Assembly (NCBI GenBank): GCA_000004985.1
Contig: GG738847.1
Source of the DNA: Naegleria gruberi
Taxonomy: Eukaryota
Length of the DNA stretch: 64,000 nt
Reading direction: 5' to 3' (one strand)
Made by a program: the position numbers and the translations under genes. The notes beneath the pieces were generated by a model. The model was not told the DNA's origin and ran no database searches. It saw only the letters and a list, made by a program, of their open reading frames with translations. Shown here one piece after another: positions 1 to 64,000 of this stretch (within the stretch, counting starts at the first letter, position 1; each line of letters begins with the position of its first letter).

Positions 1-3000
1 GAGAAAAAGTCAAGTGGAGGTGAGACAAAAACGAAAAAGAAATCCATACCTGTTTCTTCCTCTCTTGAAAAATTAAGCATCACAAGTAATGCAAAAGAAA
101 ATGTAAATAATTCAACATCTAAAAAAACACAAAATGTGGATCCAATCACTATTCCAATCACTCCTCCGAAAAAAAGAATAGTAAGCTCAACAAACTTTCA
201 ATAGTATTGACAAATCTTCATTGATTTCTCCAAGAAATTCAGGAAGATCTTCTTCAACTGGAAAACGAGTACCTACTACTGCTGTAATTAAGAGAGAGGA
301 GCAACCTCAACCTCCAATTGCTAGAGCCATTAGACCTTCTACATCTCAATCCTTATCAAAAAGTCCATTCGCTAAGCAAGCCAGTATGAGCGGATTAAAG
401 TTTCCAAGACAATCGGAGGAATCTTTTGCCACAAGCTCTTCTCGAAAAAGCTCATCAGATGAAAGCTCTTCCGAAGTGGAATCAGAAATGGAAAAACAAC
501 CAGAAAAACTAATAGAAAAACCAGTGGAGAAACCTATTGAAAAACCTCCAACACCAATTGTACAGGAAAATTATGTTTCATTGTTCCAAAATACTGAAGC
601 GCTTAATCGTGTCTTTGCAAAGAGCAAGGAAGTCTCACAAATTCCTGATTTTTGGTTTTACACACCAACCTTTATACCGATGACTCAGTGGGAACAGCCT
701 AACACTTCAAAGTTCAATTGTCCAAATTATGGGACTTTGGACACTTTGAGCTTTAATACTTTAACTAGTAGCTATAATTCAATAAGGCAAAATTGCCCTT
801 TAGTGGTTTTGGAAAAGAAGAAATTTTGTAATCCTGTACCATTTATTGATTCATTTAACAAATATTATGGAGAAAAATATAAGACCATGTTGGCCGAAAA
901 CATGAGACAAGAAGTTAGACAGCGAGAGTTTGAGGTTGATAAAGTGCTCAACTATTTGAAGCACAAACGAGAAAAGGAAGGTTCAAGAACATCCAATAAT
1001 GAGGGGAAACACAAATCTAAAACATCTAAGGCCTTTTCCCTTGTAACACATGGAAAACCATCATCTGATACATCCAAGAAAGCAAAAATTAAGGTGGATC
1101 CAAAAAAGAAACTTAAACCAAAAGCAAAACCTGAAGTTGAAAAGAAGCAACCTACCCTTTTCGAAACAGTTAAACCTTCATCTAAATCCGAAAAGAAACC
1201 ATTTGATGTGGAACAGATTCCAACCTCTGACAAGCTGAAGAGCTCGTCTGATTTAAACAATGCTCCTGCTATTACATCTCGTTCATCTTCAAAGAGATCA
1301 ATTTCAAGAGCAGATTCCCCTATCACTACTACCAATTCCAGACCTGTTTCTCGAACTGGACAACTTAATGATGCTCCAAAGAGAGAAACGCCTGATCCAA
1401 GAGTGAACAAGTCTCGATCTCTTACCTCTTCCCCTGTATTTCAATTCGAACCAAGTTATGTTATGGATGTTAAGAAACCAGTTGATGTGAAAATATCAGA
1501 ATCCAGAACAGCCATAATATCCCTACTTGCAGACAGCTCTAACACCGACTTTGTAAAAACAATGAATCATCTAGGACCACTGCTGGAAGAAACAGTACAA
1601 AAGAAGGAAGAAGAATTAGAAAATATTTCCGCCCTCTACGCTTTGATGAAATCTATGGAAAAAAAGAATGTGGAACAATATAGAAGTATATGTCAGGCTA
1701 TTCTATCCAACAATATTTTCTTGGACTATTTAAAAGCAACAATAACCAATATTTCTTTGAACTTTCCAGAAGTATTCCAATTTATAATGAAAATTGTAAG
1801 AAAGCTTTGTGAATATTCGTTCCAAATTTTGGGGCAATCATCAGTAACTGGAATTCACCATCTCTTGAAATTCATCAAGATTTCTGTCATTAATAATAGA
1901 TTGCAAGAATTGGGATTTTCTGACTGTATCATTGAAAAAATGGATGCCCTTAATGATCACCTCAAACAATTGCAGGATGACTCAAGCCCTGTCCAACCAA
2001 ACGAAAACTCTTCCTCTCCAGACCATGTTCCTGAAAAAGCTATATATAATATTATGAGGGATATGTTCCATTCTGTGACATGTATATCCTTCTGTAGCAC
2101 AGAGGTGAGGACGAAGCTCCTCATGAATACTCCATTTTTTGGAATTACCTCAAGTATTTTCAAGATGAAAAGAGCTCCAATTTTGAAAACAAATGTCTTA
2201 CTGTGTTTGGAAAAAATAATTTTATCGGGTACCAGATGCAATGATAATGAGGAATATCATGACGATAGCACAACAAGTATTCTTTTGGATATGGGATTAA
2301 TGAGCCTAATTATTGCAGATTACAACTCTTTGACCATCAAGGTGAGAAAAAGCTCAAACCAAAAGAAAAAGAAGCAAGCTATCAGTTTAAAACAGGCGTT
2401 ATATCAGTTGATCAGAGCCCTCTCGTTTCATGAAAAAGCGAGAGAAGAAATGTACAAAACAGGTTTTTTCCATAATTTACTATCTGTTATGAAAGAGCTA
2501 GGAGCCAATGGAGAGGAATTTGTTGAGGAAGATGTCAATACCCTAAAGGGGTTGATTCTTGAAGCCATTTCAAATTTTGTTCCCTCTTCAAGTATTCACA
2601 GGGATAGTTTAATTCTGAAATATATTTTCGATACTGTTGTTGAAATGTTCATTTCAGTGCCTGTAACTGCAACCACTAACCTTTTACTCGAGACAAGAAC
2701 ACTACACATTCTTTCACAACTTAGCGACTATACAAGAACCCACCAAATTATTTATGAAGCTAGAGTAGTAGAGCATGCTTTTAATCTCCTTCAAAGGGAT
2801 CTCAATCAACAGCAGGTCCCTCCAGATCAGGGAGCCTTTGTTTTTTCAATGACTTCCTCAACATTCCTTAGCATGCTTCTAATGAGCAACCTCAGTAAAT
2901 ACAAGGAAGGACAGCGGCATATTTATGATAACGGTCTCAATCCAATAATACGATTACTTAAACTGTCTTCCTCCATATCAGAGTACAAGTCAAAATTAGA

Positions 3001-3748
3001 GGCTGCCAAAACAGAAATGAATATTATATTTACTCCTTTTGCTATGAGTTTTGATGAATATGAGCTTTTACCTAAAGTAATTAGCAGAACATTGGCAAAT
3101 ATAAGCACACTTCCAGAAAGTCATTTTACTTTTTTCAAAGAAATATTTCTGGATTCATTGGCATCAATGATTTTATGCATGAATGGTGAGAGGACTGTAA
3201 TATGGAACTGTCTTTGTACACTCTCTAACCTTTGTGAAGCTGATACTATGCTCCAACGAAAGCTTATTTCAAAGAGTGCAATAAGAGACTGTTTGTTAAA
3301 ATATTTATTAGAGAATGATCACAAACTTCAAAGTAGATCCATTCGGTGTATATCAAAGCTGGCTAGAAATGAATCAATTTTGACTCAGATTCATGACACG
3401 TTCAAGATTTCAAATATTGTTCGGGCTATGGAAACCAATTCGATGGATGAATGTAAATTGGATGGTTTAAGGATTTTATTCCATTTTTCTCAATTTGAAC
3501 AGTTTCATCCATCTTTCCTCAAGTCTGGAGCAATTGAATTTATGGTCAAAATAACTCATTCATCAGTAGAAAGTATTGTTGTTGAAAGTTTGAAGAATTT
3601 ATTGAATCTAATATTTGCTAATGACAAGAGCATTAAGGATACTTTGATACAGGCAGGCACAGTAGATCGCCTTTGGGAATTAAAGAAATGTGAGAAAAGC
3701 TCTGAAAAGGTGAGAAGATTATGTCTAAGTGCATTGAAAGCAATGTAA
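1..3748 (+). CDS. Ser/Lys-rich low-complexity N-terminal region plus C-terminal armadillo/HEAT-like repeat protein; the 5' end is outside the window. Frame 1 runs 1..204 and frame 2 is open 185..3748, so a +1 frame discontinuity lies near 185-204.
   Basis: The 1175-aa ORF 221..3748 starts at an alternative TTG and is open upstream to 185. Frame 1 from nt 1 has the same S/K-rich composition and ends at TAG 202-204. The C-terminal ~550 aa carry ARM-like repeats (IQAGTVDRLWEL, LKNLLNLIFAND). No GT..AG pair joins the two frames. The first in-frame ATG is near 386. Confidence 0.5.
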
Positions 3749-3894
3749 TATGTAATAAATTGAGTATTCACTTTCATTGGTAATCATTTTCCGAATCAAC
3801 TTGTACAATAAAAGTTGGCGCCTAAAATTATTCAAATAAAACAACATTAAAAAAAACCTTAGCTTACCGAGTATAGATTACTTATCATCATCAA

Positions 3895-6800
3895 ATGTTA
3901 TCGGGATTTAAAACCTCAATAATTCATATCAACATTGTAACATTGTGTTTGTGTAGTATTACTCTTCTCTTCATATCAACTATATCGGGTGTGAGTTGTT
4001 CGTTATCAGAAGAGTTTGTTCCTGCACTAAAAAACCACAATTCAACTTCAATCCTTTATCAAAGCAAGTATGGCCACCTATCGGATAGATGCTACAATCA
4101 GTTCATCAAGAATTTCATATTCAATCAGACGATTCTTTCCTTTGATAGAAGGACTATGATACTTGGATGTTTCTCAGGAACTTTTGCAGAAATGAAATCA
4201 TGCCACGATAGAATGGAAACACAATTCAGAAAGAGTACTTTCAAAGAGTGCTCATATTCAGATCAGTGCTTACTATTTGGTGACAATCCTTCATTGGTTT
4301 TCAAAATGTATTCAGAACGGGCAAGAAGAAGTGGAAAAGATGAATACGCCACCTTACTTGGAACATTTCCTTCAAAATGCTCGCAAACCATTGTTGAATC
4401 ACTAATTGGAAGAGAGGCAATTATATTCTTCTTTAAACAATCAAATGTGAGCGTTGAACTCACAAAAGAGCTTGTAAGGGGGTTCTTTAAGGAAAACCTC
4501 CAAAATCAATGCGGAAATTACACTGAAAATGCTTTAGAAGCATTAAGAATATTTGTACAGGAGATGCCAAAAGGAATGTTCAATTTTCTTTCCTTTTTAG
4601 AGTTTCAAGAAAGGGTCGAAAAGGATACAGTTTCCTTTCGGTTATTGTTTGATTTATCGATACTCATATCTCTTATCATTAGCACTCTTGTCGTAATAAG
4701 CAGAAAATCTAACAATACCAATCCTGTCTCAAACTCCCAGCCACAATCACAGAAAATGTTCCAACTTGTGAAAAATATATTCTTAAAACTGGACAATCAT
4801 AATCAGAACATTTTGCAAGCAGAATCTTTGATTAAAGCTAGAATAGAAAAAAGTGAAAAGCTTAAATTAGCCATCAATGATCAAGAGAATAGAATATCTG
4901 AATTGACCAATAACTTCAATAGGATGCTAAATGGCTCAAAAGCAAAAGATAATACAATCGCTAAAACAATGGAATTACTGAATGAAATCAAAGATGCAAT
5001 TCAATCCGAAAAAGGTAGAGAACCATTAGATGTATTTAATATGCCCTATTATTTGAAGCAATTGTTTAAAGAGAAATCCGAATCTGAAACTGCTTGTAAG
5101 GAGAAGAATGTTAAGGTTCTCGCAGAGAAAAAACAGCTTGAAGCGTTGAACAAGGAACTAAAGGATAGAATTGAGTTTATTGTTTCAGACAATGAGGATT
5201 TAGGATTAAAAGTAGGTCTACTTGAAGAATCATTGGGCAATCAGAAGTCAATTACTCATTCATTGGAAGACTCTGTGCTAAGCCAGTCTGAACAAATAAG
5301 CAAACTTCTTCACTCTTTGAAGATGAAAGAGGATCAGGAACAAAAAGTGGGAACAGAATTGGAAATTTCAAGAAATGACGTGAAGTTATTGGAGAAACAT
5401 CTGAATCAAACCTACTCTTATTTTGGGATTTTAGAAGAGAAGAATCCTGAATCAATACGTTCATTTGTTGAAAGTCTGAGAAATGAATCAGAAATTAAAA
5501 CAAGAGAAATTGAGAAACTCCAGGAACAAATAGCTAACATTGAAGAGATCTCAGACGAAAAAATTGCCAAGATACTAGAAATCGAGTCAAGAGTTACATC
5601 CTTGCAAGATGAAAATAACTCCCTGAGGTCTCAATTGCATATCGCAACAAAGAAGATCGAGTCAAAATATGAGAAAGCTTCCGATAATCATGAAATTCTT
5701 CTAAAAGATCTAGAAACTGTTAAAAGAGACCTCGAGAAAACGAAATTGGAGCTTGCTTAAAAATCAGATTTGCACAATTCTCTCCAGCTGGAAATTCAAC
5801 AAGCAAAAGAACAACAGAGCAGATATCAACAAAAAATTGCAGAAATAACTGAAATATCCGAAAATCATTTAAAAAAGATAGAATCAATTACGGATCAAAA
5901 TGATTTTATGGCAAAAACCATCGAATTGTTAAAAGAAGAATCCAAAGTGGAAGCAATTGGAAACAAGTGTGAACAATTGGAAAAAGACAATGCCCAAACA
6001 CTTATTGATCTGGCAAAAACAAGGTCAGAACTTTCTGCATTTAAACTAAAATATGAAGAGAGATGTAAAGTTTTAAGCAATGAAAGATCAATCATGGAAG
6101 AAAAGGTTAGAGATATTTCCCAAAAATATGAGAAACTGTGTGCAACAGTTTTAGAACGAAAGAAAGTTTTTGAGGAAGCAAAATCAATCATTGAGGAAAA
6201 ATCAAAGAGGGTGGAAGAGCTTTCTGTTATTGTTGAAACATTAAACGAGAGTATGGAGCAGAAGAATTGTGAACTTGTTTTGAAAGAAAAGAATATTGAG
6301 GAGCTAGTAGATATTGTAAACCAAATCAAGTCATGTTTCTCATCTGCACAGATTGAAGGTGACAATTCAATTACTTCTATTGTTAAAGAAATGATGGAAA
6401 AGCAACGAGAAACTGTAAATTGTTTGGAAGTGGAGGTAGAAGGGTTGAGAGGAACTCTGAGTAGTAAATCACAGATATTTGTTGATTATCAATACAAGAT
6501 TGATGAAATAACAGAAATATTAGAAGTTAGGTCAAAGAGAATAGATGAGTTAGATATTGAACTACAATTTCTTAAGAAGGAAAAAAGTAATTTAGAAAAT
6601 GAAATTATTGAGCTAAAGAAATTAATGGAAGAAAAGGAGGTAAAGTTGAAGGAACTAGCAGTTAGTTTGAAAAAGCTCGCTTTAGAAAAGCTTAGCAGTG
6701 AAACTTGTCTGAATGATGAAATAGAGAGTCTTTCTAATGAAAACCTATTGATGAAAGAGAAAATAGATAAGATGAATGAAGCCCTGTCAAAGAAAGTTAA

Positions 6801-7080
6801 CAAAATTGATGATGCCTATAACTATATTGAAGTTCTCAACTCTGAAAGTGAGAACCTGTGTTCTTTGAATAAGGCAATGGAAGATAAATATCTGAAAGTT
6901 CTATTTGAAAAGAAACAATTCAATGAACAAAAGGACAAGTATGAAAGAATTATCGAAGCATTAAAATCACAAAACGAAAAATTACTTGATGAATTGAACA
7001 ATCAACAAATGATCCTACTCAAAATGGAAAAATCAAATAAGAATGCATTCGAAAAGGAATCCAAAAACCAAACAAAATAA
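3895..7080 (+). CDS. Large coiled-coil protein with an N-terminal signal/TM segment, a Cys-rich region and a second TM. Two ORFs (3895..5760 and 5770..7080) lie in the same frame and are separated only by an in-frame TAA at 5758-5760.
   Basis: ATG at 3895. The hydrophobic N-terminus is MLSGFKTSIIHINIVTLCLCSITLLF and a TM lies at LLFDLSILISLIISTLVVI. The heptad-rich E/K/L sequence continues unchanged across the TAA (…KLELA*KSDLHNSLQLEIQQAKEQ…). Both ORFs have the same frame (coordinates ≡1 mod 3). No GT..AG spans the stop. Confidence 0.5.
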
Positions 7081-7180
7081 ATTAATACTGTTGTGACAGC
7101 AGTTCAACAAAATGAAAATGCAATTAAATATTGAAAAATGATAAAGAAAATGTATTGTATGCGAAAAAGATTTAAGTAAA

Positions 7181-9260
7181 TTAATAATAATCATGATAAT
7201 CTCTAATTTGACCATTCCAAAAAGAGCACAAATCTCTAAAATCCTCTTGAGTGGCAAACATCTGAGCTCCCCTAAATCCCTCGTTCGAATCAGTAGAATG
7301 AACAATAGTTACATTCGGTAAAATTTTAGAAACTTCTTCAGCCCATCCATTTTCTGATCCTACCAATATTACATTTTTTACCTGTTCAATAACATCCATC
7401 CTCTTGGCCCTCAATACTTCTTTTAATCCTTTTTTGAACTCCTTTTCTATTGTCCTGTTTGAATCCACTTCATAAATGTCTCCAGCAAATGAGAAGAAAT
7501 TCAAAACCACACTGATGGTAATTGTGTTTACATCCTTCTCTATTACTATACAATGACTAATACTGTGATAGTATGCTATCATAGTATGTCTTGAAAGTAA
7601 ACAAACTGCAGGAACTTGCGTTTTCAATACCAAATCAATAAAATTGCTCAATTTTTTCATTTTCAGATATTTTGGAGGGATTGAGATTAATAATGGATGG
7701 CTTGGTGTGAAATTAATTTCTTCACAAACTTTGGAGAAAAATGTTCCAATGTTCATGGCTGTTACACGATAATCTTCTGCAGTTAAATAATCAAATACAT
7801 TTCTCTGGTCAGAACCCCTTCTACCAAGCATGGCATCTGAATAGCTGTAAAAGTTAAAGCTATTAAGGTATTGAGATATTGAGAAATTTCAACTCGTATA
7901 ATACTTACTGGCCTCCTGTATATCTACCCACATAGGGCTCAGTCGTTTTTGGAGTTTCATCACTGAAAAATCCAAAAGTTGCAACCTCACTGGTTATATC
8001 AATACAGATAGGTTTAAAATTGCGTTCAGTGAAATTTCTAACTCTAGCAGCATGATACCAATCTGTGAGTGGTTCTTTTTCACATAATTTAAGATAGGTA
8101 TTTCCATTCCAATATTTCTTGTACACTGCTTTCCATAAAATGGGCGATCTTGCAAGATGATTCAAATATCTACTCAATTGCAAACCAACAGAACATATTT
8201 CACTCTCTGAAAGAAAAGTGAATATGTTTAAAATAATCTCCTCTGGTAGAACTGTCAGATTATCATTCTTGTCGTTTTCAACTGGACCTTCCAATATACA
8301 GTATTGCCTATTTAACAAATATTCAAAGGTTTTACCACTCTTCACAAGCAGCCTCTGCCCAGCAAAATACTTTTCTGAAGATCCATAAACATCCCCACTC
8401 TTTTCAAGAGTTTCACTTTCCTTAAAAGCTTGCCCAATTTGTTGGTAAGTTTCTGATTGTTCAAAATTGTTATCTCTTGGAATTGAATTATTATCCACTC
8501 TGAGATACATAATTTCAGTTCTTAAAATATACTTGATTCCACTAATTACAGAACATCCTTCATGATAAAAATCTTGATTAAATAGAGCCAATTTACCAAC
8601 TGAAGGTTTCAAAGTATGATGAAGGTTGAAAGTATCGTCGTTTGGATCAGAGAAGAATTTGGTTTCTCCACCATTGAAATCCTGATTCAAATAGATCAGT
8701 AATGTGTAAATACTTCTCTCATTTTCACTTCTTCTAAACTGACCGTCGGTATGAATTTTGAAATATTCTCCCTTTTCATACTTGCTAAATCTCATACATT
8801 CATTAACTCCACAAGCTACCCATCTTCCTCTGCTGTCCAACCCATACGGGGCAATTGATTTTCCAATCTGATCTAGATCAATCTTGTTCTTTAGTCTATT
8901 AAATATCAAATCGGCCAACTTGTTATCTGTAACCAGTTCTCTCATGGCATTTCTGTGTTCCTTTGGATATTCATCTTCAAGAGATTGAAAATTGGAACAC
9001 TTTTTAATCAAATCTCTGCATTCATCATCGGAAAAGAAATTCGGAATGACCATCAATCTATTCAATGAATCTTCATAGAAAGGACCGGAAATCTCTAAAG
9101 GCTTCAATTCAAATGACTGTCTATCGTAGGAAAACATTTGCCTGACTTTAATAGAATCATCCGGTTCAATCACTGAATATTTAGATTTAATTCGTTGTTG
9201 TTGGAGATGGTCATTGTTATCATTTCTGGAAGAACTTGAAGCACTGTGTTTATTACCCAT
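7181..9260 (-). CDS. Two-exon gene: complement(join(7181..7844,7909..9260)). N-terminal myristoylation-type motif (MGNKHS), a 2OG-Fe(II) oxygenase domain of prolyl-4-hydroxylase/PKHD type, an F-box, and a C-terminal alpha/beta domain of unknown function.
   Basis: The oxygenase motifs are KIHTDGQF…NGGETKFF…FYHEG (HxD…H). The F-box reads LPEEIILNIFTFLSESEICSVGLQLSRYLNHL. The ORF 7905..9260 would stop at TAA 7905-7907, but that lies inside a GTAAGT…TTTTACAG intron (7845..7908, 64 nt). Splicing gives …RYTGG-H-YSDAMLGRRGS… in frame into ORF 7181..7831. Confidence 0.7.
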
Positions 9261-9660
9261 TCTTCCCTTTCTTTACAATGATGGTGGCAACAGTGTTATT
9301 TTTTTTGAATGGAAATATTGTAAAAATTGTAAAGTGAACTTGGAGTTCATGATGAAAGCTTTGATTTGGTGTGCCTTGTGATGTGGATAGTTAATGTGCG
9401 CTGTTATGCAATTATAATAACTGTTGGTAATAATAATTTGTAATTGTTTTTTAATAGTTCACAATATGAAGTTTCTCTTCAATATAATGATCTGTAAAGC
9501 AATTAGTGAAAGTGGAGTTTAAAGAATTAAAGGAATTAGCGGAAAGGTGGAATACTGATTCTAAAAAAAAGGAAGCCAAAAGATTATCACCAAAGTGTCA
9601 ATATCCAAAAAGAAAACCAAACAGAATCTCCATTAATAATTAATTATTAAAATTCTAATA

Positions 9661-9984
9661 TTATTTAAGATAATCTTCAAAAATAGAATTGAAAATCTCA
9701 TCCTCATTATGAATTGTTTCCGTGACTGAATATTTTACAGGTGATGATGAAAGATCAATTATTGGTGTAATAGTATTACTACTTGATTGATTAGAAGCCA
9801 ATTCTTTTGGATGATGACCACTCTCCAATTCTTCTTTATTTTCCTCCATCAAATATTCTGTAAAATTTGTTGTATGAAAAGGAAAAACACAATTTTCATT
9901 CGGACACATCAGGAATGAGTGTGTCGAGTCGAGATCATATCTAAATTTTCTAAGAGGTTGACCACATTCTCCACAAATTAGCAT
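9661..9984 (-). CDS. Small zinc-ribbon protein (CxxC…CxxxxC), 107 aa, function unknown
   Basis: ATG start MLICGECGQ…MCPNENC. A TATA-like element (TATTTATAAT) lies ~35 bp upstream on the coding strand. Single ORF, acidic C-terminus. Confidence 0.4.
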   Translation of the reverse strand: MLICGECGQPLRKFRYDLDSTHSFLMCPNENCVFPFHTTNFTEYLMEENKEELESGHHPKELASNQSSSNTITPIIDLSSSPVKYSVTETIHNEDEIFNSIFEDYLK

Positions 9985-10003
9985 TTTTTTTTGTGTGTTT
10001 TTT

Positions 10004-10014
10004 GAACCTGCAGA
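10004..10014 (-). promoter_or_regulatory. TATA-box-like element upstream of the zinc-ribbon gene
   Basis: The minus-strand sequence CTATTTATAAT lies about 30-40 nt 5' of the ATG at 9984. Confidence 0.3.
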
Positions 10015-10346
10015 TTATAAATAGGCTCTTAATAAATGTGTTGTTGTAAAAAGTAAATAATTTGGTCTGACCTCTATTTGAATCGATTTTGTAAAGAACT
10101 CCATCTACACTTTATGTGCTCTTTTCTCAAACTCAATGAGTGAAAGGAATAATCTGTAAACTCTGTTTTGGTGTGCTTTTTTTTTCGCGTTATTGTTTTT
10201 ATTGGTTCTTCTTTTCTTCTTGCTTGACCATCAACAGAAGGCTTTTGGCAAAAGAAATTTTTGCGAATTAAAAAAATAGCGAAATATTTTCCATTCACAC
10301 CCCTTGCTGCACGTGCATGAAAAGAAAAGCTGAACAACCACAAGAA

Positions 10347-11298
10347 ATGAGCGAACAAAAGACTGTTAAATTCTCTGAAGACACCAAGGATAACACTGAA
10401 GTTACTCCTAGTGTTGCTTTCCCTCACATGATCATTCACGCGTAGGTTTTGCAAATAATTGAAAAAATATATTTAATAATAATATTGGTGATGATTAAAT
10501 ATTAATTTGATGAAAATAGTTGGCATGATCTTGATGTCGGTTCATCAGAGCTCTTTAACGCCCTTATTGGTAGGTATTATTATATTTTGAATAATTAGTG
10601 GTAGAAGATAAATTTGTTTATAATTCCGTTATTGTTAGAAATTCCAAAAGGATGTAAAATCAAGTATCAATATGATACCAAGTACGGTCTCTTGAAGGTT
10701 AGCCACATTCTTAGCAGCTCGTAAGTAGAAATAGAAATATTCACAATTTATGAATTTGGATAGTTTGCTTTATCCAGCAAATTATGGTTTCATTCCACAA
10801 ACCTTGGGTGAAGATAATGATCCAATTGACGTTTTGGTTTTGATGCAAGCCCCTTGCCATCCAATGAGTATTCTTCGTTGCCACCCTATTGGTGTTATGC
10901 CATTGATTGACAATGGTGAACTCGAATATAAGATTATTGGTATGTAGAAGGAATTTAATAATTGTGGCTAAAACATGTCACTAATAGCTGTTCACGCTGA
11001 TGACCCAGAATACAGAGGAATTAACGAATTGACCGATCTTAGACCACACATTTTGAACGAAATTAAGATTTTCTATGAAGATTATAAGAAATTGAATAAG
11101 GATAGTGTTTCTGTTGTTGTGAAGGATATGTTACCAAGGGTTGATGCTTTGAAGATTCTTGAAGAAGGTATTGAACGTTATAAGGATTACGTTAGACAAC
11201 AAAAGAAGTCATTGACTTGTACAAGATATGGTTCTTATCAAAACTTGTTCAGAGGTGGTGCTGATTTGAGCAGTTTTGTTGATGAAGATGATGAATAA
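10347..11298 (+). CDS. ppa: Soluble inorganic pyrophosphatase (family I), 5 exons: join(10347..10441,10520..10569,10639..10720,10764..10939,10988..11298)
   Basis: The spliced product is MSEQK…[76 protein letters not shown]…[12 protein letters not shown]…FYEDYKK. This matches conserved PPase motifs (WHDL, YP.NYGFIP, DPIDVLV, DDPEY). Introns are 78, 69, 43 and 48 nt with GTAGGT/GTAAGT/GTATGT donors and TAG acceptors. The gene ends DEDDE-TAA. Confidence 0.9.
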
Positions 11299-11391
11299 AT
11301 CCTCTCTCTCCGATAATTATTAGAATTAAATTAACAATTTCACTTTGAAAAAAAGAAACAAAAATGAAAGTTCTCTTCATGGCGTAGGTAA

Positions 11392-12142
11392 ATGATTGTC
11401 TTTAACATATCAATGACTCACTCTAAAAAGAATCAATATAGCATGTCAAGTGCTGACATGTTGTTTTACATTAGGATTTGCTATAGGAACTTTTGTTATT
11501 TACATGGAAAATTATTCAACATCAGAGAATATTGCCTTCTGCTCGGAAAGAACATTATTAACTTTACTTGTTGCTTGGTCGGGATTGGATTTCCTCTCTG
11601 TTTTATTTAGCTTATGTATTATAGTGAGTGCATTCTTTGAAAATTGTTTGCAACAACCAAAACGTCGGAGGAGAAGATTGGATGATAATATTAATCAATT
11701 TACATCAATTACTTTTCTCGGATTGAAAATATTAACATTTATTGGTTCATTGGGGATATTATGTTATTTAACTTGGTTATTATTTGTAGAAGATTGTGAA
11801 AGTATTAATAATTCACTCTTTGTTTCCATCACCATTATTGTAGTTTGTCAATGGTTTTGCATTACAGTAATGGCTTGTTGTTTATTCTGTTCATTGACTG
11901 GATTATTAGGATATTTAATTTTCATTGGATTGACGGCAACTCAATTAGATAATACTAGATATTTCTCAAATGACGACTCTAAAACTTTAGGAGCCTCCAT
12001 TATGGAAGATCACAATAGACATGAAGAGGAAAAGAAACTTCTCAAAAAAGAAAAGGACTATAAGGACAAAATTAGGAAAATATATGACCCCTATCAGAGA
12101 CATTACATTCCTGGTACAAACATTCCAGATCCCAAATATTAA
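11392..12142 (+). CDS. Small polytopic membrane protein (about 4 TM segments) with a charged C-terminal tail; the start is ambiguous. An ATG-initiated ORF 11392..11610 overlaps the main ORF 11450..12142 in the +1 frame.
   Basis: The main frame (11450..12142) encodes a TM-loop-TM pattern (GFAIGTFVIYMENY…TLLTLLVAWSGLDFLSVLFSLCIIVSAFF…) but has no ATG before ~11505. The upstream ATG at 11392 lies in the other frame, which is open until TAG 11608-11610. Confidence 0.45.
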
Positions 12143-12522
12143 TATTAATTGGACATCTGACTCACAAGTTGACTTCCAACTATTATAATTTTGTAACACC
12201 ATTGTACATTACACTATTACAACAACCATCGATTGGGGAATTAATGATTACACTTTCCTTAATGAAAGGACTTCCAACTGCTCCTCTCTATCTAATCTCG
12301 TATTGTTCATTTTCAATGAGAGAACAATGCACTTGAGGAAGGAGGTGGACTGTCTAAGGCTCTACGACAACAAATGAGATGATTATTTTTGAAAGAAGAA
12401 CGAAAAGGAGTTTGCAAGTTCGAATTGGAAATTAGAGAAAATCATCGAACCAGGTTTGTGTTCGCACAAATCAAACTCTCTTATGAATAAAAGGTGATGA
12501 AAACAAGCCACAATACAAAAAA

Positions 12523-15505
12523 ATGAGCAGTGGTGGTGGACATGTTTCATTCTCTAACCAGCAGCAACCAGCAAATAATCAACATCAGCAACAATATCTT
12601 GCCAACTCCTTTTCGTCAACAATAACACCAAATAATAACAATAACTATGGCAATCAAGGAAATAGAACCATGTTCGGAAATGGATTGAGTGGTGCTGTAT
12701 CAACTTCATCACCAAATGCGTCCAAACCACTTCCTACTCTTCCTCTTTCCCAACAACAACAACAACACACAACAACACATTCCAAATAATAGAGCAAGCA
12801 TGTCCTTCTTCAATCCGCAACCTACCCCTCCTTTTAATCAACAATCAAATATTTTAGATAGTAGTGGTGGTTCTCAATTTCCTCCACCTCTTAAACAACA
12901 ATCATCCCTCAATAACTTAATGTATCAACAACCTGCAAATACTCAGCAACAACAATGGAATAATCAAAATTCTGAAATGTTTTATAGTAATTCTCTAAAT
13001 TCAATGATTAATAATAATTTGAATGATCAACAGTTTGTTCCAGTAACTGCCATGCCTAATTCATCAAATAATTTCAATAACAAAAATGTTCCGAGTGTAG
13101 CCCAAAGTTTTGATTTTTCAGTGGAGAAAAAGAGATCAAAGAGTGTCAGTTTTGGACGATCAAGTCCACTATTATCGGATGAAGAACCAATAGTCAACAC
13201 AAATGAAACACAAACAGCCAAGCCAATTCCTCAAGTAGTTGAACATACCAAAACTGTTTCATTCTTCGAGTCACCTATTTATTCCACTATGGCAGAGGAT
13301 GATATGAGAGACGATGCATTTCCTGCTATTACTTTTGATATTCCTGTACGTTCTGGAGAAACGAGAGATTTTTCAAATGTTTTTGAAAGATGGCAAAATA
13401 TGGGATTGGGAAGTAATGATATGCGTCATTCGTTTGTTGCCACAACATCGAGCCACAACTTTGGATTTGAGGATGATTTTGGTACATCCAACAAACCAAC
13501 TGAATCAATCCTTAACAAGGGTACTGCCAATACTACTGTAATATATCCAAATCCAAATGCACCAACACCATCAGAGCTACAAAGTGATACCAGATCAGAA
13601 TTGTACAATCCAAATGCCATACCAACTCCAATAAGTGCTAATGATGATCAAGATGATGAGGATGAGTCAGAGGAAAACCAACAGGAATCATTTGATATGA
13701 TACAATTAGGACTATTGGATCCAAAAGAGTTAAAAATTCTATGTGAAAATATTTCTTCCATGCTCAACATTCTGTACAAGTATCTGGGAACAATACCAAC
13801 TGAATGTTCACTGGTTTTACTTGAAAAACATTGTGAATCAAACCTTAAAGATTTGAGCAAAATAACAAACAAGCATTCTGTTGAGACCTTGATATCACTA
13901 CTCATTTCCAGGTTAGATCTTCACAAAAATAAGGGATCCCTTTCAAAGTTGACATCTGTAGATTTTCTTGAACAACAAGTTAGAGAAATTGCTAGGACAA
14001 GTTTAATCAATCTCAGAGAAGATATGGAAGGATTTCAGAGAAGCAAAAGATCATCAACACCAAACGATTCAAGTGATGAGGTTAGTGTTGCTTCTAATAA
14101 CGAGCCAGAACTTCCAAATATACCAAGAAAAATGGTGGAGAAGAAGAAATTAATAGACAAGTTACTGAAACAAATCAGCAGTATTAACACACCACTCAAT
14201 GATAATGGAGATACTATCGTACATGCATGTTGTTGGTATGGATTGAAATCTGTTCTGGAATATGCACACAAGGTTAAAGGAGCCCTTTTATCTATCAGAA
14301 ACAAGGATGGAAAACTTCCATTAGAATACGCCATCAATCAACACAGAATTTCATCTACAGTCTACTTGATTGGTAATTCTATTGGCCATTCACTCCATTT
14401 ATTTGCAGATGGAAGACTGAGAGAAACCTTTAACAGAGATTTAATTTTGGAAGGAAAGAAAAAGAACCTTACAAAAGCTCTTCGCCAATGCATTTCTTCA
14501 TCCTCAAGGGTTAAACCAAATGTAAAGGATGAGTATGGTATGACACCTCTTCATTACTCTGTTCTACTGAGGTATGATTCAACTATCAAAAAACTATTAC
14601 AAATGTCCAATATACGAGTGAATGAAAGAGATAAGCTCAAGAGAACATGTCTTCATCTTGCTGCTATTTCCAATAATACTGAGGTGATAGATATGCTTTG
14701 TAAACGTGTTGATATTGATAGATTGGCCAGAGATGATATCGGAGATTCATTCCTTCATACATACATTAGATATATCTATGCTGAAGAAAATGGACCAAAA
14801 TATGAAAATCCAATTTTAGTAATGAACAAAATTCAATCCCAATTCAAGTGGTTCAGAAGCCCTATTGTTGATTGTGGGTTAATTCTTGCTCATGCCGGTT
14901 GTTTAGAAAAACTCAATCATTATCACGACTTTGTGATTTCATGTTGGAATCAAATTGTAAAATATGGATTATCAGATAGTTATATTATTGTAGAAAACAG
15001 TTTATTGGAGGGAATTGTTGACCCAGAAGTTGTAAAAACAGCAATTATTACATCATTTAAACAATTCATCATTCCACCAAAGAGAAATGACAAACGTCCG
15101 CTCAGACTTCAACTTGTGAATGTTGTCCATCAACAAGAGAAACAAAAGAAAGGATTATTCAGCTTTGGAAGAGAAACCAAATCATTATTGGGAATGAAAA
15201 ATAAGGAACAACCACCTGTCAACACACAACCACCACAAAATACTCCTCCTCAAGTCACTCAACAAATTATTGATGTTATGAGCAAAAAGATTTATAATTT
15301 CTCCATGATTGACTTTAAGGATTTACAATATCTTTTCACAGACAATCAAACTCACCCACAAGATTCTTACATTTCATGGATGGTCAACAATCAAAAACAA
15401 ACTCCACTATCATTGGCAATAGTATTAATTAGAGCTCTTGTTAAGGAAAAGAAAGTTCAAGCCAAATCAATTGTTACATTACCAATCAGAGCTTTTAAAA
15501 TTTAA
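12523..15505 (+). CDS. Gln/Asn-rich N-terminal region followed by an ankyrin-repeat protein. ORF 12523..12789 and ORF 12689..15505 overlap in the +1 frame; an alternative ATG lies at 12800.
   Basis: ANK repeats: NGDTIVHACCWYG…DEYGMTPLHYSVLL…RTCLHLAAISNNTEVIDML. The first ORF ends at AAA-TAA-TAG (12784-12792). The second frame is open from 12689. The poly-N/Q composition is shared by both frames. Confidence 0.55.
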
Positions 15506-15761
15506 TTCTATTTTATAAATTATCAACCACTAAACTCATTCTCTTATCAACACAACTTTATTCTCTTTGGGGACGAAACAGTATGGATTACGAAACTAGA
15601 AACAATGTTGGCATGCTTTCTCAATTACTATCCTCTTACCAATTATTATTAGTTCGATGAGAATCTTATAATTGTCCTCACTGTTCTTAGTTAAATTATC
15701 CATAAAACGAAATTTAAATAAATTTAAAAAAAATACAGAAAATCCAATCATCGGACCAAAC

Positions 15762-16841
15762 ATGTTGGCAACACTTGAAAATTCACCATCTGAAGTAGCT
15801 TCCCCCCACAAGGATTTTGCAATTGTTTTTGATATTGATGGAGTTTTAATTCATGATGGTACAGTGATAGAAGGAGTACCTGAAATGTTAAAATCACTTC
15901 ATGAGCATCATATTCCCTTTGTTTTTGTTACTAATGGAGGAGGTGAAACTGAAGAATCACGTGCTGAAAGGCTTTCTAAATTATTCGGACTTGAAATTGA
16001 TAATTCTAAAGTTTTAATGTGTCATACTCCATTAAATAGAAAATCAAAATTCTCATCACTCACTCAAGCCTATGAAAAGAGAGTTTTATATATTGGAAGA
16101 AATGATTCAAGTTGTGATAAAATTATGGAAAATTATGGATATGATAATAGAATTTCATTGAGACAATTTGCTGAAAAGTATCCATTTCTGTTACCTTACT
16201 CTATGAAAGATCATGAAAATTATTACAAATTTAGTCATGAAGAACAGTTGAAATTATCTGAAAATGATGAACCTATTGATAGTATTGTATTTTTGGATAC
16301 TCCAGTTGATTGGTGTGAAACTTTACAAGTTTGTTGTGATTTGGTTTTAAGTAATGGAAAGGTTGGACATAATTTGGATTTTTCAAAAGAAACTCAACAT
16401 GTTAAAGTGAATGTTTGTAATCCTGATTTGGTTTATCAAGGTGTTTCAAAACATCCAAGATTTACAATGGGTGCTTTCTTAGAAGCTTTGGATACTTTAT
16501 TTTTCATTTCAAATGGAAAGAGACAACATTTACAATATGAATTATTTGGAAAACCACACAAAGTCACCTATGATTATGCAAAGAAAGTTTTAATTGACCA
16601 ATTGAGATCCTCACATGCTGGTCATGAAGATAGAGATAATGTCGATGATATGACTATTTATGCAATTGGTGACAATCCATTGAGTGATATCAAAGGTGCA
16701 AATGGTGCTGGATTTGTTTCCATGTTATTGAGAACTGGAGTTTGGCAATCAAGTGAAGAAAATGATTCACAAAATCCTGCAACTCACGTATTTCCATCTG
16801 TTAGGGAAGCATTTAAATTTATTTGTGATAAACATTTATAA
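15762..16841 (+). CDS. HAD-superfamily hydrolase, subfamily IIA (CECR5 / YKR070W-like)
   Basis: FAIVFDIDGVLIHDGTVIEGVPEMLKSLHEHHIPFVFVTNGGG…AIGDNPLSDIKGANGAGF. This shows the DxDG motif and the C-terminal GDN…D motif of HAD-IIA. I place the ATG at 15762; the longer ORF from 15672 starts at TTG. Confidence 0.75.
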   Translation: MLATLENSPSEVASPHKDFAIVFDIDGVLIHDGTVIEGVPEMLKSLHEHHIPFVFVTNGGGETEESRAERLSKLFGLEIDNSKVLMCHTPLNRKSKFSSLTQAYEKRVLYIGRNDSSCDKIMENYGYDNRISLRQFAEKYPFLLPYSMKDHENYYKFSHEEQLKLSENDEPIDSIVFLDTPVDWCETLQVCCDLVLSNGKVGHNLDFSKETQHVKVNVCNPDLVYQGVSKHPRFTMGAFLEALDTLFFISNGKRQHLQYELFGKPHKVTYDYAKKVLIDQLRSSHAGHEDRDNVDDMTIYAIGDNPLSDIKGANGAGFVSMLLRTGVWQSSEENDSQNPATHVFPSVREAFKFICDKHL

Positions 16842-17236
16842 TCGAATTATTTTACAACAATATTTACAAAATTGGAAAGGCTATACATATTCAGTGATCA
16901 ATTCTCTTGGCATTCAGTCTGCAAAATAATCTTTCGCTTTTTGTTTTGGATAACTTTGATCTGATCCATTCTGTTTTCACTGTTGACAGATATTCGTGTA
17001 AATCAGTTGTGGTTGACTTTATGTGTGAGTTTTGCAAAGTGATGAGTCTGGCAGGCATTTTGTTGTGTGTTTCTTGTTGAGGTATTTTATTTTGAATTAA
17101 TTGTAAATTGCATGTGGGATCTATTTAAAGATTTTTTACCTGTTCCAATATTTTATGTAATTCCAAAAAACAATGGAATTTTTTAATACACGGACGCAAC
17201 GCTAAGAAGAGAGCAGGTCGTAGATATGTATGACAC

Positions 17237-17452
17237 ATGGGAGGAGCTGTGCCTCAATTCCAACATATGGGACAAGGTGCTCAACAAGTTCCTCAAATTC
17301 ATAACCAATACTATAACCAACAATCTCAAGCTCAACAAGGTAGGATAAACCAACTAGCCAACTCAAATAATGGCATGGGTCATTTTCAAGTTCCAATGAA
17401 CAATCAATCACAAACCCAAGGAGGTGGTCATCAACCTCACTATAACTTCTAA
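17237..17452 (+). CDS. Small Gln/Asn-rich ORF (71 aa), possibly a prion-like low-complexity protein or spurious
   Basis: ATG start; Q/N-rich composition (MGGAVPQFQHMGQGAQQ…). No recognisable domain. Confidence 0.2.
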   Translation: MGGAVPQFQHMGQGAQQVPQIHNQYYNQQSQAQQGRINQLANSNNGMGHFQVPMNNQSQTQGGGHQPHYNF

Positions 17453-17615
17453 GCTAGATTCCATATGTGTATACTAAATTATTAAATAACAAATAAATAA
17501 CAAATAAATTATTATTCCTCTTCGTGTAACAACTCATTCATTGTCATTGGTTATTTTAAGGCAATGAAATATATATTATAGGAAATGTTTATGTTTATTG
17601 TTACGTAATCTAATT

Positions 17616-20600
17616 CTAAAGGAGTAAGAAATTACAAATCATCACAACCATGACGAATACTGATGCAACAATCTTACCAGAACCATTAACATCAGTACTA
17701 TGTATTGGAACAGTACCATTGTTATTATTGTTATTGTTATTATTATTGTTATTGTTTGTAGGAGAACCTGAGCTAGTAGCAACAATCACTTGTTTTGATT
17801 CGTCCACAACAACCAAATCTGTTGTAGCAGCAACAGATGAAGTTGAGAACAATGAAGCAGTTGGTGTGAAAGTAAATGAAGTCTTAACCACTGCTGCACT
17901 ATCTTTCTTCACCAAATTAATTTGGAGCAATTGATCAATGGTTGAAACAGTACATGCACTAACAGTGTACAATGTCGTCAAATCAGTTGACCCACTCTTA
18001 ATCATATCAAAGATCTTACTTGGATTTGCATTAATATCAGCAATTCCCTTCACATCAAATGGATGGTCAGGATTACTATTGTAAACCATAAATTCGGTAT
18101 TTCCAGCTGTTGCTTGATTAATCCAAACCATGTCGACAGTTGTTGGTTTCAAATCTTCCAAAGTCAATTTCAAAGCACATTTTGAAAGTAAATTGAATTG
18201 AACTAAGGTACCAGTTGTCTTGGAGAAGGCAATTGGCAATCTCTTAACTGTTGAAGTATAGGAATAACTTGAAGTGGCAATTGAGTTGACATCAGTAATT
18301 GATGGAGTTGCCTTTACAGTATTGGAATTGACAGACATGTCATAGACACATGTGGCATCGGTACTTTCAGCAATGAGAACAAGACCAATTTTGTTGGCAG
18401 TTTTGGCATTGTTCAAGTCAGCTGCCAAATCCAAATAAAAGTTTCCATTGATGGCTGGATCCATTGTAATGGAAGTTGCGTCAATTTCTCTTCTTGCAAT
18501 GGTCAAAGTTCTAGGAAATACTTGCTTCCAAAAAGATGGAAACTGAACTTGTCTTCTTGTTGGTGACCTTAATTTGAATAAACCTTTCGGCTGTTCCAGT
18601 ACAAACATTCGAAATGTCAATACTAAACAGTGCAACCTCACCTACCTTTTCAGCAACCAAATTATTGATTGATTTGGTATCTCTACTCATTTCTTTAGAA
18701 TCAACAACAATATTAGAATCATAACTCATTACAACACCTGTTGCACTATTCACAATTCTCAAATATAAAGTCTTGGCATTGATATCTGTCATCCTGACAG
18801 CTGAACACTTCATACCATAATAGCTAAAATCAGAATTTGGACCAATAACCTTAGTTTCAGATGGAACACCACTATTAAGAATATCATTGTAAACAAATTG
18901 AAGATTAATTTGATTGGTTGACATCATTGACACATCACCCTTATTCAAATATTCATCAGCAATTGGAAAAATTGTTTCACCAACTCCATAATTAACCATG
19001 AATGAACTACCATCATTGAGAATATTGGTATAGAAATCATTTGCAAATTTGAGTTTACCAGCACCTTCCAAAGAAGTCATTGACAAATATGGATAAGTAT
19101 ATCTATTCAAATTAATGATTAATCTTCCAGAACGGAATGGATTTACAATCTTGGAATTGAAATCCATGATATTGTAAGGAGCCATACCAATTTGCTTAAT
19201 TGTGAAACTTTCATCAAGTGGAATGACAGTTGCCAATAAAATCTTATCAGTATTTCCAATATTCATATTTTCCAAAGTCAAGTGGAAAGTATATTCAGTT
19301 TCCTTATCAATATAATTGAACTTGGCACCATTTGACATCTTGTACATGTTTCCAGATGTCCATGCTTCTGACAAGGTCAAACTAAATTTACCCCAAGCTT
19401 GCATTGAGAAGGCATAACGTGGATAATTAGCAGCAGTATCCAAAATCTTCATAAAGATAATTGGGTTTCCAACCTTTTAGTAAGTATATGAGAACCAACC
19501 ACCATAAGTTGTTGTGCTTAATTCAAAATCAGTTGTCACTATTTTTTGATCTGTGAGAATTGACATGAAAACAACATCACTTTCACGTGGGGCATCATAT
19601 CTGAGAATAAAATCGACTTCACCTTCAATGATATTTTCCTTAGTTGGATCAGGAGTTGAAGTAAAGATGAAAATTGGAGTTTGAGCTGTTTTGTAAACAA
19701 CCTTAATAAAAGTGCCATCCTCCATGACTGTTCCATCATTGACAGTTTGAGTGACATCATAATCACCTTGAGTAATAAGAACGTCATTTTGAGCAGTATT
19801 GGTATTCAACATATTCTTATAAACTTCAAATTTAAAATATTTCTTTGTAGTTCCTCCATTTGGAATACTAATTGTGGCCAAAGTGACTCCTTGGACAGAT
19901 TTAGAAACAGTGAAAGGTAATAGCATCTCCTTTGGCAGCTACATAACCATACTTGACATAGTAAAAGTTATTATTGGCATTCTTAATATTAAATTCATAG
20001 AATGCTGGAGTTGACTTGAACTCTGGTTGAACAACGACTGGAACTGGAACAGGATCTGAGGCTGGATCTGCTTTACCAACATAGTTATTGGCTCCTGGAA
20101 CTAAGTTACCATTACTATCTGTAGTAGATTCAGCATACTTTGGTTTTGGTGGACTCATGGTCTTGAATTTACCACTCATTGAGGCAATTTCAGTTTTACC
20201 AACTAATTCTAATTCCTTACTACCACCAAATTTCTCAGATTCATAATAGAAAATTAAATTGTAATAGGCGCTCAATTTACAATAAGCTGAAACTGAATCA
20301 CCTTCAATCAATCCTTCGCCAATCAATTCAATTCTGAAACGAGGAGCAATACCAACATAAACAGAGGCCAATTCCTTAACACCCAAAATCTTAACATTGA
20401 CTTCAACACCTGGAATCAATCCAAAGTAAACATTGGTCACAGCATTTACTTCAATCTTTGGTGGATCAGATGAGAAAGTAATTCCATCTCCTTCCTTTAC
20501 AGTACTATAAGTTCCATCATTGTACTCATAACCCAATGTCTTTTGGATGAGTAATTCAAAGTTTCTACGATAGGAAATTGTACCAGTGGCTTCGATTTTA

Positions 20601-21849
20601 CCTTTGAATTTAAGACTTGGAAGTACGGAGACAGTTAATACTGGAACAGCACTAATCATGATTGGAATGGTAACAGCTGGAGCTTTGAGTAAGAGTTTTT
20701 CAATATCCTTTTCGTATTTTGCTGTGACTGCCAGTCTGACATAACCAGATGTCTTCCAACTACCACCAACTGTTGCACGCAAGGTCTTTAAAGTGATCAA
20801 TTTGATATTGACCTTCAATGAGAATTCCATAAAGATTCTAGAGATACAATCTTCACAGGCAACTTCAAGAGATTCAGCCTTATAAATTGGAATGTTATTA
20901 TTAATTGGTGTTCCAGAACTATCACAATTAATATTTAACATTGGAGTGGTGTAACTTGCGGATCCTTCATAAGTTGGATCTGGAAGAGCAGCCTTGACAG
21001 TTTGATAGGCATTGTTGACAGCACCACCAACAGCAGCACCTGCCTTCTTGACTGAATTCCAAGCATCACTCAATCCCCAGAGAACTTTTCTAGAGATTGG
21101 TGTAACTCCTCTTGAGTTAACTCCAATTTCTGCCTCCATGAACAATTCAGCAGGAGACATGGAACGAGTTTGGAAACGAACTCTCATCATATTTCCTTCA
21201 TGAGCTATGATTTCACGCGTGAGGACAACATTGGTTGTGGCAGGATTCTCAGCACGATCTTCTTGACCTCTGAAACAATTCCACTTTTCACTAATGATGA
21301 ATCTTGTACCAGGAATGAAACGAGAGGCAGTACGCGCGTGATCTGAAAAGTCAATGGTGATGGAGTCATCAGTTGGATCACACTTGACGTCCCATACATT
21401 GAGTTCTCTATCAAGATTAACAATACCAGAGAGAGCTGTACCTTCAACTGAATAAATCTTCATGGTGTTACCTTCTACTCGACCAACATTATGTCTAATT
21501 GGAGCATAGTCGACATTTCTCTTCAATTTATTGATACTTCTCTTGTTGGTTCTCAATTCAATTTCAGAAGCACCCAAAGTATAGGTATTTCTCAAGTGGA
21601 ATGGATCTCTTCTCAAAGCTTGAAACAATTCCTCACCGGAAATGAAAGGACTGATGGTAGCGGAAGTTGTGGAAAGTCGATACCTTCAAAATTCATCTCA
21701 AGGAAGGATGAGGAGTGAAGGGATCTTTTGGCTTGTCCCTTCAATCCAAACATTCTCTTGGAGGGAAAGACAGTCATCTTGGATGTTGGTGTGTTTGCCA
21801 TGGCTAACACACTCATCACCACCAACAAGACGAAACTTGTGAATAGCAC
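17616..21849 (-). CDS. Very large (~1400 aa) beta-rich surface protein with a C-terminal GPI-anchor-type signal. It is assembled from ORFs 19901..21628, 19477..19926, 18511..19452 and 17616..18641, which are linked by +1 frame changes and one in-frame TAA rather than by introns.
   Basis: The C-terminus reads …SGSPTN(13)GTVPIHSTDVNGSGKIVASVFVMVVMICNFLLL, a poly-N spacer, omega-site-like region and hydrophobic tail. An N-terminal signal-peptide-like ORF (LFTSFVLLVVMSVLAMA at 21613..21849) has no in-frame ATG and sits in the −1 frame relative to the body. Junctions 19901-19926 and 18511-18641 are +1 overlaps. ORFs 19477..19926 and 18511..19452 share a frame and are separated only by TAA 19477-19479. 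Confidence 0.5.
17718..17757. repeat. (ATT/GTT)n trinucleotide repeat; it encodes the poly-Asn tract of the GPI-anchored protein on the minus strand
   Basis: gttattattgttattgttattattattgttattgtt. Confidence 0.8.
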
Positions 21850-22425
21850 GAGTTTAAGTGATTTTAATTAGCCAATTTCATTACCCTTATTAGGACTTTT
21901 TGTGATTGCGAAACAAGAGTTCGTTTCACAAATTTGAATATTTTCAGTTCCTACCTTACTTTAAACAAACTTTGAACATTCAAGTGGATGAACTATTTCA
22001 ATGCATGCGTGATTGATTCAACTATATTTCTGTAGGACTTTAAACAGCACTACAACATTCCAAGCGAAAAAAGTGACTTCGCTATTATCGTAGAAATAAA
22101 GTTTGTTTGTGAGCATTCTCTGAGTGGGAGATTCATCTAATAGTAAATAACAGTAAAACCATGCCTTAATTGAAATTGCCTTATTTCTTTTCCTCTTTTC
22201 TTCTTCTTCCCCGATATAGTGGAACTTACACTCAATTTGTAAAGAAAGAAAGTCGACTTATCATTGAAACAATGCAGTGGACCTTCTCAAGTTTATGACA
22301 AAAAACATAATAAGCAACTCGAACAAATATCTGAGTAAAGACTTTACTAAACATTGATAATATTCTTCTTCCGTAGTGAAGGTGAATTTTAAATTGCCTT
22401 CTTCTTCATTCGGAATAAAATCACA

Positions 22426-22905
22426 ATGGGTAGAATCAATATTCAACAAAAAATAATTTCGATTGTAGATGAAACCCAACGAGTAAAGGAAAAGATTAAG
22501 AAGCAAAATTTCCTGTCAACAACAATGAAAAGTAGAAGGTTGAGGAAAGCCTTGCAAAATGATAAATTATTGATGAATTATTTTCAATGGAATGAAACCT
22601 CTGTATCAGCAGACTTAACTGTGTATAAATTGGAGCAAACTAATTCTGAGGTATTTTGTGAAAAGTGTCCAATTTTGAATTCTAATAATGAAATATGTTG
22701 TTCAAATAGAAAACAACCAGAATTGACAAATCCAAGCAATGTTACTTTCATATCAAGCAAAAAGGTTAAGGTAAATACACCTAATTGTACTCCAAAGAAA
22801 ACACTATTATCGGATAATTCTACAAATGGTGGACGTCCACCCCTGGTCCCGAACGAAACATTACTATTACTGCTGCTTCAAGCATGCACTTCCCAACAAT
22901 ACTAA
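22426..22905 (+). CDS. Hypothetical 159-aa protein with a Cys-containing middle region and a hydrophobic C-terminus
   Basis: ATG start. The ORF sits in an otherwise empty 1 kb interval. No recognisable domain. Confidence 0.3.
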   Translation: MGRINIQQKIISIVDETQRVKEKIKKQNFLSTTMKSRRLRKALQNDKLLMNYFQWNETSVSADLTVYKLEQTNSEVFCEKCPILNSNNEICCSNRKQPELTNPSNVTFISSKKVKVNTPNCTPKKTLLSDNSTNGGRPPLVPNETLLLLLLQACTSQQY

Positions 22906-22954
22906 TTATTCTTTTATGTACAATAAATCAAACAATATTACTGACACTTGTTTC

Positions 22955-23758
22955 CTATTGTTCTTGCCATCTCTTGAAGACATCAAAGAGAAGGTTTTGA
23001 ATCACAACGTTTTCCAGCTCGTCAAACAAGTCAATTTCACCCAATAATCGTTGAATATTGAATGAATGAACTTGTAGCTCTTCCTTTGACATGTTCAATT
23101 GTTTGTTACTACCATTCTTAATAAACTGTGAATAAATCTCAGTTTGAAGCTTGACTCTGTCTTGAATCTTTTTCAAGCTCTTATAATAACTGACATCTTC
23201 AAGGAAAAGTATCCATTCGTTCATTTCTTTGGCACAGAAATCTTTAAAGTTGTTTCTCTTGTCAATGTTGTGGAAAATTTCTTTGAAGTTGATTTTGTCT
23301 TGCAACTTGTAATACATGACTTCCTTTTCTTTAAGTTCTTTAAGCATATTCTTAATTGTAAGATGATGAATCAGAATGACAATAACAGTAGACATTTCAG
23401 ATTCAGCTTTTACAACAGACGTAAGGTCATACGTACACTTGCTGAATGACATTGAAATTCTAACTTTCATTTCTTGACCGAGTTTGTTGATAGCATTTAT
23501 CTCTCTTCCAGTGATACAAGTGTCATCATGGAGAAGCACAGCTGAACCTCTAGAGTCAGCCAATTCCTTTTGAATATCCAAAGTAGGAAGAATGGATGTA
23601 ATGTCAACCATTCCACCTCTATGCGTCAGTATCGTTGAAACCAAAAGTCTTTTGGAAGGCATAGTTTGAAGAATCAACATAGATAGGTTACAATTTGCGA
23701 AGTCTATAACAGCAATTAATTTCTTTACTAACTGGAATACAGCCATGATTGAAGCCAT
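22955..23758 (-). CDS. RGS (regulator of G-protein signalling) domain protein. An upstream 5' exon is likely, because a GTAAGA donor lies just 5' of the ATG.
   Basis: The C-terminal half matches RGS consensus: FKDFCAKEMNEWILFLEDVSYYKS…IYSQFIKNGSNKQLNMS (compare F..E.SEENL.FW…YK…IY..FI…A.VNI). The ATG is at 23758; the longer ORF starts at GTG 23761. Confidence 0.6.
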   Translation of the reverse strand: MASIMAVFQLVKKLIAVIDFANCNLSMLILQTMPSKRLLVSTILTHRGGMVDITSILPTLDIQKELADSRGSAVLLHDDTCITGREINAINKLGQEMKVRISMSFSKCTYDLTSVVKAESEMSTVIVILIHHLTIKNMLKELKEKEVMYYKLQDKINFKEIFHNIDKRNNFKDFCAKEMNEWILFLEDVSYYKSLKKIQDRVKLQTEIYSQFIKNGSNKQLNMSKEELQVHSFNIQRLLGEIDLFDELENVVIQNLLFDVFKRWQEQ

Positions 23759-23800
23759 CACTGTTCTTTCTAATTTGAGTGAAGATTCTTACCATGTATA

Positions 23801-24430
23801 TTGTTGATTATTGTAACTATATGTTTATTGATGATATCAGGTCAAAAAAGAGCCATTGGAAGTGCTGCTTACGCTGCCCATACAATGTCCTATGAAGTTC
23901 TTTTACAATTTTTGCAATCACAAGCAAGAGCATCATATAATTATGATATATTATTCAATCATCTTTTTGGTATACCAAAAACTAATGATTTGAAAATGAG
24001 ATTTTCATTGTATCTTGAAAAGAAGCACATTTCCATGATTTGTGTGAAATTGGAAGGTCTTGAACATATTATTTCAACGACACCTCCCAATGAAGTTGTG
24101 GAGATTTTGCAAGACTTCTTTGAGAGAGTTGAATTTGTATCAAAATCTACTAGTAGTTTAATGGAACCTTCAGACAATTTCACAATTTCAATTGCATTCA
24201 ATGCATCCAAAGAACAATCAATGCATGAGGAAAGAGCAGTCAAAGCTTGTGTAGATTTGAGCTCAAGGTTGGCAGACTTACAAAAAAACAAATGGAATCA
24301 GATGGCCAATAGTCACTCTTTGAATACTTGTCAGTTTAGGTTAGCTATTTATGTTCAACAATGTTTGTGTGGAAATGTGGGGACTAATGATAAAAGATTG
24401 TTCAAAATTTTAGAAAATCTAAATATATAA
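23801..24430 (+). CDS. Class III adenylyl/guanylyl cyclase homology domain, probably catalytically degenerate. It is likely one exon of a larger gene and is transcribed divergently from the RGS gene.
   Basis: ISMICVKLEGLEHIISTTPPNEVVEILQDFFERVEF…EPSDNFTISIAF…HEERAVKACVDLSSRL…FRLAIYVQQCLCGNVGTNDKRLFKIL aligns position by position with LFADIVGFT…SPEELV..LN.LF..FD…KTIGDAYM…HA…A..M….RIGIHTGPVVAGVVG. The first metal-binding Asp is replaced (VKLEG). The ORF starts at TTG; the nearest ATG is in-frame at ~23822. Confidence 0.5.
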   Translation: MLIIVTICLLMISGQKRAIGSAAYAAHTMSYEVLLQFLQSQARASYNYDILFNHLFGIPKTNDLKMRFSLYLEKKHISMICVKLEGLEHIISTTPPNEVVEILQDFFERVEFVSKSTSSLMEPSDNFTISIAFNASKEQSMHEERAVKACVDLSSRLADLQKNKWNQMANSHSLNTCQFRLAIYVQQCLCGNVGTNDKRLFKILENLNI

Positions 24431-24604
24431 CAGATTACGCAAGAAAATTCCAAATAGGAGTGGTTTGTGATCTAATATTTTGCTAGTAAGGTTGCTCGAT
24501 TCTCTTTCCATACAAGATTTGTTTCATTTATTAATCTTCAAAATGATAATAATACTGTGAAAAATAGAAAAGTGTTTGAAATAGGAGCAAAAATTAAAGT
24601 GTCT

Positions 24605-25460
24605 CTATGAATTAGCAAATAAATCAATTAGATTGTGGAATGGCTTTACAATTTTAAATGAAGAGAATACACCAAGAAGAACTCCCATCACAACAATAAC
24701 AATAGATGATGCCAGAGCTGCAATGATAGCAATAATCATGGTTCCTAGATAGTTCCATTGAGGAACTGAAAATACAAATAACCTGTCAAGAAGCAGTGTC
24801 ATTGGGAAAATAAGGAATCATCATACTTACCAATTTACATTAGCAGAATTACATAACCTGTACATTAAAAAATCTGTCCCCGAAAGATAAAAACTTGAAT
24901 GAATCGCAGCTAAGTGAGTCCAACTTGCTTTGATACCTCGTATATATAAAGTTACCAACAGTTTCTACTTCTAAAACACCAAAATTTGTTGCCTTCTTAC
25001 GCTCTTGATTTCCCTTATCATCCCACTTGGCTACAGGAACTTCAGGATAACTAGAGGCCACGATAAACTCAGTTTCAATTTCAATGACAAAGGCAAGTGA
25101 ACCAGTTATTTAACTTGTGATTTCCTTCAGATAGCTACTAATTGTAGCCACAGAAATATCAAAACCAAAATACCAATCAAAGTTGAATCCTGTGGCCGTT
25201 TGATTTCTAGATGGTCTTGAATTGACCAAACTCATAAAGGTAATGGAAGGAAGTGTTGGGTCAGTGTAGGAGAGCGTAAAAGTTGGTTTGTTCACTTGGT
25301 CCGATGCCACTCCTAGAATGTAACTCATATCAAATGGTGGTAACTGTACATCTGGTTCCCTAGATTGTGTATGACAATATTCATACAATGTCATATTATC
25401 ACAATAGGTCCAAAACTGACCTGTTGAATTCACAAACAATATGCTTGGAATTCTCACCAT
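24605..25460 (-). CDS. Hypothetical type-I membrane glycoprotein with a C-terminal TM (MIIAIIAALASSIVIVVMGVLLGVF). Three ORF pieces; pieces 1 and 2 share a frame and are separated only by TAA 25110-25112. The junction between pieces 2 and 3 is unresolved.
   Basis: ORF 25110..25460 and ORF 24849..25061 are in the same frame, and 16 sense codons (ITGSLAFVIEIETEFI) lie between the TAA and the next ORF. The C-terminal TM ORF 24605..24802 is in the +1 frame. A GTAAGT lies at ~24818. Confidence 0.35.
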
Positions 25461-26170
25461 TCATCATCTTTCCCTTATTTCCTTCGTATGGATCTCCAAC
25501 ATACGAATCTATCATTAAAGTGGAGAGGAATTGGTATTAAGATTTGAAAATCTTGTAGGTGATCAGGTTAATCCAATCAGTGTTCGCATAATCCAAGTCC
25601 CACTAAAAGTTTACATCCTTTTAAATCATACTTGGGTTTTCGGGAGATTTTACCAACATTCAATATAAAATAAAAAATAAATACAGACACTTAGATTTGA
25701 GAATCCAAATTATATATTTTATCTTGAGATAATCTCTTATTTGTTATTCCAAGAGATGATCCTCGCCAAAAACTACACATTAATATTGCGAGTCCCAAAG
25801 CATGACATTTGACAGTTGCTGAGGGATGTGTTTGACTTGTATACGTGAACATCATTCTATATTACCTTATAATATCGTTGGTTCATGTATTGCTCTCTTT
25901 ATCACTAAATAAAAAGTTGAATGATGTATAGACAACTTTCGTGTAAAAACTTGTTCTCCAGACATGCTCATCTCCTAAATGAAAAGATAAAAATCTTTGA
26001 ACAAAGTGCGCCAGGTTTCGAGATGAAAAAGTTGTCAATATTTCATTATTCTGTTATCTCTAATGATGGCAGGTTTTGGGATAACAATTTCAAGGATTAG
26101 GAAATTGAGTGTGTTTGCATAGAATCACAATACATCAACAAGCAAAGTTCTTTTAGTTGCAGCAAACATT

Positions 26171-28288
26171 TTAATTCAATTTTCTTACAATTAAGGGCCA
26201 ACCAACTTGTATCACTGCATACTTATGAATGCTTTTTGATTTGTCAGCATCATTTTCATATTGAGCATATTGTTTGACTTGAGAAATTGCAGAATTCAAA
26301 ATTGATCTGGCTACAACTTTCTCTTTGGCATGAGTAAGTACTTCCATTTCTAATAATTCTTCATCAGTTTGTTTAGATAAATCTTTAAATATATTTTTAA
26401 AAATTTGCGGATTCCAATATTCAATATTGGAATATTTTGTTAAAGAATTTGGTCTAATACGTTTGAATTCAATTATTAATACTTTTTTAGAAGTTCTTAT
26501 CACAAGATCAGCACGTTTGATGTATTCCTTATTGTTAGAATTCTTTACATGATATTCCTTTTCAGCTTGAATTTTCAATTCTTTGTTTCTAAATAAACAA
26601 TATGCTCTTAATGCAGATTCAATACTTGCTTGTAAACCTCCTTCAGACATTGAATTGTCATAAATAGTTTCTTGTTTTTCTAAAATATTATTGAGTAACA
26701 TTCTCAAATTATCTTGGGTAGGTTCATTAATAAAAGTTGATACATCATTTTCATGTAGAGATATAAGTCTACGTAACTGCTCTAAATATTGGACTTTTGC
26801 AATTTCATTTGGAATTAACAATTGTTTTGGGTTCATCTGTTTTGATGATTCTTTTGTGAAGGTAACCATACCGTGATAATACATGAATGATAAAGCATTA
26901 TCACGAATCTTTTGTATATCTTCTTCATTGGATGGTGGATCAATAATCTCTCTTAATTTCAGTGAAGGATAAATTGACTCTGTTACTTCTACATAATCTT
27001 TTGAAAGTAATTGTTGAATAATATCATTCGATACAACTGATGATGCCAAAGTTGCAAAAACGTTCTCACTGATCATTGTGTTGGTATCTGTTAATATTGA
27101 TAATGGAATTTCTTGTTTTTGTAGAACAGCATTTCTGAAAGGTTCATCTTTTACAAGTTTGTTCAAAAAGAACATTGAAAGAGTTGTGTTGAATAGAGCA
27201 TGTTTTGAACCAGGAAAATGATAACCTTTATAATACTTTTTCATGGTTGAAATGGTAATATCTTGATCATTTCCAATAATATCAATGTTATTTAATGCCA
27301 TTCTCAGATCATTTTCTGTAAAACCAACCAAACCACCAAATATCTTATCAAAGGAAATATTACTGGAAACATTATATCCAGATGCATCTGCAAGAGCAAT
27401 AGGAGTGATACCAGTGATGATACTACGAAAATCTTGTAAACCAACACCGGAAGACTCTTTCAATCTTTCAAAGAAAGAACGAATTGGTGAAGATGTTGGA
27501 TCTCCTCTCTTTCCTTCAACTATTAATTGATATTTTTCAGGATTTTCAAACATTAATTTGTTTGCAAATCTATCATATTCATCAATTAATATCATTAATT
27601 TGGCTCCTTTTTCTATTAATATAGCCACCAGAGTTGCTAAAGTATCGAACGAATTTTTGTGATTAATATCCATCTCTTTAGTTAATTCATAGTAACGTAA
27701 AAAACCATAAATGGATGTGTTTACTTTCTCATGAAGCCGTTGATTAATATCTTCCGTTGTACCATCAACTTGAATAGAAAAATCTAACTTTAAAACATGA
27801 TATTGATTCTTTCCAGGTGTCCAATTATTTTCATCACCAATCCATAAACCAGAAAATAATTCATCAAATTCATCTTTCTTGTTAATATCATAATATGATG
27901 AAAGCATTGATAATAATAGTGATTTTCCCCATCTCGGAGGACGAACAAAAAATAATTGTTTTCCACTTTCTTCTAATAGAGGAATTAAATTAGTTTTATC
28001 AACATAAAATTGTTTACTTCTTCTGATGGAAGCAAAATCTGATTCACCATATGGAAAATATGGCACCAACAAATTTCCGTCACCAATATTTTTAAATTTA
28101 ATATTTTCAACATTATTTGTTGTTGGTTTTAATGTATTTGAATAGTTTTTAGTTTGATTCACTCTATTAATTGTAAACTTGTTAATATCATTAGTTAAAT
28201 TATTAATTTTTAATATTGATCTATTGATTTTGGGTGATGCAGTAAATAACTGCAATCTATTGATTTTACGAAGGAAGGTATGTTTCAT
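26171..28288 (-). CDS. Intronless 705-aa protein with an N-terminal 'predicted AAA-ATPase' domain (PF09820-like, Walker A RPPRWGKSLLLSML) and a C-terminal PD-(D/E)XK nuclease-like domain (PF08011-like); a bacterial-type architecture
   Basis: P-loop FFVRPPRWGKSLLLSMLSSYYD, then Walker-B-like LMILIDEYD. The C-terminal …RADLVIRTSKKVLIIEFKRI… motif is D-x-(I/V)-E-x-K-like. The gene is flanked by ~0.7 and ~1.3 kb of non-coding DNA and has no introns. Confidence 0.65.
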   Translation of the reverse strand: MKHTFLRKINRLQLFTASPKINRSILKINNLTNDINKFTINRVNQTKNYSNTLKPTTNNVENIKFKNIGDGNLLVPYFPYGESDFASIRRSKQFYVDKTNLIPLLEESGKQLFFVRPPRWGKSLLLSMLSSYYDINKKDEFDELFSGLWIGDENNWTPGKNQYHVLKLDFSIQVDGTTEDINQRLHEKVNTSIYGFLRYYELTKEMDINHKNSFDTLATLVAILIEKGAKLMILIDEYDRFANKLMFENPEKYQLIVEGKRGDPTSSPIRSFFERLKESSGVGLQDFRSIITGITPIALADASGYNVSSNISFDKIFGGLVGFTENDLRMALNNIDIIGNDQDITISTMKKYYKGYHFPGSKHALFNTTLSMFFLNKLVKDEPFRNAVLQKQEIPLSILTDTNTMISENVFATLASSVVSNDIIQQLLSKDYVEVTESIYPSLKLREIIDPPSNEEDIQKIRDNALSFMYYHGMVTFTKESSKQMNPKQLLIPNEIAKVQYLEQLRRLISLHENDVSTFINEPTQDNLRMLLNNILEKQETIYDNSMSEGGLQASIESALRAYCLFRNKELKIQAEKEYHVKNSNNKEYIKRADLVIRTSKKVLIIEFKRIRPNSLTKYSNIEYWNPQIFKNIFKDLSKQTDEELLEMEVLTHAKEKVVARSILNSAISQVKQYAQYENDADKSKSIHKYAVIQVGWPLIVRKLN

Positions 28289-29631
28289 ATTTTTGATGAT
28301 TTTTTTTTTAAGCTATTTGATGGCACCGTTGTGATGATTGATGATTGTGATGGTGTGGAAGAGGAAATCCTACAAAGTTACATTGTTGGTTGGGTTCTAA
28401 TGTTTTGCTTGTGATTCTGAAATTGTCTCATTGCCGGTTTTGAGATGAGTAATGTTTGGTAACGTAATTGTGTTTGGACTTCAAGAAGATAAACAACCAG
28501 GTATGAAAGTAAACTTATCTCTGTAAATTTAAGGTAACAAATGATCATTTGATAATGTGAACTTGGACATCTTCATTTCTTAAATCAAGAATGTAGTTTT
28601 AAAGTATGACAACCACAGAAAACTAATTTTTGCTCTAGTGCCATATTGTTATTGGTTACCATAAACAACCACTCATGGTTTCATGCTTGTTTGTTTAGTT
28701 AGTTGGAAGTTCATGCAGTGATTGAACATTAATGGCATGGTGAGGGTTGTTAACCACACTTTTATGTATAGTTCCCAAAACTTCCATCATATTGACATTA
28801 TCCAATGGACCAATGTGTAATAGGAGGAAGCTTGCTAGTTAATTCAAATGGTTTATTTAAATTTAAGACTTGAAATAAATCTATCCCTCACATAACTTCG
28901 GCAGAAATCTTGTCTGACTCATCAGAACATCCTAATTCAGGAACTTCGCTTACATCCTCATCAAAAGACGTATCCATGATGTCAAAATCCTGAAGTGAAA
29001 TAAATCTCAATGAATCTAGATTTTTCAAAAATTAATGGGAGACGCAACTCAAGACGCAGTCTGACTAGGCTCCAGCGTGTTGTTTTATTAAAGTCCTACA
29101 GATATTAAATCAACAATGGAATCTCTCAAGTTATTCTCAGAACTTGTAAATAGAAATGCTTTGGGATCCCATTCTTTTTGATCTTCACACTAAAAAATTA
29201 GTAATGGAAGAGAAACTCAAATTGTATGAGATTCAAATATCTACCAAATGCCAGTGCAAAGAAAATAATTGAGGAAATATAAATCACCACTACATTTCGC
29301 AAAATTAGTAAAATTGAAAAGAATGTTGTTTTATCAAATATTAAAGATTGTTCATGTAAAATTTACATTCATATCATTGTCCATTCACAATCGCCATGGA
29401 AACAATGTGGACAACTATCATTTTTGACACAAGAGACTTCAGTCCATCCTTCTTCACACATGCAAGTCGATTGTTCCGTTAAAACAAGTTTCTTTCATTG
29501 TTCAACATGATAACAGTTCTTGTTGTACAGTCAAAAACAAGATACTCAACCATAATTTGATGTCAATTAACATTGACCTTGCAAGGCCAATTGAAAAGTC
29601 TTGATATGGAAAACATCAAGTGAATCCTACT

Positions 29632-30729
29632 CTACCACCATTTTTTCTTTCTCTGTTTCTTGATCAATGCCTTGGTTGACTTTGAATCTAGCTCCACAAC
29701 TTGATGTAATAATTTCAAATCGTTTTCATTTGAAAATCGTACCATTCGCTCACTTTCTTCAAATAATAAATTAACACATTCTCCACTTTTTGCACTCGTT
29801 ACAATAATTTTAGTATTTAACAAATGATAGGCCTCAATTAGTGACTCAATCACCTTTCTAAATTCTTCAATTTTCCTCATTCTTTCCTTGTAATCTTGCA
29901 ATAAATCAACCTTATTGAGTACAAATATTATTGGTATGTCATTGATTGATTGATAATTGGAACCAATTGAGTTCAAGAAAGATACACATTCTTCTACTGT
30001 TTTTATATTTTCTAAAGAGGAAACCAAAATGAAGCAATCAGTATTTCTATGATGATACTGACCTCTCAGTGGTCTGAATTCTTCCTGTCCAGCTGTCAAT
30101 TGTCGTGAAATATTTCTTTTTTTGAATTAATTGCTTACCTGTATCGAGAATATCAAATAAAATTGGAATTCCATCAACATTATATTGTTTAGAATAATTA
30201 TCTTCTATCGTTGGATCATTATTCTCAAATGCATAATTATTTGTCACAAATCGAAGTGTCAAAGATGATTTTCCTTCATTATTTTGTAAAATTTCAAACA
30301 CAGAAATATTTCATACTCACCAACATACTCCAATCCATTCAATGTCACATTCAAAGTTTTAATTTCCTTCTTATTTTTTGGAATTATTGAGATTCGGTTC
30401 AAATATCTGATTAATAAAATCTTTCGTTTCAATTCATTCTTTTCAATCATTTTAATTTTTAATTCATCAAATTGATTCAAATAAATTTGGCGAATATTAA
30501 ATTCAGTGATGAATAATTTCCAATAATAATTGTTGAAATAATTTTTCATTTCTTCCATTTCGTTTAATTTGTTAGAAAGTGAGTTGAATTTGCAAATATT
30601 GTACAGAGATAGCTTTCTAATATTCGAATCTAAACTATCCAAATGATCGGAATCAACAACCAAGAATGATAAGATGAGAAAAAGCAACTCTTGTGGAAGT
30701 TGTGAAAACTTGGTTTTGTGTGGGCGCAT
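29632..30729 (-). CDS. F-box domain fused to a Ras-like small GTPase, 3 exons: complement(join(29632..30092,30139..30273,30321..30729))
   Basis: Exon 1 carries the F-box LPQELLFLILSFL. Splicing with GTGAGT…AAG (47 nt) and GTAAGC…GACAG (46 nt) introns gives …NGLEYVGKSSLTLRFVTNNYAFENNDPTIEDNYSKQYNVDGIPILFDILDTAGQEEFRPLRGQY…CFILVSSL…IIFVLNKVDL…TSAKSG. These are the GTPase motifs G1 GxxxxGKS, G2 T, G3 DTAGQE, G4 NKxD and G5 SAK. Confidence 0.75.
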
Positions 30730-30810
30730 TTTTTATTGTAAAAAATTACATAAGTTAAATTAAAATCAAAAAGGAAATATTTTGAGTTTAAAGAGGTTAA
30801 GGAAAAGGTT

Positions 30811-30883
30811 ACAGCGAGCGGGGCTTGAACCCGCGACCTTAAGCGTGTTAGGCTTACGATCTAACCAACTGATCTATCGCTGC
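30811..30883 (-). tRNA. tRNA-Val (anticodon AAC)
   Basis: The minus-strand sequence GCAGCGATAGATCAGTTGGTTAGATCGTAAGCCTAACACGCTTAAGGTCGCGGGTTCAAGCCCCGCTCGCTGT folds into a canonical cloverleaf. It has a 7-bp acceptor stem, D-arm GATC/GATC, anticodon loop CTAACAC and T-arm GCGGG-TTCAAGC-CCCGC. Confidence 0.85.
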
Positions 30884-30995
30884 TTGCATTAACTGTTAAA
30901 CGCGTGTTTATTTTAATTTTTGTTGGTACCAATAAACAGCTTAGAGTCAACCAAAATATGAATAAGAGTTCATTACTTGATCAACCAAAAAAAAA

Positions 30996-32360
30996 ATGCC
31001 ACAAACAATTTATTATAGAGGCAACACGCAACTCATGGAGATCATGACGAAGGCTCTATCCTCCGAAGATAAACAAATCATAGAGAAATCACCAAACAAA
31101 TCTTCAAAAAAGAAGAGAAAACTTGAAAAGACAATCAAGACAAATGTTCCTTTTCGTTCCGATCAATTCTACAAAATTCCATTATGTATTCAGGGAAGTT
31201 TTTCCAAGAAATTGGGAATTTTAAATACGGAATTGCAATTGATGAGATCGTGTAAGGATAGCATTATTTTCTTATTGTGGAATGATGATATTTATTTTCC
31301 AAGTCAGACGTTGGTAATTGTTGGATCATTGGCAAGATCAATTCAATCGAAAACAAAGGATCCGATGAGTAGAGATGGGTTTTGTGTTTTGGAGTTAACA
31401 GAAGAGGGATTATTGGACGGATTTGTAATTAATATTGAAATGGGAGACGGATTTTTACTGATTCAAACTCGTGAGCATTCATTATATGGATTGGGAGATA
31501 ATACTGTCTGTCAGCTGGGAATAGTTTCAAAAAATCAGAATTTCTATCATGAAATTACTGATATACCCTTTGAACATGGACAATTGGATTTTATCAAATG
31601 TGGACTAACATATAGTATTGCATTTACTAAATCTAAAGAAATTTATATTACTGGAGAGTATGAATATGTTGGTCGCCACTCTCCTTGGACTCCGTTTTTA
31701 GAATTTGCTAATATTGGAGACAAATCTTGTACAATTACCGATTGCCAACCAGGGCATCTCTCAATGTATTGTCTAGTCAAACCAATAAGTGATGTTTATG
31801 TTCATAATTCATATGTCTTTGATTGGTATTTGGGATCCATTAGAAGATCTGGTTATTTTCAAAAGCTGAAAGACATGCTCCAACAAGGATTAACAATTCA
31901 ACGAATAGAATCATGTAGTGAATCATTTGTATTGCAATTTGATGACAATGAATGGTACTGGGCGCATTTCTATTTGACAGTACACGGCTCTTATCGAGAA
32001 AGCTTTTCTCCCATCAGGATGTACCTTCCACTTTCTGATGTCTATCAATATGAAATTCAGAATGTTTGTGGAAACAAGTCAGAATCTTCATTCCTTGTAG
32101 TTTGTAAAATAATTTCTGCAGATAATAATTATAATGTGGCTATGGAACCTTACATGATGTTCCTAGTTGACCCAATGAAGAATAAGACAGAAAAGATAGA
32201 ATGTCCTTTTTATGGAAAATCTCAGTGGTCGATCAATAACGTACAACTCACCCAATTCTTTTCCATATTGGTTGTAAATGAAGAGCCAAGTGAGTGGTTT
32301 ATGAAACGACTAATTTCATGTGAAAAGTGGAGAGATATCACCATTTTCACAAATGATTAA
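30996..32360 (+). CDS. Hypothetical 454-aa protein with a basic N-terminus and possible RCC1-like beta-propeller blades (LYGLGDNTVCQLG)
   Basis: ATG at 30996; a single uninterrupted ORF. Only weak repeat-like motifs are present. Confidence 0.4.
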   Translation: MPQTIYYRGNTQLMEIMTKALSSEDKQIIEKSPNKSSKKKRKLEKTIKTNVPFRSDQFYKIPLCIQGSFSKKLGILNTELQLMRSCKDSIIFLLWNDDIYFPSQTLVIVGSLARSIQSKTKDPMSRDGFCVLELTEEGLLDGFVINIEMGDGFLLIQTREHSLYGLGDNTVCQLGIVSKNQNFYHEITDIPFEHGQLDFIKCGLTYSIAFTKSKEIYITGEYEYVGRHSPWTPFLEFANIGDKSCTITDCQPGHLSMYCLVKPISDVYVHNSYVFDWYLGSIRRSGYFQKLKDMLQQGLTIQRIESCSESFVLQFDDNEWYWAHFYLTVHGSYRESFSPIRMYLPLSDVYQYEIQNVCGNKSESSFLVVCKIISADNNYNVAMEPYMMFLVDPMKNKTEKIECPFYGKSQWSINNVQLTQFFSILVVNEEPSEWFMKRLISCEKWRDITIFTND

Positions 32361-32394
32361 AGTTAATGTCCATGTTTTATTTTCCTTTTGAACC

Positions 32395-34014
32395 TTATCT
32401 TCTCAATCTAAAGTCCTTAGTTGTGGATTCTTTTGTGAGAGAAACAGAAGCTTTCAAAGGAGAATAACCCTTAGCTGTAATTGTCAATTCATAAGTCTTG
32501 TTTAAGGCCAAGAATAAGTAATAACTTCCAAAGTAATTAGTCTTTCTACTTTCGCCAGCTTTCCAAACAATTCCAGAAACCTCAATCAATGCATTTTCGA
32601 TAGGTTTACCAGATTTTTCATCATAGATATGGCCACGAAGAGGTATTGGTTTGTAAGCAAAGTGTTCAAAGAGAGAAACCAATTGAACTGCCTCACTAAC
32701 AGTTTCATTGAGAGGTGGTTGATGAGAATGCATAATTTCTACAAGGAATGAATAGGAAGTATATTCCTTAATTTGATGTTCCTGGTGTTCACCATCTGAG
32801 GATGGTACTCTAAGAGCATAACCAACCTTAGTGGCCAATTCTTGTCCCAAACTTTTAATGTAATCTTGTTGGGCATTGTTTGTACAGGTATATCCTGTAA
32901 GAACTTGTCTACCAGAACTGTGGAAATCCAATACTTTGGCAACTCCTCCAATTCTCTTAGTGAAATCTCTGATGGCAGATGTTTCAATTTCAGAGAATGC
33001 GTTCTTGCCCTTATAAGTGTCCATGTTAGGACTTCCATTTCCTGCACAACTATTAAAACCTAAATCATAATTTCTATTCAAATCAATTCCAAAAACAGTT
33101 GTTCCATTGACAACACCAGCAACATTTCTGTTCTTTCTCCAGAAATTATTTGTTGTAAATACATATTCATAACCATCAACATTAACAACTGGAATGAAAT
33201 AGAATTGATTAAATTCCAATAAATCTTCCCAATTTGGATCCGATAACAATTTTTCAATCATAGCAATATTAGTAATAACAGTGTTAATTTCTCTTGAGTG
33301 ATGAGCAGATACAACAAGAATATTTGGAACATCTCTATTCTTTTCTACATTTTTAGAAATTTTAACACCAAAAATGTGACGATTTTCAAAAGTTGGTTTG
33401 GTTGTAATTTGAATCTTTTTAACCTTTCCTGGATATCTCTTTTCAAGTCCACTCAAATAATTATTAACTTGATTTAAATTTGGATATCCTTCAGGAACTC
33501 TATCAAATCCACTATAAACCTTCAAAACATCCCTTTTCAATTCTGGATCCATCTTTGCAAGAGTAATTGTAGATTTTTGCATAATATCAGCTTCATCACC
33601 ATCCTCCCCCTGTTGATTATCACTCAATACACTCTCACTCATACTTCTTGAATTAGAATAAACAACTTTACAATTATCCTTATAATAAGCCAACAATTGT
33701 TTCAATTCCTCATCTCCAATATATAAATAAACATTTGTTCTCGTTGCAGAGATTACATTAAATCCACATTTCATAAAACGATCTCCAACTCCACTCAATT
33801 CCTGCTCACTAAACAAACCTGTCAAGGAAATTTGCACAATATATTGGAAATTATTACTTGATCCAACACTGACAGGAATTTTGTCATCGCAATATACTCT
33901 ATCAACAGTACATGCGATGAATAAAAACATGACAATGAAAAATAGGCTCATCCACCTCTTCGAAGAAGATGTTTTGTTTCCTCGTTGCGCCACCATCATC
34001 ATCGTTGTGTTCAA
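32395..34014 (-). CDS. Zinc carboxypeptidase, M14 family (carboxypeptidase A/B-like). N-terminal signal anchor, a long pro-region, and a C-terminal carboxypeptidase-regulatory-like (CarboxypepD_reg) beta-sandwich.
   Basis: M14 motifs are present: HSREINT (HxxE zinc ligands), NVDGYEY, NNFWRKNRN, GIDLNRNYD and HSSGRQVLTGY. The C-terminus RGHIYDEKSGKPIENALIEVSG…YELTITAKGYSP is the regulatory-domain signature. The N-terminus reads MSLFFIVMFLFIACTVDRV. Confidence 0.8.
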   Translation of the reverse strand: MNTTMMMVAQRGNKTSSSKRWMSLFFIVMFLFIACTVDRVYCDDKIPVSVGSSNNFQYIVQISLTGLFSEQELSGVGDRFMKCGFNVISATRTNVYLYIGDEELKQLLAYYKDNCKVVYSNSRSMSESVLSDNQQGEDGDEADIMQKSTITLAKMDPELKRDVLKVYSGFDRVPEGYPNLNQVNNYLSGLEKRYPGKVKKIQITTKPTFENRHIFGVKISKNVEKNRDVPNILVVSAHHSREINTVITNIAMIEKLLSDPNWEDLLEFNQFYFIPVVNVDGYEYVFTTNNFWRKNRNVAGVVNGTTVFGIDLNRNYDLGFNSCAGNGSPNMDTYKGKNAFSEIETSAIRDFTKRIGGVAKVLDFHSSGRQVLTGYTCTNNAQQDYIKSLGQELATKVGYALRVPSSDGEHQEHQIKEYTSYSFLVEIMHSHQPPLNETVSEAVQLVSLFEHFAYKPIPLRGHIYDEKSGKPIENALIEVSGIVWKAGESRKTNYFGSYYLFLALNKTYELTITAKGYSPLKASVSLTKESTTKDFRLRR

Positions 34015-34606
34015 CCAGCTGTAGCAAACGGTCCAGTACAGTCAGCGTGCTATTTTTTTTTAAAGATGTTTTTGTTCTTGTTCGGTTATGATAATCATTT
34101 CTATTGTAACATTTTTTGTTTTGAAAATTTGGTTTGTAATCAGATGTGATATTTTGTTGGATGGTTCAGTTTCAAACTTTGTTATTTGAAGGAAGAATTG
34201 TGAAGAAGATTACTTGTTGGAAGGTTGATTGTAAAGGTGATGAGGGTTGCAAAGAAGTTTTTGGTAAGAGTTGTATAATTAATTAAGGATGATGAATATT
34301 AAGCCATGTATTCATTTAAATTCATTATCAAGCAGACGAAGATAACATGGGATTACAATAGGCGTTTTCTGCATCTTTCTGGAAATGGTAACAAGTGCCG
34401 CTTGGTTCAAAAAAATGACCGTTACACATTTTAAATTGCAAGTCGTTACAAATTTAAATTACCACCGTTGACACCTAACCAATACAGCAAACAACATCAT
34501 TCAACAACCATACTACCAGTTGTACAACTCTCACAACAAACCAACATCAATCCACTCACTCCCTTCTCTCTATCATTTTGAGTGATTTGCAAGTGTTGAT
34601 CAATTT

Positions 34607-36873
34607 TTGCGGATCGCTTGCTCTCTTCATTATCAAATCTTCATATTGAAGAGAAATGAATTAATTTTAAATAACAGCCTAAAAAAAAGCATCTCTAACC
34701 TGATGAGTAACAAGCAACAGTCGTTTTCTACAACGACTATGAATTCACCTATGGTTATTGGCTCGTCTACGACTGGTAGTGGTGGTAGTGGTCCTATAAC
34801 CATGATGATGATGAATAGTAATAGTAGTACTAGTGGTGGTGGAGGTAATAATTCATTGGTGAGTAGTTTGGTTGAACGTTCTACTACACCCTCTAATATG
34901 GGATCTAAGAAGAAGAATAAGCACCAGCTAATGCTTGATTCTTTAAATCGTTCTCCAATACACTTTTCTTCTAATACATCTACGAGAATAATAATAATAA
35001 CAATAATAATAATACTACTACTTCCTATTATAACATACAACAAATTTCACCCAAACTACAAGCCACTTATCATCAACAACAACAACAACAAATACTCACT
35101 CCTATAAAGACTCAAACACAAACACGTATTCAACAATACTTTAACAAGAATAACCAGAGAAGTAATAGTGCTGGACTCATTCAACTCCGACCTCAAAGTA
35201 GTAATTCGAATAATGATGAAAATTCTTCACCAATACAAAGCAAACAACAATCAAAGCCTACTAAACAAGCATTGACTACAACTATTGTCAATACCTTGGA
35301 TGGTTTACTTGTAAATAATAACAAGGAGAATGTATCTCCAACAACCCTAGGCACTACTAAATCTTTATCAGATTTAAAAATCTCAAAATCAACAACACAA
35401 CAAGAATCTAATACTCCTTCAATTACTACTCAAGAAGTACCAAGTATTCTCACTCCAACAACAATTGAATCACTCATTCTAAGATTTATTTCTAATGAGA
35501 CTCCTGTTATTAATAAGAAGATAACTAATGCATTGAGCAGCAGTGAAGAAAATTTGATCAAGTTTTTCAAATTGGTAACAGATCCACTTTCTTTGGGTGT
35601 TCACAAGAAGGAAACTCATGCCTTTGGTGAAAGATTTATTCAAGTTATATTTGCTGCAACAGGCACATTTGAAGAGTTAATTTCTAATAATTTAACTCTA
35701 ATTTTGAAAGAATTGTGCCATACATTTATTTCTGGTAGATTATATCATGAACAATTGATTGTAAAATTGATCAAACAATTGTATGATGTTTATAGAACAA
35801 GGGTACATACTGCCATTCGCATGAATAATTTAATGCCATACTTTGCACACATTACCTTTTTAACAAATTTCCTTGTTAAAGAAGTGATTCCTCTCAACAA
35901 TAGCAAATTGTATGAAGAAAAACTCAAATTCCTCGAATACTTTTGTAACAATTCCACCTACTGGAAGTTGTCTGATACAACAGTGTTTGTTGATTTATGG
36001 GAACAATCAATTATTCTAATGCAAGAAAGTAGTTATACTACCATGTTCCAAAAGATACAAGAACTCTTATTTTCTAAAGTTATTGACCAATGGTTTGATA
36101 CTGTTAGAAAGAGAGATTCATACGAGCAAGGTGTTGAATACTTGCAACTTTTAAATAACCTAGTGCGAGATACAAGTAATTCTTCTTTAGAAGTGATTAC
36201 AAACTTTCATTTTAAACTTTTGAAGAATCTTCTTGACAAACGATTCCCAATCATGGTTCAAATCCTTCTTGAGGATTTTAACAATAGATCCCATCAGTAT
36301 GGTGTTAAGCTGTCTGCATACAATATTAGAAATAGATTTACAGCTCTAAGATTAGAATTAGTTCATTTGCTTACATTTGTTGTACACTTTTCATATTTGG
36401 ATTGTATTGAAAAATCTGTTTTCCAAATGTATCCTCTAGAATCTAGTCAAATGATTGCAATTTTAACAGAGTATTTCTTTACTTACAATCACTGTAACGT
36501 TTATCATAACATTTATTGCATTCTATTCATGGAAGTTATTTTCAGAAATGAGGGCAATATAATCAAGTACTTTTTGGAAAAGTTCTTCTTTAGATCCGTC
36601 CAACTATATGAGAATAGATTAAAGGTTGATCAATGGGGCCATACTCTCCAATTGTTAAACATGATTAGATTAAGTTCAAAGTGTTCAGATAAGGAAGCAG
36701 AAATTAACAAATTCCTCTCCAAGCAAACAGAATGGAAACAATTCGAAGAAATTATCACTCAACAAACTCTATCTATGGAAGGTTTCTCTGATATTAGTCA
36801 CATTAATATTGGTTCTCCATTTGCTGAAAGATTTGGTTTTACAGAGTTTGATTTGTGTAAGTCTTCTGAATAA
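34607..36873 (+). CDS. Hypothetical protein: a Ser/Gly/Asn-rich N-terminal region followed by a conserved ~530-aa helical domain. ORF 34607..35107 and the frame of ORF 35272..36873 (open from 34975) are offset by −1 inside an (AAT/ATA)n tract.
   Basis: Downstream of ~34980 the upstream frame reads poly-Ile (TRIIIITIIIILLLP…), which is implausible. The downstream frame reads poly-Asn/Gln (YENNNNNNNNNTTTSYYNIQQISPKLQATYHQQQQQQ…), which is typical here. That frame is open continuously into the 533-aa ORF. Confidence 0.45.
34987..35015. repeat. (AAT)n/(ATA)n trinucleotide tract at the site of the frame change
   Basis: aataataataataacaataataataat. Confidence 0.8.
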
Positions 36874-37122
36874 ACAAATAAGATGTTTGAGTAATTTCAA
36901 TTATTATCCTCAATGTTAGAATATAATGAAATTGATTCGTCCTCCAAATTTCTATTCATAGGAAGAAAAGTGCTAAAAAAGAGATTTCAGTAGTTATTAA
37001 CTTCAGTTCTCTCTGTAAATTATACAACCTCATTATCTCTAACAGTAGTTTATTTTGATACCCATCATTACTGCTCATTAATATTCTGTCAACAACTCTA
37101 TTAAAAAAACAAAACAACAACA

Positions 37123-38129
37123 ATGCTTTCATTCACTAAGAGTAGATTAGTTGTTCAGCCAATCATATTACTCGCCTTTATTCTTACCATTTCCGTATCT
37201 CACTTTATTGTTGGTCAATCAACATTTACCAACAATTTTAAACAAGCAATCAATGCAGCCACCAACGAGTACAGTCAATCAAAGGAATGGAATTCATTCC
37301 AGGCAAGTCTTGGTTATATTTTTCAAACACCTACTTGTACCATCAGTGTCAAAGATGCTGTCTACCCTCAAATATTTAATTGGACTTTAAATGAGCTGGT
37401 TCTATGTTATGAAATGGAAGCAGTTGATCCATTCCCACGAATGCATGAATATGCTGGTCAATTACTTGTCAAGACTTTGAAAAATCATTACAATATTACA
37501 AATTTGAATGCAAAATTCTTAATTATCAATACTACTGAATTGGGATACTTTCCAACAATGAAAAATGCAGTAGATAGCGCAACTTGCCATGTTGCTATCG
37601 CCTCCACAAATTACGAGGAGAGCAGAAGTAATCAAGTTGAATTTCAATGTAAGTTTGATCTTTTGACTTTCTAACAAATCTATACGAAGGTCCATACGGA
37701 GCTAGTTTTACAGGAATATTGAGATCTGAAAGAAGTAATGGTTCACTAGTCATAAACACACCCTCTGACCTCAATAAGGAGGGTGTACTTATTGCAGCTC
37801 CATACATGACCATCGGTTATGAATATTCGAAAGTTAATTTTCCAAAAGCCACCATTTTATCTAACTTTGGATATCAAACAGCTTATCAAATGGTTATCAA
37901 TAAGGAAGTGCATGCTCTGATTGGTGATTATATTGAAATTAGTCAGTGGCTCCTAAGAACAAAGGCAAATTGTACTTCATGTTATGTTAAAATTTCAGAT
38001 TCTTCAAGAAGTTTCGGTTCTTTTATTTCAAAAGGTCTATTAACATCATCATCAAATAATGAAGTAGACTTGGTCACTCTCTTTAAATGTATCACACTTT
38101 TGTTAATTACCATATTTATAACATTATAA
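37123..38129 (+). CDS. Secreted, probably GPI- or TM-anchored protein with a periplasmic-binding-protein type-2-like fold (solute-binding / iGluR ligand-binding-like), 2 exons: join(37123..37648,37690..38129)
   Basis: Signal peptide MLSFTKSRLVVQPIILLAFILTISVS. A GTAAGT…CGAAG intron (37649..37689, 41 nt) joins …VEFQ-C-PYGASFTGILRSERSNGSLVINTPSDL…LIGDYIEISQWLL…. The hydrophobic C-terminus reads LFKCITLLLITIFITL. Confidence 0.5.
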
Positions 38130-38204
38130 ATATGGAAACCAATTATTCGAAAGCGAATTAAAAAGAAATTAATATTTAAAATATATATCACATAATCTCT
38201 TAAA

Positions 38205-38400
38205 AATATATAGAACTTGGTACGTTTCGATCGTACGACCAGGAGGCTATTCTTGGTCTTTAGCTTAAAGTTTGATCTCAATCTCCTTCTCCTGACATTT
38301 ACCATTTGACCGCAGGAGTGAGGAACCATTCTACCACCAAACAACTTGGGACCGTTGGGATCCTTGCTCTCCCCACTGAGCTACAAGTTCTCCTGATAGA
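38205..38400 (-). ncRNA. tRNA-like or unknown structured RNA candidate. It has a class-I tRNA 5' half (acceptor strand, D-arm GCTC-AGTGGGGA-GAGC) and a matching 3' acceptor strand, separated by ~110 nt of insert. It could be an aberrant tRNA gene or pseudogene, a tRNA-derived element, or another small RNA.
   Basis: The minus strand reads GAACTTG-TA-GCTCAGTGGGGAGAGC-A-AGGATCCCAACGGTCCC…GGTCGTACGATCGAAACGTAC-CAAGTTC. The terminal 7-nt strands pair perfectly (GAACTTG/CAAGTTC). An anticodon-arm-like AGGAT/CCCAACG/GTCCC would give CAA, but position 33 is C. There is a GTACG…CGTAC 5-bp stem next to the 3' strand. The + strand carries an oligo-T run nearby. No canonical cloverleaf can be drawn. Confidence 0.25.
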
Positions 38401-38533
38401 CACATAAGTTTCGAATAGAAAGTTTAGTATTACAATTCTCCACACTATATTTTGGTTTTAAAAATATTACAATAACTTTCCCAATTTGAAAAAACACGTA
38501 TTTTTCAAGACAACGAAACTGATTACAAAAAAA

Positions 38534-39028
38534 ATGTTAGAAACCAAAAGACTCAAACTTGTATTTCCCTCAATTTTCATTCTCTCCCAAGTTTTATTGT
38601 TAATTTTCATTATTGGATTTTCAAATGTTGTAACATGCAATGAAATTAAAAAGGAAACAACTGGAAAATGTTATTATGAGATATTGGGTTTAACTAAGGA
38701 AGCTTCAAAACAAGAGATTAAAAAACAATATAGAAGGTTAGTTGTGTTGATATTTAAAAAATTCGAATAGAAATTGTGAATTTCGAATAAAAGATTGTCG
38801 AGATGGTACACAGTTCCTTATATGGATAGATTTGTGCCAGCAAATGAGAGAGAAAAATATGCCCAAGAATATTTACCAATCATGAAAGCTTTTACAATTC
38901 TTTCAAATGACGAAAAGAGAAGAAAATACGATCATGATGGAATAATTGAAAATGATTACATTCCACAAAATGAATTTACTTTCGAATTCTTATTCAATAA
39001 TTTCCACTTTGATAAAAAGGAAGAATAG
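38534..39028 (+). CDS. J-domain (DnaJ-like) protein with an N-terminal signal/TM segment, 2 exons: join(38534..38736,38794..39028). The HPD motif appears degenerate.
   Basis: The J-domain start is CYYEILGLTKEASKQEIKKQYRRL. A GTTAGT…AAAAG intron (57 nt) joins it to SRWYTVPYMDRFVPANEREKYAQEYLPIMKAFTILSNDEKRRKYDHDG. Helices II-IV are recognisable but 'TVP' replaces HPD. The TM reads LKLVFPSIFILSQVLLLIFIIGF. Confidence 0.5.
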
Positions 39029-40060
39029 GAGAAATTTTAGAGTTAATTAAATTGTTTATAAATTATTCAAAGATGGAGTTTTAGAATTCCAAAAATGGAA
39101 CAGCAGTCTGTTCTAGTAATACTTTTTGTTTCTTCGTTTTGGTTTTGGAAAAATGGAAATACTTAGCTAGAGGGTAAGAGATCCAATACTTTATCGACAC
39201 TTAATCCAACTTCACACAAAAAGTCAGTGTCCTCCTCAATTTAGTCCTGCCAATTAAAAAAAAATAGAATTTTCAATGATGAAACAATGCCTGTGTTGAA
39301 TGTGAATCTACAAGTTCTGTTCACTGATATTCTTTTTTACTGATTGAAGGAACAATTCCAAACTTTTCACGTGCATTAAAGAACACTTAATGAAGCAATT
39401 CCCATTGGTGCTTTACAATTTCTGTGACAATCAAAAATTAAAGAATAAGTTGGATTAAATATTAAGGAAGAAATAGAAAACTAAAGGGGTACGTATGGGC
39501 AAAAAAGCGTTTTATTGTAATTAGAAGATTTAATAATAAGGGCCAAAAGGAACATTACAACCCATCAAAACAACTTTCAAAATAATATAATTTCCTATTT
39601 GAAAACTACAATTATTCGAAAGTATATCCTAAACATTAAATTGTAAAGGATTCCATCAAAAACCACCAAGAAACTACAATGCCATCTACAATCATGGAAA
39701 ATCACTTTGAAAGTGTTATTGGAAACTTCTCACTTGTCCTTCTCAGATTAACATTCCATTCGATGAACTAAATTGTTACGATAGCTGATGACATTCGTGT
39801 CATTATAAAAAAAACAAGACGAATCTCTCTGCTCACTACGCACAAGAGATCGTCCATAGTAATACACAAGCAGCAAGAACAAAAACACTTTGGAAAATCA
39901 AATTGTCTACTGCTTCGATTCAAATCAACAATAATAATATTGGAAATTTAAATACAAATCTGTGATATTTTCCTGATTTTTCCAGAGAATTATATTACAA
40001 TCATAATCATAATAATCAACCATTATTTACCTATTGCAACAATAATAACAATAATAACGG

Positions 40061-42114
40061 ATGAGGATAATATCTTCCGAGTCGATGAACAAAAATAATG
40101 CCATGATGTGTAGTGGTGAGTCGTACTCAGCATCGTCACAATTTTTTTCCCTCCAAAACCACTACAATAACCTTTCCAGCCCAAGAACAACAAGATGCTG
40201 TAAAAAAGAGAAGAAGAGCAATGGTGCTGCTACAACAACTACTACTGCTAGTAGAACAGGAGGAAAAGGAGCCTTCTCCTCGGGATCTGCTTCTATTCAT
40301 CATTGGTTATTCATTGCATTGATGATTGGTTTGATGGTACTTTTTAGTGAGGTTAATAGTGTTCAGGCTAATTCATTAGTGAGTAATTATGAAATGATGA
40401 GTGATGCTGTTGGATTGAATGGAGGAGTGATGACTCTTGCTACTTATCAGAGTCAAAATTCTTCATCATCAATTAGAGTGGGAGGATATATTACAAATTA
40501 CAAAGTATTTATTGGACGTAATTGTACTCCAGAAACTAATGAAAGAGATTGTGGTGGATTGGAAGCACTTGTTTGTATTGATAATAAGTGTTCTTTTTGT
40601 ACAAATTCATCTCAATGCTCCGAACAAGTACACAACATTTATTCATGTCACAAAAAGGGAAATGACAATATTTGTGAACATAAGGATTTATTTGAATATG
40701 TTTCTTGGATGGATATTTTGGCAACAATTACTTGTTTTATTGGTGGAGTTCTTTCAGCTGCTTCAGGTACTGGTGGTGGTGGTGTTTTCGTTCCATTACT
40801 TCACGTTGCTGGTCAATTCCCACCTACCCTTGCAATTCCAATTTCAACATTGATGATTTTCGGTGCTGGTATTATCAATATTGCAACTTTGAGTTTCAAG
40901 AGACACCCTCACGCAGATCGTCCACTTATTGATTATGATATTGCTTTAATGATGGAACCTCCAACATTGTTGGGTACAATTATTGGTGTGTTCTTTAACA
41001 TGATGTTCCCTGATTGGCTCATTGTCGTTTTTGTTATTCTTACATTGAGTATTACCTCGTTTGTCATGTTTAAGAATGGTTACAAGAGATTGAAGAGAGA
41101 AAATGAAGAGAGAAAGAAATTGGAGGAATCTACAACTGAAGAAAATCATAATGATAATAATAATCCAACCACTGTCTATGATGGTGTCGATGGAGATGAA
41201 GAAAGTTTGTTAAAGGTTGAACAAACTACCTCCAATATTGTCGTTGCTGAAACCTCTGATGAAATTAAGATTGAACATCAAAATGAAGATCAACAAAGTG
41301 ATGATGGTGTTGGTTATTCAACAAGATCTATCGAGGAACAAAAAGAATTGCAACAAATGTATGAATCTGAAAAGAGAACACCATTTGGAAAGGTTATTGT
41401 CTTGTTTATTTGTTGGATGACTGTCTTTACATTGAGTTTGTTGAAAGGTGGTCACGGTGCTCCATCCATTATTCCTAGTGTTACACAATGTAGTGTTGGT
41501 TATTGGATTTTGACTGCATTGAGTTTCCCATTGCTTGGAGCAATGACTTTGGGCATTGTTTTCTACTTGTTGAAGAAACACGAAAGAAAGGTTCAAATTG
41601 GTTATCAATTCGTTGAAGGAGATGTTCATTGGAATAAGTACAATGTTACTCTCTATCCTATTGCTTGTGTTGGTGCTGGTATTTTGGCTTCCATGTTGGG
41701 TATTGGTGGTGGTATGGTCAAGTCTCCACTTTTACTTATTTTGGGAAGTGATCCAGTTTCTTCTCAAGCCACCACATCTTTCATGATTCTCTTCACATCA
41801 TCTATTTCTACTGTTCAATATTTGATTGCTGGATTATTACCTGTTGATTATGGTTTGTGGTTTTTGGCATGTGGTATTTGTAAGTAATTTTTTTATCAAG
41901 CAAATTCTAAATGATTGTATAAGTGTGTGGTGTATTTGGTCAATTGATTTTGGACTTGTGGTTGGACAAGAGTGGTAGAAGATCTATTATGATTTTCATT
42001 GTTGCAATTGTTACCCTTGCTGCTACATTCTTGATGGGTGGTGCTGGTATTTATGATGTTGTCAAACAAGTTGAAAAGGGTGTTTATATGGGATTCAGAT
42101 CACCATGTCTTTAA
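40061..42114 (+). CDS. TauE/SafE-family (sulfite exporter-like, DUF81) membrane permease with an N-terminal Cys-rich ectodomain, 2 exons: join(40061..41879,41924..42114)
   Basis: Two repeats of the TauE signature: …IGGVLSAASGTGGGGVFVPLL… and …GAGILASMLGIGGGMVKSPLL…. A GTAAGT…TATAAG intron (41880..41923, 44 nt) lies in phase 1 and joins …LACGI-L-CGVFGQLILDLW…. ATG at 40061. Confidence 0.75.
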
Positions 42115-42339
42115 ATTATTGCCTTTTTGATAAGGTCCATTTGTAAATTGTCTAAACTTGCTCCATTGTTGTGGGGTACTAAATACTGAGATATCCTTAC
42201 TTTGCTAAACTAAAGTACATTATTTTATGATAAGAATTTAAAGTATTTCATTGTCTGTAAATCCAACATTGCCAAAGTCGCTGAGGGCTTAACAGCTGAT
42301 GAAGCTTCAGCAAAACCCTTAAGTTTAAATTACCATGAA

Positions 42340-42412
42340 GCCGACATAGCTCAGTTGGGAGAGCGTAAGACTGAAGATCTTAAGGTCCCTGGTTCGATCC
42401 CTGGTGTCGGCA
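42340..42412 (+). tRNA. tRNA-Phe (anticodon GAA)
   Basis: GCCGACATAGCTCAGTTGGGAGAGCGTAAGACTGAAGATCTTAAGGTCCCTGGTTCGATCCCTGGTGTCGGCA is a near-canonical eukaryotic tRNA-Phe with acceptor GCCGACA/TGTCGGC, anticodon loop CTGAAGA and T-loop TTCGATC. Confidence 0.9.
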
Positions 42413-42439
42413 TAATTTTGCATTTTTATTTCCTTCGTT

Positions 42440-43021
42440 TTATCTTGTACAAAATTTAACACCTAATTCTGAGGGATGAGACTGTAAATCATCGAATTTA
42501 AGTGGACATTTGAAAATCCATTCACAATTTTCAATCATCTCATCATGTTTCGATTGAACAAATGTTGGAATGTCCAATTTGAATTGAGAGCCATGTAATT
42601 TCACATGTTGCATTCTTCTCCTCAGTAAATGCTGCCAGTTTTTAACATTTAACGATTTTTCAAACCTTGGATAATAACTAAACACCAAAGGTTTCCAAAT
42701 TAATTGCTGAACTCTTTCAAAACTTTCGTCTACAGTTTCGTAATCTTTTTCAATCACATTCTTTTCCACATTAAAAAATAATAATAACATTCTACTATTA
42801 CACAATGCCAAACTATTCAACAGTCTCACATCCATAAATTGTCCAATGTGAACAATCAACTCGGAGGGCAAATCCAACAATTTCACATTTCCAACAATAC
42901 AAATTTGATCTTTTCCATCACATGATGGGGGTTTGTTATTTTCCACTTGCGAAATATCATCACTAGCCTCCACAACACTGCTTTTTGAGAGATTTTTAAA
43001 AGGGTTCTTAAATAATGGCAT
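42440..43021 (-). CDS. F-box domain protein (193 aa)
   Basis: ATG at 43021. The F-box reads LLDLPSELIVHIGQFMDVRLLNSLALCNSRM. It is followed by an uncharacterised domain. Confidence 0.5.
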   Translation of the reverse strand: MPLFKNPFKNLSKSSVVEASDDISQVENNKPPSCDGKDQICIVGNVKLLDLPSELIVHIGQFMDVRLLNSLALCNSRMLLLFFNVEKNVIEKDYETVDESFERVQQLIWKPLVFSYYPRFEKSLNVKNWQHLLRRRMQHVKLHGSQFKLDIPTFVQSKHDEMIENCEWIFKCPLKFDDLQSHPSELGVKFCTR

Positions 43022-43200
43022 TTTTTTTAAAGATTTTTACAATGAACTTTTTCTAGTCAACCAGAGCAACAAGAGAAAAACTTCACAGTTTACAATCTTC
43101 ATGGTTGAAAGTAAATAGAAGAATCGCACAATTAGAACTATTGAAAAGGTTCCAAAGCCTTGTTTGCATTCAAAGCCTTCACTAAAAACTTTACAAAAAA

Positions 43201-45165
43201 ATGCCTCAACAACAACTCCAGGCATCACGGTTTTCATCCCTTCTTTCAAAATTACCCTCTTTTCGATCGGTGATTCTTCTCTTCTTTTCTCTTCTTTTAA
43301 ATTGTTTTTTATTGTTGTATATTGCTAGATATCATCGGAATGATTATCGGACATCAATTGAAGAATACAATAAATTAATGAATGGTCAAGCCATCACAAC
43401 CACCACAAGTAGTACAACAACAACAATGAGCACGACCTATCTACCAAATGATCAATTTCCCTTCCATATTAAAAAAGCATTAAATACATTGATTGAAAAA
43501 CAAAAAGGCAAATTTACAAGTTTAATTGATTATGGAGTTCCACGTATTGTGACAGCTACATCACATGATTATTTTGATAGACTTGAAAATTTTGTTGGAT
43601 CCATTCATGTAATGTATGAATCGAAAGGAAAGGATTTAAATCCAAGAATTAATTTAAAAACAATACCCAACGATGCAAAGATTAAAAAAGTATCAGATTC
43701 AATGGGTTCAAGTTATTGGTTTGGATGGAATACACTTGTTGAAGAGGAGAGTAGACCAATTCTAGTTTATGATTTGGGACTCACCAAGGAACAACGAGAA
43801 AAGTGTAAATCATGGAAAGGAGTTGAACTTGTGGATTTGGATTTTAATGTATTACCAAAACATTTTACAGAATTGAAAACATTTGCATGGAAACCACTTG
43901 TCATGTATTTGGCATTACAAAAATATCCATCAATAATATTCTTGGATAGTGGTGTTGAATTATGGAATAGATTGGATAAAATTGAAGATATTTTGTTTAC
44001 AAAGGGATATTTCTATGTAGTTCAAGAAGGTTTGAGAACTTTATGGAGATGTTGTGGTGATATTGGAGAATTAACTCATGAAACTACATTTAATCGATTG
44101 GGTTTATCAAGAAAAGAGTTTGGTCCAAAGACAATGTGTAGTGGAGGTATTCAGGGTTATATCAAGGATTCATATGCCTATAAAAATGTACTCGTTCCAA
44201 CATTGGAATGTGCTTGGGAGAAGGAATGTATGGCACCTACAGGAAGTCACATGGGCAACCATCGTCAAGATCAATCAGTTTTTTCATTACTTATTCACAA
44301 ATCAGGTCTAAACTGTGAAACTGATATTAGATTGTGGGGAAATAGAGGAAATTATGTTGATGTTCCAAAAGATGAAATTGTTTTATTCTTGAGAAAGGGA
44401 GCACGTGAAAAGCAATTTGTTGGATTTGCAGAAAAATCAAAGAAATTTGCCATTGTTTTACCATTCAGTGAACAAACCTTTGAAGCACTACTTTCAAATT
44501 TGAATCTTTGGAAGAAGAATTACTATTCGCCATGCACATCTTTATATAGAAGTGAATTTGATAGTGAAAGTGGAATTGATTTAATTTTCTATACCAATAA
44601 GAAATTAGGTGATTCATCCATTAGAGATGTTTCTAGTAGAATTGAACCAATTAGAAAATGTATCAAGAGTTTTGAATTTAAATATATTGATATGCAAGAT
44701 TCTGAAATGGGAAATAGAAATCAACTTTTAAGATTAGTTCAAGATGATTCATTCCATTCCAAGTATCATAGCTTCTTTTACATGACAACATATTCCCGAC
44801 CAATAAGACCAAATTGGATCAATGCAATTAATTCCATTGTCAAAGATTATCAACATTCAAAACCAGATTTTTGGTATATTGGATCGAATAATAGAGCAAA
44901 CTTTGAAATGTTTAATTTTGATGCTAGTGCTATTTATTCAACGGATATTTCATTTAGAACATTTTTGAATGACATTGCTTCAAAACAACAAACTGATCCA
45001 TTCAAAGATTTAATGGAACCAAAGAATTCTGATTTTACTAGGCAAGTGATGAGCAAATTTATTGTTCATGATTTTATTCAAAATTGGTTAAATTTCCCAA
45101 CATTTTCTGAAAAGATTGTCAGAGATTACAATTTGAGAACCTATTTTATTGATACGAGACCATAA
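43201..45165 (+). CDS. Type-II membrane protein (N-terminal signal anchor, Thr-rich stem). It is probably a Golgi nucleotide-sugar glycosyltransferase-like enzyme.
   Basis: ATG at 43201. TM LLFFSLLLNCFLLLYIA. Stem ITTTTSSTTTTMSTT. Globular domain with PSIIFLDSGVELW (a DxD-like motif). 654 aa, intronless. Confidence 0.4.
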   Translation: MPQQQLQASRFSSLLSKLPSFRSVILLFFSLLLNCFLLLYIARYHRNDYRTSIEEYNKLMNGQAITTTTSSTTTTMSTTYLPNDQFPFHIKKALNTLIEKQKGKFTSLIDYGVPRIVTATSHDYFDRLENFVGSIHVMYESKGKDLNPRINLKTIPNDAKIKKVSDSMGSSYWFGWNTLVEEESRPILVYDLGLTKEQREKCKSWKGVELVDLDFNVLPKHFTELKTFAWKPLVMYLALQKYPSIIFLDSGVELWNRLDKIEDILFTKGYFYVVQEGLRTLWRCCGDIGELTHETTFNRLGLSRKEFGPKTMCSGGIQGYIKDSYAYKNVLVPTLECAWEKECMAPTGSHMGNHRQDQSVFSLLIHKSGLNCETDIRLWGNRGNYVDVPKDEIVLFLRKGAREKQFVGFAEKSKKFAIVLPFSEQTFEALLSNLNLWKKNYYSPCTSLYRSEFDSESGIDLIFYTNKKLGDSSIRDVSSRIEPIRKCIKSFEFKYIDMQDSEMGNRNQLLRLVQDDSFHSKYHSFFYMTTYSRPIRPNWINAINSIVKDYQHSKPDFWYIGSNNRANFEMFNFDASAIYSTDISFRTFLNDIASKQQTDPFKDLMEPKNSDFTRQVMSKFIVHDFIQNWLNFPTFSEKIVRDYNLRTYFIDTRP

Positions 45166-45754
45166 AATAAATGTATTTGTGTGAATTAATCGTAGAAAAC
45201 AGATTGAAATGATTTTACCAATGATATTAATGTCATCCTTATTGTTTCATTTCGAATTTCTCATTCAATGAACGACTGCTATATTTGTGCAAGATAAACT
45301 GGTCTGTCTACACAAACACAAATCACAAATTTTTAAATCTGTAATTAATTTTTATTTGTGTTTAGAGCTCTCATTGGTAACATTTTTCAATAATAAAAAG
45401 CTCTCAATATATTCATAATGTTTACAATAGTTCAATAATAATGGCATTCGAATAAAACTAAATGGCCTTTTCCTCTTTTCCACACAATTTCCTGCACCTA
45501 ATTATCCGTTTTAAAGTGGAACAGAAACCAACTGGTCTACAATTTATGTATCCCTTAATTGAATTTATGGACTCTTAACACAAGCTCCTAGAGAGTAGAC
45601 AAGTTATTAAATTGGATAATGATTTGAATGAGATTTCATTCCATTAATTTCATGGTATTTGAATATGGTCAATAATTTCCAATTATCTCACAATCCTCAA
45701 TCAAATTCATTGTTTTTGTGATCCATTCCATATCAAGAAGATACATTCAATAAT

Positions 45755-46510
45755 TTAAACATTGATAAAACTGAGAGTTAATTTGACACCTCCCTGAATA
45801 TAAACAATATTAACTGTAAAATCCAATCTTCCATCTCTTTCAGTCATTACTTCCAATCTAAATTCACCTTCTCCTGCCTTTTCATATTCTTCCTTTCCAG
45901 TTGCATGCATTAAAAGATATTTAATCCAATGCTTATTTTGTATAGTTGAGTAAGGAACTAGTCCTTGATCTGTTCTAAACATTATATAAGTATCTCCACT
46001 CTGTTCAACATATTTCAAATGTACATGTCTAGCATTCAATAATTTGGCAATATGAAATACATGATCCAATATTAATATTGAAGTGTATGGATAGGATGTT
46101 ATTTGACTACTAGTATTTGATCCAGATGTATTCTCTCGTTCGGGAGGTGAATTTTCTTCTTTTTGAATAGTAGTAGTAGTTGTATAGTGTGATTTTCTCA
46201 ATTCTAATCGGAGTGGTTTCTTTCTCTCAAATACTGCATCGGGATCATGAATAATACCAGTATGCAATGTTCTAAATGGTTTCATACTAACACTATTCGG
46301 AAAATGTGCATGATACATTGATAAATTATTATTATGAATATCATCTTGGATCATTTCATCATTACCATGATGATGATTTAAAGTACTACTACTACTTTTA
46401 TCCGATAAATTTAAATGATTAATTATTGTTTTAATTCTATTTAAATGTTTACTATTTAAAAGTGAGTCAACAGTTGTTGTGTTGTTGTTGTTTGATGATG
46501 ATATTACCAT
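45755..46510 (-). CDS. Hypothetical protein with a poly-N/Thr-rich N-terminus and a conserved C-terminal alpha/beta domain
   Basis: 251-aa ORF; no confidently recognised family. Confidence 0.35.
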   Translation of the reverse strand: MVISSSNNNNTTTVDSLLNSKHLNRIKTIINHLNLSDKSSSSTLNHHHGNDEMIQDDIHNNNLSMYHAHFPNSVSMKPFRTLHTGIIHDPDAVFERKKPLRLELRKSHYTTTTTIQKEENSPPERENTSGSNTSSQITSYPYTSILILDHVFHIAKLLNARHVHLKYVEQSGDTYIMFRTDQGLVPYSTIQNKHWIKYLLMHATGKEEYEKAGEGEFRLEVMTERDGRLDFTVNIVYIQGGVKLTLSFINV

Positions 46511-46608
46511 TTTTTATTATTATTTAATTATTAAATTCAATTATTATTACAATCTTTAAAATATTCTTTTAATTATATATTAACATTAAACATCCAAGGA
46601 TATATATA

Positions 46609-47172
46609 TTACTCCTTTGATTTTACACTAAATGAAGTTCCACAACTACAACCAGTTTCAGCATTTGGATTCTTTTCAAGAACAAAGGCTGTTTTAGCCA
46701 TCGACTCTACAAAATCAATAGTACTACCCTTAATAAAACTCATTGTAATACTATCAGCAATAACTTTAGATTCTGGATAATTATTATGAATAAATACTTG
46801 ATCATCTTGTTCTACTTGTTTAGAAAAAGTAAATTCAACCTGATATCCACTACAACCACCACTCTCTACAATAACTCGTAACATTCTATCGTGTGCACCC
46901 TTCTTTTCATTGATATCTTTAATTCTTTTAGCACAGGCTTCTGTAATTAAAAGTGAATTTGAATATTCTTCCGATGATGTTGTTTGATTCCTCACACAAG
47001 TATTCAATGAAGTAAATTTTCTATATTGTTGTTGTTGTTGATGATTTTTAAATACGAGACATGATGAAGATGTAGATGATAATGCGGAGTAATGGGATGA
47101 AGGGGAGGATACAAAAATTCTTCTCATCGATGAAAAGACTTGATGGTGGTGTGAGGATGCGTTTTTAATCAT
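46609..47172 (-). CDS. iscA: Iron-sulfur cluster assembly protein IscA/HesB family (mitochondrial ISCA-type) with an N-terminal presequence
   Basis: ITEACAKRIKDI…MLRVIVESGGCSGYQVEFTF…FVESMAKTAF…ETGCSCGTSF. This matches the HesB/IscA signature, including the three conserved Cys (C…CGC). The N-terminus is R/S-rich and targeting-like. Confidence 0.85.
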   Translation of the reverse strand: MIKNASSHHHQVFSSMRRIFVSSPSSHYSALSSTSSSCLVFKNHQQQQQYRKFTSLNTCVRNQTTSSEEYSNSLLITEACAKRIKDINEKKGAHDRMLRVIVESGGCSGYQVEFTFSKQVEQDDQVFIHNNYPESKVIADSITMSFIKGSTIDFVESMAKTAFVLEKNPNAETGCSCGTSFSVKSKE

Positions 47173-47311
47173 TTTTTTTGATTGACTTGTTTTCAGAATC
47201 TGAGTGATACTTTACAAATTTGTAGATATATGGACCTATAAAGATTTTATCTAAGATTAATAAATTAAAGATTTAATACTTTTTCTAATATATTATTATT
47301 ATACAAATGTT

Positions 47312-48355
47312 TTACTTTTCAATCTTTCTTAAAGCTTGTTCCAAATAGAAAGGATAAATTAGATCAACAAATTCAGCCCATTCAAAAGCAAGTAAAAATG
47401 GATAATCTTGAACAATCTTTTCCTTTTCTTCTTGAACTTTGTTTAAAGCTTCTTCACTTTCCTCTAGAGCAGATCCAACTATACAGAAATCAGCATCATC
47501 CATACTATTTGTAATCTTTCCATCTCCATATCCAACAAGAAGATGACAATGTTTAAATGTAAGACTTGATGAATCATTAGTTGCAATAAATGATTCAGCC
47601 AAATAAACATTCCTTCCTTTAAGTGGTTTATCCAATCTTTGAACACCATATTTTTCTTCTTCTTCCAATGAACATTTTCCATCTGTAATCCATTTTGTTG
47701 ACATGATTTTCTTTCCTGTTGCTAATGCTTGTAATACTTTCATTGTTCTAGCAAATGGTGGTGCAATAACATGAGTCACATCATCAGTCAAAGTATCTGA
47801 TAGATTACCACACATGTTAAAAAACATGAATCATGACTACATACCAATATCTGCAGCTTGTTCTCCAGCAATTTTAACTCCAAGTGATGTTGCAATTTGT
47901 GTCAATTCCTTTTTCAATGTTTTACTAAATCTATCAGATGAATTTTTAAAACCACTAAATGTGATCACAATTTCTGGTGATTGTGATGTTGTTAATTCTG
48001 GTTTTTCAAGAACTTGATTACCAATAACAGTTGCTACATTAGATTCTCTTTTAACTTTCTTTGCACTAGGTGATGTGGAAGCAAAATCTGTTGATACTAC
48101 TGCAGAAGCACCAGAAACAGCCGATGATAAAGATGATGATGTTTGGGATACTCTAGAAGTGCTTGGTCTATTAGGCTTAGAAATTTCTTCATGTTTTCTC
48201 TTTGTTGAAGATGATGAAGATGAAGATGGCGTGGCGGTTTTACTCTTTCTTCTATCTGGTGTTTGTGATGATTTACCGTTCAAGGATGATGAAGATTCAT
48301 CAATATTATTGGTTGCTTCCGTGGCATTACTTTCCTTGCTTCCTCCTAAACCCAT
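47312..48355 (-). CDS. BRCT-domain protein with an MGxxxS N-terminal motif and a Ser-rich linker, 2 exons: complement(join(47312..47796,47845..48355))
   Basis: A GTATGT…CTATCAG intron (47797..47844, 48 nt) joins …ITFSGFKNSSDRFSKTLKKELTQIATSLGVKIAGEQAADIG-D-TLTDDVTHVIAPPFARTMKVLQALATGKKIMSTKWI, which matches BRCT consensus. The start is MGLGGSKES. Confidence 0.6.
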
Positions 48356-48464
48356 TTTTTTTTAATCAATTATTTTAAAAAAACGATCATTAATTTTGGC
48401 GCCAAAATGAAACGTTTATCATGGTGTGGTACACTTGTAAATATATGAATGGAAATGAAAGAGT

Positions 48465-51061
48465 TTATTCTTCATCATCTGGTTTGTGAGTATTGATATA
48501 ATCAGCCAGTTTTCTATCTGTATAATTAATGTGTTTCACTAACCAATTAATTAAATAGTTCAATAATTCAATGTCTAAACTTGTGGCATGACTTTTCAGA
48601 TAATCTTTTTGCATATTTTTCATTTTGGTTGTAAATGTCAAATGTTCTTCATGATGTTTTTTCACATATTCCTCTCCAATTCCCTTCTTGTATTTACTAT
48701 TATTTCAATAATAGAATATTCAATAATTATTACAATTGTTGTACAATATTGATGATGAATTATTATTAAATTTTGTTAAAAATAAAAAACAAACCTCAGT
48801 AACTGTTCCTCATCAGAAAAATGAAATTCCGTATATTCAATTAAACATCCAATTGTATATCCAACAACCCAATGACTTTGAGAAGTGAGTGATGCTTCAC
48901 TTAAATTCTTTAACCATTCAATTAATTGAGCATGTTGTGAATCAATTTGATCACATCCAACTGCATATTTAGTTGGATCCCATGATACAGAAACTAGAAG
49001 TGAATTACGACGTGACATGTTTGACATTCTACTTTGTAATTCACTTGATGAATTCGATGGACTAAATTTGGTTTTCTTCTTCTTATTACCGAATATTGAA
49101 CTCCAAAAACCTTCTTTCTGAATACCAGCATTATCTTGCTCTAATTCCTTTTCCAATTTTTTCAAATCAATATCACGTTCTTTAGCTAATTTATCAATTG
49201 TCTTTTTTTGATTATTCTTAATTTGTAAACTTTTGGATGGGTAGAGATGGTAGAGTTCTTTAATCATTGCAAGTTTTTCATTTCTCACTGCAATATGAAG
49301 TGGTGTATCGCCTACCTTATTAATTACATCTAATTGAATTTCTTTAGATCTAATTAGTAATTCAAAAATTTCCTCTTGTTCTGCCAGCACTGTTACATGA
49401 AGTGGTGTTAATCTATTTTTTTTTATATATATATATTTAAATATTCATATATATTTAAGAGTTAGTTCAATATCAGAGTAAAAATTAAAAGAGTTATATA
49501 AAATAGAGTCAATAAAAAATGAAACATACCCATAAACAGAATCCTTCTCATTAAATAACAATTCCAATTTATCAGAATCTCTTGCTAAACATTTAACAAT
49601 ATGTACCAATGATTCCATATATCCCTTTGAACAGCAATGATGAACAACAGTTTGACCCTTATCATTCTTCATGAATAATAATTTCAATAATTTCTCTCTT
49701 CCAATTGTATTTTCACAAAAATCAATTAAATATTTTGTAATCTTTTCATGTTTAACAGCTCTAAATAAACAACTTTCTTGTTTTGTATTTTTTCTAAAAA
49801 TGTTATGTTTTAAATCTTCAACAATGAATTGAACTTTTTCCAAATCACCTTCTCTACATGCTAAATGTAAAATTGTATTTCCACAATAAACTTTATATTC
49901 AATATCAACATGAAATCCTAATAAAGTTCTTGCAACTGTAAATCCTTTTGATTTGTTAATACTATTTAAGGAAACTGAAAGTGGAGATGCTTCATATTTA
50001 TCATGAGTATTTAAAATAGCTCCATTAATAGCTAACATGGTTACTGATTTAGAATGAGCACTTGAACATGCATAAAATATTGGTGTTGCATCTGACCTAT
50101 CTTTAGATTCTAATAAATCAGGTTGTTTATCCAATAAATATTGCATCACTGTTAAAAAATCAAATTTTGAAGCTGTATGAAGAAGTGAACATTTAGTTTT
50201 TGAATCAATTAAATCTTTTTTAAAATCAATTGTTGAATTATTACAATTATTATGCGTATTATTATGGATATTATTACTATTTATAGTAGTATTTCCATTA
50301 TTAGAATTGTTAGAAGGACTAGTAGTAGATGTATTATTATTATTATTATTATTATTAGAATAAAATAAATAAGATTCTATTAATTGAATCATTTCTAACA
50401 TTTCACTTTCAGTCATTTGAGTTGAATGATGAAGTAAATATGTAATTTTATACAAATTACTTGAAATATATTCTCTAATATCATTTTCAATGACAAATTT
50501 TGATGAAATATCATTGAGTTTGAGACAATTATTATCTGATAAACTTGTGTCTGGATTATTATTCATACTAATACCACTACTATTGGTACTTGCGATAATA
50601 ATATCGCTATTATTATTTCCATTAATAACTCCGCTAACCGTATTATTGCTATTATTATTTTGAATTAACATTGTTTTATGATGTATGTAATCTAAATAAT
50701 CAGTTATTGATTCATTTTCTAAAACTGATGATTCCTCATGATCATGTACAATTGAAGTTAAATGTTGACTACATAAAATTGCAGTTGAACCTTGAATGAA
50801 ACTATTCGAAACTAAATGTTGTTCTTGATCAATATCCTCATCATTATCATCGGATGAATCATCATCATCAATACTAATATTACCTATTTTTGAAACTTTT
50901 TCCAATGATGAATTATTTAATCTGAAGAGTGAATGTGAAGGATGAAGTGGTTTGCTACTATCATTAATTCCTATTAAACTTAATCTTTTGGTTTGTTCGT
51001 AAACGTTAATGATGTCAACTAGACCAAGACGTTCATCTTTCATTTTTTTTTTATTTGACAT
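48465..51061 (-). CDS. Ankyrin-repeat protein with a C-terminal hemerythrin-like (HHE cation-binding) domain, 3 exons: complement(join(48465..48696,48795..49412,49530..51061))
   Basis: A GTATGT…AAATAG intron (49413..49529, 117 nt) joins …NEKDSVYG-LTPLHVTVLAEQEEIFELLI…GDTPLHIAVRN (ANK). A GTTTGT…AATAG intron (48697..48794, 98 nt) joins …SDEEQLL-S-KYKKGIGEEYVKKHHEEHLTF…INWLVKHINYTDRKLADYI, which carries hemerythrin H/E motifs. The ATG is at 51061; the listed ORF starts at TTG 51097. Confidence 0.65.
50330..50358. repeat. (ATT)n trinucleotide repeat; it encodes a poly-Asn tract of the ankyrin-hemerythrin protein on the minus strand
   Basis: gtattattattattattattattattag. Confidence 0.7.
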
Positions 51062-51805
51062 TGTGTGTTTGACAGATGACTTTTTGTATGGCACCAATAA
51101 TTGAATAATTGGCAGGTAGGTATCACTTGCTACTATTTATTAATAATAGGATATCGTTACTTTGAAAATCAAGCAGAGATGTAACGTCCTTTTTTTATTC
51201 GAATAAAAATGCATAAAATGGGATATTAGCTAAAATATTTCCATAAATGTACATATTCTGACAGGACACTAGGAAAATGGCTCAAACACCTGTGGTATAA
51301 AATCTTTTCGATTAATAGATTGCGTTGTTGCTATTGTATTATTCGAAACTGTTGAAGGGAATATACTGAGTAGAAGAAATGTGTGAAAATATTATACGAA
51401 AGAGGCCTAATGGAGATTTCATTTGGTTTGTGAATTGCATTGATCGCCTCATTCTAGTAGTATTGGGCCTATTTATTTATCTAAATGTCGAAATGACATG
51501 TTTACAATTTGATTGTTGACTTTTTTAGAGATCTGAGTATCTTTTTTGGAATTTAAATTATTAAGGGTGTTTAACAAATATGATCATGGTATTTGAAATC
51601 AATATTAAATAAATTGAATCTACAGTTATTGTAATGATGAGTTTATAGAACTATTTCAAGAGATAAAAGTTATGATATCAAAAGTTTAATAAACTTGCCT
51701 ACACGAATAGAATCAAAATATTATCATCAATTGCAAATAATTGAAATCTATTTTACAAAAAGATGAACCTTACTTTGGGTTATTAATTTATTTTTAATAA
51801 AAAAA

Positions 51806-52155
51806 ATGTTTAGAAATCTCCAACGCTGCAAAATCCTTGAAAAATTCATCATTGTTAGAACTTTCAGTGAGAAGAAATTTTCATCATCAATTGCAACCAT
51901 TGAATAAATCCACGGTAACCATCACACTACCACAAGATCCAGAAATGGTTAGGGAAGGTGTTTTACAACTTTCTTAAAAAAGAAGGTGATTATTGTAAAC
52001 AAGATGAAGTTGTATTGGAAATGGAAACATACAAAGCTGTATCACAAGTTAGATCACCATATGCAGGAAAAATCATTAAGATATTCACTCCACAGAATAA
52101 TGAAAAGTTTGAAATTGGAAATTCTTTATTTTCTTTAGAATTGGAAAGTGACTAA
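51806..52155 (+). CDS. gcvH: Glycine-cleavage-system H-protein-like (lipoyl/biotinyl-domain) protein with a mitochondrial presequence. Exon structure is unresolved: the ATG exon and the conserved C-terminal half are in different frames.
   Basis: The ATG at 51806 opens an R/K-rich presequence, MFRNLQRCKILEKFIIVRTFSEKKF, which ends at TAA 51905. The frame of ORF 51958..52155 (open from 51919) reads HYHKIQKWLGKVFYNFLKKEGDYCKQDEVVLEMETYKAVSQVRSPYAGKIIKIF. This matches the GcvH core, (D)HAQELLGDVVYV.LPEVG….ES.KAAS..YSP..G.V, including the lipoyl-lysine position. Joining them needs either a weak-donor intron (GTGAGA at 51867 or GTTAGA at 51854) or two +1 shifts. Confidence 0.5.
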
Positions 52156-52517
52156 TTGTAAACTTTTCATTGTAAAAATACCACTTTAATTCTCAATATC
52201 CATTTGAGCATGTACAAATTTTACAACCTCGGGCGCATTTTCAGTCGAGATTCGTTTTTGTGTTATCATTAATTTCTCATTCCCGAATGATGAAAAATAG
52301 GTTCAACTTTAGAGAAGTGGTGAAAGTTAGGGGCAAAAAAATTAAAAAAACAAAAAATAAAAAAACAATAAAATTTCAACTGCCAAGTTTTGTTGTTCCA
52401 AAAGTTGGACCTCTTTTTCAACAGATTTGTAAAAAATTACAAGTTACCTTGCTTCCAGTTTTTGGAGGATTTTTCAACCAACCGATCTAAAAAAAATGTG
52501 TTCATCATCAATAATAT

Positions 52518-53906
52518 TTATTCATCATCATCAACCATTTTATCTACTTTGCTTCTTAATTGTTTGAAGGCAGAGGCAATATGTTCTTTGATCTCAGTAA
52601 CAGAAATCTTCTTAGACAAACACGGAATACATTTTCTGATGGTGGTTACTAATTGATCAACAGTTTCCTTGTCCAATTTAACTCTGGCATCGGGATACTT
52701 GGTGTTGTCTCCTGGCATAATATATTTTGTGTTCAAATTGAATGCAGAACATTTCTCAGCAAGAATCATGATAAGTTTAACGACAGCTCTTGTTGGTTGA
52801 TTCAAACCTAACTCTGCTACTTCAGTATCTTCTAAAACAATACCTTCATCACGATTATCACCCCAATAGATGGTAACTTTTCTGGAACGTTTAAAAACCT
52901 TTTTCCGAGCTTTCTCCAATTCATCCATAGCCCTCCATACTTCTTGCATATCCTCATCATAGCCAGAATTACTATTCAACTCATTTTCTAGTTGCTCAAT
53001 TTTTCTGTTTGCTTCATTCAATTCTGACTTGGCTTTTTTTAACTCTAGCTCTGCATTTGCCAGTTTAACTCGTAGTTGTTCCATTTCATTAATCACTGTT
53101 TCACTGACATTGGATTCCAATTCTCTCATAGAGAAATTATTCTTTTTCTGTTTGATTTCAGATACAGAAAGTTTGGAAGGTGAGTAATATGTGAATTTGC
53201 ATAATTTAACTTTTGGCCACTCATATTCTGTCAATATTTGGAATTTAGAAGTAAAGTTCATTTCCAATTCTATAATTTCAACAACTAAACTTTCACCAAG
53301 ATCTTTAACACATACAGCTTTTCCTACATAGAATAATTTTCCATCATCATCTTTATGGAATAGTGCAACATTTTCATCTTCGGTAATTGATAACATGTTT
53401 CCATCAACCTTTTTCAAGTCTTTAGATTGGAATTGAGATGGAGTAGTATCACTTAATTTGGATGAGCTTGCTTCATTTTTATGCTCTTTTGGTTGTGGAT
53501 TGCTTTTTCTCTTTTTGGAAGAGAATGAAACATCATCTTTTAGCAAGATAGGAACAATGTGAGTCACAATTTCTTGGTTAAGCTTATGAAGTACTGGAAC
53601 TGTGATAGTCTTATTCATGTAATGTTTTATATCTTTCAGTCCATTTAGTTGTGAAACATTTAAGGAATTCAAAAAAGAAACATTGGTATTGGTAGCAATG
53701 ATGATTTCTGCAATTTGGGGTTTAGAAAGTTTTTCCAAATTATTGTGTTGAATTAACTCAATATCATTTGAAGAAAATGGTACGGAAGGATTGAATGGTG
53801 GCACTTCTAATATTCTTTTAGTACCATTCTTACTTTTGGTTTTGGATTTTTTGAATACAGCAACTTCAACCTCTTCTTGACTACCATGAACACTACTTTG
53901 TGACAT
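52518..53906 (-). CDS. Hypothetical 462-aa protein with a central coiled-coil and a possible BEN-like C-terminal domain
   Basis: Single ORF. The coiled-coil reads EQLRVKLANAELELKKAKSELNEANRKIEQLENEL. No confident family assignment. Confidence 0.35.
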   Translation of the reverse strand: MSQSSVHGSQEEVEVAVFKKSKTKSKNGTKRILEVPPFNPSVPFSSNDIELIQHNNLEKLSKPQIAEIIIATNTNVSFLNSLNVSQLNGLKDIKHYMNKTITVPVLHKLNQEIVTHIVPILLKDDVSFSSKKRKSNPQPKEHKNEASSSKLSDTTPSQFQSKDLKKVDGNMLSITEDENVALFHKDDDGKLFYVGKAVCVKDLGESLVVEIIELEMNFTSKFQILTEYEWPKVKLCKFTYYSPSKLSVSEIKQKKNNFSMRELESNVSETVINEMEQLRVKLANAELELKKAKSELNEANRKIEQLENELNSNSGYDEDMQEVWRAMDELEKARKKVFKRSRKVTIYWGDNRDEGIVLEDTEVAELGLNQPTRAVVKLIMILAEKCSAFNLNTKYIMPGDNTKYPDARVKLDKETVDQLVTTIRKCIPCLSKKISVTEIKEHIASAFKQLRSKVDKMVDDDE

Positions 53907-54052
53907 TTTCTTTGGATTTGATTGTTATTGAATTATCATAGTGGGTCTTTTAAATATTTTCACTAGATTTATTTTTAGACCAAAACCGTTATTACCACAG
54001 CTTAGATCAACTTCCACCCGAAGGAGGATTTTAAAAATTATTACAACAAAAA

Positions 54053-54307
54053 ATGGCCACAACAAACAGCCAGAGAGTACAAAAGTCTCGTAATTTCAGG
54101 AAATTTTCTAAAAGGTTCTTCCAACAAAGTAAGAACAACGTTGTTTCTCTTTCTATTCACAAAGAGGTAGCAAGTGTTGAACAACAGAATCCTTCCACTC
54201 CACCGATAACTAAATCATCAAATATTANNNNNNNNNNNNNNNNNNNNNNNNNNNNNNNNNNNNNNNNNNNNNNNNNNAGTAAGTTTACTCTTATTATTAA
54301 TTATTGA
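54053..54307 (+). CDS. 5' exon or fragment of a gene that runs into the assembly gap. The sequence resumes with a GTAAGT-like motif immediately after the gap.
   Basis: The ATG ORF MATTNSQRVQKSRNFRKFSKRFF… continues up to the N-run. agtaagt follows the gap at 54278. Confidence 0.2.
   Translation: MATTNSQRVQKSRNFRKFSKRFFQQSKNNVVSLSIHKEVASVEQQNPSTPPITKSSNIXXXXXXXXXXXXXXXXXSKFTLIINY
54228..54277. other. Assembly gap (50 N)
   Basis: A run of 50 'n' characters. Confidence 1.
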
Positions 54308-54922
54308 TTATTTATTTATTAGTGATGAGGATGATACTCATTAATATTACAATATTCGGAATTGTTAGGAGAGATTTCTTATTTGTTACTACAATTATTT
54401 GGAATTAATATTATTGAATCTGATTGGAAATACACTGAATTTGAATAAGTGGAAACAACATGGCCATGGTAAAATTAGTGGATGTAATTGGATCTTTCAA
54501 TTTATAATTTGAGTGGATGATTAATGACATTGTCATATTGATGTTTCTGTAATTAACAAGTTGAGCTTTGATAATTTGAGTGGATGGCCAATATTTAGCT
54601 GTTGCTTTGTTACATGATTTCAAATAATGACAAGTTGATTTTAGACTTGTTCAAATTTAATAAATTTACTTTTTTTACAGTCTAAAAACTTGATACCAAT
54701 TACTGTGTAAAATACCCTTAACTTTTTGTTTTTTTCGAGCCCTGAATTATTAACAAAACTTTCTCAAAGTTGCACCCAACTTTGAGGGTGAATTTCGGTT
54801 TTTTTAGGGGTAAAGTTTAAAATGTTGACAAGCCAATCACAGCTAGAGCAAAGCAAAATGTGACCCTAAAAAACCCTCTAAAAAATATTCGGGTTTTCTT
54901 CAAATTCAGGGAATAAAAAAGA

Positions 54923-55546
54923 ATGAAAAACTCATCACTACAAACTGGAAACAAACTTGTTGCAGAGAGAACCAAAGCACATCAACATTCTGAATTTCTA
55001 GAGAAGGTTAAAATACATGGCAGAACTCCAATGAATCATCCTGAATTTTATAAAGTGATGGAAGTTTGCAATGAATCTCTTCCCTATGTTCAATCATTGA
55101 ATAATTCTACCAATCAAGATGAAATACATCAAAGATTTGGTGAATTAATTGATAGTCCATTAGATAAATCCACAGGTGTATTTATACCATTTCATACTAA
55201 TTATGGAAAAAATATCAAAATTGGAAAGAATGTTTTTATTAATCATAATTGTTCATTCTTAGATCTTGGAGGTATTACAATTGAAGATGATGTAATGATT
55301 GGACCATGTGTTAAAATTACAAGTGAAGATCATCCAATTTCAGTTAAGGAACGTAAAACTTTAATTACAAAAAATGTACTAATTAAGAAGAATGCTTGGA
55401 TTGGAGCAGGTGCAACCATTCTTCCAGGTATAATTATTGGTGAAAATTCTATTGTTGCAGCAGGTGCAGTTGTTACTAAAAATGTTGAACCCAATACAAT
55501 TGTTGGTGGAATACCTGCCAAAGTCATTAAACAAATTGAAGATTAA
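54923..55546 (+). CDS. maa: Maltose/galactoside O-acetyltransferase (left-handed beta-helix hexapeptide acyltransferase of the MAT/LacA family with an N-terminal Mac domain); intronless and bacterial-like
   Basis: The Mac region reads GRTPMNHPEF…QRFGELIDSPL. The hexapeptide repeats read NIKIGKNVFINHNCSFLDLGGITIEDDVMIGPCVKITSEDHPISV…NAWIGAGATILPGIIIGENSIVAAGAVVTKNVEPNTIVGGIPAKVI. ATG at 54923. Confidence 0.85.
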   Translation: MKNSSLQTGNKLVAERTKAHQHSEFLEKVKIHGRTPMNHPEFYKVMEVCNESLPYVQSLNNSTNQDEIHQRFGELIDSPLDKSTGVFIPFHTNYGKNIKIGKNVFINHNCSFLDLGGITIEDDVMIGPCVKITSEDHPISVKERKTLITKNVLIKKNAWIGAGATILPGIIIGENSIVAAGAVVTKNVEPNTIVGGIPAKVIKQIED

Positions 55547-55615
55547 CATTTAACTTTAATAAATATTATTTGACATGAAATGGTCATTCGAATTGGTGGA
55601 AAAAAGAATCAGTAC

Positions 55616-56956
55616 TTAAACTCTTCTCTTTTCATGTTTAGCACCATAATAAGTATGATAATCAGTAACAAGTTGATGATCGTTATTAATTTTTGATTCA
55701 TCATCCAATCGAAGTGAATCAAAAAATTCATGTAATAAAAGATCTTTAGCACTTGTTCCACTCGATGATTTGATACTTCTCTTCAAATCACTAAATAATT
55801 TAGTATCTTCCTTAGTAGATGTGGATGAATCTAATTTAATTCTCTTTGTTAAAATTTCCTTCACTCTATCTAAATCACTATTAAATGCATTCGAATGAAA
55901 AATATTTCCACTTTCAATTTCTTCTCCATCTTCTTTTTGAATTCTACTCAATCCATAATCTGCAATTTTTAACATGAAATTACATTCAATTAACCAAATA
56001 TATTCATCTTGTTCAATCTTTTCAAAGAATGCAATACCCTTCTTATCTGATTTTGGAAGTTTCTTATAAAGTACATTTCTTTCATGCATATCATTATGTT
56101 GGAAACCAATGGATTCTGCAATTGCAAGTGCAAATATTAATTGAAATGCAATTGATTTAGCAAATGAAAGTGAAACCTTTCCATTGATTGAATTTTCTTG
56201 AATTAAATCAACAATTCCACCATCACACTTCTCCATCATGATATTAAAATAATGTGGACATGATGTCTGTTTCTTTTTTCTTTTAGGTTGCTCCATTTCT
56301 TCTTCTTCTGAATCAGTTTCATCATCATATAAATCATCCTCAGGACATGTTGTACTTGAGAATGAACTAAACACATTTGGAAATAAATTCAATTTTCCAA
56401 CTCTCATTTTAGTTAATTCTTTTTGAATTTTAAATTCTCTAATGGGTGTACAATTTTCTTGTTTCTTTACAATTTGTTGACTTTTAACAGCAATATTTGG
56501 TGTTTTAAAAGATGGAGAAAATAATGAATTTAAAGCATTACTTGTTGCATTGGAAGGTGAAAATAAAACATTTGGATCAATGTTTTTGAGTGGTGTTCTA
56601 GGTGTTGGTGTTCTTTCACCTCCTGATTCAGAATCAGCATTGCTCTGTTCATTGTTCTTTTCATTCTCTTTTGATAGAATAATTACACTTCCATATTTAC
56701 CTGACATGATATTTGTATCCTTCTGTACTGCTAATTTTTTACGTTTCACTTCGTCGCGAAATCTCTTATTGGGTGTTTTCAACATGTTGGCAAAATTGAT
56801 GGCACTCGTATTAGTACTAGCAGAGTTGATGATTTGTTTACGAGGTGTTGTTAATCTGGATGGAGAGGAATCACATAATGGTGTTGGAGGTTGTTGTGGT
56901 GGTAGTGCACTACTTGTTGTTGCGGAACGTGATGAGGCTCTGGTTGTTCTACGCAT
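55616..56956 (-). CDS. Atypical protein-kinase-like protein (haspin-like C-lobe motifs) with a Ser/Thr/Pro-rich N-terminal region
   Basis: Catalytic-loop-like FQHNDMHERNVLYKK (compare HRDLHWGNVL of haspin) and IADYGLSR (compare IIDYTLSR). No canonical glycine loop or VAIK motif is found, so it is possibly a pseudokinase. 446-aa single ORF. Confidence 0.4.
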   Translation of the reverse strand: MRRTTRASSRSATTSSALPPQQPPTPLCDSSPSRLTTPRKQIINSASTNTSAINFANMLKTPNKRFRDEVKRKKLAVQKDTNIMSGKYGSVIILSKENEKNNEQSNADSESGGERTPTPRTPLKNIDPNVLFSPSNATSNALNSLFSPSFKTPNIAVKSQQIVKKQENCTPIREFKIQKELTKMRVGKLNLFPNVFSSFSSTTCPEDDLYDDETDSEEEEMEQPKRKKKQTSCPHYFNIMMEKCDGGIVDLIQENSINGKVSLSFAKSIAFQLIFALAIAESIGFQHNDMHERNVLYKKLPKSDKKGIAFFEKIEQDEYIWLIECNFMLKIADYGLSRIQKEDGEEIESGNIFHSNAFNSDLDRVKEILTKRIKLDSSTSTKEDTKLFSDLKRSIKSSSGTSAKDLLLHEFFDSLRLDDESKINNDHQLVTDYHTYYGAKHEKRRV

Positions 56957-57469
56957 TTTTTATTGGATTTAAAGGTACTCTTTGATTTTTCTAACGGATA
57001 GCTTTGGCGGGCTTCTACTGTCATATGGAAAATGTAATGAAGAAAAGATGATGGGTTTACATTCAAAGAAAGAAATGAACACTGTATCAAATGACAACTC
57101 CACCAAGATAAAACAATCATATTATTCTCTGACATTCACTATTTTCTTTGTTCTTAATGAAATTTGGAAGATTGACCCAACACATTCCAATTCTAATTTT
57201 CAGAGAGAATACGGAATATTAAAAGAAGGTGAAATATGCTTTCTAAGCCAAATAAATCTTCTTCTTCACATCTTCTATTGAGAAGAGGAGCCAAACAACT
57301 TTCCATTGAGGAACGAATTTCCCATCTTTTAAAACAATCAACTCCCACACTCCGGAGAATCACACAACTCCAAATACCAAATTATTCCACTCGCTCAAAC
57401 ACTTTAAAAAAAATTAGCAGTGTAACTCCCACACAAGTATTCTTCTTCTAGTGTGTATTCTATAAATTA

Positions 57470-57510
57470 TCATCATCATCACCAATAATCATCATCATCA
57501 TCATCAACAA
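57470..57510. repeat. (CAT)n microsatellite in the 5' leader of the amino-acid transporter gene
   Basis: tcatcatcatcaccaataatcatcatcatcatcatcaacaa. Confidence 0.7.
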
Positions 57511-57536
57511 TAACATTGAAATTCATCATCACAATC

Positions 57537-59393
57537 ATGAATGATAATTCAGCCTATTACTTGTCATCAGAGACACCCATAATGAATCCACCCTTTCTTC
57601 TTTCATCAAATCAAGAAGATCCATCATTACTATCAATAAATAATGTTGGATATGGTGGAGTGGGAGATTTGAATGAATCAACAGATCATTTACTAGGATC
57701 CAATGAAGTAGTTGATAATCAACAACAACAATTAAATCATGATGATTTAAATAATGAACATGAAGTTATAATTAAGAAACAACTTCCATCTAAAACTAAT
57801 TCCTTTTCAACTTTTTTAAATTTAACTAAAACATTTGCAGGTGCATCAACTTTTGCTTTACCTTGGAGTTTTAAACAATCTGGATTACTGACAGGTGTAT
57901 TAATTGTATTATTTCTTGCTATTTTAAGTAATTACACAATGAAATTATTGATTAAATGTAGAAGATATATACAGTCACAAGAAGAATATAAAGAATCATC
58001 TGAATATTGGAAGATTAGACCAGTAAGATTACCAATTTCTCATAAAAAAGAATTAAATGATGAAGGAAAATTAATTAATTTACCAATTTATCCTAAAAAA
58101 CATTCACCACCTAAAACTATTGATGAAAATGGTGAAATTATTACAACTATTGAAAAGTCAATTGATCCAAATGATTATATTTATGAACAAGATAGAATTA
58201 TAACTTATATTGATATTGGATATGAAGCAATGGGTAATTTTGGAAGTATACTTGTATATGTATTAATGGTTATGTGTAATGTTGGTGTTGGTACAATTTA
58301 TTTAGTTTTAATGGCTGGTTGTTTAAATGGAATGGTTCCAGAAGTTCCATTAAGAGTTTGGATGTTATTTTTCATTCCACTTTTCATTGTACTTTCTTGG
58401 ATTCGTTCTTACAAATATTTAGCACCACTCACAATGATTGGAACTATTGCTTTATTATTGGCCCTCGGTTCTGTACTTGTTTATGGTTTCATTTATCAAA
58501 GACATAATATGAAATGGCCATGGGAATATGCTCATGTTGCTTGGATTGAACCTTCTACATTGGTATGTTATTGTGAATTGATTCTTTGAATGATTGTTAA
58601 TTGTTAATGATTGAATGATTGTTAATGTGATTGTTAAATGATTGAATAATTGTTATTCTTGATATATAGCCACTTTGTATTGGTAATGTAATGTTCTTGT
58701 TTTGTACTCATACAATGATGTTATCAATTGAACAATCAATGAAAACAAGAAAAAGATACTATACTACTCTCAATTTTTCATTCATTTTTGTAGTTATTGT
58801 TAATTTGACATTTGGATTGGTAAGTTTAATCATTATTTCTCTCTCTAACATATTTCACATTATATTAATGTCATGAATAATAGTTGGTATTTGAATTCTT
58901 CCCTTATAATATTGAACAAAGTGCAACTGAAAATCTTCCACAGAATTCCATTTTTGTCTATATAATTCAATCATGTTTATGTTTAGAAGTTATATTAACA
59001 TATACAGTTGTATTAATGCCAGTTGGTGAATTATTTGATGAAAAGATTTTACAAAAATTATTAGAAAAATTGAAGAGATTTGTCAAGAATCAAAAATTCT
59101 CTAAATTTCTCTATTTCCTACTGAGTGTATTATTTAGAAGTTTAATTGTTGTTATAACAGTTGGATTAGCAGAGGTATTTGGTGATAGATTTGGAGTAGT
59201 CATGTCATTCATTGGCGCACTTTCACCAAATCCATTAGCTTTTGTTTTACCTCCACTTTTTTATTTAATTATTATGAGAAAGACAATTTCATTACCTACT
59301 TTTATTTTAAATGCTTTTATTATTGTATTTGGTGTTTTAACAATGGTATGGAATACTTATTCAAGTATAATGTCAATAATTAATGAAAAATAA
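57537..59393 (+). CDS. Amino acid transporter (AAAP / SLC36-SLC38-like), 3 exons: join(57537..58562,58670..58819,58884..59393)
   Basis: The N-terminal signature is FSTFLNLTKTFAGASTFALPWSFKQSGLLTGVLIV. Introns are GTATGT…TATATAG (58563..58669, 107 nt; it contains a tandem 'tgattgttaa' repeat) and GTAAGT…AATAATAG (58820..58883, 64 nt). They join TM segments in frame (…STL-PLCIGNVMFLF… and …LTFGL-LVFEFFPY…). I place the ATG at 57537; the ORF at 57516 starts at TTG. Confidence 0.7.
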
Positions 59394-59814
59394 ATGAAAA
59401 ATAAATGAATGCTTAGTTAATGATTAATCTTTTAGTAAATTCTAACCCTTATCTGTTTTATATGGAGATATTTTTGTAAACAACAATGTTAATATGTTCC
59501 AAAGACATTCGCCTTTGGAGATAGATATTGTGCATGTTTTTACTCCTCACTGCTATTGATGATTGAATTTACAATAGGAAGGAAAATTAAAATGGAGATG
59601 ATGATAATTAATTTTCCATCACTGCGATGCACACTCTTACTAAAATTGTCCTATTCATAGATAAGGTGCGTACTTTAAATTAAAAAAAAAGCCTCAACAA
59701 CAATCAACTTGAACCTATTTTCTTTTAAATCCTCATCGACAACAATATTATAGGCTATATAGACTATAATTATACAATCTACACCAACAAACAAACGATA
59801 TACATTTTACAACA

Positions 59815-61167
59815 ATGACAACTTCAACAGATACTGATAGTCAATATTCATCTGTGGTCGGAAAAGAAATTGATGATCATGATGAACAACCAACACTTTT
59901 AGATGTTTTATTATGTTGTTGTATGCCATCACTAAGACCTTCACGTTTAATTTATTCAATTTTATATCCAACATTGAATACAATTTTAAATCAATTTGGA
60001 AATTTTAAACTTGAAAAGATTATTAGAAATATAGTAACTCATCCAATCACTAAATTTATAACTATTCATTATGTTAAAATAATTAGTGTATTAACTTATT
60101 TAAGCATATCATTAATACTTTCAGGATTAGGAGCATTCTTCTTTTCATTAATGTTATTAACTTATTATAGACCACCAACACAATTTGATCATCCAATCTT
60201 TTTTATTAGAAATGGAACAACATTAAGTGCTAATGTGACACTTTTATCACATGATACCTCTAAATCACTTGTTCAAAATGGATTGTATATTGATACTTTT
60301 AAAGTTAAATTTAATTTACCTGAATCAAATGTAAATAGAGATATTGGAATGTTTTCAATTCATGCAGAATTTTATGATAGATATAATTCAAAACTTTATT
60401 CAACATCTAGAAGTGTATGTGTTAAATCTTTAAATCATTCTCAAGGTTTTTCTCAGAGTATTCTCAAATATAAATCAGTAATGAGTGAATTAGTTAATAC
60501 TGTATTTTCATTACCATATGCTTTATTAGGAAAAGCTGATGAAACTGAAACTCAATCTGTTGATATGTTAACTGAAACACAATTATTAGAATTTAATTCA
60601 AGAGTTGTACAAAGAGCTTCACATGTTTATGTTTGGTTATCTCATGATAATTTACAAATTTATAGCAGTAGTATTCAATTATTTGCAAGGGTTACTGGAG
60701 TTTGGCATTATTTGTATCAATATCCAATCACTTGCTTTTTAATTCTATTCCCAATGGCTTTTCTTTCAAATATGAGTGGTTATTTATTTGTTGGTGCCTT
60801 TTTATTTTACAAATTTATTTACAGTAGTGGAAAATCAAATAGCATTACTACTAGTACAATTACAAAACAATCTATTAAGCAACAAGCAACTTCTAATGAA
60901 AGTTCAACTACTTCAAGAAAGAAAAAGATTACAACAACAACTGTTAGAAGAAAGAAGATTATTCATACCTCATCATCTGATTCTATCAGTGATGATAATG
61001 ATAGTATTGATGAGGACATTAATGAAAATATTGAGAATGATGAACAACAACCAAGTAGAATTGATTCACCTTCTCAAAGCTCTACAACAAGTACAACAAA
61101 AAGACAAGCTGCCTCAAACAAATTGAAAAAGAGATTAAAGAAGAGAATTGAATTACAAGATGAATAA
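59815..61167 (+). CDS. Seipin (Fld1/BSCL2 homologue; lipid-droplet biogenesis). Two TM segments flank a luminal beta-sandwich; the C-terminus is Ser/Thr-rich.
   Basis: The seipin core motif is KVKFNLPESNVNRDIGMFSIHAEFYD (compare L.LPES..N..LGMF). TM1 is LSISLILSGLGAFFFSLMLL and TM2 is ITCFLILFPMAFLSNMSGYLFVGAFLF. ATG at 59815; intronless. Confidence 0.7.
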   Translation: MTTSTDTDSQYSSVVGKEIDDHDEQPTLLDVLLCCCMPSLRPSRLIYSILYPTLNTILNQFGNFKLEKIIRNIVTHPITKFITIHYVKIISVLTYLSISLILSGLGAFFFSLMLLTYYRPPTQFDHPIFFIRNGTTLSANVTLLSHDTSKSLVQNGLYIDTFKVKFNLPESNVNRDIGMFSIHAEFYDRYNSKLYSTSRSVCVKSLNHSQGFSQSILKYKSVMSELVNTVFSLPYALLGKADETETQSVDMLTETQLLEFNSRVVQRASHVYVWLSHDNLQIYSSSIQLFARVTGVWHYLYQYPITCFLILFPMAFLSNMSGYLFVGAFLFYKFIYSSGKSNSITTSTITKQSIKQQATSNESSTTSRKKKITTTTVRRKKIIHTSSSDSISDDNDSIDEDINENIENDEQQPSRIDSPSQSSTTSTTKRQAASNKLKKRLKKRIELQDE

Positions 61168-61495
61168 ACTGTTAAAACCTTAAATTGATGATAAAACAAT
61201 CAGAAATCATTATTCTCAAAAATGTAATATCCTTAACCTTCTTGATGTATTCATGAATCACTCATTAAATGTTGTGCACCTTAATCAATGTTGTATGACA
61301 ACTCAAGAATGTATTCTTCCTCTGATACAAGTTGTTTATTAAAATCAGAGTCAATGGATGATACAAAATACAACATGCTGCTAATTCTTTCTCTCGGTAA
61401 GTTGTCAATGCAAAGAAACACGGAAAGCCTTCGGCATTTGAATAAAAAATATTCCAAATTACAAAAAAAATACAACCACTTGGAAAACCCTTATA

Positions 61496-63207
61496 ATGTC
61501 ATCCGAAATTTTAAAACAAGGTGCCCACGAAGAAAAGGGTGAAATGGCCTTTATGGTATGTATAGAGAAATTTGATGATGTATATTAAAGGATTGATGAT
61601 AAACGGGATGTGGATTTTCTTCATTTCATACAACAACAAAAATTTGATACAATATTGATAATACTTTTTTAAAAACAACAATACAACAGAGTAACATCAT
61701 TGGTGCCATTGCTGTAGCTGACCTTCTTAAAACAACCCTTGGTCCAAAGGGTATGGATAAGATTTTAGTTAAAGTTTCTGAAGGAGCCGACGGAAAGGTT
61801 GAAGTCACCAACGATGGTGCCACTATCTTGAAAGCCCTTTCTATTCAAAATCCAGCTGCTAGAATTCTTGTAGATATTGCCAAGACCCAAGATGAAGAAG
61901 TTGGTGATGGTACTACTTCAGTTTGTGTCTTCACAGGAGAATTGTTGAGACAAGGAGAAAAACTTTTAGATCAAAAGATACACCCTCAAACTATTATTTC
62001 TGGTTGGAGAAAGGCTTTAACTGTTGCTCACGCATCACTTTTGAAGGCCTCTGTTGATCACGGAAATGATAAGGAAGCATTGAAGAATGACTTGTTAAAC
62101 ATTGCACGTACAACATTATCATCAAAGATTTTGCAACAAGAAAAGGAATTGTTCGCTCAACTTGCTGTTGAAGCTGTTCTTAGATTGAACGGAAGTACTG
62201 ATTTAAATCATATTCAAATTCTTAAGAAGCCAGGTGGTTCTATGAAGGACAGTTATTTGGATGACGGATTTCTTCTTGATAAAAGTGTAGGAGTTGGTCA
62301 ACCAAAGAAAATGGAAAATTGTAAGATTCTCGTTTCTAACACACCTATGGATACTGATAAAATTAAGATTAACGGTGCTGTTGTAAAGACAGCCAGTATT
62401 GCTACACTTTCAGAAATTGAAAAGGCTGAAAAGGAAAAGATGAAGAAAAAATGTCAAAAGATTGTTGATCACGGAATTAATGTTTTCATTAACAGACAAC
62501 TTATTTATGATTATCCTCAAGAATACTTTGCTGATAATGGAGTTATGGCTATTGAACATGCCGATTTTGAAGGTGTTGAAAGATTGGCTCTCGTTTTGGG
62601 TGCTGAAATTGTTTCAACATTTGAACATCCAGAATTAGTTAAATTGGGAACTTGTGCTGCTGTTGAAGAAATAATGATTGGTGAAGACAAACTTTTGAGA
62701 TTTAGAGGATGTGCTAAGAATGAAGCTTGTACAATTGTTTTACGTGGTGCTTCTACTCACCTTTTGGAAGAAGCTGATCGTTCTCTCCATGATGCTCTCT
62801 GTGTCTTGTCTCAAACTGTTCTTAACACAAAGACTGTTTTGGGAGGTGGTTGTAGTGAAATGTTGATGGCTAAAGCTGTCTCTGAAGCTGCTAAACAAAC
62901 TCCTGGTAAGGAATCAATTGCTATGGAAGCTTTCGCTAACGCTCTTAAGGCAATGCCTGCTATCCTTGCTGACAATGCTGGTTTGGACTCTGCTGAATTG
63001 GTTTCCGTTCTTGAAACTGAACATTACAAGGGTAATTCTGATTTTGGTATTGATGTTGTCAAAGGTGAAATTGGAAATTTGAGAACTTTAGGTATAACAG
63101 AATCATTCAAAGTGAAAGAACAAGTTCTTTTATCTGCATCGGAAGCTGCTGAAATGATTATCAGAACTGACGAAATTTGCTACTGTGCCCCTAGACAAAG
63201 AGAATAA
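61496..63207 (+). CDS. cct2: Chaperonin-containing TCP-1 (CCT/TRiC) beta subunit, 2 exons: join(61496..61555,61690..63207)
   Basis: Exon 1 is [27 protein letters not shown]…ACAACAG intron (134 nt) follows. Exon 2 is [27 protein letters not shown]…GDGTTSV…, a near-identical match to the CCT2 N-terminus and chaperonin signature. The long ORF 61753..63207 is the body. Confidence 0.9.
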
Positions 63208-63477
63208 TCAACCTAAATTTATTAAATAATTTATAATTTATCTTAAGTTCCTCTATTCTGTGTATTTGAGTCATTGATATCATTGATATCTATCCTTTCA
63301 ACACAATTTTATTTTGAATTGTTCCATTCCCAACTAGCCTGAAAATTCCCTCCATTTAAAACAACACAAAAAAATTCAATTAATTACCAACAACTCTTAG
63401 CATCATCCTCACTCTTGTTTAAATAATAATTTGATCATCAAATAGTTTAAAACAATCGGATCAAATACTTATAGAGG

Positions 63478-64000
63478 ATGGCTCCAAGGAGATCAACTAG
63501 GTCCAACAAGATTGAAAAAGCAGGTTCAAGTGAAGATAAACCAATTCTCACACCTGCCAATGTTATTACGTATGTATGAATTTAAATTGTTTAATTAGAG
63601 GCTAATAATTTATTAACTTACAAATAGAATTTTGAAAGAATATCAAACTAAAATCCAAGATGAAATTAAGTTCATCAAATCAACAGGTGATGGTCGTACT
63701 AAATATCTTCACTATTACTTGGAGACTTTGAATAGTTCGGAGATTGATTTTTCAATCATGGAAGCCTTGGAACAAAGTTTAATTCCTGATTCTTCTTCTG
63801 CTACCAACAATAACTCTACTTCTTCTAGTAGCACCAGTAATGATGATGATAATAACATAACAATGGTGGAAGCAACAAGCAGTGTTGATGAACAACCAGC
63901 AACAGCAGTTGTGGATAAAGTAATTGTGGAACAACAAGTTGAGCAAACAAAGGCTAAATCACCAACTCCATCTATTGAACAAGTTAATGATGATTCTATT
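63478..64000 (+). CDS. Hypothetical acidic, Ser-rich protein, 3' partial (it continues beyond the window). At least 2 exons: join(63478..63569,63628..>64000).
   Basis: ATG MAPRRSTRSNKIEKAGSSEDKPILTPANVIT. A GTATGT…CAAATAG intron (58 nt) follows. Exon 2 is ILKEYQTKIQDEIKFIKSTGDGRTKYLHYYLETLNSSEIDF… and stays open to the window end. Confidence 0.45.

Follow-up and report, generated by a model that had tools for sequence, protein, structure and literature searches.

Three in-frame TAA codons in a 64,000-nt window of Naegleria gruberi are probably recent nonsense alleles

In 64,000 nucleotides of N. gruberi DNA, referred to here as the window, three genes are each interrupted by a single in-frame TAA codon, and we consider that these codons are probably ordinary recent nonsense alleles in fast-evolving genes that are restricted to Naegleria. 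The DNA is that of strain NEG-M, as four ORFs in the window are exact matches to RefSeq proteins. A preliminary description of the window had reported three single TAA codons, each followed by A and each flanked by long ORFs in the same frame, and examination of the sequence confirmed this in coordinates as well as in frame (Table 1). Both halves of each gene show the codon bias that marks the long ORFs in the window, and only in the frame that they share. Chance cannot account for such long same-frame ORFs on the two sides of one stop in DNA of 32% GC. The data show that the three TAAs are in frame, that they are exonic, and that they stand in a normal terminator context, and from the evidence given below we infer that they are of recent origin and that they are alleles. 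One detail had to be corrected: the TAA in gene 3 is followed not by 16 sense codons but by 36 up to a probable GTAAGA donor and by 86 up to the next in-frame stop.

A probable course of events is that a single-base substitution in a sense codon (CAA, AAA, GAA, TAT/TAC, TTA or TCA) gave rise to each TAA. If TAA is decoded as a stop in all three genes, translation would halt there, as the public annotation assumes for gene 1, and the alleles would most likely be null or truncating. Alleles of this kind would be tolerated either through the dispensability of the genes or through shelter by an intact second allele in a heterozygous mitotic diploid, and Naegleria has been described as a mainly heterozygous diploid that reproduces mitotically (PMC9928731). 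The downstream ORFs would be remnants whose frames have stayed open only because so little time has passed, the age of the mutations being of the order of the differences between strains. Of the three explanations that had been offered earlier, recent nonsense mutation accords with the whole of the evidence, whereas readthrough is unsupported and base-call error is unlikely.

Table 1. Positions in the window of the three in-frame TAA codons, of the parts of the genes that carry them, and of two control introns
Feature	Positions	Strand	Description
Gene 1, in-frame TAA	5758-5760	+	LELA(stop)KSDL; 627 open codons upstream, 439 downstream
Gene 1, upstream ORF	3895-5757	+	621 codons from ATG 3895
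Gene 1, downstream ORF	5761-7080	+	439 codons, in the frame of the upstream ORF
Gene 2, whole reconstruction	17616-21685	-	
Gene 2, 5' ORF	19953-21685	-	
Gene 2, junction	19868-19952	-	85-nt GTATGG..TTAG intron or frameshift
Gene 2, exon upstream of TAA	19480-19867	-	
Gene 2, in-frame TAA	19477-19479	-	SYTY(stop)KVGN; 153 open codons upstream, 321 downstream
Gene 2, exon downstream of TAA	18646-19476	-	
Gene 2, GTAGGT intron	18591-18645	-	Alternative possible acceptors at 103 or 121 nt
Gene 2, last exon	17616-18590	-	Hydrophobic GPI-like tail at end
Gene 3, reconstruction, partial at 5' end	24605-25460	-	
Gene 3, ORF upstream of TAA	25113-25460	-	
Gene 3, in-frame TAA	25110-25112	-	EITS(stop)ITGS; 116 open codons upstream, 86 downstream
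Gene 3, segment downstream of TAA	25001-25109	-	
Gene 3, intron	24910-25000	-	GTAAGA..TTAG
Gene 3, exon	24831-24909	-	
Gene 3, intron	24783-24830	-	GTAAGT..ACAG
Gene 3, last exon	24605-24782	-	Transmembrane helix and short tail
Control intron, canonical	49413-49529	-	GTATGT..ATAG, 117 nt, 15% GC; contains TGA 49445-49447
Control intron, canonical	47797-47844	-	GTATGT..TCAG, 48 nt; contains TAG 47837-47839

Gene 1 encodes a membrane coiled-coil protein. Inspection of its upstream ORF shows a Cys-rich domain and a transmembrane segment besides a hydrophobic N-terminus, as well as the first half of the long coiled coil. The heptad register of this coiled coil is unbroken across the TAA. The public model EFC49523.1/XP_002682267.1 (522 aa) is 100% identical to the translation of 4192-5757 and has this TAA as its stop codon, and a second model, EFC49524.1, begins in the same frame at the ATG at 5905, 144 nt past the TAA, with a 390-aa product that also matches exactly. 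That RefSeq carries two models would fit a reading in which the ORF pairs are separate neighbouring genes whose shared frame is coincidental, and intergenic gaps of about 100-150 nt do occur in the genome, for example at 3749-3894. Against this, the spacer at 5761-5904 is stop-free in the shared frame, as are 4.6% of intergenic windows, and its codon bias of 0.33 bit/codon is reached by 0.3% of them. When the upstream half of gene 1 was used as query in an exhaustive search among 1.84 billion representatives, the sole homologue was N. lovaniensis XP_044546154, which aligned to gene 1 residues 107-558 with 29% identity. The comparison with an orthologue that had been proposed earlier was run for gene 1, and the N. 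lovaniensis protein is a single uninterrupted ORF of 801 aa that passes the position equivalent to the TAA and extends about 270 aa beyond it; the downstream ORF of gene 1 is weakly similar to its C-terminus (z = 2.5). No other homologue of gene 1 was found by a word-index search, which also missed this 29%-identical orthologue and from the results of which N. gruberi's own proteins were absent. The split at the TAA, the coding-like spacer, the unbroken heptads, and the single-ORF orthologue show that gene 1 was ancestrally one ORF that the annotation has split, and that NAEGRDRAFT_62295 and NAEGRDRAFT_45700 each represent one half of what was a single gene for a membrane coiled-coil protein. 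Genes 2 and 3, in turn, have no ATG-initiated, signal-bearing start past the stop, and it is later exons, beyond the stops, that encode the GPI tail of gene 2 and the transmembrane helix of gene 3. It is thus very improbable that the ORF pairs are separate genes.

Gene 2 was reconstructed as a large surface protein of the GPI-anchored type with a codon bias of 0.39-0.41 bit/codon in every piece, and by word-index search it had no homologue outside N. gruberi. An intron of 479 nt that would span both its junction and its TAA was rejected because the phases mismatch and because it would remove a 153-codon ORF with strong codon bias. The idea that gene 2 is a pseudogene with several lesions was also rejected, as the apparent frameshift at about 19.9 kb can be read as an 85-nt GTATGG..TTAG intron; the GC content of this candidate intron is 0.41 and that of real introns is 0.15-0.40. 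Gene 3, a single-pass membrane protein, has a weak codon bias (0.17-0.18), and no stop-free spliced path leads into it from the upstream ATG at about 25854. The practical use of these findings is in annotation, in that genes 2 (17.6-21.7 kb) and 3 (24.6-25.5 kb), too, are interrupted.

It had been stated earlier that no GT..AG intron can remove any of the three TAAs. Taken literally this is not so, because about 200 GT/GC..AG pairs per site were listed as keeping the frame open, the longer pairs having been tested on the downstream side only, and one of them is a 69-nt GTTAAA..CCAG pair around 5758. Moreover, the TAA in gene 2 lies within ACTTACTAAAAG/G, a sequence that looks like a branch point with an acceptor after it. 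A non-consensus intron might on these grounds remove the TAAs, or the transcript might be repaired, for example by U-to-C editing of UAA to CAA. The earlier statement does hold for donors of the local consensus, of which there is none in the 270 nt that precede each TAA. All nine introns identified in the window begin with GTA[AGT]G[TA] (GTAAGT, GTATGT, GTAGGT, GTAAGA), and the closest donors of this form stand 274-546 nt ahead of the TAAs, within open codon-biased sequence; in gene 2 there is none within 473 nt upstream. In line with the earlier view, splicing is a very unlikely explanation of the stops, since no candidate pair within 270 nt has a donor of the local form, and the candidate introns would, in addition, delete open, codon-biased sequence and in gene 1 break the continuous heptad register. 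As to editing, we know of no precedent for U-to-C changes in the nucleus, and removal or repair of the TAAs in the transcript is scarcely credible. Only two further stops separate coding-strand ORFs that share a frame, and both are inside canonical AT-rich introns (Table 1, control introns). Apart from the three TAAs, the TGA is the sole coding-strand stop of the long same-frame class in the window, and the TAG stands between two ORFs in one frame with 174 and 172 open codons. The only unexplained in-frame stops in the window are the three described here.

Elsewhere in the window TAA is the normal terminator, as it ends 14 of the 15 long ORFs, and therefore the earlier view that it is not simply reassigned was upheld. 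The base that most commonly follows genuine stops is A (7 of 15). The pyrophosphatase gene ends with DEDDE-TAA and the CCT2 gene with QRE-TAA, just as had been reported, and the alignment of N. lovaniensis CCT2 extends through its last residue to the codon that precedes the TAA of CCT2 in the window. No in-frame stop was found in the conserved genes that were checked (CCT2 and pyrophosphatase), nor in the other long ORFs, which include genes with Pfam domains (M14 peptidase, ankyrin, AAA-ATPase-like), whereas genes 1, 2, and 3 had no Pfam domain in a Pfam search. The widespread in-frame stops, conserved positions included, that go with reassignment of a stop codon are absent from the window. 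Just two tRNAs, Val(AAC) and Phe(GAA), are encoded in the 64,000 nt of the window, and neither is a suppressor.

These observations also bear on programmed or context-dependent readthrough, or a dual meaning of UAA, in which some ribosomes would decode the TAAs to give full-length as well as truncated proteins. Such decoding would agree with the long intact codon-biased ORF after each stop, with the longer form of the gene 1 orthologue in N. lovaniensis, and with the identical tetranucleotide TAA-A at all three sites. The three hexanucleotides are TAA-AAA, TAA-AAG, and TAA-ATA in genes 1, 2, and 3, respectively. For random nonsense substitution in these genes the mutational expectation is that about 48-57% of the stops are TAA and about 38-43% have A at +4, and the probability that all three are TAA is 0.11-0.19 and that all three have A at +4 is 0.06-0.08. 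The joint probability of three TAA-A signals is about 1%, for a pattern that was picked post hoc, and as evidence the pattern is weak. Besides, genuine terminators in the window occur most often as TAA-A, and among the stop signals of eukaryotes UAA with a purine after it is the tightest and least leaky. The known readthrough contexts, CARYYA after the stop and CUAG after UGA, are absent at all three sites, and the 120 nt downstream of the stops fold no better than shuffled sequences (z = +0.66, +0.49, and +1.14). The set of tRNAs in the window and the lack of in-frame stops in the checked conserved genes and, outside introns, in other coding-strand ORFs also speak against readthrough, and we regard it as highly unlikely. 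Among the literature matches listed, none dealt with recoding of stop codons in Naegleria, the one listed paper that combined Naegleria with a stop-codon term being concerned with trypanosomatids, and a literature search with the locus tags found nothing relevant.

Like the known cases of programmed readthrough (the TMV-type UAG-CARYYA, the mammalian UGA-CUAG, and those in Drosophila and Anopheles), the genes described here have a long open coding-like extension past the stop. Unlike them, they have UAA and a purine without a known 3' motif or structure, and the extension is not a C-terminal add-on but hundreds of codons of the core protein. Stop codons are ambiguous or reassigned in Condylostoma and Parduczia. 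In Blastocrithidia nonstop, UAA is both a Glu codon and a stop (PMC12153298). As in these three organisms, TAA is found in the window both within reading frames and at the ends of genes; however, in-frame stops are frequent in them and occur in conserved genes, whereas the window has three in roughly 13,000 codons, each of them in an orphan gene. There is little chance that N. gruberi reads UAA-A as sense at some internal positions, with termination that depends on position or context as in Condylostoma or Blastocrithidia, or repairs the codon at the RNA level. If UAA-A were decoded, full-length surface and coiled-coil proteins would be made, the annotation would be wrongly split, and N. gruberi would be the first member of the Heterolobosea with a recoded stop codon. 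With decoding of the stops the observation would gain greatly in importance, but no evidence here points to it.

The main rival to recent nonsense alleles is an error in the consensus of the draft assembly, by which at least one TAA would be miscalled, the true codon would be sense, and the genes would be intact. The stops are one base away from sense codons, the frame is kept, and nothing else disrupts the downstream ORFs; the scaffold is of draft quality, an N gap falls within the window at 54228-54277, and at a T that stands before several A's (TAAAAA, TAAAAG, TAAAT), as in each of the three stops, a miscall is conceivable. However, changes that create a stop are only about 5% of substitutions, and at an error rate of at most 1e-4 no more than 0.25 such events are expected in 64 kb, which makes three miscalls very unlikely in an assembly that we take to be about 8x Sanger. 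Errors should also fall on conserved genes and orphans alike, yet no conserved gene is struck. Lastly, over an overlap of about 4.3 kb with independent Illumina metagenome contigs, located away from the three codons, the differences resemble real polymorphism, being mostly at third positions or in noncoding sequence, and disrupt no ORF. Consensus error is therefore unlikely, though it merits more weight than the other alternatives.

The same overlap gives a scale for the age of the stops if they are nonsense alleles. It comes from a close strain in ENA sample ERZ929261 that is 99.2-99.6% identical to the window and whose noncoding and synonymous sites differ from those of NEG-M by about 1.6%. 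Downstream of the three stops about 1,160 codons are still open, and since nonsense changes are 5.4% of substitutions, as computed for genes 1-3, the stops should be less than about 1.6% of neutral divergence old; this bound falls to about 0.6% when frameshifts are counted at an assumed rate of one-tenth that of substitutions. At half of the divergence of about 1.6%, about 17 nonsense changes would be expected in the window's 13,000 or so codons without selection, and three survivors in weakly constrained genes are unremarkable. Several points run counter to nonsense alleles. The joint probability of about 1% for the three TAA-A signals carries some weight even though the pattern is post hoc, and the similarity of the gene 1 downstream ORF to the C-terminus of its orthologue is weak. 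Three hits within 20 kb, in a roughly counted 30-35 genes, is a high local rate, and no clearly independent second lesion is proven in any of the three genes, the two candidates, the gene 2 junction at 19868-19952 and the 5' end of gene 3, both being ambiguous. In lacking a proven second lesion these genes are unlike old pseudogenes, and their downstream ORFs are indeed fully open with a codon bias that is normal or higher. Exact look-ups with 20 guessed ORFs or models and with the window proteins yielded, besides the RefSeq models, only two ENA contigs, which match other parts of the window, and two scans of JGI metagenomes for sequence of other strains at the stops gave no match.

A premature stop specific to one strain is known from FLO8 in yeast S288C. 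The three genes resemble nonsense-interrupted genes in general, that is recent unitary pseudogenes, segregating null alleles, and gene models that draft annotations have split, in that a single stop of the substitution type lies in an otherwise intact ORF, in that they are weakly conserved, and in that the inferred age is comparable to the divergence between strains; in gene 1 the sister-species orthologue is also uninterrupted and the annotation is split at the stop. Unlike in typical cases, three lie within 20 kb and all have TAA-A. If the stops are heterozygous, they would be an example of a mostly clonal, heterozygous diploid amoeba carrying null alleles in dispensable genes. In N. lovaniensis, an in-frame TAG is present at 7161-7163 of locus L003, which is a different and possibly retroelement-like gene. 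Finally, homology between the gene 1 sequences of N. gruberi and N. lovaniensis reaches upstream of the annotated Met in both, and both models look truncated at the 5' end.

The three TAA triplets that interrupt gene 1 (membrane coiled-coil protein), gene 2 (GPI-type surface protein) and gene 3 (single-pass membrane protein) were found, when the sequence was re-read, where the preliminary description had placed them, in frame and each with A at +4, and they are genuine in the public sequence and had been rightly observed. We consider it likely that each is a premature stop of recent origin in a lineage-restricted gene, which is biologically ordinary. When coding was scored against the codon frequencies of 15 other long ORFs in the window, the shared frame was positive on both sides of each TAA and the other two frames were not. 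Stops with at least 80 open codons on each side in one frame occur at seven sites in the window, three of them being these TAAs. TGA 49445 falls within an AT-rich intron of canonical form, the sites at 48015 and 56970 are, by their positions in the ORF list, antisense to minus-strand genes, and 43037 has upstream of it a stretch of weak codon bias that, by the ORF lists, overlaps with the beginning of the plus-strand gene at 43186. An intron likewise holds TAG 47837, which separates two ORFs of one frame. No Pfam domains were detected in genes 1, 2 and 3, the conservation of gene 3 being assessed against Pfam alone, and a word-index search with genes 1 and 2, a method blind to distant relatives, gave no homologues outside N. 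gruberi.

Positions of the in-frame stops, the tRNA genes and the introns readable directly from the window
Feature	Position	Strand	Remarks
Gene 1 stop, TAA	5758-5760	+	…TKLELA*KSDLHN…; open codons in the same frame, 627 upstream, 439 downstream
Gene 2 stop, TAA	19477-19479	-	…GGWFSYTY*KVGNPI…; 153 upstream, 321 downstream
Gene 3 stop, TAA	25110-25112	-	…YLKEITS*ITGSLA…; 116 upstream, 86 downstream
tRNA-Val(AAC)	30810-30883	-	between protein-coding genes
tRNA-Phe(GAA)	42340-42412	+	between protein-coding genes
Introns within named genes			CCT2, 1; pyrophosphatase, 3; gene 3, 2; gene 2, 1
Other intron	47797-47844		
Other intron	49413-49529		

When 1.84 billion cluster representatives were searched exhaustively, the upstream half of gene 1 matched two proteins, EFC49523.1 of N. 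gruberi and XP_044546154.1 of N. lovaniensis (801 aa; 29% identity, E = 1e-28). EFC49523.1 (NAEGRDRAFT_62295, 522 aa) covers window 4192-5757, terminating at the TAA, and EFC49524.1 (NAEGRDRAFT_45700, 390 aa) starts at ATG 5905, the first ATG past it; thus the public annotation treats the halves as neighbouring genes, and one of the three stops is already visible there as a split gene. That the ORF pairs are truly separate genes is highly improbable, and four results say that the halves of gene 1 were formerly one gene. The spacer of 144 nt after the TAA is stop-free in the shared frame, with a codon bias of 0.33 bit per codon that is equalled by 0.3% of 48-codon intergenic windows. The core hydrophobics of the coiled coil keep the same two heptad positions across the TAA if the stop is given the place of a single residue, which also shows that the lesion is a substitution and not an indel. 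The orthologue comparison suggested in the preliminary description showed that the N. lovaniensis gene is a single uninterrupted exon (10001-12406 of its locus, L003) reaching about 270 residues past the point aligned to the TAA. Homology between the two species also runs upstream of the Met codon annotated in each (NQTILSFDRRTMILGC… versus NKTIIEFDETYDMLGC…; window 3895-4191 and L003 9896-10000) and therefore the EFC49523 and XP_044546154 models look 5'-truncated. The downstream ORF resembles the N. lovaniensis C-terminus weakly (z = 2.5 against shuffles), as is expected for coiled coils, and it is length and collinearity that are relied on here, not the z score. The N. gruberi ORF extends to ATG 3895 with a signal-peptide-like start.

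Gene 2 consists of four codon-biased ORFs (17616-21685, minus strand), the last two linked by one canonical GTAGGT intron, and its product of about 1,350 residues has a hydrophobic GPI-type tail at the C-terminus. Its TAA lies mid-way in a 430-codon stretch with a bias of 0.39-0.41. The 594-codon 5' ORF overlaps the next in a different frame, and this junction (19868-19952, minus strand) is either an 85-nt GTATGG..TTAG intron (41% GC) or a 1-nt frameshift, the composition fitting neither exclusively; a frameshift would give gene 2 two lesions. The gene 3 product is small, and two clear introns lie downstream of its TAA; no stop-free spliced path was found from this gene to an ATG upstream, which is followed by a possible signal peptide. 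A possible second in-frame TAA (25537-25539, minus strand; …KIFKS*YQFLSTLMIDSYVGDPYEGNKGKMMN…, +4 T) lies in a short candidate upstream exon which may be noncoding.

The donors of all nine introns are GTAAGT, GTATGT, GTAGGT or GTAAGA, with lengths of 43-134 nt and 15-40% GC. It had been stated that no GT..AG intron can remove the TAAs; as an absolute this is too strong since many arbitrary GT/GC..AG pairs preserve the frame around them, but in substance it stands, as the closest consensus-like donors are 274-546 nt upstream within open codon-biased sequence. Cryptic splicing or editing at these codons is very unlikely.

Readthrough or recoding of the TAAs, also proposed earlier, is very unlikely. 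The code of this genome is standard as far as known, and TAA proved to be the normal terminator here, ending 14 of the 15 long ORFs and, in the alignment with N. lovaniensis CCT2, directly following the last residue (TAA 63205-63207). Genuine stops in the window are followed by A in 7/15 cases and by C in 0/15. Termination in eukaryotes is most efficient at UAA followed by a purine, and readthrough is known from other contexts (UAG-CARYYA, UGA-CUAG, +4 C). The 120 nt after each TAA fold no better than shuffled sequence, the only tRNA genes in the window are those for Val and Phe, neither being a suppressor, and no in-frame stops were found in the conserved genes checked. With random single-base nonsense in genes 1-3, 48-57% of new stops would be TAA, and 38-43% of those would be followed by A. 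The probability that all three are TAA is 0.11-0.19 and that all three have +4 A is 0.06-0.08, jointly about 1% for a pattern that was chosen after seeing the data.

Of the options raised in the preliminary description, recent nonsense mutation is favoured by the split gene 1 and by a bound on age. About 1,160 codons are still open after the three stops (439 + about 600 + about 120), and 5.4% of substitutions in these genes create stops. Beyond about 1.6% neutral divergence, the chance that no further disruption had occurred is under 5%; with frameshifts at an assumed one tenth of the substitution rate the bound drops to about 0.6%. The strain in ENA metagenome ERZ929261 shares 99.2-99.6% identity with the window across 4.3 kb and differs by about 1.6% at noncoding and synonymous sites. 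This suggests that the age of the stops does not exceed that of ordinary differences between strains. For the three codons themselves, look-ups and two metagenome scans yielded no sequence from another strain. At half of that divergence, about 17 nonsense changes would arise over the roughly 13,000 window codons without selection, and three survivors among the least constrained genes are what one would expect. [quoted passage not shown] The main rival, assembly error, is unlikely though well ahead of the other alternatives; it needs three miscalls within 20 kb that each create a stop, every one in a non-conserved gene, and the differences in independent contigs overlapping the window are typical of real polymorphism.

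Four window ORFs are exact RefSeq proteins of N. gruberi NEG-M (941,567-bp scaffold), and CCT2, at the 3' end, is 91% identical to that of N. lovaniensis and 84% to that of Willaertia. A locus of a closely related Naegleria (Logan assembly SRR25266747) is locally syntenic with this end (window 58368-63793; DNA 83-94% identical, CCT2 protein 97%), with one block inverted (window 58368-59007). A contig of ERZ929261 (L004 1-2026; 99.6% identical) matches the window to 54227 and then runs into a 631-aa Transposase_21-family gene, and thus the 50-N assembly gap at 54228-54277 may conceal a transposon or be the site of a polymorphic insertion. On the minus strand of the N. lovaniensis locus, an in-frame TAG (L003 7161-7163) separates ORFs of 896 and 417 codons within a gene whose annotated product has 1,243 aa, a model that presumably skips the TAG by a short intron. 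Read in another frame, the site gives FDRFASNYNFKVPQYM, which is reminiscent of retroelement motifs.

What the first reader, a model, noticed from the sequence alone, without database searches (positions are those of the whole stretch)
7181..9260. A prolyl-4-hydroxylase-type 2OG-Fe(II) oxygenase fused to an F-box in one polypeptide
One spliced gene encodes a myristoylation-type N-terminus (MGNKHS), a P4H/PKHD-type dioxygenase domain (HTD…H motifs), a canonical F-box, and a further ~250-aa domain of unknown function. F-boxes dock onto Skp1. In amoebozoa Skp1 itself is prolyl-hydroxylated by a cytoplasmic P4H, so an F-box-tethered hydroxylase suggests an enzyme recruited directly to the SCF complex. 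Alternatively, it could be an SCF substrate receptor with oxygen-sensing chemistry.
Basis: inference. Interest (0 to 1): 0.55.

Follow-up and report, generated by a model that had tools for sequence, protein, structure and literature searches.

The report
Hydroxylase–F-box–actin-like fusion protein gene
This Naegleria gruberi gene really does encode one protein joining a prolyl-hydroxylase-type oxygenase to an F-box, its 'unknown' tail is a cut-down actin-like domain, and the same three-part protein turns out to be an unstudied family found in many distant groups of eukaryotes.

Summary
On the minus strand, exon 1 (9260..7909), a 64-nt GTAAGT…TACAG intron (7908..7845) and exon 2 (7844..7181) give a 671-aa protein. 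Pfam finds a 2OG-Fe(II) oxygenase (46.9 bits) and an F-box (36.4 bits), both above their curated cut-offs.

The Fe/2OG residues H170, D172, H233 and K243 are invariant in 60 relatives.

The splice is supported by comparison. A 65%-identical orthologue and a paralogue have an intron at the same position and phase, and exon 2 is under purifying selection (dN/dS 0.27). The public N. gruberi model (451 aa) stops inside the splice donor and is truncated.

The 'unknown' C-terminal domain is a divergent actin fold. It lacks subdomain 4 and its nucleotide-binding glycines.

The fusion is not specific to Naegleria. The same architecture occurs in Heterolobosea, chytrid fungi, Amoebozoa, a choanoflagellate, a centrohelid and Ancoracysta. 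I found no paper describing it.

The oxygenase is collagen-type (Lys 2OG ligand), not the Skp1 hydroxylase PhyA type (Arg), so the Skp1-hydroxylase idea gains no support.

My best reading is a Skp1-docked oxygenase that uses an actin-fold module as its client-binding domain. This is a new variant of known oxygenase-bearing F-box proteins (KDM2A/B, JcdI).

The parts
7181..9260 (-). Whole coding region of the P4H-F-box-actin-like gene: two exons, 671 codons plus stop
   Evidence: 100% identical over exon 1 to the N. gruberi protein P0001.
7909..9260 (-). Exon 1 (aa 1-450 plus the first two bases of codon 451)
   Evidence: It equals the 451-aa public model, which reads into the TAA of the donor CA|GTAAGT.
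7845..7908 (-). Intron: 64 nt, GTAAGT...TTTTACAG, phase 2, splitting the codon for His451 (CA|C)
   Evidence: The orthologue L001 has a 62-nt intron and the paralogue L002 a 70-nt intron at the same position and phase, each splitting a His codon.
7181..7844 (-). Exon 2 (aa 451-671 and the stop codon at 7181-7183)
   Evidence: tblastn of the C-termini of full-length N. lovaniensis and N. fowleri proteins hits 7208..7741 at E 1e-17 and 7e-15. dN/dS against the orthologue is 0.27.
9243..9260 (-). N-terminal MGNKHS, a consensus N-myristoylation site (Gly2)
   Evidence: Matches PROSITE PS00008 at the N-terminus. MGNK is shared with the orthologue and with two more distant family members. No hydrophobic signal peptide is visible by inspection.
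8487..9083 (-). Prolyl-4-hydroxylase-like 2OG/Fe(II) oxygenase domain (aa 60-258)
   Evidence: Pfam PF13640 at 46.9 bits. The AF2 model has pLDDT 85-95 over aa 25-310. Foldseek hits are prolyl hydroxylases and PiuC at E 1e-9. The profile search finds collagen-type P4Hs at E 1.8e-10.
8532..8753 (-). Catalytic residues: H170 (8751-8753), D172 (8745-8747), H233 (8562-8564), K243 (8532-8534)
   Evidence: Invariant in 7, 8 and 60 aligned relatives. K243 aligns with the 2OG-binding Lys of B. anthracis P4H. Coordinates.
8262..8486 (-). Conserved helical linker (aa 259-333) between the oxygenase and the F-box
   Evidence: Helices 264-316 in the AF2 model. My own HMM of this segment recovers it in most family members.
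8109..8261 (-). F-box (aa 334-384; LPEEIILNIFTFL...LW)
   Evidence: Pfam F-box-like at 36.4 bits, above the 24.3 cut-off. The best solved-structure sequence match is the FBXL5 F-box. 47 of 60 relatives match F-box-like.
7184..8027 (-). Divergent, reduced actin-fold (Arp-like) domain, aa 412-671, interrupted by the intron. Subdomains 1 and 2 are largely kept, about two-thirds of subdomain 3 is kept, and subdomain 4 is nearly absent. The nucleotide-binding loops are degenerate.
   Evidence: Profile searches against PDB put actins on top at E 1.1e-8 and 5.8e-41 with the wider family. The AF2 model of the homologous domain of P0003 has pLDDT 89 and matches actin and Arp3 at TM 0.70-0.76. Subdomain and residue mapping.

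Best explanation
The gene encodes a cytoplasmic, probably N-myristoylated, three-module protein with these parts.

1. A collagen-type (P4Hc) 2-oxoglutarate/Fe(II) prolyl-hydroxylase-like domain with a complete catalytic set.
2. A helical linker and a canonical F-box, which should dock the protein onto Skp1 of an SCF ubiquitin ligase.
3. A cut-down actin-fold domain in the position where F-box proteins normally carry their substrate-binding domain. It has lost subdomain 4 and its nucleotide-binding glycines. It therefore most likely acts as a protein-binding module through the retained subdomain 1/3 face, not as an ATPase or a filament subunit.

The proposed mechanism is as follows. The actin-like module holds a client, plausibly something that normally binds actin or Arps. 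The oxygenase hydroxylates that client, or a neighbouring component, in an O2- and 2OG-dependent way. The F-box couples this to SCF, either to ubiquitinate the client or to control the enzyme's own level.

Shown here: gene structure, the three domains, intact catalytic residues, purifying selection and wide conservation of the architecture.

Inferred: enzyme activity, Skp1 binding, myristoylation, the identity of the client, and any coupling between hydroxylation and ubiquitination.
For: Gene structure:
- Coordinates and splice.
- Conserved intron position and phase in the orthologue L001 and the paralogue L002.
- Exon 2 is homologous to the C-termini of contiguous full-length N. lovaniensis and N. 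fowleri proteins.
- dN/dS against the orthologue is 0.18 (P4H), 0.19 (F-box) and 0.22 (actin-like).

Oxygenase:
- Pfam above its cut-off.
- H170/D172/H233/K243 invariant in 60 relatives.
- Confident double-stranded beta-helix model matching prolyl hydroxylases.
- By profile the nearest solved relatives are collagen-type P4Hs, with the Lys aligned.

F-box:
- Pfam above its cut-off.
- 47 of 60 relatives match F-box-like.

Actin fold:
- Profile and fold evidence.
- Loss of subdomain 4 and of G13, G156 and G302 equivalents.

Conservation of the whole architecture across Heterolobosea, chytrids, Amoebozoa, a choanoflagellate, a centrohelid and Ancoracysta argues that the three modules work together.

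Precedents:
- Dictyostelium JcdI/Fbxo13 is an O2-dependent dioxygenase that binds Skp1 through its F-box (PMC9485057).
- Arabidopsis ARP8 is an F-box protein with an actin-related domain (Kandasamy 2008, cited in PMC8066076).
Against: - There is no transcript, protein, activity or interaction data for any family member.
- The F-box region was modelled with low confidence (pLDDT 30-45), so Skp1 binding rests on sequence profiles only.
- The window protein's own actin-like domain gives no Pfam Actin hit. Its assignment depends on family profiles and on a model of a paralogue that is 27-29% identical over this domain.
- The substrate is completely unknown, and P4H-like domains do not always hydroxylate proline.
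- In JcdI the F-box was not needed for the oxygen phenotype, so the F-box here might serve turnover only.
Confidence: 0.5

Rival explanations
1. This is a Skp1-directed hydroxylase. The F-box tethers the enzyme to Skp1 so that it hydroxylates Skp1 itself, or cullin, as PhyA does in Dictyostelium and Toxoplasma.
For: The F-box should place the enzyme next to Skp1. Skp1 Pro143 hydroxylation by a cytoplasmic P4H is established in protists (PMC7864055; PMC9485057). By fold, Dictyostelium PhyA is among the matches (6t8m, E 9e-9).
Against: - By sequence profile the domain groups with collagen-type P4Hs and finds no PhyA or PHD2 chain at E<=1.
- Its 2OG ligand is Lys243, whereas PhyA uses Arg276.
- The family is also present in Dictyostelium purpureum and Physarum, and PhyA was described in a Dictyostelium species.
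- The conserved actin-like domain has no role in this model.
- From my own knowledge, not tested here: the target proline lies in the Skp1 C-terminal region that packs against a bound F-box, which would make it hard to reach in the tethered state.
Confidence: 0.1
2. This is an autonomous enzyme with a degradation handle. The oxygenase and the actin-like domain act independently of SCF, and the F-box only makes the protein itself a target of SCF-dependent turnover.
For: This was proposed for Dictyostelium JcdI. Its F-box was dispensable for the oxygen phenotype but was linked to lower protein levels. The same paper notes that some F-box proteins may carry the box merely to regulate their own turnover.
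Against: The order oxygenase, F-box, C-terminal interaction domain is that of a true receptor such as KDM2A/B (own knowledge). The F-box is retained with the actin-like domain across very distant lineages. Neither point excludes this rival.
Confidence: 0.2
3. The domain is a pseudo-enzyme scaffold. It has lost catalysis and serves only as a binding module, like the PHD2-like N-terminal domain of vaccinia C16/C4.
For: Pfam Pox_C4_C10 is matched above its cut-off (31.2 bits against 25), and 19 of 60 relatives match it. The vaccinia C16 N-terminal domain appears among the fold matches (8ag3).
Against: The full HxD...H...K set is invariant in all 60 relatives examined, and dN/dS of the domain is 0.18. 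This is the pattern of an active enzyme.
Confidence: 0.05
4. There are two separate products. Exon 1 alone, the 451-aa public model, is the real protein, and the downstream ORF is a different gene or is non-coding.
For: The public annotation ends at the in-frame TAA that overlaps the donor site. No transcript data were available here.
Against: - The intron position, the phase and the split His codon are conserved in the orthologue and the paralogue.
- Exon 2 is conserved in frame, at 55% amino-acid identity and dN/dS 0.27.
- It is homologous to the C-terminal part of contiguous 743-744-aa proteins of other Naegleria species.
- The actin-like domain begins about 40 residues before the end of exon 1, so the exon-1 product would end in a domain fragment.
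Confidence: 0.03

Closest known systems
Dictyostelium JcdI/Fbxo13 and its protist and plant relatives (F-box + JmjC dioxygenase)
   Same: A non-haem Fe/2OG dioxygenase and an F-box in one polypeptide. JcdI binds Skp1 through the F-box and has a physiological O2 dependence (PMC9485057).
   Different: The oxygenase is JmjC-type, not P4H-type. The F-box is N-terminal to the enzyme. There is no actin-like domain.
Mammalian KDM2A/KDM2B (FBXL11/FBXL10) (own knowledge)
   Same: The same module order: a 2OG oxygenase at the N-terminus, an F-box in the middle and a protein-interaction domain at the C-terminus.
   Different: The oxygenase is a JmjC histone demethylase. The C-terminal domain is leucine-rich repeats, and there are CXXC and PHD fingers. 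These proteins are nuclear and chromatin-bound.
Arabidopsis ARP8 (F-box + actin-related domain; Kandasamy et al. 2008, cited in PMC8066076)
   Same: An F-box placed N-terminal to a divergent actin-family domain.
   Different: No oxygenase domain, and a nucleolar location. Whether the two F-box-Arp modules share descent was not testable here (one search was unproductive).
Collagen-type prolyl 4-hydroxylases (B. anthracis P4H, Chlamydomonas Cr-P4H-1, PBCV-1 vCPH, P4H-TM)
   Same: These are the closest solved relatives of the oxygenase by sequence profile (E 1.8e-10 to 4e-5). They share the HxD...H triad and a Lys ten residues after the distal His.
   Different: As far as I know they are free-standing or ER/secretory enzymes. 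None carries an F-box or an actin-like domain. Identity is only about 20%.
Skp1 prolyl hydroxylase PhyA / animal PHD2 (EGLN)
   Same: The same fold superfamily. They are cytoplasmic and functionally connected to cullin-RING ligases.
   Different: They use an Arg 2OG ligand (Arg276 in DdPhyA). They are not detected by the family sequence profile. They are separate polypeptides from the ligase receptor.

Membership tests
2OG/Fe(II) oxygenase, prolyl-4-hydroxylase (P4Hc, collagen-type) clade | Profile match above the curated threshold | tested here: met
   PF13640 at 46.9 bits against a cut-off of 27. 60 of 60 relatives match.
2OG/Fe(II) oxygenase, prolyl-4-hydroxylase (P4Hc, collagen-type) clade | HxD...H iron-binding triad | tested here: met
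   H170, D172 and H233 are invariant in 60 relatives.
2OG/Fe(II) oxygenase, prolyl-4-hydroxylase (P4Hc, collagen-type) clade | Lys binding the 2OG C5 carboxylate, ten residues after the distal His | tested here: met
   K243 = H233+10 and is invariant. It aligns with the corresponding Lys of B. anthracis P4H.
2OG/Fe(II) oxygenase, prolyl-4-hydroxylase (P4Hc, collagen-type) clade | Double-stranded beta-helix fold of the prolyl-hydroxylase structural family | tested here: met
   The AF2 model has pLDDT 85-95 over aa 25-310. Foldseek matches PiuC, vCPH, PhyA, PPHD, PHD2 and BaP4H at E 1e-9 to 1e-6.
2OG/Fe(II) oxygenase, prolyl-4-hydroxylase (P4Hc, collagen-type) clade | Prolyl 4-hydroxylase activity on a defined substrate | not testable with these tools
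   Needs a recombinant enzyme assay.
F-box protein (SCF substrate receptor) | F-box motif recognised by a curated profile | tested here: met
   PF12937 at 36.4 bits against a cut-off of 24.3, aa 337-381. The best solved-structure sequence match is the FBXL5 F-box, including the Leu-Pro and the terminal Trp.
F-box protein (SCF substrate receptor) | A protein-interaction domain C-terminal to the F-box | tested here: met
   An actin-fold domain at aa 412-671. This is an unusual type for an F-box protein.
F-box protein (SCF substrate receptor) | Direct binding to Skp1 | not testable with these tools
   The monomer model of the F-box has low confidence. No complex prediction or pull-down was possible.
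Actin / actin-related protein family | Sequence-profile homology to actin | tested here: met
   The profile of the close clade gives actins at E 1.1e-8. The wider family profile gives E 5.8e-41 over actin residues about 4-364. 36 of 60 relatives hit Pfam Actin, the best at 9e-36. The window protein alone gives no Pfam Actin hit.
Actin / actin-related protein family | Complete four-subdomain actin fold | tested here: not met
   Subdomain 4 is nearly absent, with 22 of 89 positions aligned. Subdomains 1 and 2 are largely kept (119/145 and 29/37) and subdomain 3 is about two-thirds kept (71/104). The model of the homologous P0003 domain matches actin at TM 0.70-0.76.
Actin / actin-related protein family | Nucleotide-binding loops (DxGxG phosphate 1, DxGxG phosphate 2, GG adenosine loop) and catalytic Q137 and H161 | tested here: not met
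   In the window protein G13->T, G15->E, Q137->R, D154->E, G156->D, H161->T and G302->S. Most other family members keep D11, G13, G156 and G301-302 but not Q137, D154 or H161.
Skp1 prolyl hydroxylase PhyA / EGLN-type PHD | Arg ligand for the 2OG C5 carboxylate, and sequence relatedness to PhyA/PHD2 | tested here: not met
   The ligand is Lys243, not Arg, whereas DdPhyA uses Arg276. The family profile finds no PhyA or PHD2 chain at E<=1. Only generic fold similarity is seen.
Skp1 prolyl hydroxylase PhyA / EGLN-type PHD | Hydroxylates the conserved Pro of Skp1 | not testable with these tools
   No assay was possible, and the Naegleria Skp1 sequence was not examined.
JmjC-F-box proteins (KDM2A/B, JcdI/Fbxo13) | JmjC-type catalytic domain | tested here: not met
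   No JmjC or Cupin Pfam match. The domain is PF13640, P4H-type. This is an analogue by architecture, not a member.

The most novel reading that the evidence does not exclude
The protein may be a self-contained 'writer plus ligase receptor': a single polypeptide that does what PHD and VHL do as two proteins in animals. The actin-fold module would capture a client, possibly actin itself or an actin- or Arp-binding protein. The fused prolyl hydroxylase would mark it in proportion to O2 and 2OG. The F-box would deliver it to SCF for ubiquitination. Because the architecture is shared by Heterolobosea, Amoebozoa, chytrid fungi, choanoflagellates, centrohelids and Ancoracysta, this would be an ancient eukaryotic oxygen- or metabolite-sensing link to the actin cytoskeleton that nobody has studied.
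Probability: 0.15. Interest if true: 0.85.

Novelty: new variant of a known kind. Interest (0 to 1): 0.6.

Why it matters
F-box proteins that carry a 2OG oxygenase are known (KDM2A/B, JcdI), and one F-box–Arp protein is known (plant ARP8). I found no description of a prolyl-hydroxylase-type enzyme joined to an F-box and an actin-fold domain.

The family has intact catalytic residues and is conserved across several eukaryotic supergroups. That makes it a concrete, testable candidate for coupling oxygen or 2-oxoglutarate availability to ubiquitin ligase function in protists, which lack the animal HIF system. It may also connect that sensing to the actin cytoskeleton.

There are practical consequences too. 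The public N. gruberi gene model is truncated at a splice donor and should be corrected. Members in tractable organisms (Dictyostelium purpureum, and probably D. discoideum, plus Physarum and Naegleria) offer a route to experiments.

Tried and rejected
I therefore modelled the exon-1 product and the homologous C-terminal domain of P0003. The actin-fold model is of a paralogue, not of the window protein.
- Alignment A4, which added the exon-2 fragment to full-length proteins, mis-placed the fragment and was dropped.
- A profile of the F-box plus actin-like region was searched with the search for homologous proteins to test for kinship with plant ARP8 or other oxygenase-less F-box–Arp proteins. 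It returned only two Naegleria proteins and says nothing either way.
- The afdb50 fold library was not available.
- The look-up of encoding contigs had no record for the N. gruberi proteins P0001 and P0006. I could not see how the public annotation treats exon 2, nor recover the full paralogue.
- The papers PMC2953251 (ARP8) and PMC4813455 (distribution of the Skp1 pathway) are not held. ARP8 is therefore cited second-hand, and whether Naegleria has PhyA and Gnt1 remains unknown.
- Literature searches for the fusion found nothing. The Dictyostelium actinome paper and the Skp1-interactome paper do not mention it.
- Enrichment of N-myristoylation sites across the family was considered and rejected. 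Only 7 of 166 sequences match, although the window clade shares MGNK.
- A conserved auto-substrate proline outside the oxygenase was looked for. The only invariant prolines are the ones common to all actins and the Leu-Pro of the F-box.
Full report
**1. What is in the sequence**

The window is AT-rich eukaryotic DNA (about 32% G+C). The first protein search identifies it as Naegleria gruberi, because exon 1 is 100% identical to an N. gruberi protein.

On the minus strand an ORF of 451 codons (9260..7905) ends at a TAA that overlaps a consensus splice donor, CA|GTAAGT. Removing 64 nt (7908..7845, GTAAGT…TTTTACAG) joins it in frame to the next ORF (7844..7181).

**2. Is the splice real?**

No transcript data were available, but the comparative evidence is strong.

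- A 65%-identical orthologue on a metagenome contig (L001) has a 62-nt intron at the same codon and phase, again splitting a His codon. It continues in frame to give 654 aa.
- A paralogue from the same sample (L002) has an intron at the same place.
- The C-terminal parts of contiguous 743- and 744-aa proteins of N. lovaniensis and N. fowleri hit window exon 2 by tblastn (7208..7741, E 1e-17 and 7e-15).
- Against the orthologue, dN/dS is 0.18 for the oxygenase, 0.19 for the F-box, 0.22 for the actin-like domain and 0.27 for exon 2 as a whole. Synonymous sites are near saturation.
- The third domain begins about 40 residues before the end of exon 1, so an exon-1-only protein would end in a domain fragment.

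I conclude that the public 451-aa model ('P4Hc domain-containing protein') is truncated at the donor site.

**3. The oxygenase**

- Pfam 2OG-FeII_Oxy_3 matches aa 156-245 at E 5.5e-12, 46.9 bits against a cut-off of 27.
- H170, D172, H233 and K243 are invariant in alignments of 7, 8 and 60 relatives.
- An AlphaFold2 model of the exon-1 product is confident over aa 25-310 (pLDDT about 85-95).
- By Foldseek it matches the prolyl-hydroxylase structural family at E 1e-9 to 1e-6, with 14-23% identity. The matches are PiuC/YbiX-type hydroxylases, PBCV-1 collagen P4H, Dictyostelium PhyA, Pseudomonas PPHD, human PHD2, B. anthracis P4H and the vaccinia C16 N-terminal domain.
- Fold alone does not discriminate among these. 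A sequence profile of the domain does. It finds collagen-type enzymes: B. anthracis P4H at 1.8e-10, Chlamydomonas P4H-1 at 1.8e-7, PBCV-1 vCPH at 1.9e-5, P4H-TM at 4e-5 and P3H1 at 6e-4.
- The same profile finds no PhyA or PHD2 chain at E≤1. Lys243 aligns with the 2OG-binding Lys of the Bacillus enzyme.
- Dictyostelium PhyA instead uses Arg276 (PMC7864055).

The domain is therefore a P4Hc-type enzyme with a complete catalytic set. It sits in a protein with no visible signal peptide.

**4. The F-box**

- Pfam F-box-like matches aa 337-381 at E 4.5e-9, 36.4 bits against a cut-off of 24.3.
- The best solved-structure sequence match for the whole protein is the F-box of FBXL5. It includes the Leu-Pro and the closing Trp.
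- 47 of 60 relatives match F-box-like.
- The monomer model of this segment is of low confidence. This is expected for an F-box without Skp1 and with only eight sequences, so Skp1 binding is inferred, not shown.

**5. The 'unknown' domain is a reduced actin fold**

By eye, ICIDITSEVATFGFF…EPYVGR and HPLLISIPP…VPAVCLLSRH recall actin's phosphate-1 strand and its HPVLLTE…VPAMYVAIQA segment. Several tests support this.

- A profile of the C-terminal region of seven close relatives finds only actins and Arp4 in the PDB (best E 1.1e-8).
- With 18 more diverse family members the match rises to E 5.8e-41 and spans actin residues about 4-364.
- Pfam Actin is hit by 36 of 60 relatives, the best at 9e-36 (Physarum).
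- An AlphaFold2 model of the homologous domain of N. lovaniensis P0003 is confident (pLDDT 89, pTM 0.89). It matches actin, Arp3 and the actin of Arp4–actin modules at E about 2e-15 and TM 0.70-0.76.

The window domain keeps subdomain 1 (119/145 positions) and subdomain 2 (29/37), and about two-thirds of subdomain 3 (71/104). It keeps only 22 of 89 positions of subdomain 4.

The nucleotide-site residues are degenerate in the window clade: G13→T, G15→E, Q137→R, D154→E, G156→D, H161→T and G302→S. Most other family members keep D11, G13, G156 and G301-302 but not the catalytic Q137, D154 or H161.

I infer a non-polymerising, probably nucleotide-free actin-fold module. It would work as a binding surface, most likely through the retained subdomain 1/3 face that in actin and Arps binds partner helices.

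**6. The family is wide**

A profile of the full-length alignment was scored against 1.84 billion representative proteins. It gave 1,097 hits at E≤1e-30. Many of the best 150 matched in a single stretch running from the oxygenase through the F-box into the actin-like domain.

My own per-domain HMMs detect the F-box segment in 79 and the actin-like segment in 48 of the 153 proteins held at that point. These are undercounts, because many sequences are fragments.

Named members include the following:

- several paralogues each in N. lovaniensis, N. fowleri and Willaertia magna
- the chytrids Nowakowskiella and Rhizophlyctis rosea
- the amoebozoans Physarum polycephalum, Stenamoeba, Pyxidicula, Dracoamoeba and Dictyostelium purpureum
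- the choanoflagellate Choanoeca flexa
- the centrohelid Pterocystis
- Ancoracysta twista

Pfam confirms all three domains above the curated cut-offs in Nowakowskiella and D. purpureum. It confirms them with one domain just below the cut-off in Rhizophlyctis, Physarum, Choanoeca and Pterocystis. Some members add other modules such as WW, ankyrin, TPR, FYVE or Macro.

The window protein belongs to a Naegleria subclade in which the actin-like domain is the most reduced.

**7. How it most likely works**

The module order is enzyme, then F-box, then C-terminal interaction domain. This is the order of a substrate receptor that carries its own enzyme, as in KDM2A/B (own knowledge).

The nearest experimentally studied analogue is Dictyostelium JcdI/Fbxo13. 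It is an O2-dependent JmjC dioxygenase that binds Skp1 directly through its F-box (PMC9485057).

I propose three steps. The actin-fold module holds a client. The oxygenase hydroxylates it, or a neighbour, in an O2- and 2OG-dependent manner. The F-box couples this to SCF.

A myristoyl anchor is plausible. MGNKHS matches PROSITE PS00008, and MGNK is shared with the orthologue and two distant members.

Everything beyond domain identity, intact catalytic residues and conservation is inference. Actin has been reported as a prolyl-hydroxylase substrate in human cells (PMC4161513), but non-HIF PHD substrates as a class were not reproduced with recombinant enzymes (PMC6739866). That link is only a lead.

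**8. Rivals**

It gains no support from the enzyme type or from the family's presence in Dictyostelium purpureum and Physarum, a Dictyostelium species being where PhyA was described.
- The F-box might serve only the protein's own turnover, as suggested for JcdI.
- A pseudo-enzyme like vaccinia C16 is unlikely, given the invariant catalytic residues.
- Two separate genes is very unlikely (section 2).

**9. Novelty and score**

I found no paper describing this architecture. Databases call the members hypothetical, 'F-box domain-containing' or 'Fe2OG dioxygenase domain-containing' proteins.

The components and the general idea, an oxygenase on an F-box protein or an F-box on an Arp, have precedents. 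I therefore rate it a new variant of a known kind rather than categorically new.

Its breadth across eukaryotes and its intact chemistry make it a worthwhile, testable target. Interest 0.6.

Noticed in passing
window 7905-7910 (TAA overlapping the donor CA|GTAAGT): The public N. gruberi protein model (P0001, 451 aa) ends at a stop codon that is part of the splice donor. The N. gruberi paralogue P0006 (576 aa) ends shortly after the equivalent point, in residues that do not match its relatives, so it is probably mis-modelled there too. Gene callers on the metagenome contigs L001 and L002 truncate at the donor in the same way.
   Followed up: partly
window 8508-8921 (aa 114-251 of the protein): The oxygenase domain scores above the curated cut-off for Pfam Pox_C4_C10 (31.2 bits against 25), and 19 of 60 family members match it. 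The vaccinia C16 N-terminal domain (8ag3) is also a fold match. This cellular P4H clade may be close to the source of that poxvirus pseudo-oxygenase domain.
   Followed up: no
window 7841-7913 (aa 450-452, GHY) and the equivalent in relatives: A family-specific motif, G-H-Y-W-S-A-G-S-G in many members and GGHYSD here, lies in the region aligned with actin's D-loop and His40. Its His is invariant in a 9-member alignment of the F-box plus actin-like region, and its codon is the one split by the conserved intron. No function is known.
   Followed up: no
P0043 (Dictyostelium purpureum, 2127 aa) and other relatives: Some family members carry extra modules. These are TPR repeats plus weaker lipase-like and STAND-NTPase-like matches in D. 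purpureum, and WW, ankyrin, rhodanese, FYVE, Macro or NADAR domains elsewhere. The three-domain core is therefore reused in larger proteins.
   Followed up: no
window 5770-7080 (+): A 436-codon ORF, rich in Glu, Lys and Leu and probably coiled-coil, converges on the gene. Its stop lies about 100 nt from the gene's stop codon. It has no Pfam match.
   Followed up: partly
window 9661-9984 (-): The upstream neighbour on the same strand is a 107-codon ORF beginning MLICGECGQPL…CPNENC. It has a CxxC…CxxxxC pattern like a small zinc ribbon. It has no Pfam match.
   Followed up: partly
window 12689-15505 (+) and 221-3748 (+): Other ORFs nearby encode an ankyrin-repeat protein (938 aa) and a large protein with a weak ARMC5-like armadillo match (1175 aa). 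There is no evident link to the finding.
   Followed up: partly
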